Below the pieces are notes generated by a model, which saw only the letters and a program-made list of their open reading frames with translations, had not been told where the DNA came from and did not search any database. Position numbers and translations under genes: made by a program. Positions 1 through 64,000 of a DNA stretch of 64,000 bases are shown piece by piece. Origin of the DNA: Squalus acanthias (taxonomy: Eukaryota); assembly GCA_030390025.1 (NCBI GenBank), contig JASTWF010000330.1:310001-374000 (forward strand), read 5' to 3'. Position 1 is the stretch's first letter, and every line of letters starts with the position of its first letter.

Positions 1-985
1 CTTCATGGTTAAGTTGGATCAAGCGGGCTGCTTTGTCCCGGATGGCGTCGAGCTTCTTGAGTGTTGTTGTAGCTGCACCCACCCAGGCAAATGAGAGTAT
101 TCCATCACACTCCTGATGTGTGCTTTGGAGTTGGTGGAGAGGCTTTGGGGAGTCAGGAGGTCATTAGAGTTATACAGCACAGAAAGAGGCCCTTCGGCCA
201 TTGTGTCCGCGCCAGCCATCAAGCCCTGTCTATTCTAATCCCATTTTCCAGCACTTGGTCCGTAGCCTTGTATGCTATGGCGTTTCAAGTGCTCATCTCA
301 ATGCTTCTTGAATGTTGTGAGGGTTCCTGCCTCTACCACCCTTTCAGGCAGTGAGTTCCAGTATCCAACCACCCTCTGGGTGAAAAAGTTTTTCCTTAAC
401 TCCCCTCTAAACCTCCTGCCCCTTACCTTGAAACTATGCCCCCTGGTTATTGACCCCTCTACTAAGGGGAAAAGTTCCTTTCTATCTACCCTATCTATGC
501 CCCTCATAATTTTGTACACCTCAATCAGGTCCCCCCCTCAGCCTTCTCTGCTCTAAGGAAAACAACCCCAGCCTGTCCAGTCTCTCTTCATAGCTGAAGT
601 GCTGCAGCCCAGGTAACATCCTGGTGAATCTCCTCTGCACCCTCTCCAGTGCAATCACATCCCTCCTGTAGTGTGGCGACCAGAACTGCACACAGTATTC
701 CAGCTGTGGTCTAACCAGGGTTTTGTATAGCTGCAGCATAACTTCTACCCCTTTGTACTCTAGTCTTCTAGATATAAAGGCCAGCATTCCATTAGCCTTT
801 TTGATTATTTTCTGCACCTGTTCATGACATTTTAATGATCGATGTAGTGAGTCACTTGTGCAGGGTACCCAGGCTCGGACCTGCTCCACTGGCCGTGGCA
901 TTTATATGGTTGGTCCAGTTGAGTTTCTGGTCAATGGTGACCCCCCCAGGATGTTGCTGGTGGGGGATTCCGTGATGGTAATGTC
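1..985 (-). mobile_element. Degraded fragment of the APE-RT LINE family also seen at 17441-18915, split by a CR1 insertion (163-845)
   Basis: 1-160 and 846-985 are reverse-complement homologues of about 18250-18530 (peptide LLTPQSLST..KAHIRSVMEYS). Confidence 0.75.
163..845 (-). mobile_element. CR1-type LINE, 3' fragment
   Basis: ORFs 521-901 and 298-519 encode the CR1 ORF2 C-terminus (LVRPQLEYCVQFWSPHY, TRGHSFK, FFTQRVV..WNSLP). Confidence 0.92.
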
Positions 986-1190
986 ACAGAAATCTCGGCT
1001 GACGCTCCAGTGCTGTACTGAGAGAGTGATGCACTGTCGGAGGTGCCGTCTTTCGGATGAGACGTTAAACTGAGGCCCCGTCTTCTCAGGTGGACGTAAA
1101 AATCCCACAGTACTATTTCGAAGATGATCAGGGGAGATATCCCCGGTGTCCTGGCCAATATTTACCCCTCAATCAACAGCACTAAAAGAG
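986..1190 (+). mobile_element. Deu-domain SINE (SacSINE1/AmnSINE1-like), partial
   Basis: GCACTGTCGGAGGTGCCGTCTTTCGGATGAGACGTTAAAC...GGTGGACGTAAAA core shared with 13280-13440, 23720-23880 and 54950-55110. Confidence 0.85.
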
Positions 1191-1199
1191 ATGATGTGA

Positions 1200-2790
1200 T
1201 GCAGGCACAGAAATCAGGCAGGGGGATTGTGATATACTTGAACAAATTAATATTGAGAGGGAGGCGTTACTAGCGGTTTTAGCGGGCAAATCCCCAGGCC
1301 CAGATGAGATGTATCCCAGGCTGCTGTGTGAGGCAAGGGAGGAGACTGCAGGGGCTCTGACACAAATTTTCAAAACCTCTCTGGCCACAGGGGATGTGTC
1401 GGAGGACTGGAGAACAGCTAACGTAGTACCATTGTTCAAGAAGGCTAGTAGGGATAAACCAGGGAATTACAGGCCATTGAGCCTAACATCAGTGGTAGGG
1501 AAATTATTGGAAAACATTCTGAGGGACAGAATTAGTCTCCACTTGGAGAGGCAGGGATTAATCAGGGATAGTCAGCATAGCTTTGTCAGGGGGAGGTCAT
1601 GTCTGACCAATTTGATTTAATTTTTCGAGGGGGTGACTCGGTGTGTGGATGAGGGTAGTGCAGTTGATGTAGTCTACATGGACTTCAGTAAGGCTTTTGA
1701 CAAAGTCCCACATGGGAGACTGGTCAAGAAGGTAAGAGCTCATGGGATCCAGGGCAATTTGGCACATTGGATCCAAAATTGGCTTCGTGGCAGGAAGCAG
1801 AGGGTGATGGTCGAAGGTTGTTTTTGTGACTGGAAGCCTGTGTCCAGTGGTGTACCGCAGGGATCGGTGCTGGGTCCTTTGCTGTTTGTAGTGTACATTA
1901 ATGATTTAGATATGAATGTAGGAGGTATGATCAGTAAGTTCGCAGATGACACGAAAATTGGTGGAGTGGTAAATAGCGAGGAGGGAAGCTTCAGGCTACA
2001 GGACGATATAGACGGGTTGGTCAGATGGGCAGAACAGTGGCAAATGGAATTTAACCCTGAAAAGTGTGAGGTGATGCATTTTGGGAGGACTAACAAGGTA
2101 AGTGAATACACAATGAATGGTAGGACCCTAGGAAGGACAGAGGATCAGAGGGACCTTGGTGTGCATGTACATAGATCCCTGAAGGCAGCAGGACAGGTAG
2201 ATAAGGTGGTTAAGAAGGCATATGTGAAACTTGCCTTCATTAGGCGAGGCATAGAATATAAGAGCAGGGAGGTTATGATGGAGCTGTACAAAACGCTAGT
2301 TAGGCCACAGCTGGAATACCGTGTGCAGTTCTGGTCACCACACTATAGGAGGGATGTGATTGCATTGGAGAGGGTGCAGCGGAGATTCACCTGGGCTGGA
2401 GCACTTCAGCTATCAAGAGAGACTGGACAGGCTGGAGTTGTTTTCCTTCGAGCAGAGAAGGCTGAGGGAGGACCTGTTTGAGGTGTACAAAATTATGAGG
2501 GTATCGATAGGGTAGATAGAAAGGAACTTTTCCCCTTAGTAGAGGGGTCAATAACCAGGGGGCATAGTTTCAAGGTCAGGAGCAGGAGGTTTAGAGGGGA
2601 TTTGAGGAAAAACTTTTTCACCCAGAGGGTGGTTGGAATCTGGAACTCACTGCCTGAAAGGGTGGTAGAGGCAGGAACCCTCACAACATTCAAGAAGCAT
2701 TTAGATGAGCACTTGAAACGCCACAGCATACAAGGCTACGGACCAAGTGCTGGAAAATGGGATTAGGATAGACAGGGCTTGATGGCCGGT
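1200..2790 (+). mobile_element. CR1-type LINE, 5'-truncated ORF2 (reverse transcriptase) with stops and frameshifts
   Basis: ORFs 1309-1620 and 1633-2481: [34 protein letters not shown]; same subfamily as 163-845 and 34680-35300. Confidence 0.95.
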
Positions 2791-2809
2791 GCAGACATGT
2801 TGTGGGGGG

Positions 2810-2990
2810 GGGGGGAGGTCATTGATGAAGCAGCAGAAGATGGTTGGTCCTCGGACACTGCGCTGCAGGAGTTTCTCAGGGATGTCCTTTAGCAGACATG
2901 AATGGCCTCCAACCACCTTCCTTTGTGCCAGTTATGACTGCAGCCAGTGGAGACTTTTCCAAATGTCTCCTTTTGGCTCAGTTTCTGTGA
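2810..2990 (-). mobile_element. Degraded APE-RT LINE fragment
   Basis: Reverse-complement similarity to about 17860-18045 (VLGPTIFSCFINDLP-type peptide). Confidence 0.65.
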
Positions 2991-3384
2991 AGTTTTCTCT
3001 GATGAGGCTCCCCTGAAGTGCTTTTGGGATGCTTTACTATGTTAATGGCGCTGTACAAATGCAACTTATTGTCGTTGCGATGGATTCTGTATTTAAAGTC
3101 CGACATCACCGAGGGTGTGTTTACCAAAGGATTGGAGCAGTCTGTACACTGAGGGAGTTACTGATAGACCATCGCCCCATACTGGCCCATTACTGATCTG
3201 GGAGAGATTCATCCTGTGAATATTCTCTCTCCAACACCCAGTGAACCATGAAACTGTGAGGTCAGCCACTTCTGACCTAAGATAGACAGAGCCGAGTATT
3301 TTCTGAATGTTAAGAAGCTCGGAACTGGAGGAGCACGGATTCAAGGGTCCGACTACTAAAGACTAGTGGACTGTTGGAACAAAG

Positions 3385-5500
3385 AATTAAAAAGGCGAAT
3401 GGACTGTTGACCTTTATCTCAAGGGGGCTGTAAGTTTATGCTGCAGTTGTAAAAAGCTCTGGGTAGACCCCATCTGGAGTTCTGCATTCAGTTCTGGGCA
3501 CCTGTATCGGCCTTGGAGGAGGTACAGCACATCAGAATTACACCAGACTGTAAAAGGTTAAATTGTGAGGGCCGCTTGCATAAAATAGGCTCGTATTCCC
3601 TCGAACATTCTCGACCCCCAGAGGGCTGTGGAGGCTCAGTCGTTGAGTATATTCAAGACAGAGACCGATAGATTTTTGAATATTAAGGGAATCAAGGGAT
3701 ATGGGGATAGTGCAGGAAACATAGAAAATAGGTGCAGGAGTAGACCATTCGGTCCTTCGAGCCTGCACCGCCATTCAATGCGTTCATGGCTGAACATGCT
3801 ACCTCAGTACCCCATTCCTGCTTTCTCGCCATACCCCTTGATCCCCCTAGTTGTGAGTATTATATCTAACTCCCTTTTGAATATATTTAGCGAACTGGCC
3901 TCAACAACCTTCTGTGGTAGAGAATTCCACAGATTCACCACTCTCTGGGTGAAGAAGTTCCTCCTCATCTCAGTCTTAAATGACTTCCCCTTTATCCTTA
4001 GACTGTGACCCCTGGTTTTAGTTTTCCCTAACATTGGAAACATTCTGCCCGCATCTAATTTGTCTAAACCAGTCAGGATTTTAAACGTCTCTATAAGATC
4101 CCCCCTCATTCTTCTGAACTCCAGAGGATACAAGTTCAGTTGATCCAGTCTTTCTTGATATGTCAGTCTGGCCATCCCAGGAATCAATCTAGTGAACCTT
4201 CGTTGCACTCCCTCAATAGCAAGAATGTCCTTCCTTAAGTTAGGAGACCAAAACTGCACACAATACTCCAGGTGTGGCCTCACCAAGGCCCTGTACAACT
4301 GTAGCATCACCTCCCTACTCCTGTACTCAAATCCCCTTGCTATGAAGGCCATCATGCCATTTGCTTTCTTGACTGCCTGCTGCACTTGCCTTCCCACCTT
4401 CAGTGACTGATGTACCATGACGCCCAGGTCTCGTTGCACCTCCCCTTTCCCTAATCTGCCACCATTCAGGTAATAGTCTGCCTCCCTATTTTTACCACCA
4501 AAGTGAATAACCTCACATTTATCCACATTGTACTTCATCTGCCATACATTTGCCCATTCACCCAATCTGTCCAAGTCACTCTGTAGCCTCCTAGCATCCT
4601 CCTCATTGTTCACACTGCCTCCCAATTTAGTGTCATCCGCAAATTTGGAGATATTACAATTAATCCCTTCGTCCAAATCATTAATATATAATGTAAACAG
4701 CTGGGGCCCCAGCACCGAACCCTGCGGTACCCCGCTGGTCACTGCCTGCCATTCTGAAAAGTACCCATTTACTCCTACTCTTTGTTTCCTGTGTGCCAAC
4801 CAGTTCTCAATCCACGTCAACACGATACCCCCAATCCCATGTGCTTTAACTTTGCACACCAATCTCTTGTGTGGGACCTTGTCGAAGGCCTTCTGAAAGT
4901 CCAAAGACACCACATCTACTGGTTCCCCCCCCGTCCACCCTATTGGAAACATCCTCAAAAAATTCCAGAAGATTTGTCAAGCATGATTTCCCTTTCACAA
5001 ATCCATGCTGACTTGGACCTATCATGTCGCCACTTTCCAAATGGTCTGTTATGACATCTTTAATAATTGATTCCATCATTTTACCCACCACCGATGTCAG
5101 GCTGACCGGTCTATAATTCCCTGCTTTCTCCCTCCTTTTTTAAAAAGAGGGGTTACATTAGCCACCCTCCACTCCATCGGAACTGATCCAGAGTCTAAGG
5201 AATGTTGGAAAATGATCGTCAATGCATCCACTATTTCCAAGGCCACCTCCTTCAGTACTCTGGGATGCAGACCATCAGGCCCTGGGGATTTATCAGCCTT
5301 CAGTCCCATCAATTTCCCCAACACCTTTTCCCGACTGATAAGGATTTCCCTCAGCTCCTCCCTCTTACCAGATCCTTTGATCTCTTTTATTTCCGGAAGG
5401 AAAGTAGAGATGAGGTAGAAGATCAGCCATGATCTCATTGAATGGCGGAGCAGGCTCGAATGGCCGACTCCTGCTCCTATTTCTTCTGTTCTATGTTCTT
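3385..5500 (+). mobile_element. Old CR1 3' fragment (3385-3719 and 5398-5500) interrupted by a younger antisense CR1
   Basis: EAQSLSIFKTETDRFLNIKGIKGYG peptide, and a CR1 3' UTR resuming at 5398; AGGAAA duplicated at 3714-3719 and 5398-5403. Confidence 0.8.
3720..5397 (-). mobile_element. CR1-type LINE, 5'-truncated, frameshifted RT
   Basis: ORFs 5097-5438, 4846-5091 and 3804-4958 carry [35 protein letters not shown]; flanked by an AGGAAA duplication. Confidence 0.95.
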
Positions 5501-5649
5501 AACTGCCGTCTGAAATGGCCGAGCAAGACACTCCGTTGTGTCAAACCACAACCAAGAAGTACAGGAAACTCTTTGGTATCCAGCACGTACGGGACCGGGC
5601 TGGTGCCGGTTTATTAAAAATTCCGGATAACGGAGATGTATACCTACCA

Positions 5650-6980
5650 AGGTACGAGAGTCCTGGTTACACGGCCACAGGTGCAGGAGCCCCGGTTACA
5701 CGGCCACAGGTACAGGACTCCCGGTTACACGGCCACTGGTGCAGGAACCCCGGTTACACGGCCACTGGTACAGGAGTCCCGGTTACACGGCCACAAGTGC
5801 AGGAGTCCCGGTTACACGGCCACAGGTACAGGAGCCCCGGTTACATGGCCACAGGTGCAGGAGCCCCGGTTACATGGCAACAGGTACAGGAGCCCCGGTT
5901 ACACGGCCACAGGTGCAGGAACCCCGGTTACACGGCCACAGGTCTAGGAGCCCCGGTTACACGGCAACAGGTACAGGAGCCCCGGTTACACGGCCACAGG
6001 TACGAGAGCCCCGTTACACGGCCACAGGTGCAGGAACCCCGGTTACACAGCCACAGGTGCAGGAACCCCAGTTACACGGCCACAGGTACAGGAACCCCGG
6101 TTACACGGCCACAGGTGCAGGAACCCCGGTTACACGGCCACAGGTACAGGAGCCCCGGTTACATGGCCACAGGTGCAGGAGCCCCGGTTACATGGCAACA
6201 GGTACAGGAGCCCCGGTTACACGGCCACAGGTGCAGGAACCCCGGTTACACGGCCACAGGTCTAGGAGCCCCGGTTACACGGCAACAGGTACAGGAGCCC
6301 CGGTTACACGGCCACAGGTACGAGAGCCCCGTTACACGGCCACAGGTACAGGAGCCCCGGTTACATGGCCACAGGTGCAGGAGCCCCGGTTACATGGCAA
6401 CAGGTACAGGAGCCCCGGTTACACGGCCACAGGTGCAGGAACCCCGGTTACACGGCCACAGGTCTAGGAGCCCCGGTTACACGGCCACAGGTACGAGAGC
6501 CCCGTTACACGGCCACAGGTACAGGAGCCCCGGTTACATGGCCACAGGTGCAGGAGCCCCGGTTACATGGCAGCAGGTACAGGAGCCCCGGTTACACGGC
6601 CACAGGTGCAGGAACCCCGGTTACACGGCCACAGGTCTAGGAGCCCCGGTTACACGGCAACAGGTACAGGAGCCCCGGTTACACGGCCACAGGTACGAGA
6701 GCCCCGTTACACGGCTACTGGTGCAGGAGTCCCGGTTACACGGCCACAGGTGCAGGAGCCCCGGTTACACGGCCACAGGTACAGGACTCCCGGTTACACG
6801 GCCACAGGTGCAGGAACCCCGGTTACACGGCCATAGGTACAGGAGTCCCGGTTACACGGCAACAGGTACAGGAACCCCGGTTACACGGTCACAGGTACAG
6901 GAACCCCGGTTACACGGCCACAGGTGCAGGACTCCTGGTTACACGGCCACAGGTGCAGCAGTCCCGGTTACACGGCCACT
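5650..6980. repeat. 29-bp GC-rich minisatellite (CCACAGGTGCAGGAGCCCCGGTTACACGG)n, about 45 units
   Basis: Direct tandem periodicity; variant units (GGTCTAGG, TACGAGAG) recur in ordered sets. Confidence 0.97.
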
Positions 6981-7257
6981 GATATACAGTGAAACTTACC
7001 TGAACCTACTCCTGAGTTTTGCCGGTTAATAGAGAATTCTGGATATTGAGGTGCCGTTTAAACGAGAGTTTCCTGTATAATGAGAATAAAACTGGATGGA
7101 CCACCCGGCATCAAGCTAGGCAGCGGATTCGGACACAACAAAGGCACACCAGCCCAGACGACCCTGCAAAGTCCTCCTCACTAATATCAGGGGACTTGTG
7201 CCAAAATTTGGAAAACCGTCCCACGAATGAGTCGTGTAACAGCTTGGTATAGTCACA

Positions 7258-7952
7258 AATACAGCAACAAAGTACTGCGGATGCTGGAAATCTGGAACAG
7301 AAAATGCTGGAAATACTCAACAAGTCGGGCAGCATCTATGGAGAGAGAAACAGAGTTAACGTTTCGTCAGAACTGGAAGAGGTTGGAGATGTAACAGATT
7401 TTAAGCAATTGCAGGGGCCGGGAGAGGAGGGGATTGGAGGGGAGGAAAGAACGAAAGGGAAGGTCTGTGATAGGACGGAAGGCAGGAGAGATTAAAAGAC
7501 ACAAGGGATGATGGTGCAAGGCAAAAGGAGATGGTAATGGGACAAGTTAAGAAGCAAAGGATGAGTCCAGATGGGGTGTAAATGGGAATGGCAGAGACAG
7601 CAACTGCTGCCATGTGGAAAAGATAAGGGGCAGAGGTTATGGGCTGAAATTGTTGAACTCAATGTAGAGTCCAGAAGGCTGTAAAGTGCCTAATCGAAAG
7701 ATGAGGTGCTGTTCCTTGAGCTTCTCTGGAATTGTGTAAGAGACCGAGGGCGGAGAGGTCAGAGTGGGAGTGGAGCGGAGAACTAAAGTGACAGGTGACC
7801 AGAAACTTAGGGTCATGCTTACGGACTGAACGGAGGTGTTCCGCAAAGCGGTCACCCAATCTGCGTTTGGTCTCCACAATGTAGAGCCCACATTGTGAGC
7901 AGCAAATACAGTATACTAAATTGCAAGAAGTACTAGTAAGTCGCTGTTTCAC
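7258..7952 (-). mobile_element. Penelope-like element 3' fragment (GIY-YIG endonuclease remnant plus terminal repeat)
   Basis: ORF 7659-7952 LVYCICCSQCGLYIVETKRRLGDRFAEH; LIFRLGTLQPSGL C-terminus; homologous to 61150-61820. Confidence 0.9.
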
Positions 7953-7954
7953 TT

Positions 7955-9540
7955 GGCATAGTCACACTCACAGCATCATACCTTTCGGCCAACGTCCCAG
8001 ACTACTCCATCACCATCCCTGGGTATATCCTGGACAGGACAGACCCACCAGAGTTGGTGACACCGTGGTATATAGTCGGGATACATGGAAAAGAATACCT
8101 CCTGCTGATTCCCACCTACCGCCCTCCCTCAGCTGATGAATCAGTACTCCTCCATGTTGAACACCATTTGGAAGAAGCACTGAGATTAGCAAGGGCACAG
8201 AATGTACTCTGGGTGGGGGACTTCAATGTCCATCACCAAGAGTGGATCGGTAGCACCAGTACTGACCGAGCTGGCCGAGTCCTGAAGGACATAACTGCCA
8301 GTCTGGGCCTGTGACAGGTGGTGAGAGAACCAACACGAGGGAAAGACCTACTTGACCTCGTCCTCACCAATCTACCTGTCGCAGATGCATCTGTACATGA
8401 TGGTATTGGTAGCAGTGACCACCGCACAGTCCTTGTGCAGACTAAGTCCTGTCTTCATACTGAGGACACCCTCCATCGTGTTGTGTGGCACTACCACCGT
8501 GCTAAATGGGATAGATTCAGAACAGATCTAGCAGCTCAAAACTGGGCATCCTAGAAGCGCTGTGGGCCATCAGCAGCAGCAGAATTGTATTCCACCACAA
8601 TCTGTAACCTCATGGCCCAGCATATCCCTCACTCTACCATTACCATCAAGCCAGGGGACCAACCCTGGTTGAACAAGGAGTGTAGAAGAGCATGCCAGGA
8701 GCAGCACCAGGCGTACCTAAAAATGAGGTGCCAACCTGGGGAAGCTGCAACACAGGACTACATGCATGCTAAACAGCGGAGGTAGCATGCTATAGACAGG
8801 GCTAAGCGATCCCACAACCAACAGATCAGATCAAAGCTCTGCAGTCCTGCCACATCCAGTCATGAATGGTGGTGGACCATGAAAAACTAACGGTGGGAGG
8901 CGGCTCCATGAATATCCCCATCCTCAATGATGGTGGAGCCCAGCACGTGAGTGCAAAAGACAAGGCTGAAGCGTTTGCAACCATCTTCAGCCAGAAGTGC
9001 CGAGTGGATGATCCACATCGGCCTCCTCCTGAAGTCCCCACCATCATAGAAGCCAGTCTTCAGCCAATTCGATTCACTCCACATGATATCAAGAAATAGC
9101 TGAGTGCACTGGATATGAGAAAGGCTATGGGCCCCGACAACATCCCGGCTGTTGTGCTGAAGACTTGTGCTCCAGAACTAGCCGCGCCTCTAGCCAAGCT
9201 GATCCAGTACAGCTACAACACTGGCATCTATCCGACAATGTGGAAAACTGCCCAGGTATGTCCTGCCCACAAAAAGCAGGAAAAATTCAATCCAGCCAAT
9301 TACTGCCCCATCAGTCTACTCTCAATCATCAGCAAAGTGATGGAAGGTGTCGTTGACAGTGCTATCAACCGGCACTTACCAATAACCTGGCTCAAAATCC
9401 TGGAATTCCCTCCCTAACAGCACTGTGGGAGTACCTTCACCACACGGACTGCAGCGGTTCAAGAAGGCGGCTCACCACCTTCTCGAGTGCAACTAGGGAT
9501 GGGCAATAAAAACTGGCCTTGCCAGCGACGCACACATCTC
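7955..9540 (+). mobile_element. Non-LTR retrotransposon (APE endonuclease plus RT N-terminus, internally deleted to its 3' tail); a likely 5' piece lies at about 7085-7240
   Basis: TYRPP, VGDFNVH, EPTRGKDLLDLVLTN, SDH (APE motifs); KAMGPDNIP, NYCPISLLSIISKVME (RT start). Confidence 0.9.
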
Positions 9541-9729
9541 GAGAGACAATCCTTGGGCTGAACTCACTGTACTTCCACCCCACTGCTTCAATTTAGTATT
9601 ATTTCACTCCCCAGTGCTGACGGGATTGTAGGGACAGTGAAAACCCACCCATATAAGAGACAAATCCCACCCATATCAGTAATGGGTCAGTATTGGGTAA
9701 TCAGCTGTGTATTTCTTATACAGTCACGG

Positions 9730-11680
9730 GACATGGACATCGCTGGAAAGGCCAACATTTATTGCCCATCCTTAATTGCCCTCAAGAAGGTGGTGGTGAG
9801 CCGCCTTCTTGAAACAACTGAGTGTCTTGCTAGGCCATTTCAGAGGGCAGTAAAGAGTCAACCACATTGCTGTGGGTCTGGAGTCACATATAGGCCAGAC
9901 CAGGTAAGGACGCACTAGAGATAGCGGATGCACTAAGTATGATTTTTCAGAATTCATTAGACTCGGGAACAGTGCCCATGGATTGGAGGGTAGCTAACGT
10001 TACCCCACTATTCAAAAAGGGGGGTAGGGAAAAAGCAGGTAATTACAGACCTGTAAGCCTTACATCAGTTGTGGGCAAAATGCTGGAGTCCATCATTAAG
10101 GATGAAATAGCGGAGCACTTAGCAAATGGGGACAGGATAGGACAGAGTCAACATGGATTTACAAAGGGTAAATCGTGCTTGACTAATCTATTGGAATTTT
10201 TTGAGGGAGTAACTGGTAAAATAGATGGGGGAGAGCCAGTAGATGTGGTGTACCTGGACTTCCAAAAGGCCTTCGATAAGGTCCCACATAAAAGATTAGC
10301 ATGGAAAATTGAAGCTCATGGGATAAAGGGGAAAGTATTGACGTGGATAGAGAACTGGCTGTCAGATAGAAAACAGAGAGTTGGAATAAACGGCTCATTT
10401 TCTGAATGGCAGGCAGTAACAAGTGGGGTACCACAGGGATCTGTCCTGGGTCCCCAGCTGTTCACAATTTACATTAATGACCTGGATCAGGGAGTCGGAT
10501 GCAGCATTTCCAAATTTGCAGACGACACTAAACTAGGAGGGGGGGTGGGCTCAGAGGAGGAGACCAGGAAGCTCCAGAGCGATTTGGACAGACTGGGTGA
10601 TTGGGCGGATAAATGGCAGATGCACTATAATGTGGACAAGTGCGAAGTTATCCACCTTGGGTGCAGGAACGGGAGGGCAAATTATTATTTAAATGGCAAT
10701 AAATTGGGAGAGGGGGAAGTACAGAGAGACCTGGGTGTTCTTGTACACCAGTCACTGAAGGCGAGCATGCAGGTGCAACAGGCGGTCAAGAAGGCAAACG
10801 GTATGCTGGCCTTCATAGCAAAAGGGTTGGAATACAGGAACAGGGATACCTTGCTGCAGCTGTACAGGGCACTGGTGAGACCACACCTCGAGTACTGTGT
10901 ACAGTTTTGGTCGCCTCATCTGAGGAAAGATGTTCTTGCCATGGAGGGGGTGCAGCGGCGATTCACCAGGCTGATACCAGGAATGGCGGGATTGACCTAT
11001 GAGGAGAGACTATGCAGTTTAGGGATGTACACACTGGAGTTTAGAAGATTGAGAGGGGACCTCATAGAAGTGTATAAAATTCTGACAGGTCTCGACAGAC
11101 TAGATGCAGAAGAAATGTTTCCCTTGGCGGGTGAGAACAGAACTAGAGGACATAATTTAAGGATAAGGGCTAAACCATTTAGGACACAAATGAGGGGGAA
11201 TTTCTTCACTCAGAGGGTGGTGAACCTGTGGAACTCATTGCCACAGAGGGCAGTGTACGCCGGTCCATAAATATATTTAAGAGGGAATTAGATATATTTC
11301 TACAGGCAAAAGGGGTTAAGGGTTACGGAGAGAAGGCGGGGACGAGATACTGAATTGGAGGATCAGCCATGATCTCATTAAATGGCGGAGCAGGCTCGAA
11401 GGGCCGGATGGCCTACTCCTGCTCCTATCTTCTATGTATCTATGTATCTATGTATCTATGACGGCAGATTTCCTTCTCTAAAGGACATTAGTGAACCAGA
11501 TGGGTTTTTACAACAATCTGGTAGTTAGATTTTTGATACTAGATTTTTGTCCCAGATTTATTTAATTAACTGAATTTAAGTTCCCCAGCTGCCATGGCAG
11601 GATTTGAACTCACCGTCTCCCGATCATTAATACAGGCCTCTGGACTACTGGTCCTAGTAAGATAACCGCTACCGTACCCC
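9730..11680 (-). mobile_element. tRNA-derived SINE (9730-9912 and 11461-11680) interrupted by a CR1
   Basis: Minus-strand head with B-box-like GAGTTCAAATCC; tail matches the 3' end of the APE-RT LINE; uninterrupted copies at 19120-19502 and 55718-56113. Confidence 0.75.
9914..11460 (+). mobile_element. Young 5'-truncated CR1 LINE with (TATCTATG)n tail
   Basis: 443-aa ORF 9939-11270 with the complete RT motif set (FADD); 8-bp tail repeat at about 11433-11460; absent at the paralogous site near 19290. Confidence 0.96.
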
Positions 11681-11794
11681 TAAAGGTATGTTGGAACTCG
11701 AATGGGCACTGAGTGTCACAGAGAGAATATTGACAGGATGAAGCCCTCCCATATCAGTAATAGGTCAGTACTGGGCAATGGTCTATCAATAACT

Positions 11795-12577
11795 GTAGGA
11801 AAAACAGAAAGGCAGAGTATTATTTAAATGGTGATAGATTGGGAAATGCTGATGTACAGAGGGACCTGGGTGTCCTTGTACACCAGTCACTGAAAGCAAA
11901 CATGCAGGTGCAGCAAGCAGTTAGGAAGGCAAATGGTATGTTGGCCTTCATTGCAAGAGGATTTGAGTACAGGAGCAAAGATGTCTTACTACAGTTGTAC
12001 AGGGCCTTGGTGAGACCACACCTGGAGTACTGTGTACAGTTTTGGTCTCCTTACCTAAGAAAGGATATACTTGCCATAGAGGGAGTGCAGCGAAGGTTCA
12101 CCAGACTGATTCCTGGGATGGCAGGACTGTCGTATGAGGAGAGATTGGCTCGACTAGGCCTGTATTCACTAGAGTTTAGAAGAATGAGAGGGGATCTCAT
12201 TGAAACGTATAAAATTCTGACAGGGCTAGACAGACTGGATGCAGGGAGGATGTTTCCCCTGGCTGGGGGGTCTAGAACGAGTGGTCACAGTCTCAGGATA
12301 CGGGGGTAGGACATTTAGGACTGTGATGAGGAGAAATTTCTTCACTCAGAGGGTGGGGAACCTGTGGAATTCTCTACCACAGACTGAATATATTTAAGAA
12401 GGAGAGATAGATAGATTTCTAGACACAAAAGGCATCAAGGGGTATGGGGAAAGAGCGGGAATATGGTATTGTGATAGAGGATCAGCCATGATCGTATTGA
12501 ATGGTGGAGCAGGCTCGAAGGGCCGAATGGCCGACTCCTGCTCCTATTTTTCTATGTTTCTATATTCTATGTTTCTA
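11795..12577 (+). mobile_element. CR1 3' fragment
   Basis: ORF 11839-12309 (QRDLGVLVHQSLK...EYCVQFWSPY); paralogue at 19620-20408; empty site near 55610. Confidence 0.92.
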
Positions 12578-12954
12578 TAACCCCCTCTGCTGTAGAGACT
12601 GCACTAATCCTTCGCCAAATGCACCCTCGGTGATGCTTGACTAGATTTAAATGCAGAGACCATTGCAGTCCCTTTACTGTCCCAATGTTAGCGGGATAGC
12701 AGCAGTCAGAGTCTGGGACATTGACGTGTGGTCAGGTGCCTCACAGTGTCGCGTGTCCTGGTTACACAAACATTCTCCCAGCTCTCGCTCTCTCCTCACT
12801 CTGGTTTGCATATGTTGCTAAATGTGGACCTGTGGCCCATCAGCAGATCTTATCTGTGCCACACATAAGAAGAGTCGATTGTTCTCAGTCTGTGAGCATT
12901 CTCTGGAAAGCACAACCCCCTCCCACTTTTTACAGGCCAACATTGTCGCAGTGT

Positions 12955-13450
12955 CAGCTGTGACTCAGTGGGTAGCAGACTGAGCGGAAGCCAAGCGCAA
13001 GGAGCGCACGTCAACCCAAGCACCCCACCCACCCGCCCCTTCAACCACCGTCTGCCCCACCTGTGACAGAGACTGTAGGTCCCGCATTGGACTCATCAGT
13101 CACCTGAGAACTCATTTTTAGTGTGGAAGCAAGTCATCCTCGGTTCCGAGGGGCTGCCTGAGAAGAAGAAGAAGAGCACACTCGGCTCTGAGTCAGAAGG
13201 TTGTGGGTTCAAGTCCCACTCCAGGGGCTTGTAGCACATAAATCTAGGCTGACACTCCCAGTGCAGTGCTGAGGGAGCGCTGCACTGTCGGAGGTGCCGT
13301 CTTTCGGATGAGACGTTAAACCGAGGCCCCGTCTGCCCTCTCAGGTGGACGTAAAAGATCCCATGGCCACTATTTCGAAGAAGAGCAGGGGAGTTCTCCC
13401 CGGTGTCCTGACCAATATTTATCCCTCAACCAACATAACAAAAACAGATA
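12955..13450 (+). mobile_element. DeuSINE with its tRNA-like head interrupted by an RTE fragment, truncated by a Penelope piece
   Basis: GACTCAGTGGGTAGCA / GGTTCAAGTCCC head boxes; Deu core at 13280-13440. Confidence 0.85.
12982..13174 (+). mobile_element. RTE-type LINE 3' end with (AAG)n tail
   Basis: Encodes CPTCDRDCRSRIGLISHLRTH zinc finger; AGCAGACT/AGCACACT flanking duplication. Confidence 0.8.
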
Positions 13451-13454
13451 CAGA

Positions 13455-14106
13455 GAATGCTGAAAATACTCAGCAGGTCCGGAGGCATCTATGGAGAGAG
13501 AAACAGAGTTAACGTTTCGTCAGAACTGGAAGAGGTTGGAGATGTAACAGATTTTAAGCAAGTGCAGGGGCCGGGAGAGGAGGGGATTGGAGGGGAGGAA
13601 AGAACAAAAGGGAAGGTCTGTGATAGAACGGAAGGCAGGAGAGATTAAAAGACAAAAGGGATGATGGTGCAAGGCAAAAGGAGATGGTAATGGGACAGGT
13701 TAAGAAGCAAAGGATGAGTCTAGATGGGGTGTAAATGGGAATGGCAGAGACAGCTAACTGCTGCCATGTGGAAAAGATAAGGGGCGGAGGTTATGGGCTG
13801 ATATTGTTGAACTCGATGTTGAGTCCAGAAGGCTGTAAAGTGCCTAATCGAAAGATGAGGTGCTGTTCCTTGAGCTTCTCTGGAATTGTGTAAGAGGCCG
13901 AGGGCGGAGAGGTCAGAGTGGGAGTGGAGCGGAGAATTAAAGTGACAGGTGACCAGAAAGTTAGGGTCACGCTTACGGACTGAACGGAGGTGTTCCGCAA
14001 AGCGGTCACCCAATCTGTGTTTGGTCTACACAATGTAGAGCCCACATTGTGAGCAGCAAATACAGTATACTAAATTGCAAGAAGTACTAGTAAGTCGCTG
14101 TTTCAC
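13455..14106 (-). mobile_element. Penelope-like fragment (duplicate of 7304-7952)
   Basis: Near-identical to 7304-7952; GDRFAEHLRSV and LIFRLGTLQPSGLNIEF peptides. Confidence 0.9.
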
Positions 14107-14108
14107 TT

Positions 14109-17100
14109 GGCATAGTCACACTCACAGCATCATACCTTTCGGCCAACGTCCCAGACTCCTCCATCACCATCCCTGGGTATGTCCTGGACAGGACAGACCC
14201 ACCAGAGTTGGTGACACCGTGGTATATAGTCGGGATACATGGAAAAGAATACATCCTGCTGATTACCACCTACCGCCCTCCCTCAGCTGATGAATCAGTA
14301 CTCCTCCATGTTGAACACCACTTGGAAGAAGCACTGAGAGTAGCAAGGGCACAGAATGTACTCTGGGTGGGGGACTTCATTGTCCATCACCAAGAGTGGC
14401 TCGGTAGCACCACTACTGACCGAGCTGGCCGAGTCCTGAAGGACATAACTGCCAGTCTGGGCCTGTGACAGGTGGTGAGGGAACCAACACGAGAGGAAAA
14501 CCTTCTTGGCCTTGTCCTCATCAATCTACCTGTCGCAGATGCATCTGTCTATGATGGTATTTGTAGGAGTGACCACCGCACAGTCCTTGTGGAGACGAAG
14601 TCCCATCTTCAAACTGAAGACACCCTCCATTGTGTGGCGTGGCACTACCACCGTGCTAAATGGGATAGATTCAGAACAGATCTAGCAGCTCAACTGGGTA
14701 TCCATGAGGCGCTGTGGGCCATCAGCAGCAGCAGAATTGTATTCCACCACAATCTGTAACCTCATGACCCGGCATATCCCTCACTCTACCATTACCACCA
14801 AGCCAGGGGACCAACCCTGGTTCAATAAGGAGTGTAGAAGAGCATGCCAAGAGCAGCACCAGGTGTACCTGAAAATGCGGTGCCAACCTGGGGAAGCTGC
14901 AGCACAGGACTACATGCATGCTAAACAATGGAAGCAGCATGCTATAGACAGAGCTAAGCGATCCCACAATCAACAGATCAGATCAACACTCTGCAGTCCT
15001 GCCACATCCAGCCGTGAATGGTGGTGGACCATTAAAAAATAACTGGAGGAGGAGGCTCCATGAATATCCCCATCCTCAATGATGGTGAAGCCCAGCGTGA
15101 GTGCAAAAGACAAGGCTGAAGCGTTTGCAACCATCTTCAGCCAGAAGTGCCGAGTGGATGGTCCATATCGGCCTCCTCCTGAGGTCTCCACCATCACAGA
15201 AGCCAGTCTTCAGCTAATTCGATTCACTCCATGAGATATCAAGAAACGGCTGAGCGCACTGGATACAGCAAAGGCTATGGGCCCTGACAACATCCCGGCT
15301 GTCGTGCTGAAGACTTGTGCTCCAGAACTAGACGCGCCTCTAGCCAAGCTGTTCCGGTACAGCTACAACACTGGCATCTATCCGACAATTTGGAAAACTG
15401 CCCAGGTATGTCCTGTCCACAAAAAGCAGGACAGATCCAACCCGACCAATTACCGCCCCAAGCGCCAGAGCGGAAGATTGGGAACAGTTTAAGATAGAGC
15501 AAAGGAGGACAAAGGGCTTAATCAAGAGGGGCAAAATAGCTTACGAAAGCAAGCTGGCGGAAAATATAAAAACTAACTCCAAAAGCTTTTATAAGTATAT
15601 CAAGAGGAAAAGACTGGTGAAAACCAAAGTTGGTCCATTGCAGTCAGATACGGGGGAATATATAACGGGAAATAAGGAAATGGCAGACCAACTAAATGCA
15701 TACTTTGGGTCAGTCTTTACGAAGGAAGACACAAAAAACCTCCCTGGGATATCGGGAAAAATAGGGACATTGGCAAAGGAGGAACTGACGCAAATCAATA
15801 TCTCTAAGGATATGGTGTTAAGGAAGCTAAAGGGATTGAAGGCGGACAAATCCCCAGGGCCTGATAACATGCATCCTAGGGTACTGAAGGAGGTGGCCCT
15901 AGAGATAGCGGATGCACTAAGTATGATTTTTCAGAATTCATTAGACTCGGGAACGGTGCCCATGGATTGGAGGGTAGCTAACGTTACCCCACTATTCAAA
16001 AGGGGGGTAGGGAAAAAGCAGGTAATTACAGACCTGTAAGCCTTACATCAGTTGTGGGCAAAATGCTGGAGTCCATCATTAAGGATGAAATAGCGGAGCA
16101 CTTAGCAAATGGGGACAGGATAGGACAGAGTCAACATGGATTTACAAAGGGTAAATCGTGCTTGACGAATCTATTGGAATTTTTTGAGGGAGTAACTGGT
16201 AAAATAGATGGGGGAGAGCCAGTAGATGTGGTGTACCTGGACTTCCAAAAGGCCTTCGACAAGGTCCCACGTAAAAGATTAGCATGGAAAATTGAAGCTC
16301 ATGGGATAAAGGGGAAAGTATTGACGTGGATAGAGAACTGGCTGTCAGATAGAAAACAGAGAGTTGGAATAAACGGCTCATTTTCTGAATGGCAGGCAGT
16401 AACAAGTGGGGTACCACAGGGATCTGTCCTGGGTCCCCAGCTGTTCACAATTTACATTAATGACCTGGATCAGGGAGTCGGATGCAGCATTTCCAAATTT
16501 GCAGACGATACTAAACTAGGAGGGGGGGGTGGGCTCAGAGGAGGAGACCAGGAAGCTCCAGAGCGATTTGGACAGACTGGGTGATTGGGCGGATAAATGG
16601 CAGATGCACTATAATGTGGACAAGTGCGAAGTTATCCACCTTGGGTGCAGGAACGGGAGGGCAAATTATTATTTAAATGGCAATAAATTGGGAGAGGGGG
16701 AAGTACAGAGAGACCTGGGTGTTCTTGTACACCAGTCACTGAAGGCGAGCATGCAGGTGCAACAGGCGGTCAAGAAGGCAAACGGTATGCTGGCCTTCAT
16801 AGCAAAAGGGTTGGAATACAGGAACAGGGATACCTTGCTGCAGCTGTACAGGGCACTGGTGAGACCACACCTCGAGTACTGTGTACAGTTTTGGTCGCCT
16901 CATCTGAGGAAAGATGTTCTTGCCATGGAGGGGGTGCAGCGGCGATTCACCAGGCTGATACCAGGAATGGCGGGATTGACCTATGAGGAGAGACTATGTA
17001 GTTTAGGGATGTACACACTGGAGTTTAGAAGATTGAGAGGGGACCTCATAGAAGTGTATAAAATTCTGACAGGTCTAGACAGACTAGATGCAGAAGGAAT

Positions 17101-18915
17101 GTTTCCCTTGGCGGGTGAGAACAGAACTAGAGGACATCATTTAAGGATAAGGGCTAAACCATTTAGGACAGAAATGAGGGGGAATTTCTTCACTCAGAGG
17201 GTGGTGAACCTGTGGAACTCATTGCCACAGAGGGCAGTGTACGCCAGCTCATTAAATATATTTAAGAGGGAATTAGATATATTTCTACAGGCAAAAGGGG
17301 TTAAGGGTTACGGAGAGAAGGCGGGGACGGGATACTGAATTGGAGGATCAGCCATGATCTCATTAAATGGCGGAGCAGGCTCGAAGGGCCGGATGGCCTA
17401 CTCCTGCTCCTATCTTCTATGTATCTATGTATCTATGTATCAGTCTACTTTCAATCATCAGCAAAGTGATGGAAGGTGTCGTTGACAGTGCAATCAACAG
17501 GCACTTACCAATAACCTGGCTCAAAATCCTGGAACACCCTCCCTAACAGCACTGTGGGAGTACCTTCACCACACGGACTGCAGCGGTTCAAGAAGGCAGC
17601 TCACCACCACCTTCTCAGAGGCAATTAGGGATGGGCACTAAATGCTGGCCTTGCCGGCGACGCACACATCCCATAAACGAATTTAAATAAAACCTGCTCA
17701 CCGAGGCTCAGTTTGGGTTCTGCCAGAACCACTCGGCTCCAGACGTTATTACAGGCTTGGTATAAACATGGACAAAAGAGCTGAATTCCAGAGGTGAGGT
17801 GAGAGTGACTGCCCTTGACATCAAGGCAACATTTGACCGAATGTGGCTGAAGGAGCCCTAGTCAAACTGAAGTCAATGAGAAACGGGTAAAACTCTCCAC
17901 TGGCTGGAGTCATACCTAGCACAAACGAAGATGGTTCTGGTGGTTGGAGGTCAATCATCTCAGCCCCAGGACATTGTTGCAAGCTTCCACAGGGCAGTGT
18001 CCTCGGCCCAACCATCTTCAGCTGCTTCATCAATGACCTTCCCTCCATCATAAAGTCAGTTTGCTGATTGCACAGTGTTCAATTCCATTTGCAACTCCTC
18101 AGATAATGAAGCAGTCCGTGCGCGTATGCAACAAGACCTGGACAACATCCAGGCTTGGGCTGATGAGAGGCAAGTAACATTCGTGCCACACAAGTGCCAT
18201 GCAATGACCATCTCCAAAAAGAGAGTCTAACCACTTACTGTTGACATTAAAAGGCATTATCATCGTCAAATCCCTCACCATCAACATCCTGGTGGTCACC
18301 ATTGACCAGAAACTTAACTGGACCAGCCACATAAATACTGTGGCAACAAGAGCAGGTCAGAGGCTGGTTATTCTGTGACGAGTGTCTCACCTCCTGACTC
18401 CCCAAATCCTTTCTACCATCTACAAGGCACAAGTGAGGAGTGTGATGGAATACTCTCCACTTGCCTGGATGAGTGCAGCTCCAACAACACTCAAGAAGCT
18501 CGACGCCATCCAGGACAAAGCAGCCCACTTGATGGGCACTCCAACCACCACCTTAAACATTCACTCCCTCCACCACCGGCGTACCGTGTCTGCAGTGTGT
18601 ACCATCTACAAGATGCACGGTAGCAACTCGCCAAGGCTTCTTCAAACCCGCGACCTCTTCCACCTAGAAGGACAAGGGCAGCAGGCGCATGGGAACACCA
18701 CCACCTCCAAGTTCCACACTATCCTGACTTGGAAATATATCGGCCGTTCCTTCGTCGTCGCTGGGTCAAAATCCTGGAACTCCCTCCCTAACAGCACTGT
18801 GGGAGTAGCTTCACCACACGGACTGCAGCGGTTCAAGGCGGAGGCTCACCACCACCTTCTCAAGGGCAATTAGGGATGGGCAATAAAAGCTGGCATTGCC
18901 AGCGACGCCCACATC
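14109..18915 (+). mobile_element. APE-RT LINE remnants (duplicate of 7955-9540 with extra RT/3' region), interrupted by the CR1 at 15460-17440
   Basis: ORFs 14208-14468, 14472-14759, 14704-15042, 15277-15492 and 18382-18873 (YKAQVRSVMEYSPLAW...KSWNSLP); 3' tail present twice (about 17520-17690 and 18765-18915). Confidence 0.88.
15460..17440 (+). mobile_element. Young 5'-truncated CR1 LINE, same subfamily as 9914-11460
   Basis: ORFs 15617-16039, 16054-16584 and 16529-17338, broken by homopolymer frameshifts; (TATCTATG)n tail; splits the LINE sequence CCCCATCAGTC that is intact near 9306. Confidence 0.96.
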
Positions 18916-19119
18916 TCGAGAGACAATCCTTGGGCTGAACTCATTGTACTTCCACCCCACTCCTTCAATTTAGTATTATTTCACTCCCCAGTGCTGACGG
19001 GATTGTAGGGACAGCGAAAACCCACCCATATAAGAGACAAATCCCACCCATATCAGTAATGGGTCAGTATTGGGTAATCAGCTGTGTATTTTTTTTAATG
19101 CAGTCACGGGACATGGACA

Positions 19120-19502
19120 TCGTTGGAAAGGCCAGCATTTATTGGCCATCCCTAATTGCCCTCAAGAAGGTGGTGGTGAGCCGCCTTCTTGAAACAACTG
19201 AGTGTCTCGCTCGGCCATTTCAGAGGGCAGTTAAGAGTCAACCACATTGCTGTGGGCCTGGAGTCACATATAGGCCAGACCAGGTAAGGACAGCAGATTT
19301 CCTTCCCGAAAGGACATTAGTGAACCAGATGGGTTTTTACGACAATCTCTTAGTTACATGATACTAGATTTTTGTCCCAGATTCATTTAATTAACTGAAT
19401 TTAAATTCCCCAGCTGCCGTGGCAGGATTTGAACTCACCATCTCCAGATCATTAATACAGGCCTCTGGACTACTGGTCCAGTAAGATAACCGCTACTGTA
19501 CC
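19120..19502 (-). mobile_element. tRNA-derived SINE, uninterrupted paralogue of 9730-11680
   Basis: Colinear with 9730-9912 plus 11461-11680. Confidence 0.75.
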
Positions 19503-19619
19503 CCTAAAGGTATGTTGGAACTTTAATGGGCACTGAGTGTCAGAGAGAGAATATTGACAGGATGAAGCCCTCCCATATCAGTAATGGGTCAGTACTGGGC
19601 AATGGTTTATCAATAACGG

Positions 19620-20408
19620 TAGGAAAAACAGGAAGGCAGAGTATTATTGAAATGGTGATAGATTGGGAAATGCTGATGTACAAAGGGACCTGGGTGTCCT
19701 TGTACACCAGTCACTGAAAGCAAACATGCAGGTGCAGCAAGCAGTTAGGAAAACAAATGGTGTGTTGGCCTTCATTGCAAGATGATTTGAGTACAGGAGC
19801 AAGGATGTCTTACTACAGCCTTGGTGAGACCACACCTGGAGTACGGTGTACAGTTTTGGTCTCCTTACCTAAGAAAGGATATACTTGCCATAGAGGGAGT
19901 GCAGCGAAGGTTCACCAGACTGGTTCCTGGGATGGCAGGACTGTCGTATGAGGAGAGATTGGGTCGAGTAGGCCTGTATTCACTAGCGTTCAGAAGAATG
20001 AGAGGGGATCTCATTGAAAGGTGTAAAATTCTGACAGGGCTAGACAGACTGGATGTAGGGAGGATGTTTCCTCTGGCTGGGGGCTCTAGAACGAGGGGTC
20101 ACAGTCTCAGGATACGGGGTAGGACATTTAGGACTGAGATGAGGAGAAATTTCTTCACTCAGAGGATGGGGAACCTGTGGAATTCTCTACCACAGAAGGC
20201 TGTGGAGGCCAAGTCACTGAATATATTTAAGAAGGAGATAGATAGATTTCTAGACACAAAATGCATCAAGGGGTATGGGGAGAGAGCGGGAATATGGTAT
20301 TGAGATAGAGGATCAGCCATGATCGTATTGAATGGCGGAGCAGGCTCGAAGGGCAGAATGGCCTAATCCTGCTGCTATTTTTCTATGTTTCTATATTCCA
20401 TGTTTCTA
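19620..20408 (+). mobile_element. CR1 3' fragment (paralogue of 11795-12577)
   Basis: ORF 19821-20303, CR1 ORF2 C-terminus; same flanks as the first copy. Confidence 0.92.
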
Positions 20409-20764
20409 TAACCCCCTCTGCTGTACAGACGGCGCTAATCCTTCGCCAAATGCACCCTCGGTGATGCTTGACTAGATTAAAATGCAGAGACCATCGCAGT
20501 CCCTTTACTGTCCCAATGTTAGCGGGTGAGCTGCAGTCAGAGTCTGGGACATTGACGTGTGGTCAGGTGCCTCACAGTGTTGCGTGTCCTGGTTACACAA
20601 ACATTCTCCCAGCTCTCGCTCTCTCCTCACTCTGGTTTGCATATGTTGCTAAATGTGGACCTGTGGCCCATCAGCAGATCTTATCTGTGTCACTGATAAG
20701 AAGAGTCGATTGTTCTCAGTCTGTGAGCATTCTCTGGAAAGCACAACACCCTCCCACTTTTTAT

Positions 20765-21772
20765 AAAAGTGAGAAGTCGCACAACACCAGGTTATAGTCC
20801 AACAGTTTTATTTGAAATCACAAGCTTTCGGAGTTGCTGCCCCTTCGTCGGGTGAAGTGAAGGAATACGATTCGGCAAAGCATATATAGTCAGAGAACAA
20901 TGCCTGTGTAGCATACAATGTCAGACGACTATATTTTATCTTTCTGACTGCCTTTCATCGCACCTCGGCAGAGAAACAATCAGGTCAGCCAGGAAGGCAT
21001 CACATCAAAGACATGGCAAGATACAACTGAGACAATGAGGTGGGGTCACAGGGGGTCTAATGTGTCAAATGCAGTCTGTATGGAAACCATAAACTTTAAC
21101 ATTTTTACTTTTTTTTACTGGAAATCACATCTGTGAACAAGCCAACGACGACTCCATTCTGGATGACTCTACGTCATGTAGCGTGACATGAACCCAAGAT
21201 CCCGGTTGAGGCCGTCCTCATGGGAGCGTAACTTGGCTATCAGTTTCTGCTCGATGATTTTGCGTTGTCGTGTGTCTCGAAGGCCGCCACAACCGAGATC
21301 TTGGGTTCATGTCACGTTACATGACGTAGAGTCATCCAGACTCGAGTCGTCGTTGGCTTGTTCACAGATGTGATTTCCAGTAAAAAAAGTAAAAATGTTA
21401 AAGTTTATAGTTTTCCATACAGACTGCATTTGACACATTAGACCCCCTGCGACCCCAACTCATTGTCTCAGTTGTATCTTGCTATGTCTTTGATGTGGTG
21501 CCTTCCTGGCTGACCTGATTGTTTCTCTGCCGAGGTGTGATAAAAGGCAGTCAGAAAGATTAACTGTAGTCATCTGGCATTGTACGTTACACAGGCATTG
21601 TTCTCTGTCTATATATTCTTTGCTGATTCGTATTCCTTCACTTCACCTGACGAAGGGGCAGCAGCTCCGAAAGCTTCTGATTTCAAATAAAACTGTTGGA
21701 CTATAACCTGGTGTTGTGCGACTTCTCACTTTTGTCCACCCCAGTCCAACGCCGGCATCTCCGCATCATGGC
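20765..21772. mobile_element. Penelope-like (Neptune-type) insertion forming an inverted repeat with ~448-bp arms
   Basis: Arms at 20765-21212 and 21286-21733; minus strand encodes GLRDTRQRKIIEQKLIAKLRSHEDGLNRDLGFMSRY (GIY-YIG C-terminus); ACTTTTTA duplicated on both sides; empty site near 12925. Confidence 0.9.
21642..21680 (+). ncRNA. Minimal hammerhead ribozyme motif in the Penelope terminal repeat (mirror copy on the minus strand near 20818-20858)
   Basis: TCAC-CTGACGA-A-GGGGC-AGCA-GCTCC-GAAA-GCTT: CUGANGA and GAAA cores around a 5-bp stem II. Confidence 0.7.
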
Positions 21773-21830
21773 TACTTTTTACAGGCCAACATTGTCACAG
21801 TATCAGCTGTGACTCAGTGGTTAGCACACT

Positions 21831-22023
21831 GAGCGGAAGCCAAGCGCAAGGAGCGCACGTCAACCCAAGCACCCCACCCACCCGCCCCTTCAACCACCGT
21901 CTGCCCCACCTGTGACAGAGACTGTCGGTCCCGCATTGGACTCATCAGTCACCTGAGAACTCATTTTTAATGTGGAAGCAAGTCATCCTCAGTTCCGAGG
22001 GACTGTCTAAGAAGAAGAAGAAG
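21831..22023 (+). mobile_element. RTE-type LINE 3' end (paralogue of 12982-13174)
   Basis: Perfect AGCACACT target duplication; zinc finger and (AAG)n tail. Confidence 0.82.
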
Positions 22024-22121
22024 AGCACACTCGCCTCTGAGTCAGAAGGTTGTGGGTTCAAGTCCCACTCCAGGGGCTTGCGCACATAAATCTAGGCGGA
22101 CACTCCCAGTGCTTTGCTGCG

Positions 22122-23731
22122 GGAGTGCTGCACTGTCGGAGGGGCAGTACTGAGGGAGCGCCGCACTGTCGGAGGGACAGTACTGAGGGAGCGTCGCACT
22201 GTCGGAGGGGCAGTACTGAGGGAGCGCCGCACTGTCGGAGGGACAGTACTGAGGGAGCGCCGCACTGTCGGAGGGGCAGTACTGAGGGAGCGCCGCACTG
22301 TCGGAGGGACAGTACTGAGGGAGCGCCGCACTGTCGGAGGGGCAGTACTGAGGGAGCGCCGCACTGTCGGAGGGACAGTACTGAGGGAGCGCCGCACTGT
22401 CGGAGGGGCAGTACTGAGGGAGCGCCGCACTGTCGGAGGGACAGTACTGAGGGAGCACCGCACTGTCGGAGGGGCAGTACTGAGGGAGCGCCGCACTGTC
22501 AGAGGGACAGTACTGAGGGAGTACTGCACTGTCGGATGGACAGTACTGAGGGAGTGCTGCAGTGCTGAGGGAGCGCTGCACTGTCGGAGGGGTAGTACTG
22601 AGGGAGTGCTGCAGTGCTGAGGGAACGCTGCACTGTCGGAGGAGCAGTACTGAGGGAGTGCTGCACTGTCGGATGGACAGTACTGAGGGAGTGCTGCAGT
22701 GCTGAGGGAGCGCTGCACTGTCGGAGGGGTAGTATTGAGGGAGTGCTGCAGTGCTGAGGGAGCGGTGCACTGTCGGAGGGGCAGTACTGAGGGAGTGCTG
22801 CACTGTTGGAGGGGCAGTGCTGAGGGAGCGCTGCACTGTCGGAGGGGCAGTACTGAGGGAGTGCTGCACTGTCGGATGGACAGTACTGAGGGAGAGCCGC
22901 ACTGTCGGAGGGGCAGTGCTGAGGGAGCACCACACTGTCGGAGGGGCAGTGCTGAGGGAGTGCTGCACTGTCGGAGGGGCAGTACTGAGGGAGCGCCGCA
23001 CTGTCGGAGGGACAGTACTGAGGGAGCGCCGCACTGTCGGAGGGGCAGTACTGAGGGAGCGCCGCACTGTCGGAGGGACAGTACTGAGGGAGCGCCGCAC
23101 TGTCGGAGGGGCAGTACTGAGGGAGCGCCGCACTGTCGGAGGGACAGTACTGAGGGAGCGCCGCACTGTCGGAGGGGCAGTACTGAGGGAGCGCCGCACT
23201 GTCGGAGGGACAGTACTGAGGGAGTGCTGCACTGTCGGATGGACAGTACTGAGGGAGTGCTGCAGTGCTGAGGGAGCACTGCACTGTCGGAGGGGTAGTA
23301 CTGAGGGAGTGCTGCATTGCTGAGGGAACGCTGCACTGTCGGAGGGGAAGTACTGAGGGAGTGCTGCACTGTCGGATGGACAGTACTGAGGGAGTGCTGC
23401 AGTGCTGAGGGAGCGCTGCACTGTCGGAGGGGTAGTACTGAGGGAGTGCTGCAGTGCTGAGGGAGCGCTGCACTGTCGGAGGGGCAGTACTGAGGGAGTG
23501 CTGCAGTGTCGGAGGGGCAGTGCTGAGGGAGCGCTGCACTGTCGGAGGGGCAGTACTGAGGGAGTGCTGCACTGTCGGATGGACAGTACTGAGGGAGTGC
23601 TGCACTGTCGGAGGGGCAGTACTGAGGGGGTGCTGCACTGTCGGATGGACAGTATTGAGGGAGTGCTGCAGTGCTGAGGGAACGCTGCACTGTCGGAGGG
23701 GCAGTACTGAGGGAGTGCTGCACTGTCGGAG
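22122..23731. repeat. 33-bp minisatellite (ACTGTCGGAGGGGCAGTACTGAGGGAGCGCCGC)n with shorter variant units, derived from DeuSINE sequence
   Basis: Tandem periodicity; the unit equals the single-copy SINE segment at about 13261-13294. Confidence 0.97.
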
Positions 23732-24389
23732 GTGCCGTCTTTCGGATGAGATGTTAAACCGAGGCCCTGTCTGCTCTCTCAGGTGGACGTAAAAGATCCC
23801 ATGGCCACTATTTCGAAGAAGAGCAGGGGAGTTCTCCCCGGTGTCCTGACCAATATTTATCCCTCAACCAACATAACAAAAACAGATACAGAGAATGCTG
23901 GAAATACTCAGCAGGTCCGGAAGCATCTATGGAGAGACAAACAGAGTTAACATTTCACGTTGCTGTTTGTGGGATCTTGCTGTGCGCAGATTGGCTGCCG
24001 CGTTTCCCAAAGTAAAGCGCTTTGAGACGTCCGGTGGTTGTGAAAGGCGCTATATAAATGCAAGTCTTTCTTTTATCGCCGATGTGCTGAGGAGATGAAG
24101 ATGGACGTCCCTCCGTTAGCCTATCTGGATCATTCTGCTTCTGCCTATTTCCCTGTCTCAACAATCTCCTATTACTGATGTGGGAGTGAGTGAGTGAATA
24201 TTCTCTCTCTAACACTCAGTGTCCATGAAAGTTCAATGTACACAGCCCATTCCCCATTACTGTCCATAACATGCTCAGACCCTCCCCCAGTTCCAATCTC
24301 CCTACACCCCTTTATGCTGGGCATCTGAAAACCAGTTAAGTCACAGCACCAACGCCCAGCTGCTTACCATGGGCCCAGGAGCGATGTTT

Positions 24390-25070
24390 AACATAGAAGA
24401 TAGGAGCAGGAGTAGGCCATTCGGCCCCTCGAGCCTGCTCCGCCATTTAATGAGATCATGGCTGATCATCCAAACTCAGTACCCTGTACCTGCCTTCTCC
24501 CCATATCCCTTGGTCCCTTTAGCCTTAAGAAATATATCTAACTCTTTCTTGAATATATTTAATGAATTGGCCTCAACTGCCTTCTGTGGTAAAGAATTCC
24601 ACAGGTTCACCACTCTCTGGGTGAAGAAATTCCTCCTCATCTCAGTCCTAAATGGCTTACCCCTTATCCTTAGACTGTGACCCCTGGTTCTGGACTCCCC
24701 GACCATCGGGAACATCCTTCCTGCATCTAGTTTGTCCAGTCCTGTTAGAATTTTATAAGTTTCAATGAGATCCCCTCTCATTCTTCTAAACTCCAGTGAA
24801 TATAAGCCCAATCGACCCAATCTCTCTTCTTACATCATTCCTGCCATCCCAGGTATCAGTCTGGTGAATCTTCGCTGCACTCCCTCCATGGCAAGAACAT
24901 CCTTCCTCAGATAAGGCGACCAAAACTGCACACAATACTCAAGGTGTGGTCTCACCAAGGCCCTGTACAACTGCGGCAAAACATCCTTGTTCCTGTACTC
25001 AAATCCTCTCGCTATGAAGGCCAACATACCATTTGCCTTCTTAACCGCCTGCTGCACCTGCATGCTTACC
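24390..25070 (-). mobile_element. CR1 3' fragment
   Basis: ORFs 24830-25063 and 24476-24820; closely similar to 58482-59165. Confidence 0.93.
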
Positions 25071-25619
25071 TCGTTTGTTTATCTCAGGTTATTTCAGTAA
25101 AAGTCTTTAATTTGCATGGATTCCGCCATATTGTAGATCATTAATACATGATAATGTGTCAGCCAACCAGCACTGCCGCCAGTCACACGTGACCCCGATG
25201 TGATCGGTAACGGTGGATGAGCTGTCACTGACCGACTACCGCTCACAGCAGATTGTATCTGAGACTGAGGAGGGTGCAGGTGAACTGAGCAAACTCCATC
25301 TCACACAGCGACACTGCCTTTGCAGACTCTGGTAAGCAGTTGGGTATGAATGAACTTTTAGAACAAGTGCAGAAGTTTGTCGCTAGCTAGGTAGGGGCTC
25401 AGGGGTGTGTGTACTGTTCGTCCTGTCCCAATCCCGGGCTCAGTAAGGTCCTGTATTAGGATATGAGAAAGGGGTCAATACAGGGAGACTGGAGAGGGTC
25501 CTGGAGGAGAATCGGCAGGTCAGGAACACACGCGACTGAATCATTGCGGGTTTGGAGGGTGGACAGAGAAACAAGGAGGGATTGGAGTCAAGGAATTGGT
25601 GTTTATCAAGGACATGTAA

Positions 25620-25720
25620 GGAGGTGGAGCTCCCCTCTATCTGTTGTGGTCCCAGTGAGGGAGAGAGGTGGAGCTCACCTCTGTCTGTTGTGATCCCAAA
25701 GAGGGAGAGAGGTAGAGCTC
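25620..25720. repeat. Left remnant (about 2 units) of the 44-bp minisatellite that continues at 33029
   Basis: GAGGTGGAGCTCCCCTCTATCTGTTGTGGTCCCAGTGAGGGAGA units. Confidence 0.9.
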
Positions 25721-26877
25721 TGTAGGGGGTGGTGGTGGTAGGGGTCAGCCTCACCCCTGACTCAGTGAGCGGTTTGAATCGCTCCCACGCCCCAGGTTCA
25801 GACCTTGGACTTATTTAGGGGTTGTGAATAAAGATGCAGTAGACAACAGGTTCCGATGAAAGAATTTCGACTTTTATTAAAAGGAAAAGGTAACAAACTT
25901 AAAACACACTTAACACTTGAACAGGTTGGGGGGACACACGGTACAGGCGAGCGAGAAAGACAAGATACAAAAACCCTTATCCCTCCCAAAAATCCCACTA
26001 TCTAGCTAGGTTTCGGTTTCAGGAGATCAGGGGTAATGCTCACCAAACAGGGGTTTTAACAGTGCAAAATCCAGCCAGGTAAGTTGATTGCGATGGTGGT
26101 CTGGTCGTCGAGTGTCTTCCTGGAACGTGCTGCTTCTGGAACAGAGCTGAGAGAGAGAGCTGTGCGAGCGTTGTCAGAGAGTCCAGAGAGAGAGAGAGAG
26201 TCTTGGGGGGTTAGGCCCCCAATTATACTTGTTCAGCCCCTTTGTCCTTTTCGCACCCAAAACCCCTTACTAAAAATGGTTTCATGTTGAAGTGATTTAG
26301 GTTTCAGTTGAGGCCTGTTCATTCCATTGTCTTGGTTTTGCGGGCTTGTTAAGTTTTGATGGGTTTAACTTGGTGTTAAATTGTCCTGAACTCTCTTCTT
26401 ACTGAACTGTTGTAACTGCTTGATGGGCCTTCAATTATGCTAAATTGAAGTGGCCTTGTCAGAACCAAATCAAATCCTGGTCATTGTGAGACCTCGTCAA
26501 CAGTAACGACTTTACTGAGTGTCAAATGGCTTGCGTCCTGTCGATCTGTTGTTTAATCGGAGTTTGCATTGTCCTCATGTTTTGGGTTTCTTGCTGGGCC
26601 TAGCACTCCTATCTTTATGCATCTCTTTAATGGGTTCTGTGATAGGTTTTAATGGTTCCTGTGTTTTGGGTGGGGCGGCCTTCTCCCAGGGCCTATTGTC
26701 CAAATGTTACTGTTTGCTGGGGCTTGAATTTCAGACATGTCCTTTTAAAATGCCAAAGGTTGGTTTTGGTCTTAAATTCCTTATGTTAGGCCCAAATGCA
26801 TTTTTATCACTCTGGGGTAGTTCTAAAGTCCTTTTTCCTTAGATTTTTGGGGATCTGCAAATTTTGGAAACTTTACA
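25721..26877 (-). repeat. 3' LTR (1157 bp)
   Basis: Minus strand TGTAAAG...CCCCCTACA; TATA-like GTATAA near 26223-26228 followed by a CT-rich tract; AATAAA at 25873-25878. Confidence 0.93.
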
Positions 26878-26890
26878 GTCCCCCCTCCGA
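26878..26890 (-). promoter_or_regulatory. Polypurine tract
   Basis: Minus strand GGAGGGGGGAC directly abuts the TG of the 3' LTR. Confidence 0.85.
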
Positions 26891-27166
26891 TACTTTCAGT
26901 TCACTACAGTATCGTCCTGGGTCGACAAAATTCCTGATCCCCGAAAGCCAACCTTCCCCTGTAATACCTAAACTAAAACCCCAAACATACATTCCCCTTT
27001 AAATGTGGTGTTTTAGGTACATACAGGTAAGAAAATCTTTATTTCACAACCAAGCACGGAGAGGGTCCGACACCCCTGCACTGCTTGGGAAAACACATAT
27101 CTTTATTAAAAAGAACAAAACACAAAAAAACAACAATCTTTATTCAGGAACACAGAATAAAAAAAT

Positions 27167-28660
27167 TCAAACAGATGTATCTCTCTCCACCTCAGCATAA
27201 TGCTTCTTCCAAGTCCTTTCATTTCTGAACTGTAGTATTCTGTCCTTTCCCTTGCACTGAGTGCACAACACTATTCCCAGTTGGCAAACTACGAGGATGT
27301 GGGAAGCCATTCTGACCCATGAAGGGACCTCTATGTTTTTGAAGATGTCCCACCAGGGTGGGACTGTGATACCTTGAATCTCTCTCTCTATATCGTGTGT
27401 TTTCTGTTCTAAAGTGTAGAAATGTTTTTGAGAGAGCTCTACAGCTTTTAGTAACTTGGTAAGGCATTCTGGTAGAGGGAGAATTTCGTAACCAAAATGT
27501 GCTACATACTTTTGCAGGTTGGTGAAATGTTGTGTTACAGTGAGGTGAACACTGGAGGGTTCAGGAATGGGGACAATCCGTTCCTGGGCCACTTGAACTT
27601 CTGCCTCGGGTTTAAAGCAGAAACTGCTGTCACTTACCGGACACGAGGTATGCTGTCCATGCTGGTAGTGAGGCAAGCTGGTGGTGACACAATATGTCCC
27701 ACCTCCTATATATGCTACCTGTGGGGAAACATGGCCGTGTGCCATCACCTCCATGGTACAGTTTATAGGTCGTGCGTCAGCAGCTTTAAACCCGCACTGT
27801 GGTTTTGAATAGGCGTTCAAGTGCTTGGGACACAGTATTATGTGTGAACCCCGGCTCCGGCACCCGGAGAGGTCAGTACCTGTCATGGCGTGCTCCCACT
27901 TTATGACATAAGGTGGGACCGCTGTGAAATGGATGTGTGCACCCGCTTGAATGACTCCAATCTTCTCCACCCTGTATACCGGTGCGAGTTGGGCTGTCCC
28001 ACCCATGACCGGCATCCTCACCACTATCCCCATGGTAGTGTGATTGGAACACCCACAATCTACTGGTACAGGGTAGGCTTCAGAGGCTAGACGGAGCTGA
28101 CACGGGCTTAGTGAATTCTCAAATGGGTGGAGGGCTGCGAGGTGCTTGTTGCTGATCCAGGAGGGGACTAAACCTTGCTTTAAATCCTCCAGGTTACTCC
28201 GGCCCTCACCTAGCACCCATGCCCCGTACAGTACGCACACCTTGTTCTGTGCAGCCTGGTCTGATGCATTCCTGTCCTCCCGTATGAGTGCATTTACTGT
28301 CTTTGCGTGAATTTCCAGCTCAGCAATGATTTCTTTTAAATGGACCGTCATAGCTTGGTCCTCGTGTAACTCTGAGCCCACTACTGTATTTACATCCATT
28401 AAGATTTTGCGTAATTATGTTTTTAAACCGTTTATTTTTGTCTTCAATTCTATGTTATCCAGTCTGTTAATGACAGAGGATCCTTAATTTAATGCTGTGA
28501 AAACATAATTCCAGATTCCCCTCCTTTGTCTCCCCGTATTGCTAAAATACTCAGTGTGTGCAGCGTACAGTTCTGCTTTGTCTACATTTGCGAAATCGAA
28601 CTCGTAGAACTTCCTGAACATTTCTCTCAACAGGGCCTGGTATAGCTGTTCCGTCTCTGC
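27167..28660 (-). pseudogene. env: env-like class I fusion glycoprotein with premature stops (28484-28486, 28415-28417)
   Basis: One frame reads ...YFSNTGRQRR/GIWNYVFTALN*GSSVINRLDNIELKTKINGLKT*LRKIL into the 410-aa ORF, which has a Cys-rich region, C-terminal heptad, Trp-rich segment and hydrophobic ILVVCQLGIVLC. Confidence 0.85.
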
Positions 28661-28661
28661 T

Positions 28662-29172
28662 CAGCTTCCTGAGCCACCACCACCTTCCCAGGGGAATCTG
28701 TCCTCTGCAGGTCAGGCACACGCGTTTCCCCTCAGTGACCCCAACCCGAGTGGCTACAACCTGTATGCTGGGACAGGGGAGGGAGGTCTCCCCGTAGGTG
28801 AGCCCGGTCTGACTGGAGTATCGGGTGGAGTTAGATCCCAGCCACCCTGGCCATCTTCCCATGTGGGAATAGGTAGCGAGCTCCTTCACGCCTCGCTTGC
28901 TGCCCCCCGCAGTCACCACCGGTGCTCTCTCTCCTGAGCACCCAAAAATGTGGGAGTCCTCCACGTCACCTCGCCTCCCAGCGCTCATTCCTATCAGAGC
29001 GAGTAGGAGTATGCCCCCCCTTCATATCGCCAATCCCTTCTGTAAGGAGACACAAGAGCATATAGCCAGGTCCCGAGTAGATTCTCTGGCTTTGGTGAAG
29101 CATATTCGGGTCTTGCGACCTTGACTCAATACAAACACTCTTGAAACTATAATATATAAAACTACCAACCAC
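28662..29172 (-). pseudogene. Disrupted coding region upstream of env (env N-terminus or accessory gene), including an Ig-strand-like peptide
   Basis: ORFs 28966-29172 and 28551-28988; VGVTEGKRVCLTC...RWWWLRK. Confidence 0.35.
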
Positions 29173-29269
29173 CTTACTTAAAATTTAACTAAAAACACCC
29201 AAACTTAACAATCTCAAGATTTAACAACAAAAGCTATGTACGTTCGCCGCCCGTCTCCAAGCGGCCAGA

Positions 29270-30138
29270 CTAAACCCTGTTCGGGCTGCAGCACACTACT
29301 CCCTTTGGTGTGGCCGCCCTGTCCTGTACCTTTGGTCCCTTGCAGCCTATGGCTGCTGGCCGGGAACCTCTGTCCTCAGATCGATCCCTGACTTGAGGGG
29401 CGACCCTTTTAAATTGGGGAGCCGGTGACCACGGTTTCTTTGGCTGTGTCGTTCGTGGGGACCTTCTCGGGGCTCTGGCTGGTGGGTCTTTAACACGAGC
29501 CACTGCCCCCTGTTGTGTGGTCTGTGAATCTTCCACTGCCACTGGCTGGGGATTTCTATCCTCAGGCTGTACCTCTTCTAAACCTGTGTCAGGGTCAGGT
29601 GACTCTTCGCAGCCTGGTGCTGCAGGCTGAGGGTCCTCGCCCTCAGGTCCCACCTCCTCTAAATCCCAGAGGATTGGAGGAATGTCCCAAACGGTGGGTT
29701 GGGTGGGGTGGCCCCTCCCCTAAGACAGGCCACCGCCCCTGCTTGTGCAGTCTGTGAATTTGCTCCTGCTGCAGGCTGAGGATTTCTATCCTGTTTTAGT
29801 TTGGGCAACTCTGCTACCATGGCTTGCAACTGCGGGGTGGTGAATTCCCCCGGGGTTGTTAAGCAAACCATCCCTCTGGCTTTGAATAGGGCTTGGGCCA
29901 GACCTTTTATCCTTTCCTCACAGGGCCCATGGTTTAAATCCTCATACCCCCTGCTCCTGACTACCCTGTAGGCTGCCTTTATGTCTCTAAGCTGCCCCTC
30001 TAGCCCGTCTACTTTACCCGTTAAGCGGGCGTTCTCCTCCCGTAAGGCCTGCTCATTTAACCTGGCCTCCTTACGGGAGGTCTCTTCCTGTGCGTGTCTT
30101 TCAAGAGGGCACAGGTAGACAGGCTGCGCTGGTTCTAG
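29270..30138 (-). pseudogene. ORF X: Gag-coiled-coil paralogue followed by Pro/Gln-rich repeats and an RRSPR motif (frameshift near 29655)
   Basis: Open frame 30138-29662 continues in frame after the gag stop; ENARL..KAAYRV..EERIKGLAQALFKARGMVCL aligns with Gag KNARL..QAAYKV..EEQIESLSLALRKARGVACL. Confidence 0.7.
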
Positions 30139-31937
30139 TCATAGGTCTGGGTTGTATGGGGCTGATGGGGTCAGAGCACCGGTGGTTGCTGCTACCTTCC
30201 CTGGGCCTGTCAATAGGGACCTCATGGCGTCCAAAAATGACTCGACCGTGGCGGGAGGGATCCCTGTCTCTGACTTTTGGGCTGGGGCTGAGGAATTCTT
30301 TCCCTTGTTATCCTTCCAAGGATTCTTACACTCCTTCCTCCAGTGACCATCCTTCCCACACCCATAACAGTTAAGCTTTGTGCTGGAAGGGTTATTCCCC
30401 TCCTGATGCCACTCCTTCCTACTCTGGCCGGGTTTTATTTCATGCACTTTCCCCTTTTGTGGGGGCTCTTCAGCCCCTCTACCGTTCCGGTAGGCCAGGT
30501 TCAGCTGTCTGACCACTGCCTCCTCGGTGACCCGGGGGTCTTTCGGTTCAAACCAAAGGTCAGCCTTGGCTTTGATCCATGGCAAGATGTTTGCCACTAG
30601 GCTACGGAGCCAGTGGGCCAGCTCGTCCCTGTTCAGGTTAGCCCTGTCGACAGCCCCATTACAAGCACCCCTGTACACCGGCCACAGCCAGTCTGCGAAA
30701 GCTTGTGGGGTCTCCCCTGCGAGCTGCACTGTTTTCTCCACCCGGGAGAAAGGACTTCCCTCATTCATCCCCATGGCCTCTAAAACTTCCTCTCTGATGG
30801 CAGCATACCCGGTCAGTCCTCTCTTGCTCTCAGCAGAGAGGGACTGGTATAGCCGGCTATTCCGTGAGAACAGGAGCATTTTTGCCATCTTGGCATCATC
30901 ACAGTCGTTGATGCCTGCTGCCTGTTCCACTTCCATGAAGTGGACTGAGGGGTCCCCTTGTTGGGTGAGTTTACTCAGGTGGCTTACCATAAACCTAAGC
31001 TGTTGTGTACCGTGGGGAGCCACGAACTGGCTTTGGAGGGGTCCCCCATCCCCGTTATCAGCGGGTGGGCCAAACTTTTGCTGCCGGGCCGGCACATCGG
31101 CCCCGGTCCCAGCCTCTCTTGTGGGGGTTTTTCCACCTCAGCTTCTGCCCCTAACTCCACCCCTTCTTCTTGCCAGACTTCGCTAAAGCTTGACGCTATG
31201 GGTGGTGTTCGTGGGCCCACCTGCTCCTCAACAGGTTCGTCCCTTGGCACTATCTGTGGTGTCTGAACCGTTCTCCCCAGGTTCCCTGTAAAGTCGACCT
31301 GGGCTGCACTTGGGCTTATGAGGCACGCCACGCCTCTTGCCTTCCTTAGAGCAAGGCTGAGACTCTCTATCTGCTCCTCAAACTCCTGTGCGCTCATTAC
31401 CTTATAGGCTGCCTGTAAGCCTTTCACTGTCTCCTCCTGCTCTTTTACTTGTTTTGCCAGGCGGGCATTCTTTTCCCACAACCTCAGCTCATTGTTCTTG
31501 CCCTCAGTGACCTGGCACTGTAAATTTTCCTGCTGGGTTTTATGTTCCCACACTAACTGCACCCTTTCCTGGTTTAGCGCCTGCAATGCTAACAGTAACT
31601 TCTCCCCTGCTAGGGCCTTCGTTTGGACTTCCAGGGCTGACTCCCGAATCTCGGCTGCCTGTGCTTCAACGAGTCTGTCCAAAAGTTGGATCTGTTTCTT
31701 GAAGCACATCAGCCAGACTGCCTTTTCTAAGGATTTTTTATGATCCTTCCCTTCTGTCCATTTAGCTGCAGCATCTACCGGGCGCCCAGTCTTTAACAGA
31801 TTAGTGACCCACTTCTTTTCCATATTCACCTTGCTGAATACATAATCTGAAATCCTCTCTTCCATTACAGTTCTCTTTTCCAAATCAGTGTCTACTGCTT
31901 CACAACCCTTTTGCCAAGTCAGTGCCATGGTCGCCAT
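30139..31937 (-). pseudogene. gag: gag (coiled-coil N-terminus, capsid-like middle, CCHC zinc knuckle), one frameshift near 31093
   Basis: ORFs 30984-31937 and 30139-31095 join as ...GPMC/PARQQKFGP; CYGCGKDGHWRKEC (CX2CX4HX4C) at 30328-30369. Confidence 0.9.
31923..31936 (-). promoter_or_regulatory. Primer binding site (TGGCGACCATGGCA), probably tRNA-Arg
   Basis: TGG begins after a 3-nt spacer following the 5' LTR CA; resembles the complement of vertebrate tRNA-Arg 3' ends (...GGTCGCCA), tRNA identity from memory. Confidence 0.75.
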
Positions 31938-31939
31938 TA

Positions 31940-33028
31940 TGTAGGGGGTGGTGGTGGTAGGGGTCAGCCTTACCCCTGACTCAGTGGGCGGTTCGAATCG
32001 CTCCCACGCCCCAGGTTCAGACCTTGGACTTATTTAGGGGTTGTGAATAAAGATGCAGTAGACAACAGGTTCCGATGAAAGAATTTTGACTTTTATTAAA
32101 AGAAAAAGGTAACAAACTTAAAACACACTCAACACTTAAACAGGTTGGGGAGAATGACAATATACAAAAACCCTTATCCCTCCCAAAAATCCCACTATCT
32201 AGCTAGGTTTTGGTTTCAGGAGATCAGGGATAATGCTCACCAAACAGGGGTTTTAACAGTGCGAAATCCAACCAGGTAAGTTGATGGTGGTCTGGTCGTC
32301 GAGTGTCTTCCTGGAACGTGCTGCTTCTGGAACTAGGCCGAGAGGGAGCTGTGCGAGCGTTGTCAGAGAGTCCAGAGAGAGAGAGAGAGAGAGTCTTGGG
32401 GGATAGGCCCCCAATTATACTTGTTCAGCTCCTTTGTACTTTTCGCTCCCAGAAACCCTTACTAAAAATGGTTTCGTGCTGAAGTGATTTGGTTTCAGTT
32501 GAGGCCTGTTCATTCCATTGTTTTGGTTCGTTGCAGGCTTGTTAAGTTTTGATGGGTTTAACTTGGTGTTAACATGTTACTGAACTGTTGTGACTGCTTG
32601 ATGGGCCTTCAATTATGCTAAATTGAAGTGGCCTTGTGAGAACCAAATCAAATCCTGGTCATTGTAAGACCTCGTTAACAGTAACGGCTTTACTGAGTGT
32701 CAAATGGCTTGCGTCCTGTCGATCTGTTGTTTAATCGGAGTTTGCATTGTCCTATTGTTTTGGGTTTCTTGCTGGGCCTAGCACTCCTATCTTTATGCGT
32801 CTCTTTAATGGGTTCTGTGTTTTGGGTGGAGCGGCCTTCTCCCAGGGCCTATTGTCCAAATGTTAATGTTTGCTGGGGCTTGAATTCCAGCCTTTTAAAA
32901 TGCCATAAGGTTGGTTTTGGTCTTAAATTCCTTATATTAGGGCCAAATGCATTTTTATCACTCTGGGGTAGTTCCAAAGTCCTTTTTCCTTAGATTTTTG
33001 GGGATCGGCAAATTTTGAAAACTTTACA
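31940..33028 (-). repeat. 5' LTR (1089 bp)
   Basis: Colinear with 25721-26877, differing by substitutions and several indels. Confidence 0.93.
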
Positions 33029-34222
33029 CAGTGAGGGAGAGAGGTAGAGCTCCCCTCTATCTGTAGTGGTCCCAGTGAGGGAGAGAGGTAGAGCTCCCCT
33101 CTGTCTGTAGTGGTCCCAGTGAGGGAGAGAGGTGGAGCTCCCCTCTGTCTGTAGGGGTCCCAGTGAGGGAGAGAGGTAGAGCTCACCTCTATCTGTAGGG
33201 GTCCCAGTGAGGGAGAGAGGTAGAGCTCACCTCTGTCTGTAGGGTCCCAGTGAGGGAGAGAGGTAGAGCTCACCTCTGTCTGTACGGGTCCCAGTGAGGG
33301 AGAGAGGTAGAGCTCCCGTCTATCTGTAGGGGTCCCAGTGAGGGAGAGAGGTGGAGCTCCCCTCTGTCTGTAGGGGTCCCAGTGAGGGAGAGAGGTAGAG
33401 CTCACCTCTATCTGTAGGGGTCCCAGTGAGGGAGAGAGGTGGAGCTCACCTCTGTCTGTAGGGGTCCCAGTGAGGGAGAGAGGTAGAGCTCACCTCTGTC
33501 TGTAGGGGTCCCAGTGAGGGAGAGAGGTAGAGCTCATCTCTGTCTGTAGGGGTCCCAGTGAGGGAGAGAGGTGGAGCTCACCTCTGTCTGTAGGGGTCCC
33601 AGTGAGGGAGAGAGTAGAGCTCACCTCTATCTGTAGGGGTCCCAGTGAGGGAGAGAGGTGGAGCTCACCTCTATCTGTTGTGATCCCAGTGAGGGAGAGA
33701 GGTGGAGCTCCCCTCTGTCTGTAGGGGTCCCAGTGAGGGAGAGAGGTAGAGCTCACCTCTGTCTGTAGGGGTCCCAGTGAGGGAGAGAGGTAGAGCTCAC
33801 CTCTATCTGTAGGGGTCCCAGTGAGGGAGAGAGGGAGAGCTCACCTCTATCTGTAGTGGTCCCAGTGAGGGAGAGAGGTAGAGCTCATCTCTGTCTGTAG
33901 GGGTCCCAGTGAGGGAAAGAGGGAGAGCTCACCTCTGTCTGTAGGGGTCCCAGTGAGGGAGAGAGGTAGAGCTCACCTCTGTCTGTAGGGGTCCCAGTGA
34001 GGGAGAGAGGTAGAGCTCACCTCTATCTGTAGGGGTCCCAGTGAGGGAGAGAGGGAGAGCTCACCTCTATCTGTAGTGGTCCCAGTGAGGGAGAGAGGTA
34101 GAGCTCATCTCTGTCTGTAGGGGTCCCAGTGAGGGAAAGAGGGAGAGCTCACCTCTGTCTGTAGGGGTCCCAGTGAGGGAGAGAGGTGGAGCTCACCTCT
34201 GTCTGTAGGGGTCCCAGTGAGG
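33029..34222. repeat. 44-bp minisatellite (CAGTGAGGGAGAGAGGTAGAGCTCACCTCTGTCTGTAGGGGTCC)n, about 27 units
   Basis: Tandem periodicity; internal AGAGGT...ACCTCT dyad around GAGCTC. Confidence 0.97.
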
Positions 34223-34679
34223 TGAAACTCACCCACTATAGATAGATGTACTCAATGATTGCCTGTCGCACTCCCTATTTCAATTTCCCTCGGATCCCCT
34301 AGCCCCTTCAAGCTCTCTGACACTAATTCTGCATTTTCCTTTCTAGAATATCATCCCGTGAGATGAGGACTCTGTTGCTGATTCTGGGTTACCTGAGTAA
34401 GTAATTTTCATTATAGACAAACTGCACCCTTTGTACAACAAGAGCAAGTTGTGTTTATATACCGTCTTTAGGTAGAATAACCTCCCATGGTGCTTCAGAG
34501 ATCTGATCAAGGATCGGATGACGTGGCAGAGTAGGAGATGTCTGGAGGGGTGACCAGAAGTTTTAAGGAGGGTCTTAAAGGAGGAGAGAGAGGTGGAGAG
34601 GAGGAGAGGTTTAGGGAGGGAATTACAGAGCTTGAGATCTTGGTGGTTAAAAGCACTGCTGCCAATGGTGGGGAAAGGG

Positions 34680-35300
34680 TCATAGAGTCAAACAATTATA
34701 CAGCACAGAAAGAGGCCCTTCGGCCCATCGTGTCCGCGCCGCCCATCAAGCCCTGTCTATTCTAATCCCATTTTCCAGCACTTGGTCCGTAGCCTTGTAT
34801 GCAATGACGTTTCAAGTGCTCATCTAAATGCTTCTTGAATGTTGTGAGGGTTCCTGCCTCTACCACCCTTTCAGGCAGTGAGTTCCAGATTCCAACCACC
34901 CTCTGGGTGAAAAAGTTTTTCCTCAAATCCCCTCTAAACATCCTGCCCCTTACCTTGAAACTATGCCCCTGGTTATTGACCCCTCTACTAAGGGGAAAAG
35001 TTCCTTTCTATCTACCCTATCTATGCCCCTCATAATTTTGTACACCTCAATCAGGTCCCCCCTCAGCCTTCTCTGCTCTAAGGAAAACAACCCCAGCCTG
35101 TCCAGTCTCTCTTCATAGCTGAAGCGCTCCAGCCCAGATAACATCCTGGTGAATCTCCTCTGCACCCTCTCCAGTGCAATCACATCCTTCCTATAGTGTG
35201 GCGACCAGAACTGCACCCAGTATTCCAGCTGTGGCCTAAGTAGCGTTTTGTACAGCTCCGTCGTAACCTCCCTGCTCTTATATTCGATGCCTCGGCTAAT
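34680..35300 (-). mobile_element. CR1 3' fragment
   Basis: ORF 34950-35216; very similar to 163-760. Confidence 0.92.
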
Positions 35301-35588
35301 GAGTGGAGGGCAGATGTTCCAGAGGCTTGAGTCAGAGAAACAGAGAGAGTTGGAGGAGATTACAGAGATAGGGAGGGGCGAGGAAATGAAAGAATTTGAA
35401 CACGAGGATGAAAATTGTACATCAGAGGCCTTCGCGGACTGCGAACTAATGTGGGTCAGCGAGCACTGTGGTGATGTGTGAACGGAACTTGGTGCAAGTT
35501 AAGATACAGGAAGCACTAGTGTTGGATGAGCTCAAGTTTATGCAGAGCGGAAGATGGGAGGCCGGCCAGGAGAGCATTGGAATAGTTG

Positions 35589-35815
35589 AAATAAAAACAG
35601 AAAATGCTGGAAATACTCAGCAAGTCAGACAGCATCTGTGGAGAGAGAAACAGAGTTAACGTTTCAGGTCGATGACCTTTCATCAAAACGTTATCGACTT
35701 CAAACATTATCTTTGTTTTTCTCTCTCCAAAGATGCTGCCTGACCTGCTGAGTATTTCCAGCATTTTCTGTTTTTATTTCAGATTTCCAGCATCCGCAGC
35801 ATTTTGCTTTTGTAT
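35589..35815. mobile_element. Short inverted Penelope terminal-repeat pair
   Basis: AAATAAAAACAGAAAATGCTGGAAATACTCAGCA... and its reverse complement ending near 35779; degenerate hammerhead TGATGAAAGGTC-ATC-GACCTGAAAC on the minus strand. Confidence 0.8.
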
Positions 35816-36379
35816 TGGAATAGTTGAGTCTGGACAAAGATGAGGGTTTCAGCAGAAGATAGGCTCAGGCAAGGGCTGGGATGGTCGATGTTGCGGAGTT
35901 GGAAGTAGGCGGTCTTTGTGATGGAACGGATAAGAGGTCGGAAGCTGAGCTCTGTCGGTAACAGGGCAACGTGTTGATGAGAAATAGGAGGGTGCAAAGG
36001 ATAGGTCCTTGGGGGACTCCAGAGGTAACAGGGCAGGAGTGGGTAGAGAAGGCTTTACAGGAGATTCTCTGGCTATGACTGGATAGGTGTGAGTGGAACC
36101 ATGTGAGGGCAGTCCCACCCAGCTGGACAAGGGAGGAGAGGCGTTGGAGGAGGATGATGTGGTCAACCGTGTCAAAGGTTGCCGACAGGTGGAGAAGGAT
36201 GAGGAGGGATAGCTTACCACGGTCACAGTCACAGAGGATGTCAGTTGTGCCTTTAAGAAGAGCCGTTTCAGGGCCGTGCCAGGAGTGGAAACCTAAGTGG
36301 AGAGGTTCAAACATGGAGTTCATATTTAAAACCTTAAATTCCTATTAATTATACTTTTAGTTGCCAGCAGATTTAAAAT

Positions 36380-39300
36380 GTATGCATTTGTAACAGATCT
36401 TTAATATTTGCATTATTGATTGATATTATTTATTATGCATCTGTAATATTTATTTGCATTATTGATTATTATGCATTTGGAATAGAATTTTAATATTTGT
36501 CTCATTGATGATATTTATTGTGGATTTGGAATAGATCTTTAATATTTGTCTCATTGATGATATTATTTATTGTGGATTTGGAATAGATCTTTAATATTTG
36601 TCTCATTATTTGATGTTATTTATTGTGGATTTGGAATAGATATTTAATTATTGTCTCATTATTTGATATTATTTATTCTGGATTTGGAATAGATCTTTAA
36701 TATTTGTCTCATTGATGATATTATTTATTGTGGATTTGGAATAGATCTTTAATATTTCTCTCATTGTTCGATGTTATTTATTGTGGATTTGGAATAGATC
36801 TTTAATATTTGTCTCATTGATGATATTATTTATTGTGGATTTGGAATAGATCTTTAATATTTGTCTCATTGATGATATTATTTATTGTGGATTTGGAACA
36901 GATCTTTAATATTTGTCTCATTGATGATATTATTTATTGTGGATTTGGAACAGATCTTTAATATTTGTCTCATTGATGATATTATTTATTGTGGATTTGG
37001 AACAGATCTTTAATATTTCTCTCATTGTTTGATATTATTTATTGTGGATTTGGAACAGATCTTTAATATTTGTCTCATTGATGATATTATTTATTGTGGA
37101 TTTGGAATAGATCTTTAATATTTGTCTCATTGATGATATTATTTATTGTGGATTTGGAATAGATCTTTAATATTTCTCTCATTATTTGATGTTATTTATT
37201 GTGGATTTGGAATAGATATTTAATTATTGTCTCATTATTTGATATTATTTATTCTGGATTTGGAATAGATCTTTAATATTTGTCTCATTGATGATATTAT
37301 TTATTGTGGATTTGGAATAGATCTTTAATATTTCTCTCATTGTTCGATGTTATTTATTGTGGATTTGGAATAGATCTTTAATATTTGTCTCATTGATGAT
37401 ATTATTTATTGTGGATTTGGAATAGATCTTTAATATTTGTCTCATTGATGATATTATTTATTGTGGATTTGGAATAGATCTTTAATATTTGTCTCATTGA
37501 TGATATTATTTATTGTGGATTTGGAATAGATCTTTAATATTTGTCTCATTATTTGATATTATTTATTGTGGATTTGGAATAGATCTTTAATATTTGTCTC
37601 ATTATTTGATATTATTTATTGTGGATTTGGAATAGATCTTTAATATTTCTCTCATTAATGATATTATTTATTGTGCATTTGGAATAGATCTTTAATATTT
37701 GTCTCAATATTTGATATTATTTATTGTGGATTTGGAATAGATCTTTAATATTTGTCTCATTGATGATATTATTTATTGTGGATTTGGAATAGATCTTTAA
37801 TATTTGTCTCATTGATGATATTATTTATTGGGGATTTGGAATAGATCTTTAATATTTGTCTCATTGATGATATTATTTATTGGGGATTTGGAATAGATCT
37901 TTAATATTTGTCTCATCGATAATATTATTTATTGGGGATTTGGAATAGATCTTTAATATTTGTCTCATCGATGATATTATTTATTGTGGATTTGGAATAG
38001 AGCTTTAATATTTGTCACATTGTTTGATATTATTGTGGATTTGGAATAGATCTTTAATAATTGTCTCATTGTTTGATATTATTTATTGTGGATTTGGAAT
38101 AGATCTTTAATACTTGTCTCATTGTTTGATATTATTTATTGTGGATTTGGAATAGATCTTTAATATTTGTCTCATTGATGATATTATTTATTCTGGATTT
38201 GGAATAGATCTTTAATATTTGTCTCATTGATGAAGTTATTTATTGTGAATTTGGAATAGATCTTTAATATTTGTCTCATTGATGATATTATTTATTGCGG
38301 ATTTGGAATAAATCTTTAATATTTGTCTCATCGATGATATTATTTATTGTGGATTTGGAATAGATCTTTAATATTTGTCTCATTGATGATATTATTTATT
38401 GTGGATTTGGAATAGATCTTTAATATTTGTCCCATTGATGATATTCTTTATTGTGAATTTGGAATAGATCTTTAATATTTGTCTCACTGTTGATATTATT
38501 TATTGTGGATTTGGAATATATCTTTAATATTTGTCTCATTGATGATATTATTTATTGTGGATTTGGAATAGATCTTTAATATTTGTCTCATTGATGATAT
38601 TATTTATTGTGGATTTGGAATAGATCTTTAATATTTGTCTCATTGATGATATTATTTATTGTGGATTTGGAATATATCTTTAATATTTGTCTCATTGATG
38701 ATATTATTTATTGTAGATTTGGAATAGATCTTTAATATTTGTCTCATTGATGATATTATTTATTGTAGATTTGGAATAGATCTTTAATATTTGTCTCATT
38801 GATGATATTATTTATTGTGGATTTGGAATAGATCTTTAATATTTGTCTCATTGATGATATTATTTATTGTAGATTTGGAATAGATCTTTAATATTTGGCT
38901 CATTGATGATATTATTTATTGTGGATTTGGAATAGATCTATAATATTTGTCTCAGTGATGATATTATTTATGTGGATTTGGAATAGATCTTTAATATTTC
39001 TCTCATTGATGACATTATTTATTGTGGATTTGGAATAGATCTTTAATATTTCTCTCATTGTTCGATGTTATTAATTGTGGATTTGGAATAGATGTTTAAT
39101 ATATCTCTCATTGATGATATTATTATATGTGGATTTGGAATAGATCTTTAATATTTCTCTCATTGTTTGATGTTATATATTGTGGATTTGGAATAGATCT
39201 TTAATATTTCTCTCATTGTTTGATGTTATATATTGTGGATTTGGAATAGATCTTTAATATTTGTCTCAATATTTGATATTATTTATTGTGGATTTGGAAT

Positions 39301-42300
39301 AGATCTTTAATATTTGTCTCATTGATGATATTATTTATCGTGGATTTGGAATAGATCTTTAATATTTCTCTCATTGATGATATTATTTATTGTGGATTTG
39401 GAATAGATCTTTAATATTTGTCTCATTATTTGATATTATTTATTGTGGATTTGGAATAGATCTTTAATATTTCTCTGATTGTTTGATGTTATATATTGTG
39501 GATTTGGAATAGATCTTTAATATTTCTCTCATTGTTTGATGTTATATATTGTGGATTTGGAATAGATCTTTAATATTTGTCTCAATATTTGATATTATTT
39601 ATTGTGGATTTGGAATAGATCTTTAATATTTGTCTCATTGATGATATTATTTATTGTGGATTTGGAATAGATCTTTAATATTTGTCTCATTGATGATATT
39701 ATTTATTGTGGATTTGGAATAGATCTTTAATATTTGTCTCATTGATGATATTATTTATTGTGGATTTGGAATAGATCTTTAATATTTGTCTCATTGATGA
39801 CATTATTTATTGTGGATTTGGAATAGATCTTTAATATTTGTCTCATTATTTGATATTATTTACTGTGGATTTGGAATAGATCTTTAATATTTGTCACATT
39901 GATGATATTATTTATTGTGGATTTGGAATAGATCTTTAATATTTGTCTCATTGATGATATTATTTATTGTGGATTTGGAATAGATCTTTAATATTTCTCT
40001 CATTATTTGATATTATTTACTGTGGATTTGGAATAGATCTTTAATATTTCTCTCATTGATGATATTATTTATTGTGGATTTGGAATAGATCTTTAATATT
40101 TCTCTCAATGATGATATTATTTATTGTGGATTTGGAATAGATCTTTAATATTTCTCTCATTGTTTGATGTTATTTATTGTGGATTTGGAATAGATCTTTA
40201 AAATTTGTCTTATTGATGATATTATTTATTGTGGATTTGGAATAGATCTTTAATATTTCTCTCATTGATGATATTATTTATTGTAGATTTGGAATAAATC
40301 TTTAATATTTGTCTCATTGATGATATTATTTATTGTGGATTTGGAATAGATCTTTAATATTTGTCTCATTGATGAAATTATTTATTGTGGATTTGGAATA
40401 GATCTTTAATATTTGTCTCATTGTTTGATATTATTTATTGTGGATTTGGAATAGATCTTTAATATTTGTCTCATTGATGAAATTATTTATTGTGGATTTG
40501 GAATAAATCTTTAGTATTTGTCTCATTGATGATATTATTTATTGTGGATTTGGAATAAATCTTTAATATTTGTCTCATTGATGATATTATTTATTGTGGA
40601 TTTGGAATAGATCTTTAATATTTCTCTCATTGTTTGATGTTATATATTGTGGATTTGGAATAGATCTTTAATATTTGTCTCATTGATGATATTATTTATT
40701 GTGGATTTGGAATAGATCTTTAATATTTGTCTCATTGATGATATTATTTATTGTGGATTTGGAATAGATCTTTAATATTTCTCTCATTGTTTGATGTTAT
40801 TTATTGTGGATTTGGAATAGATCTTTAATATTTGTCTCATTGATGATATTATTTATTGTGGATTTGGAATAGATCTTTAATATTTGTCTCATTGATGATA
40901 TTATTTATTGTGGATTTGGAATAGATCTTTAATATTTGTCTCATTGATGATATTATTTATTGTGGATTTGGAATAGATCTTTAATATTTGACTCATTGAT
41001 GATATTATTTACTGTGGATTTGGAATAGATCTTTAATATTTGTCTCATTGATGATATTATTTATTGTGGATTTGGAATAGATCTTTAATATTTGTCTCAT
41101 TGATGATATTATTTATTGTGGATTTGGAATAGATCTTTAATATTTGTCTCATTGATGATATTATTTATTGTGGATTTGGAATAGATCTTTAATATTTGTC
41201 TCATTGATGATATTATTTATTGTGGATTTGGAATAGATCTTTAATATTTGGCTCATTGATGATATTATTTATTGTGGATTTGGAATAGATCTTTAATATT
41301 TGGCTCATTGATGATATTATTTATTGTGGATTTGGAATAGATCTTTAATATTTGTCCCATTGATGATATTATTTATTGTGGATTTGGAATAGATCTTTAA
41401 TATTTGTTTCATTGATGAAATTATTTATTGTGGATTTGGAATAGATCTTTAATATTTGTCTAATTGATGATATTATTTATTGTGGATTTGGAATAGATCT
41501 TTAATATTTGTTTCATTGATGAAATTATTTATTGTGGATTTGGAATAGATCTTTAATATTTGTCTAATTGATGATATTATTTATTGTGGATTTGGAATAG
41601 ATCTTTAATATTTGTCTCATTGATGATATAATTTATTGTGGATTTGGAATAGATCTTTAATATTTCTCTCATTGATGATATTATTTATTGTGGATTTGGA
41701 ATAGATCTTTAATATTTGTCTCATTGATGATATTATTTATTGTGGATTTGGAATAGATCTTTAATATTTCTCTCATTGATGATATTATTTATTGTGGATT
41801 TGGAATAGATGTTTAATATTTGTCTCATTGATGATATTATTTATTGTGGATTTGGAATAGATCTTTAATATTTGTCTCATTATTTGATATTATTTATTGT
41901 GGATTTGGAATAGATCTTTAATATTTGTCTCATTGATGATTTTATTTATTGTGGATTTGGAATAGATCTTTAATATTTGTCTCATTGATGATATTATTTA
42001 TTGTGGATTTGGAATAGATCTTTAATATTTGTCTCATTGATGATATTATTTATTGTGGATTTGGAATAGATCTTTAATATTTGTCTCATTGATGATATTA
42101 TTTATTGTGGATTTGGAATAGATCTTAAATATTTGTCTCATTGTTTGAAATTATTTATCGTGGATTTGGAATAGATTTTAAATATTTGTCTCATTATTTG
42201 ACATTATTTATTGTGGATTTGGAATAAATCTTTCATATTTGTCTCATTGATGATTTTATTTATTGTGGATTTGGAATAGATCTTTAATATTTGTCTCATC

Positions 42301-45300
42301 GATGATATTATTTATTGTGGATTTGGAATAGATCTTTAATATTTCTCTCATTGATGATATTATTTATTGTGGATTTGGAATAAATCTTTAATATTTCTCT
42401 CATTGATGATATTATTTATTGTGGATTTGGAATAGATCTTTAATATTTCTCTCATTGATGATATTATTTATTGTGGATTTGGAATAGATCTTTAATATTT
42501 GTCTCATTAATGACATTATTTATTGTGGATTTGGAATAGATCTTTAATATTTCTCTCATTGATGATATTATTTATTGTGGATTTGGAATAGATCTTTAAT
42601 ATTTGTCTCATTAATTACATTATTTATTGTGGATTTGGAATAGATCTTTAATATTTGTCTCATTGATGATATTATTTATTGTGGATTTTGAATAGATCTT
42701 TAATATTTGTCTCATTGATGATATTATTTATTGTGGATTTGGAATAGATCTTTAATATTTCTCTCATTGATGATATTATTTATTGTGGATTTGGAATAGA
42801 TCTTTAATATTTGTCTCATTAATTACATTATTTATTGTGGATTTGGAATAGATCTTTAATATTTGTCTCATTGATGATATTATTTATTGTGGATTTGGAA
42901 TAGATCTTTAATATTTGTCTCATCGATGATATTATTTATTGTGGATTTGGAATAGATCTTTAATATTTGTCCCATTGATGATGTTATTTATTGTGGATTT
43001 GGAATAGATCTTTAATATTTGTCTCATCGATGATATTATTTATTGTGGATTTGGAATAGATCTATAATATTTGTCTCAGTGATGATATTATTTATGTGGA
43101 TTTGGAATAGATCTTTAATATTTCTCTCATTGATGACATTATTTATTGTGGATTTGGAATAGATCTTTAATATTTCTCTCATTGTTCGATGTTATTAATT
43201 GTGGATTTGGAATAGATGTTTAATATATCTCTCATTGATGATATTATTATATGTGGATTTGGAATAGATCTTTAATATTTCTCTCATTGTTTGATGTTAT
43301 ATATTGTGGATTTGGAATAGATCTTTAATATTTCTCTCATTGTTTGATGTTATATATTGTGGATTTGGAATAGATCTTTAATATTTGTCTCAATATTTGA
43401 TATTATTTATTGTGGATTTGGAATAGATCTTTAATATTTGTCTCATTGATGATATTATTTATCGTGGATTTGGAATAGATCTTTAATATTTCTCTCATTG
43501 ATGATATTATTTATTGTGGATTTGGAATAGATCTTTAATATTTGTCTCATTATTTGATATTATTTATTGTGGATTTGGAATAGATCTTTAATATTTCTCT
43601 GATTGTTTGATGTTATATATTGTGGATTTGGAATAGATCTTTAATATTTCTCTCATTGTTTGATGTTATATATTGTGGATTTGGAATAGATCTTTAATAT
43701 TTGTCTCAATATTTGATATTATTTATTGTGGATTTGGAATAGATCTTTAATATTTGTCTCATTGATGATATTATTTATTGTGGATTTGGAATAGATCTTT
43801 AATATTTGTCTCATTGATGATATTATTTATTGTGGATTTGGAATAGATCTTTAATATTTGTCTCATTGATGATATTATTTATTGTGGATTTGGAATAGAT
43901 CTTTAATATTTGTCTCATTGATGACATTATTTATTGTGGATTTGGAATAGATCTTTAATATTTGTCTCATTATTTGATATTATTTACTGTGGATTTGGAA
44001 TAGATCTTTAATATTTGTCACATTGATGATATTATTTATTGTGGATTTGGAATAGATCTTTAATATTTGTCTCATTGATGATATTATTTATTGTGGATTT
44101 GGAATAGATCTTTAATATTTCTCTCATTATTTGATATTATTTACTGTGGATTTGGAATAGATCTTTAATATTTCTCTCATTGATGATATTATTTATTGTG
44201 GATTTGGAATAGATCTTTAATATTTCTCTCAATGATGATATTATTTATTGTGGATTTGGAATAGATCTTTAATATTTCTCTCATTGTTTGATGTTATTTA
44301 TTGTGGATTTGGAATAGATCTTTAAAATTTGTCTTATTGATGATATTATTTATTGTGGATTTGGAATAGATCTTTAATATTTCTCTCATTGATGATATTA
44401 TTTATTGTAGATTTGGAATAAATCTTTAATATTTGTCTCATTGATGATATTATTTATTGTGGATTTGGAATAGATCTTTAATATTTGTCTCATTGATGAA
44501 ATTATTTATTGTGGATTTGGAATAGATCTTTAATATTTGTCTCATTGTTTGATATTATTTATTGTGGATTTGGAATAGATCTTTAATATTTGTCTCATTG
44601 ATGAAATTATTTATTGTGGATTTGGAATAAATCTTTAGTATTTGTCTCATTGATGATATTATTTATTGTGGATTTGGAATAAATCTTTAATATTTGTCTC
44701 ATTGATGATATTATTTATTGTGGATTTGGAATAGATCTTTAATATTTCTCTCATTGTTTGATGTTATATATTGTGGATTTGGAATAGATCTTTAATATTT
44801 GTCTCATTGATGATATTATTTATTGTGGATTTGGAATAGATCTTTAATATTTGTCTCATTGATGATATTATTTATTGTGGATTTGGAATAGATCTTTAAT
44901 ATTTCTCTCATTGTTTGATGTTATTTATTGTGGATTTGGAATAGATCTTTAATATTTGTCTCATTGATGATATTATTTATTGTGGATTTGGAATAGATCT
45001 TTAATATTTGTCTCATTGATGATATTATTTATTGTGGATTTGGAATAGATCTTTAATATTTGTCTCATTGATGATATTATTTATTGTGGATTTGGAATAG
45101 ATCTTTAATATTTGACTCATTGATGATATTATTTACTGTGGATTTGGAATAGATCTTTAATATTTGTCTCATTGATGATATTATTTATTGTGGATTTGGA
45201 ATAGATCTTTAATATTTGTCTCATTGATGATATTATTTATTGTGGATTTGGAATAGATCTTTAATATTTGTCTCATTGATGATATTATTTATTGTGGATT

Positions 45301-48300
45301 TGGAATAGATCTTTAATATTTGTCTCATTGATGATATTATTTATTGTGGATTTGGAATAGATCTTTAATATTTGGCTCATTGATGATATTATTTATTGTG
45401 GATTTGGAATAGATCTTTAATATTTGGCTCATTGATGATATTATTTATTGTGGATTTGGAATAGATCTTTAATATTTGTCCCATTGATGATATTATTTAT
45501 TGTGGATTTGGAATAGATCTTTAATATTTGTTTCATTGATGAAATTATTTATTGTGGATTTGGAATAGATCTTTAATATTTGTCTAATTGATGATATTAT
45601 TTATTGTGGATTTGGAATAGATCTTTAATATTTGTTTCATTGATGAAATTATTTATTGTGGATTTGGAATAGATCTTTAATATTTGTCTAATTGATGATA
45701 TTATTTATTGTGGATTTGGAATAGATCTTTAATATTTGTCTCATTGATGATATAATTTATTGTGGATTTGGAATAGATCTTTAATATTTCTCTCATTGAT
45801 GATATTATTTATTGTGGATTTGGAATAGATCTTTAATATTTGTCTCATTGATGATATTATTTATTGTGGATTTGGAATAGATCTTTAATATTTCTCTCAT
45901 TGATGATATTATTTATTGTGGATTTGGAATAGATGTTTAATATTTGTCTCATTGATGATATTATTTATTGTGGATTTGGAATAGATCTTTAATATTTGTC
46001 TCATTATTTGATATTATTTATTGTGGATTTGGAATAGATCTTTAATATTTGTCTCATTGATGATTTTATTTATTGTGGATTTGGAATAGATCTTTAATAT
46101 TTGTCTCATTGATGATATTATTTATTGTGGATTTGGAATAGATCTTTAATATTTGTCTCATTGATGATATTATTTATTGTGGATTTGGAATAGATCTTTA
46201 ATATTTGTCTCATTGATGATATTATTTATTGTGGATTTGGAATAGATCTTAAATATTTGTCTCATTGTTTGAAATTATTTATCGTGGATTTGGAATAGAT
46301 TTTAAATATTTGTCTCATTATTTGACATTATTTATTGTGGATTTGGAATAAATCTTTCATATTTGTCTCATTGATGATTTTATTTATTGTGGATTTGGAA
46401 TAGATCTTTAATATTTGTCTCATCGATGATATTATTTATTGTGGATTTGGAATAGATCTTTAATATTTCTCTCATTGATGATATTATTTATTGTGGATTT
46501 GGAATAAATCTTTAATATTTCTCTCATTGATGATATTATTTATTGTGGATTTGGAATAGATCTTTAATATTTCTCTCATTGATGATATTATTTATTGTGG
46601 ATTTGGAATAGATCTTTAATATTTGTCTCATTAATGACATTATTTATTGTGGATTTGGAATAGATCTTTAATATTTCTCTCATTGATGATATTATTTATT
46701 GTGGATTTGGAATAGATCTTTAATATTTGTCTCATTAATTACATTATTTATTGTGGATTTGGAATAGATCTTTAATATTTGTCTCATTGATGATATTATT
46801 TATTGTGGATTTTGAATAGATCTTTAATATTTGTCTCATTGATGATATTATTTATTGTGGATTTGGAATAGATCTTTAATATTTCTCTCATTGATGATAT
46901 TATTTATTGTGGATTTGGAATAGATCTTTAATATTTGTCTCATTAATTACATTATTTATTGTGGATTTGGAATAGATCTTTAATATTTGTCTCATTGATG
47001 ATATTATTTATTGTGGATTTGGAATAGATCTTTAATATTTGTCTCATCGATGATATTATTTATTGTGGATTTGGAATAGATCTTTAATATTTGTCCCATT
47101 GATGATGTTATTTATTGTGGATTTGGAATAGATCTTTAATATTTGTCTCATCGATGATATTATTTATTGTGGATTTGGAATAGATCTTTAATATTTGTTC
47201 CATTGATGATATTATTTATTGTGGATTTGGAATAGATCTTTAATATTTGTCTCATTGATTACGTTATTTATTGTGGATTTGGAATAGATCTTTAATATTT
47301 GTCTCATTGATGATGTTATTTATTGTGGATTTGGAATAGATCTTTAATATTTGTCTCATCGATGATATTATTTATTGTGGATTTGGAATAGATCTTTAAT
47401 ATTTGTCTCATTAATTACGTTATTTATTGTGGATTTGGAATAGATCTTTAATATTTGTCTCATTGATGATGTTATTTATTGTGGATTTGGAATAGATCTT
47501 TAATATTTGTCTCATCGATGATATTATTTATTGTGGATTTGGAATAGATCTTTAATATTTGTTCCATTGATGATATTATTTATTGTGGATTTGGAATAGA
47601 TCTTTAATATTTGTTCCATCGATGATATTATTTATTGTGGTTTTGGAATAGATCTTTAATATTTGTCTCATTGATGATATTATTTATTGTGGATTTGGAA
47701 TAGATCTTTAATATTTGTTCCATTGATGATATTATTTATTGTGGATTTGGAATAGATCTTTAATATTTGTCTCATTAATTACATTATTTATTGTGGATTT
47801 GGAATAGATCTTTAATATTTGTCTCATCGATGATATTATTTATTGTGGATTTGGAATAGATCTTTAATATTTGTTCCATTGATGATATTATTTATTGTGG
47901 ATTTGGAATAGATCTTTAATATTTGTCTCATTGATGATATTATTTATTCTGGATTTGGAATAGATCTTTAATATTTGTCTCATCGATGATATTATTTATT
48001 GTGGATTTGGAATAGATCTTTAATATTTGTCTCATTGATGATATTATTTATTGTGGATTTGGAATAGATCTTTAATATTTGTTCCATTGATGATATTATT
48101 TATTGTGGATTTGGAATAGATATTTAATATTTGTCTCATTGATGATATTATTTATTGTGGATTTGGAATAGATCTTTAATATTTGTTCCATTGATGATAT
48201 TATTTATTGTGGATTTGGAATAGATATTTAATATTTGTCTCATCGATGATATTATTTATTGTGGATTTGGAATAGATATTTAATATTTGTCTCATCGATG

Positions 48301-51300
48301 ATATTATTTATTGTGGATTTGGAATAGATCTTTAATATTTGTTCCATTGATGATATTATTTATTGTGGATTTGGAATAGATCTTTAATATTTGTTCCATC
48401 GATGATATTATTTATTGTGGATTTGGAATAGATCTTTAATATTTGTCTCATTGATGATATTATTTATTGTGGATTTGGAATAGATCTTTAATATTTGTTC
48501 CATTGATGATATTATTTATTGTGGATTTGGAATAGATATTTAATATTTGTCTCATCGATGATATTATTTATTGTGGATTTGGAATAGATCTTTAATATTT
48601 GTCTCATCGATGATATTATTTATTGTGGATTTGGAATAGATCTTTAATATTTGTTCCATTGATGATATTATTTATTGTGGATTTGGAATAGATCTTTAAT
48701 ATTTGTCTCATTATTTGATATTATTTATTGTGGATTTGGAATAGATCTTTAATATTTGTCTCATTATTTGATATTATTTATTGTGGATTTGGAATAGATC
48801 TTTAATATTTGTCTCATTATTTGATATTATTTATTGTGGATTTTGAATAGATCTTTAATATTTGTCTCATTATTTGATATTATTTATTGTGGATTTTGAA
48901 TAGATCTTTAATATTTGTCTAATTGATGATATTATTTATTGTGGATTTGGAATAGATCTTTAATATTTGTCTCATTGATGATATTTTTTATTGTGGATTT
49001 GGAATAGATCTTTAATATTTGTCTCATTGTTAGATATTATTTATTGTGGATTTGGAATAGATCTTTAATATTTGTCTCATTGATGATATTATTTATTGTG
49101 GATTTGGAATAGATCTTTAATATTTGTCTCATCGATGATGTTATTAATTGTGGATTTGGAATAGATCTTTAATATTTCTCTCATTGATGATATTATTTAT
49201 TCTGGATTTGGAATAGATCTTTAATATTTGTCTCATTGATTATATTATTTATTGTGGATTTGGAATAGATCTTTAATATTTGTCTCATTATTTGATATTA
49301 TTTATTGTGGATTTTGAATAGATCTTTAATATTTGTCTCATTGATGATATTATTTATTGTGGATTTGGAATAGATCTTTAATATTTGTCTCATTGTTCGA
49401 TGTTATTTATTGTGGATTTTGAATAGATCTTTAATATTTGTCTCATTGATGATATTATTTATTGTGGATTTGGAATAGATCTTTAATATTTGTCTCATTA
49501 ATGACATTGTTTATTGTGGATTTGGAATAGATCTTTAATATTTGTTCCATTGATGATATTATTTATTGTGGATTTGGAATAGATCTTTAATATTTGTCTC
49601 ATTGATGATATTATTTATTGTGGATTTGGAAGAGATCTTTAATATTTGTCTCATTGATGATATTATTTATTGTGGATTTGGAATAGATATTTAAAATTTG
49701 TCTCATTGATGATTTTATTTATTTTGGATTTGGAATAGATCTTTAATATTTGTCTCATTGATGATATTATTTATTGTGGATTTGGAATAGATCTTTAATA
49801 TTTCTCTCATTGATGATATTATTTATTGTGGATTTGGAATAGATCTTAAATATTTGTCTCATTGATGATATTATTTATTGTGGATTTGGAATAGATCTTT
49901 AATATTTGTCTCATTGATGATATTATTTATTGTGGATTTGGAATAGATCTTTAATATTTGTCCCATTGATGATATTATTTATTGTGGATTTGGAATAGAT
50001 CTTTAATATTTGTCTCATTGATGATATTATTTATTGTGGATTTGGAATAGATCTTTAATATTTGTCCCATTGATGATATTATTTATTGTGGATTTGGAAT
50101 AGATCTTTAATATTTGTCTCATTGATGATATTATTTATTGTGGATTTGGAATAGATCTTTAATATTTGTCCCATTGATGATATTATTTATTGTGGATTTG
50201 GAATTGATCTTAAATATTTGTCTCATTGATGATATTATTTATTGTGGATTTGGAATAGATCTTTAATATTTGTCTCATTGTTCGATATTATTTATTGTGG
50301 ATTTGGAATAGATCTTTAATATTTGTCTCATTGATGATATTATTTATTGTGGATTTGGAATAGATCTTTAATATTTGTCCCATTGATGATATTATTTATT
50401 GTGGATTTGGAATAGATCTTTAATATTTCTCTCATTGATGATATTATTTATTGTGGATTTGGAATAGATCTTTAATATTTGTCTCATTGTTAGATATTAT
50501 TTATTGTGGATTTGGAATAGATCTTTAATATTTGTCTCATTGATGATATTATTTATTGTGGATTTGGAATAGATCTTTAATATTTGTCCCATTGATGATA
50601 TTATTTATTGTGGATTTGGAATAGATCTTTAATATTTCTCTCATTGATGATATTATTTATTGTGGATTTGGAATAGATCTTTAATATTTGTCTCATTGTT
50701 AGATATTATTTATTGTGGATTTGGAATAGATCTTTAATATTTGTCTCATTGATTATGTTAATTTGCTGTGGATTTGGAATACATCTTTAATATTTGTATC
50801 TTTGATGATATTATTTATTGTGGATTTCGAATAGATCTTTAATATTTGTTTCATTGTTTGATATTATTTATTGTGGATTTGGAATAGATCTTTAATATTT
50901 GTCTCATCGATGATATTATTTATTGTGGATTTGGAATAGATCTTTAATATTTGTTCCATTGATGATATTATTTATTGTGGATTTGGAATAGATCTTTAAT
51001 ATTTGTCTCATTGATGATATTATTTATTCTGGATTTGGAATAGATCTTTAATATTTGTCTCATCGATGATATTATTTATTGTGGATTTGGAATAGATCTT
51101 TAATATTTGTCTCATTGATGATATTATTTATTGTGGATTTGGAATAGATCTTTAATATTTGTTCCATTGATGATATTATTTATTGTGGATTTGGAATAGA
51201 TATTTAATATTTGTCTCATTGATGATATTATTTATTGTGGATTTGGAATAGATCTTTAATATTTGTTCCATTGATGATATTATTTATTGTGGATTTGGAA

Positions 51301-53800
51301 TAGATATTTAATATTTGTCTCATCGATGATATTATTTATTGTGGATTTGGAATAGATATTTAATATTTGTCTCATCGATGATATTATTTATTGTGGATTT
51401 GGAATAGATCTTTAATATTTGTTCCATTGATGATATTATTTATTGTGGATTTGGAATAGATCTTTAATATTTGTTCCATCGATGATATTATTTATTGTGG
51501 ATTTGGAATAGATCTTTAATATTTGTCTCATTGATGATATTATTTATTGTGGATTTGGAATAGATCTTTAATATTTGTTCCATTGATGATATTATTTATT
51601 GTGGATTTGGAATAGATATTTAATATTTGTCTCATCGATGATATTATTTATTGTGGATTTGGAATAGATCTTTAATATTTGTCTCATCGATGATATTATT
51701 TATTGTGGATTTGGAATAGATCTTTAATATTTGTTCCATTGATGATATTATTTATTGTGGATTTGGAATAGATCTTTAATATTTGTCTCATTATTTGATA
51801 TTATTTATTGTGGATTTGGAATAGATCTTTAATATTTGTCTCATTATTTGATATTATTTATTGTGGATTTGGAATAGATCTTTAATATTTGTCTCATTAT
51901 TTGATATTATTTATTGTGGATTTTGAATAGATCTTTAATATTTGTCTCATTATTTGATATTATTTATTGTGGATTTTGAATAGATCTTTAATATTTGTCT
52001 AATTGGTGATATTATTTATTGTGGATTTGGAATAGATCTTTAATATTTGTCTCATTGATGATATTTTTTATTGTGGATTTGGAATAGATCTTTAATATTT
52101 GTCTCATTGTTAGATATTATTTATTGTGGATTTGGAATAGATCTTTAATATTTGTCTCATTGATGATATTATTTATTGTGGATTTGGAATAGATCTTTAA
52201 TATTTGTCTCATCGATGATGTTATTAATTGTGGATTTGGAATAGATCTTTAATATTTCTCTCATTGATGATATTATTTATTCTGGATTTGGAATAGATCT
52301 TTAATATTTGTCTCATTGATTATATTATTTATTGTGGATTTGGAATAGATCTTTAATATTTGTCTCATTATTTGATATTATTTATTGTGGATTTTGAATA
52401 GATCTTTAATATTTGTCTCATTGATGATATTATTTATTGTGGATTTGGAATAGATCTTTAATATTTGTCTCATTGTTCGATGTTATTTATTGTGGATTTT
52501 GAATAGATCTTTAATATTTGTCTCATTGATGATATTATTTATTGTGGATTTGGAATAGATCTTTAATATTTGTCTCATTAATGACATTGTTTATTGTGGA
52601 TTTGGAATAGATCTTTAATATTTGTTCCATTGATGATATTATTTATTGTGGATTTGGAATAGATCTTTAATATTTGTCTCATTATTTGATATTATTTATT
52701 GTGGATTTGGAATAGATCTTTAATATTTGTCTCATCGATGATATTATTTATTGTGGATTTGGAAGAGATCTTTAATATTTGTCTCATTGATGATATTATT
52801 TATTGTGGATTTGGAATAGATCTTTAATATTTCTCTCATTGATGATATTATTTATTGTGGATTTGGAATAGATCTTAAATATTTGTCTCATTGATGATAT
52901 TATTTATTGTGGATTTGGAATAGATCTTTAATATTTGTCTCATTGATGATATTATTTATTGTGGATTTGGAATAGATCTTTAATATTTGTCTCATTGTTC
53001 GATATTATTTATTGTGGATTTGGAATAGATCTTTAATATTTGTCTCATTGATGATATTATTTATTGTGGATTTGGAATAGATCTTTAATATTTGTCCCAT
53101 TGATGATATTATTTATTGTGGATTTGGAATAGATCTTTAATATTTGTCCCATGGATGATATTATTTATTGTGGATTTGGAATTGATCTTAAATATTTGTC
53201 TCATTGATGATATTATTTATTGTGGATTTGGAATAGATCTTTAATATTTGTCTCATTGTTCGATATTATTTATTGTGGATTTGGAATAGATCTTTAATAT
53301 TTGTCTCATTGATGATATTATTTATTGTGGATTTGGAATAGATCTTTAATATTTGTCCCATTGATGATATTATTTATTGTGGATTTGGAATAGATCTTTA
53401 ATATTTCTCTCATTGATGATATTATTTATTGTGGATTTGGAATAGATCTTTAATATTTGTCTCATTGTTAGATATTATTTATTGTGGATTTGGAATAGAT
53501 CTTTAATATTTGTCTCATTGATGATGTTAATTTGCTGTGGATTTGGAATACATCTTTAATATTTGTATCTTTGATGATATTATTTATTGTGGATTTCGAA
53601 TAGATCTTTAATATTTGTTTCATTGTTTGATATTATTTATTGTGGATTTGGAATAGATCTTTAATATTTTTCTCATTGTTAGATATTATTTATTGTGGAT
53701 TTGGAACAGATCTTTAATATTTGTCTCATTGATGATATTATTTGTTGTGGATTTGGAATAGATGTTTAATATTTGTACTATTAATTTATATTATTTATTC
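36380..53800. repeat. AT-rich 52-bp satellite (TGTGGATTTGGAATAGATCTTTAATATTTGTCTCATTGATGATATTATTTAT)n, about 330 units, with 53-bp variants
   Basis: Period measured directly (36782 to 36834); AGATCT in most units; degenerate units at both edges. Confidence 0.98.
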
Positions 53801-54264
53801 TCCTCCTTCTTGGACTCGAGATAATTGAGGAAATGTTATATCTTTATGTTTTTCCAGAATCACTGTTATTTACTTACGCAAATATTGTAAATCTTTATAT
53901 ACTTCTTTCTAATATTTAGCTAAATGTATTTCTTCTTTTAATTTAATAGTTATATTTATATATTTGTACATTTAAAAATTAATTACATTGGTTTATTTGG
54001 TTATTTTTCCCATTGTGATTTATTTGTTATGATTCCATTCAGTTTTTATATTTATCTTAATATTTATATTACATATACATATACTCAGTCTTTAGATAGT
54101 ATATTTTGCAGAGCATTTATAGAATGTATTATTGAAATACTATTTATAGTCAGCCTCCAATTTATTTATACATTCAATATTTATGTATATATAATTTAAT
54201 GGTTTTATCAATGAAGTACCAGCAACAGAGAGTTATTCCAAATCTAATTTCACCTGGGGACTGA

Positions 54265-54782
54265 GATCATAGAATCGTACAGCACAGCAAGAGGCCATTT
54301 GACCCATCGTGCCGGCTCTTTGAAGGAGCTGTCCAATTCGTCCCAAGGCCCCTATCTCTTTCCCCATAACCCTGCCAATGTTTCCTTTTCAATATTCCTC
54401 GAATTCCCTTTTGAAAATGACTTTTGAATCTGCTGCCACCAGCCTTTCAGGCAGTGCATTCCAGGTCATCGTAACTCGCTGCAGAAAATACGTTTTTCCT
54501 CATCTCCCCTCTGGTTCTTTTGCCAATTATCTTCAATCTGTGACCTCTGGTTACCGAACCTGCTGCCACTGGAAACAATTTCTCCCTGTCTGCTGTATCA
54601 AAACCCTTCATGATTTTGAACACCTCTATTAGGTCCCTGCTTCAATTTTTCTGCTCGAATGAGAACAACCCCAACTTCTCCACATAACTGAAGTCGCTCA
54701 TCCCTGGTCCCATTCTAGTCAATCTCCAATGCACCCTCACTAAGGCATTGCCATCCTTTCAAAAGTGTGTTGCCCAGAATTG
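54265..54782 (-). mobile_element. Old CR1 3' fragment
   Basis: CATAGAATCGTACAGCACAG 3' end; diverged similarity to 163-700. Confidence 0.75.
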
Positions 54783-55232
54783 AAAGAAAGACTTGCATTT
54801 ATATAACGCCTTTCACGACCACCAGATGTCTCAAAGCGCTTTACAGCCAATGAAGTACTTTTGGAGTGTAGTCACTGTTGTATTGTGGGAAGCGCAGCAG
54901 CCAATTTGAACACAGCAAGCTCCCACAAACAGCAATGTGATAATGACCAGATAATCTGTTTTTGTTATGTTGGTTGTGGGATATATATTGGTCAGGACAG
55001 CAGGGATAACTCCCCTGCTCTTCTTCGAAATCGTGCCATGGGATCTTTTACGTCCACCTGAGAGTTCAGACGGGGCCTCAGTTGGACGTCTCATCCGACA
55101 GTGCAGCACTCCCTCAGCACTGCACTGGAGTGTCAGCCTAGCTTTTTGTGCTCAAGTCCCATGGAGTTGGACTTGAACCCACAACCATTGAGACTCAGAG
55201 GCGAGTGTGCTACCCACTGAGCCACAGCTGAC
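54783..55232 (-). mobile_element. Full-length uninterrupted DeuSINE
   Basis: Head, Deu core and AAAGAAAGACTTGCATTTATAT tail; no RTE insert or minisatellite. Confidence 0.88.
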
Positions 55233-55717
55233 ACTACGACAATGTTGACCTGTAAAAAGTGGGAGGGTGTTGTGTTTTCCAGAGAATGCTCACAGACTGA
55301 GAACAACAGACGCTTCTTATCAGTGGCACAGATAAGATCTGCTGATGGGCCACAGGTCCACATTTAGCCACATATGCAAACCAGAGTGAGGAGAGAGCTA
55401 GAGCTGGGAGAATGTTTGTGTAACCAGGACAAGCGACACTGTGAGGCACCTGACCACACGTCAATGTCCCAGACTCTGACTGCTGCTCACCCGCTAACAT
55501 TGGGACAGTAAAGGGACTGCGATGGTGTCTGTATTTAAATCTAGTCAAGCACCACCGAGGGTGCATTTGCCAAAGGATTAGTGCAGTCTGTACAGCAGAG
55601 GGGGTTATAGATAGACCATTGCCCAGTACTGACCCATTACTGATATGGGAGGGCTTCATCCTGTGAATATTCTCCCTCTAACACTCATTGCCCATTAAAG
55701 TTCCAACATACCTTTAG

Positions 55718-56113
55718 GGGTACGGTAGCGGTTATGTTACTGGACCAGTAATCTAGAGGCCTGTATTAATGATCTGGAGATGGTGACTTCAAACCCTGCC
55801 ACGGCAGCTGGGGAATTTAAATTCAGTTAATTAAATAAATTTGGAACAAAAACCTGGTATCATGTAACTACCAGATTGTCATAAAAATCCATCTGGTTCA
55901 CTAATGTCCTTTAGAAAAGGAAACCTGCCGTCCTTACCTGGTCTGGCCTATATGTGACTCCAGATCCACAGCAATGTGGTTGACTCTTAACTGCCCTGTG
56001 AAATGGCCTAGCAAGACACTCAGTTGTTTCAATAAGGTAGCTCACCACCGCCTTCTTGAGGACAATTAGAGATGGGCAATAAATGCTGGCCTTTCCAGCG
56101 ATGCTTACATCCC
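55718..56113 (+). mobile_element. tRNA-derived SINE, inverted paralogue of 19120-19502
   Basis: Reverse complement of 19120-19502; a DeuSINE head fragment follows at about 56128-56232 on the minus strand. Confidence 0.75.
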
Positions 56114-57267
56114 GTGACTCCCTCATCACTGCACTGGGAGTGTCAGTCTAGCTTTTTTATGTGCTCGAGTCCCTGGAGTGGGACTTGAACCCACAACCTT
56201 CTGACTCAGAGGCGAGTGTGCTACAGCTGACTCTGAATTGGACAAATAGCTTACATTTCTTATCAGAGATCCTTATTCTCAAATCTTAACTTCGTTACAT
56301 TTCCATTCTTCTACTTATTCTTAATCCAGAGTATCCACCAAAATCAAATACCTTGATTACCCGTGACTCAAAGAGTTAAACACTTACAGAGTGGTTCTGA
56401 AGTTCAGAATCGCTTGCCTTTCCAGCGCCTTCTGTTTTCTCATTTGAAAAGTTCTATTTTTATACCTTTTTTTTAGTGGTTTATCCTTTGAAGTTTTCTG
56501 CAGATGTAAGCTAATTATCTCTAGCCATACCTTTGTTGACTTCTTTCTATTCTTACTGTTAGTTCAGCTGTTAGCTTGCAGAATTCTGTCTGCTGTATAG
56601 GTGTTTCAAAAGTTATCTTAAAATATGGTTATGACTGATGCATCTATTTGATGCCATTCTTTCGAAGGTCTCCCCTTCAATTCTTAATATTGGCTTAACT
56701 GCTTATTAGCAGATGTCGTGTCTCCTAACTATTCCATTTTCAATACAAACATAATGTCATTGCTTGGTGTCATCTATTGATATTATATTTTCAAAGTGTC
56801 CTGTTTGCACCTTTTACAATTTGTAAATCAAAACCACTTCATCCAGGGTGTTTGTTTTCCCAGCCATCTTAGTTGGTTATATATATAATCGTGTTTCCTG
56901 TTTCATTTGATGTTACTTTTACAAAGGCACATGGTTTTTTAATATTCTGTGTTCCTGTTCGACGTGTTAGTTTTCAACACTTTACTTGGACATTGCTATT
57001 GTGTTGGTTCCAGACTGTAGACATCTCAGAAGCAAGCCTTTGCCTTTGTCTTTGTATTTACAAACCAATTCCAATTTCAAAGCTTGTTTGGTGTTTACCG
57101 CTTTTGTTATCAACTGTTCTGATCTCAGAAGCCTGTATTGTGTTTGCAGCCTGTGTCGCCGAGGCTTTCCAGACTTTTAAACCCAGTATGACATGTATTA
57201 ATAATATCAGAAATCTATTCATAGGATGGTGTATTTTTCTGAAATATGGCTATTCCATTACAGAAGC

Positions 57268-57770
57268 ATATACTTGCCATAGTGGGAGTGCAACAAAGGT
57301 TCACCAGACTGATTCCTGGGATGGGGGCGATTGTCCTATGAGGAGAGATTGAGTAGACTAGGCCTATATTCTCTGGAGTTTAGAAGAATGAGAGGTGATA
57401 TCATTGAAACATACAACATTATTACAGGGCTTGACAGGGTAGATGCAGGGAGGCTGTTTCCCCTGGCTGGGGTGACTAGAACCAGGGGCCACAGTCTCAG
57501 AATAAGGGGTCGGCCATTTAGGACTGAGATGAGGAGAAATTTCTTCACTCAGAGGGTGGTGAATCTTTGGAATTCTCTACCCCAGAGGGCTGTGGAGGCT
57601 CAGTCGTTGATTCTATTCAAGACAGAGATCAATAGATTTTTGAATGTTAAGGGAATCAAGTGCTATGGGGATAGTGCAGGAAAGTAGAGTTGAGGTAAAA
57701 GATCAGCCATGATCATATTGAATGGCGGAGCAGGCTCGAAGGGCCACATGGCCTACTCCTGCTTCTATTT
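57268..57770 (+). mobile_element. CR1 3' fragment
   Basis: ORF 57331-57687 plus CR1 3' UTR. Confidence 0.92.
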
Positions 57771-57774
57771 CTTA

Positions 57775-59572
57775 TGTTCCCTATTGGATTTCTTGGTGAC
57801 TATATTATATTGATGGCCTCTAGTTTTGCTCTTCCTCACAAGTGGAAACATTCTCTCTCTATCCAGTCTATCAAAACCTTTCATAATTTTATAGACCTCT
57901 ATTAGGTCACCCCTCAGCCCTCTTTTTTCAAGAGAAAAGAGACCCAGCCTGTTCATCCTTTCCTGATATGTATACCCTCGAATTTCTGGTATTATCCTTG
58001 TAAATCTTCTCTGCACCCTCTGCAGTTCCTCTATATCCTTTTTATAATTTTCAAAAATCTATCGATCTCTGTCTTGAATATAATTGTGGATTCAGCATCC
58101 ACAGCCCTTTGGGGTAGGGAATTCCACAGATTCACAACCCTCTGAGTGAAGATATTTTGCCTCATCTCGGTCTTAAGAGGACGACACCTTATCCTGAGAC
58201 TATGCCCCCTAGTTCTAGACTCTCCAGCCACGGGAAATAACCTATCTTATCAATCCTCCTCACAATGTTATATCTTTCAATGAGATCACCTCTCACTCTT
58301 CTAAACTCCATAGACTATAGGCCCAATCTACTCAATCTCTCCTCATAGGACAACCCTCGCATCCCAGCAATCAATCTAGTGAACCTTCGTTACATCACCT
58401 CTAAGACAAGTGTAACCTTCCTTAGATAAGGAGACCAAAACTGTACACACTACTCCAGGTGTGGTCTCAACAAAGCCCTGTAACATAGAAACATAGAAGA
58501 TAGGAGCAGGAGTAGGTCATTCGGCCCCTCGAGCCTGTTCCGCCATTTAATGAGATCATGGCTGATCATCCAAACTCAGTACCCTGTACCTGCCTTCTCC
58601 CCATATCCCTTGATCCCTTTAGCCTTAAGAAATATATCCAACTCCTTCTTGAATATATTTAATGATTTGGCCTCAACTGCCTTCTGTGGTAGAGAATTCC
58701 ACAGGTTCACCACTCTCTGGGTGAAGAAATTCCTCCTCATCTCAGTCCTAAATGGCTTACCCCTTATCCTTAGACTGTGACCCCTGGTTCTGGACTCCCC
58801 CGCCATCGGGAAAATCCTTCCTGCATCTAGTCTGTCTAGTCCTGTTAGAATTTTATATGTTTCAATGAGATCCCCTCTCATTCTTCTAAATTCCTGCGAA
58901 TATAAGCCTAATCGACCCAATCTCTCTTCATACGTCTTTCCTGATCCCAGGTATCTGGTAAATCTTCGCTGCACTCCCTCCATGGGAAGAACATCCTTCC
59001 TCACATAAGGCGACCAAAACTGCACACAATACTCAAGGTGTGGTCTCACCAAGGCCCTGTACAACTGCAGCAAGACATCCTTGCTCCTGTACTCGAATCC
59101 TCTCGCTATGAAGGCCAACATACCATTTGCCTTCTTAACCGCCTGCTGCACCTGCATGCTTACCTTCAGCCACTGGTGCACAAGGACACCCAGGTCTCGT
59201 TGCACTTCCCCTTTTCCCAATCTATTGCCATTCAGATAATAATCTGCCATCCTGTTTTTGCCACCAAAGTGGATAACCTCGCATTTATCCACATTATACT
59301 GCATTTGCCATGCATCTGCCCAATCACCCAACCTGTCCAAATCATACTGGAGTTTCTCTGCATCCTCCTCACAGCACACACGCCCACCCATCTTTGTGTC
59401 GTCTGCAAACTTGGAGATATTACAACTAGTTCCCTCGTCTAGATCAGTAATATATATTGTGAATCGCTGTACAATTGTAGCAAGACTTCCTTGCTCTTGT
59501 ATTCCAACCCCCTTGCAATAAAGACCAACATACCATTTGCCTTCCTAATTGCTTGCTGCACCTGCATGCTAG
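57775..59572 (-). mobile_element. Nested cluster of antisense CR1 fragments (57775-58035, 58035-58482, 58482-59460, 59467-59572)
   Basis: ORFs 57765-58016, 58031-58231 and 58576-59391 all encode the CR1 ORF2 C-terminus; a new 3' tail AACATAGAAACATAGAA starts at 58482. Confidence 0.9.
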
Positions 59573-59578
59573 CTCTCT

Positions 59579-60458
59579 GGCCGGAATTTTGCCGGTCCTC
59601 AGAGTGTGGGATTGGAGGTGGGACCACTGTCAAAATGGCAAATATTGACAGCGGGCCGAAAACCCGCTGTCAACCCGCCTCCAATCAATCTTCCCAAGTG
59701 TCGGGTCCCTGATTTGCGCAAGGACCCGACACCTAGCGGCAATAAGAGGATTATAGCCACTTACCTGGCTGTCAACAGGTACTTGATACTTTTTAACAGG
59801 CTCGTTTTCAATTTTGCCGCTTCCGCCTTGGGTTCTCCGATGTCCGAACACCACACCACGCCAAGTAAGTGTGGCGTGTTGTGAATCTGCTGTAATGTCT
59901 CTGCATTGATGACAGCTGCAGAAGTGGTGTGAAGGATGCAATGGTGCACTGGTGAGTTTTAGAGATAAGGAAATGTTGGGGAAATCATTTTTAACCCATT
60001 TACACTTTTCTGTAGGTAACAGGTTTTGAATTGGCTGTCTAGTCCCACCTCATTGGGAGAACCTCACTCGCCAGTGACAGATTGCTTCTGCAACCTCACC
60101 TGCAGCTGCCATCTGTTCTAGCCTATGGAGGGAGTCATTGGAGAGCCTGGGTGCAAGAACTCGCCTTTGTACAGTGATTGTCAGTGTTTGCAGCACCTCA
60201 ATGCTGTCAAACACTGAGAAATGAGCTGTCAAGAAAAATTGTTCGTGGTCCCTTTAAGAAAACCGGCAGATGATACGTCATCAAATGATGTCATCTGGCT
60301 GGCTTCCTCTTAATTGGCCGGCAAACTGGCAGGGCGGGATTAACAAGGCCAGTTGATGTAAACGTTGTTCTGTGGGCCGGTTGTAGTTGGGGACGGGACT
60401 GGAACCCAGAAGGCAGCTGACCCGCTCCCAATCCGCCTCAAAGCAGAAAAACGCGGCC
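59579..60458. mobile_element. Possible decayed non-autonomous DNA transposon (Harbinger/MITE-like)
   Basis: Imperfect terminal inverted repeats GGCCGGAATTTT / AAAAACGCGGCC, plus subterminal GGATTGG-containing inverted similarity; no clear TSD. Confidence 0.4.
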
Positions 60459-60589
60459 GTATTTTCAGCAGCGAGTTGTTATAACCTGGAATGCACTGCC
60501 TGAAATGAGGCAGCAGTAGATTCAAAAGTAACTTTCAAAAGGAAATTGGAGAAATACTTGAAAAGGAAACGTTTGCAGGGCTATGGGGA

Positions 60590-61820
60590 AATAAGCCCAC
60601 TGACTCCCACAGCTACCTGGACTACACTTCCTCCCACTCTGCTTCCTGTAAGGACTCTATTCCATTCTCCCAGTTTCTCCGTCTCTGCCGCATCTGCTCT
60701 GATGATGCCACTTTCCATACTAGTGCTTCTGATATGTCTTCCTTTTTCCTCAACCGAGGTTTTCCCTCTACCGTGGTCGACACGGCCCTTGACCGTGCCT
60801 GTTCCATTTCCCGCACTTCTACTCTCACCCCTTCCCCTCCCTCCCAGAACCACGATAGGGTTCCTATTGTCCTCACCTTTCACCCCACCAGCCTCCACAT
60901 TCAACGGATCATCCTCTGGCATTTCCGCCACCTCCAGTGTGATCCCACCACCAAACACATCTTCCCCTCCCCTTCCCCTTCCAGCATTTTGAAGGGACTG
61001 CTCCCCCCATGACACCCTGGTCGATTCCTCAATCACCCCCAACACCCACTCCCCTTCCCATGGCACCTTCCGGTTCAAGTGCAGGAGACGCAACACCTGC
61101 CCTTTCAGCTCTCCCCTTCCCACTGTCCAGGGCCCCAAACACGCCTTCCTGTTGAAACAGCGATTTACTTGTACTTCTTGCAATTTAGTATACTGTATTC
61201 GCTGCTCACGATGCGGTCTCCTCTACATTGGGGAGACCAAACGCAGATTGGGTGAGCGCTTTGCGGAACACCTCCGCTCAGTCCGTAAGTGTGACCCCGA
61301 GCTTCTGGTTGCCTATCACTTTAATTCTCCGCTCCATTCTCACTCTGACCTCACTCTCCTCGGCCTCTTACACTGTTCAAAAGTAACGCAACGTAAGCTC
61401 GAGGAACAGCAGCTCATCTTTCGATTAGGCACTTTACAACCTTCTGGACTCAACATTGAGTTCAACAATTTCAGATTATAACCTCAGCCCCTATTTCTTC
61501 ACATTGGCAACTGTTGATTCTGCCATTCACATTTACACCTCTCCGAGGCACATCTTTTGTTTCTTTACTTGTCCCATTACCAACTCTTTTTGCTTTGTAC
61601 TATCATACCTTTTGTCATTTAATCTCTCCTGCCTTCCACCCTAGCACAGACATTCCCTTTTGTTCTTACCTCCCCTCCCCGCTTTCCCTTTCCCTGCCAC
61701 TGCTTAAAACCTGTTACATCTCTAACCTTTTCCAGTTCCTCGACCTGAAACATTAACTCAGTTTCTCTCTCCGCAGATGCTACCTGAGCTGCTGAGTATT
61801 TCCAGCATTCTCTGTTATTA
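60590..61820 (+). mobile_element. Penelope-like element: RT C-terminal region, GIY-YIG endonuclease and terminal repeat
   Basis: KPTDSHSYLDYTSSH, FFLNRGFPSTVVD, VLTFHP, and ORF 61152-61481 LVYCIRCSRCGLLYIGETKRRLGERFAEH. Confidence 0.93.
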
Positions 61821-62579
61821 ATTTGCTTTTGAGATCAGTCTGTGAGGAGGCAGACAGAGGGTGAGAGTGAGCCGGACATTCCGAGTCTCTGTGTCAATAA
61901 AAGTAAACGGAAACCAACATTCGGGGACCCAGAATGAAACTTGGTTTACACAATCTCTAGATTCCAGGTTTAAATTTGCAGCTTTCCTATTGGTACGGAG
62001 TGAATTTGAGGTTATTGCTGCTTTCTGTTACCAGAGAGCGAATGGTTAATGTAGATGAGGGAGGACTGTTAGTGTGCAGTGAGTTTCAGGGGTAGGCTGA
62101 GCTGGGAGACAGATGGAAACCTGGTTTGGAGAAGGAGGAACATTTCCAGCTTTCATTTGGGGAATTTTCTACCAGGGCGGAGAGTGAGACTGAGGTTATT
62201 GGTTCTTCGGGGGGTACAAGTCTCTGTGTAACATTAACTCTATTTTATATTAACATTAAACATCTTTCTGTCACTCAGTCGCAGAATCCACACTCACTGA
62301 CCCGTGTGAAAATCACACAGTCCTGGACCAGCCCTGGAGGAGCACGGATTGTAATGGGACTCAGTGCTCCCGCCAGAGGAAGTGCGATGGCAAACTTGAC
62401 TACAGATGGTACAGATTTAAAAGGTACCGTAAAGGGTCAATTTCAGATAAGCTAGTCGATAGGCGAGGAGAAGTGAGAAAAAGTGTGAGATTAGGAACGA
62501 GCAATGCAGGGAGACTAGGATCAACAGGGAAGGGAATGGATGAAGGGAAAAGGGGAAACAACCTGAACCAACTGAGCGA

Positions 62580-64000
62580 AAAGCAGAGAGTAAAGGGAAA
62601 TACCCGGGATAGAGGGGAATATAGAACGGGGACAGAGAGTAAAGTGAGATACCCGGGATAGAGGGGAATATAGAACGGGGACAGAGAGTAAAGTGAGATA
62701 CCCGGGATAGAGGGGAATATAGAACGGGGACAGAGAGTAAAGTGAGATACCCGGGATAGAGGGGAATATAGAACGGGGACAGAGAGTAAAGTGAGATACC
62801 CGGGATAGAGGGGAATATAGAACGGGGACAGAGAGTAAAGTGAGATACCCGGGATAGAGGGGAATATAGAACGGGGACTGAGAGTAAAGTGAGATACCCG
62901 GGATAGAGGGGAATATAGAAAGGGGACAGAGAGTAAAGGGAGATACCCGGGATAGAGGGGAATATAGAACGGGGACAGAGAGTAAAGGGAGATACCCGGG
63001 ATAGAGGGGAATATAGAACGGGGACAGAGAGTAAAGTGAGATACCCGGGATAGAGGGGAATATAGAACGGGGACAGAGAGTAAAGTGAGATACCCGGGAT
63101 AGAGGGGAATATAGAACGGGGACAGAGAGTAAAGTGAGATACCCGGGATAGAGGGGAATATAGAACGGGGACAGAGAGTAAAGTGAGATACCCGGGATAG
63201 AGGGGAATATAGAACGGGGACAGAGAGTAAAGGGAGATACCCGGGATAGAGGGGAATATAGAACGGGGACAGAGAGTAAAGGGAGATACCCGGGATAGAG
63301 GGGAATATAGAACGGGGACAGAGAATAAAGGGAGATACCCGGGTTAGAGGGGAATATAGAACGGGGACTGAGAGTAAAGGGAGATACCCGGGATAGAGGG
63401 GAATATAGAAAGGGGACAGAGAGTAAAGGGAGATACCCGGGATAGAGGGGAATATAGAACGGGGACAGAGAGTAAAGTGAGATACCCGGGATAGAGGGGA
63501 ATATAGAACGGGGACAGAGAGTAAAGTGAGATACCCGGGTTAGAGGGGAATATAGAACGGGGACTGAGAGTAAAGGGAGATACCCGGGATAGAGGGGAAT
63601 ATAGAACGGGGACAGAGAGTAATGGGAGATACCCGGGATAGAGGGGAATACAGAACGGGGACAGAGAGTAAAGTGAGATACCCGGGTTAGAGGGGAATAT
63701 AGAACGGGGACAGAGTGTAAAGGGAGATACCCAGGATAGAGGGGAATATAGAACGGGGACAGAGAGTAAAGGGAGATACCCGGGATAGAGGGGAATATAG
63801 AAAGGGGACAGAGAGTAAAGGGAGATACCCGGGATAGAGGGGAATATAGAACGGGGACAGAGAGTAAAGGGAGATACCCGGGATAGAGGGGAATATAGAA
63901 CGGGGACAGAGAGGAAAGGCAGATACCCGGGATAGAGGGGAATATAGAACGGGGACAGAGAGTAAAGGACGACACCCGGGATAAGGGGAATATATAACGG
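62580..64000. repeat. 49-bp purine-rich minisatellite (GAGAGTAAAGTGAGATACCCGGGATAGAGGGGAATATAGAACGGGGACA)n
   Basis: Period measured directly (62641 to 62690); runs to the window end. Confidence 0.97.

Follow-up and report, generated by a model that had tools for sequence, protein, structure and literature searches.

The 64-kb window analysed here (the whole stretch of 64,000 nucleotides of Squalus acanthias DNA) carries on its minus strand a 7.3-kb provirus with the order LTR-gag-X-env-LTR and no pol, as seen in the window sequence and its six-frame reading. A TGA-CTAG stop at the end of gag leads in frame into X, which is homologous to the tip of the Gag coiled coil and the start of capsid. 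The explanation that we favour, with confidence evenly balanced between acceptance and doubt, is that the provirus belongs to a pol-less, likely helper-dependent family of cartilaginous-fish endogenous retroviruses (ERVs). Such a family would have kept a likely ancestral UGA-CUAG signal while its pol was likely replaced by a gag fragment of a sister subfamily, and its intact members would make Gag together with a few percent of Gag-X.

Results

Organisation and state of the provirus

Across the six frames of the provirus interior, no protease, RT or integrase motif was found. The 5′ LTR (TGT...ACA; 31940..33028, on the minus strand like all provirus features below) pairs with the 3′ LTR at 25721..26877, with 46 mismatches in 1082 aligned columns and 11 gap runs, and a polypurine tract (26878..26889) adjoins the 3′ LTR. 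At 31920..31936 there is a primer-binding-site-like sequence, TGGCGACC..., which may be of the tRNA-Arg type. The gag ATG at 31937 overlaps this sequence (31937-31920), and another in-frame ATG is found three codons further on. The provirus sits within a 44-nt tandem repeat seen on both flanks (33029-34227 and 25618-25720); no target-site duplication is evident at its ends, where the flanking 44-nt repeats resume at different unit phases.

The gag gene (30139..31937) was delimited by tblastn of P0010, a full-length relative of 619 residues, which matches the window in two frames at 45% and 63% identity, the higher value belonging to the second half. Its product contains N-terminal helices and a long coiled coil, a linker, capsid and one CCHC knuckle (Pfam zf-CCHC, E 0.0012). 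In the structure model of P0010 a long helix spans residues 58-191 at high confidence, and residues 151-225 form a helix-loop-helix (pLDDT 68-93 per block) in which the end of the long helix is followed by a loop and then by a fold-back helix. Fold searches with the Gag model returned no match at E 0.001 or better: capsid fold matches were weak, to Gag proteins at E 0.007-0.1 and to none in the PDB, and the VIA rows were generic helical hairpins with Z of 8 or less. The capsid-start region of gag, at 30978-30869, is predicted to fold as stably as the region after the gag stop (z −4.5, rank 1 of 78 folding windows).

The env gene (27167..29030), with several breaks, was recognised by tblastn and three-frame reading and is 51–67% identical to shark and ray proteins by tblastn. 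Its front part (29021-28551) has a weak Ig_3 match (E 0.026) and 51% identity to a ray protein model. Three-frame reading recovers an R-Q-R-R site, a hydrophobic stretch, heptads and a C-terminal hydrophobic segment, and searches of Pfam (F protein, PF00523) and of PDB sequences gave no match to F. The structure model of the env relative P0023 reached a pLDDT of 36, too low for a fold search. Named relatives of env and gag from the protein search are gene models of sawshark, catshark and skate, which point to a cartilaginous fish as host. In one sawshark gene model, P0009 (‘Niban 1-like’), the opening part is env sequence from this ERV family, probably a mis-joined or exonised ERV piece.

This copy is dead, its frame being broken in gag near 31,100, in X near 29,700 and in env at several places. 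Because gag splits into two frames upstream of its stop, ribosomes from the gag ATG would miss the frame of the TGA, and the proposal in the first-pass annotation of this DNA that the element itself would make Gag-X fails for this copy. Production of Gag-X by other members of the family nevertheless seems likely.

The gag stop and the frame beyond it

The end of gag reads GAC CTA TGA CTA GAA on the minus strand, with the TGA at 30141-30139 and TGA-CTAG at 30141-30135, and the earlier reading of a UGA-CUAG stop with an in-frame continuation is thus confirmed. As the alignment with P0010 extends to 30151, a few residues short of the end of that protein, this is the natural end of gag. The stop carries the UGACUA hexanucleotide of type II readthrough sites; UGA-CUA is classed as a type II context (PMC13517186), and in human genes the leaky UGA-CUAG context is read through at a rate of about 1.5% or higher (PMC9841425). 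By itself TGACTAG is not rare, with 7 copies on the two strands of the 64-kb window.

Frame X (30138-29659) is open for 159 codons after the TGA, up to a stop at 29661-29659. The probability of such an open frame by chance at the local composition is about 0.001, for a length criterion chosen after the fact. The first-pass annotation had described a frame of about 159 codons without an upstream start, and indeed the frame has no ATG upstream of codon 90, at 29871. The Gag-like part therefore has no start of its own, which would make readthrough its likeliest route of translation.

The Gag coiled-coil tip has its counterpart in residues 23-97 of X, and the core of X (29848..30069) is a second copy of this tip, comprising a helix, an HGPC loop, a fold-back helix and G-x-V-C-L. 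X is identical to the window’s own Gag at 28 of 74 positions (38%, E 6e-12) and to P0010 at 30 of 74, ungapped. Its local alignment score with own Gag is 115, against maxima of 57 in 2000 plain shuffles and 60 in 2000 shuffles that kept heptad phase; the score with P0010 is 159, shuffle maxima for the two being 57-62. X exceeded all 2000 shuffles for seven of the eight Gag targets, the exception being the short P0017. A profile of 10 Gag relatives built with no rows from the window gave X 51.3 bits over residues 23-119, compared with −1.8 for reversed X and 8.0 for the best shuffle among 1000 (735 scored). The similarity to the Gag coiled coil claimed earlier is therefore significant against shuffled controls in both pairwise and profile comparisons.

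Fused directly to the coiled-coil piece is a stub of the capsid start (TPQL-AMV--LPKL; 29779..29838, about residues 101-120), which scores 56 against P0010 (reached by 0 of 3000 shuffles) and 44 against own Gag (3 of 3000). Since X passes straight from coiled-coil tip to capsid stub, about 95 linker codons are absent. The remainder of X is a proline-rich, low-complexity tail with an internal 72-nt repeat (29270..29778); after the break near 29,700 it continues as a 149-codon proline-rich frame (29719-29270), which has no clear match to Gag (the best score was reached by 25 of 1000 shuffles, in four comparisons). Screening of 1001 longer and 39 near-length candidate proteins brought up no relative of X other than Gag, and Atlas features for residues 15-120 were all below 0.9 and uninformative. 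A Pfam IN_DBD_C match on X (E 0.098) was set aside because it overlaps the clear Gag match.

A 14-bp hairpin is predicted at 30036..30080, straddling the start of the Gag homology about 58 nt past the stop (−26.1 kcal/mol, z −5.3, for a stretch picked post hoc). Of 78 folding windows, that of the 110 nt following the gag stop ranks 2nd; taken by itself, the hairpin closest to the stop falls short of significance (z −1.3). The hairpin across the start of the homology may be a template-switch scar or an aid to readthrough.

A probable inherited gag-pol signal

In the lokiretrovirus consensus elements with a separately annotated gag, our search of the accessible supplement of PMC7947760 found a TGA-CTA stop in six of seven. 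The stop continues as CTAG in Ofa, Pyo and Sau and as CTAA in Bsp, Dcl and Lro, and in the seventh gag (Tfu) TGN-CTA stands at the corresponding position. A further ten entries, in which gag and pol are annotated as one ORF, lie outside this count; Cne has TGA-CTAG ahead of pol. Followed by eye, the frame past TGA-CTA enters the start of pol in Bsp, Pyo, Sau, Cne, Dcl and Lro, and that of Ofa was not followed to its end. About 12 codons past the stop, five lokiretrovirus entries have V-Y-[L/F/R], to which V-Y-L at codons 7-9 in the window bears a weak likeness. The recurrence of TGA-CTA at six of seven lokiretrovirus gag stops, ahead of pol, argues that the signal in the window is likely an inherited gag-pol readthrough site, and homology suggests that an ancestor would have made Gag-Pol through UGA-CUA.

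Contigs of related animals were compared from 4 of the 22 runs listed, covering 3 organisms; such contigs show presence only, and their depth gives no copy number. In run X11 a gag end unlike that of the window joins at 30142 and shares 33 bases with it (30142-30110). Among the contigs listed, five from run X10 leave the window sequence at 30110, ten codons past the stop. These joints mark out ten codons (30110..30138) that are shared with a divergent gag subfamily, and a conserved block that begins right after the stop across subfamilies and ends after ten codons fits a surviving start of pol. The first-pass claim that readthrough originally made Gag-Pol is supported as likely by the lokiretrovirus stops (in the part of the source accessible) and by the 33 shared bases. 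Its corollary, a deletion of pol that left the first codons, gains from the lack of pol motifs in six frames and from the behaviour of these ten or so codons as a shared pol start. The captured gag piece would then begin near 30070, at the inverted repeat.

X is covered by many contigs in all four runs. Contigs spanning the end of the coiled coil, the stub and the tail have about 94-95% identity to the window (X10 record 5 and X11 record 12), and one links the X tail to the start of env (X11 record 11). None of the contigs listed bridges the stop and the X core, where pieces at 30399-30116 and 30074-29951 leave a gap, and the in-frame junction of stop and X is seen in one copy only, that of the window. 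Among the variants listed, length differences inside X and its tail are of 18, 138 and 39 nt, all three multiples of three, and listed non-coding length variants are of 1-2 nt. A skip of 29622-29760 spans this copy’s own break and was excluded from the in-frame count. Three in-frame variants would arise by chance about 1 time in 27, in a small sample scored at the joints. The frame-keeping variants are a hint that the frame of X mattered while the family spread. Two of the runs have contigs with the 138-nt skip; it takes out the fold-back helix together with the stub, which argues that X is dispensable.

Origin of X

X is as distant from its own Gag (38%) as from the Gags of other subfamilies. 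A tree separates X, own Gag, P0010 and P0011 from the P0013 group with support of 98/99, without resolving the four among themselves; the branch leading to X is long (0.57). Evidence on the source of the fragment comes from two contigs in run X6. In one, the X stub passes into capsid sequence (joint 30957/29789, depth 22); the other matches the stub, ahead of which it carries 84 different letters similar to the Gag linker. At the DNA level the stub gives no alignment to own gag. Together these observations point towards a full gag of a sister subfamily as the donor, and the two contigs of this one run suggest that X is an internally deleted fragment of such a gag, rather than an older accessory gene. 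Capture could have occurred by recombination between co-packaged RNAs.

The first-pass annotation had taken X for a Gag-derived accessory ORF: derivation from Gag holds, and no pre-existing accessory gene between pol and env was seen. Its own alternative, recombinant capture should another gag match the segment, is favoured by the X6 contigs, which indicate a full gag nearer to X than own gag. We also considered X as the lokiretroviral ‘smc’ accessory gene and dropped the idea, as the annotation available places smc in the front part of the gag ORF (smc-gag-pol); the accessible supplement of PMC7947760 annotates no separate Gag paralogue in the lokiretrovirus set. The HGPC loop, present in X and lost from this copy’s Gag, was weighed as proof of a foreign origin, but at 31375 the contigs of three runs stop or have loose ends, and its loss may therefore be particular to this copy.

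Discussion

The provirus resembles several known systems without coinciding with any. Mouse IAP 1-delta-1 is a non-autonomous, pol-deleted ERV whose fusion ORF acts in cis to aid retrotransposition (PMC6466679). As there, enzyme sequence has been lost, LTRs, primer-binding site and polypurine tract have been kept and an extra ORF lies in frame with gag, X being found in many contigs of all four runs. IAP 1-delta-1, as described in the accessible part of its source, joins its own gag and pol remnants in one ORF, whereas here gag is whole in layout, the second Gag piece stands behind a readthrough-type stop and env is retained. By analogy with IAP 1-delta-1, Gag-X might act in cis, helping the RNA that encodes it when particles assemble with helper proteins.

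Lokiretroviruses, whose RT is sister to that of all other retroviruses, are organised as LTR-gag-pol-env-LTR, with a tether and dual RNase H, and their Env is related to paramyxo/pneumovirus F (PF00523), with an RXKR-type site, fusion peptide, coiled coil and TM (PMC7947760). In a comparison made without RT, the shark provirus resembles them in the long N-terminal Gag coiled coil (‘smc’), in the TGA-CTA that closes gag and, within env, in a furin-type site that precedes a hydrophobic stretch and heptads. It differs in having a Gag with a CCHC knuckle and a second Gag piece, neither of which figures in the lokiretrovirus descriptions accessible to us. The full lokiretroviral layout is lacking in this copy, which without pol could be a deleted derivative at most; the zebrafish lokiretrovirus BHIKHARI-1 is likewise pol-less (bioRxiv 2024.03.25.586437). 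None of six chondrichthyan genomes scored positive for lokiretroviruses (PMC7947760, accessible part).

Snakehead retrovirus (SnRV) and other fish retroviruses make Gag-Pol by readthrough of an in-frame stop, in the contexts UAGGGC (SnRV), UGAAGA, UGACGA and UGAAGU (PMC13517186), and SnRV-like ERVs are known in elephant shark (PMC4977317). Our element is similar to this group in its aquatic host and in a predicted readthrough context at an in-frame gag stop. UGACUA is absent from the contexts given in the accessible part of that source, however, and the downstream frame there is pol, not a Gag fragment. The UAG-GGC of SnRV, where the window has TGA-CTAG, is a single-virus trait and a weak test of clade. 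With the type II UGA-CUA sites of alphaviruses and with cellular UGA-CUAG genes (PMC13517186, PMC9841425, PMC3159437) the provirus shares the stop context and a predicted 3′ structure within 110 nt. The significant predicted hairpin here, unlike those of alphavirus-type sites as far as described in these sources, starts about 58 nt past the stop and overlaps in part with the captured piece.

Our favoured explanation has to be weighed against other histories. TGA-CTAG and the stub of pol may be relics, with a gag fragment that landed in frame by chance and any Gag-X a mere passenger. We consider such a neutral scar fairly unlikely. A fragment would land in frame 1 time in 3, and open frames can persist without selection in young families; the skipping of 138 nt of the X core in contigs of two runs, the long branch of X and the failure of our searches to find an X protein relative outside Gag all fit this history, against which stand the preservation of frame in all three listed length variants and the presence of X pieces in other organisms at 94-95% identity. 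Quite improbable in our judgement is that X arose as an old tandem duplicate of the helix of own gag, or as an accessory gene between pol and env of an autonomous virus, and was later joined to gag by deletion of pol. The E-x-N-A-R-L motif common to X and own Gag, and the grouping of X in the tree, where the P0013 group stands apart from X, own Gag, P0010 and P0011, would suit that origin, but identity to own Gag is only 38%, X has no start codon, the X6 contigs show a full gag nearer to the X stub, and in the lokiretrovirus set, as far as its annotation is accessible, there is no separate Gag paralogue and ‘smc’ is the N-terminus of gag.

Complex fish retroviruses use spliced accessory messages, and X could in the same way come from a spliced message with an acceptor in the pyrimidine-rich run at 30125-30088, the readthrough context being incidental. 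Behind the pyrimidines come AG (30100-30099) and CAG (30090-30088). We regard this route as very improbable: the conserved block stops at 30110, upstream of both AGs, and none of the seven listed contig joints, which show presence only, ends at such an acceptor.

To our knowledge, retroviral readthrough is known only as a means of making Gag-Pol. A pol-less family with the signal placed before a Gag fragment would, if the favoured explanation is right, have put a readthrough switch to a second use, the dosing of a structural module, in a variant of the cis-helper idea of IAP 1-delta-1. More speculative, and in our view unlikely to hold as a whole, is a two-part proposal. Its first part is that a family parasitic on retroviruses reused the gag-pol switch to place a captured Gag coiled-coil module on a small share of Gag, which would co-assemble with helper Gag to win packaging. 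The second is that UGA-CUA is an ancient, unreported Gag-Pol route common to the shark elements and teleost lokiretroviruses. Should X instead be a neutral scar, the provirus is an ordinary defective one with an unusual recombination history. The presence of TGA-CTA at nearly every annotated lokiretrovirus gag stop in the accessible supplement bears on pol expression in a deep retrovirus lineage and may matter more than Gag-X. The accessible main text of PMC7947760 contains no mention of readthrough, read-through, stop codon or frameshift, and the section on non-gamma retroviral readthrough in a 2026 review, in the part available, lists no UGACUA case (PMC13517186). Our literature search, with incomplete coverage of subscription papers, found no paper joining lokiretroviruses and readthrough. 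Searches on duplicated gag in retrotransposons (coverage of subscription papers and Repbase notes again being incomplete) returned no paper, those on non-autonomous ERVs lacking pol no relevant paper and one fungal case, and those on CUAG readthrough at the gag-pol junction of retrotransposons nothing on such elements. Locus searches of metagenome contigs, viral contigs and prokaryote genomes yielded no pol-bearing relatives.

Elsewhere in the window, an AT-rich satellite with a 52-nt unit (about 300 copies, GC 0.23) forms an array of about 17 kb at positions 36600-54000, and a 455-nt inverted repeat at 20765-21733 has arms that are 91% complementary and 59 nt apart.
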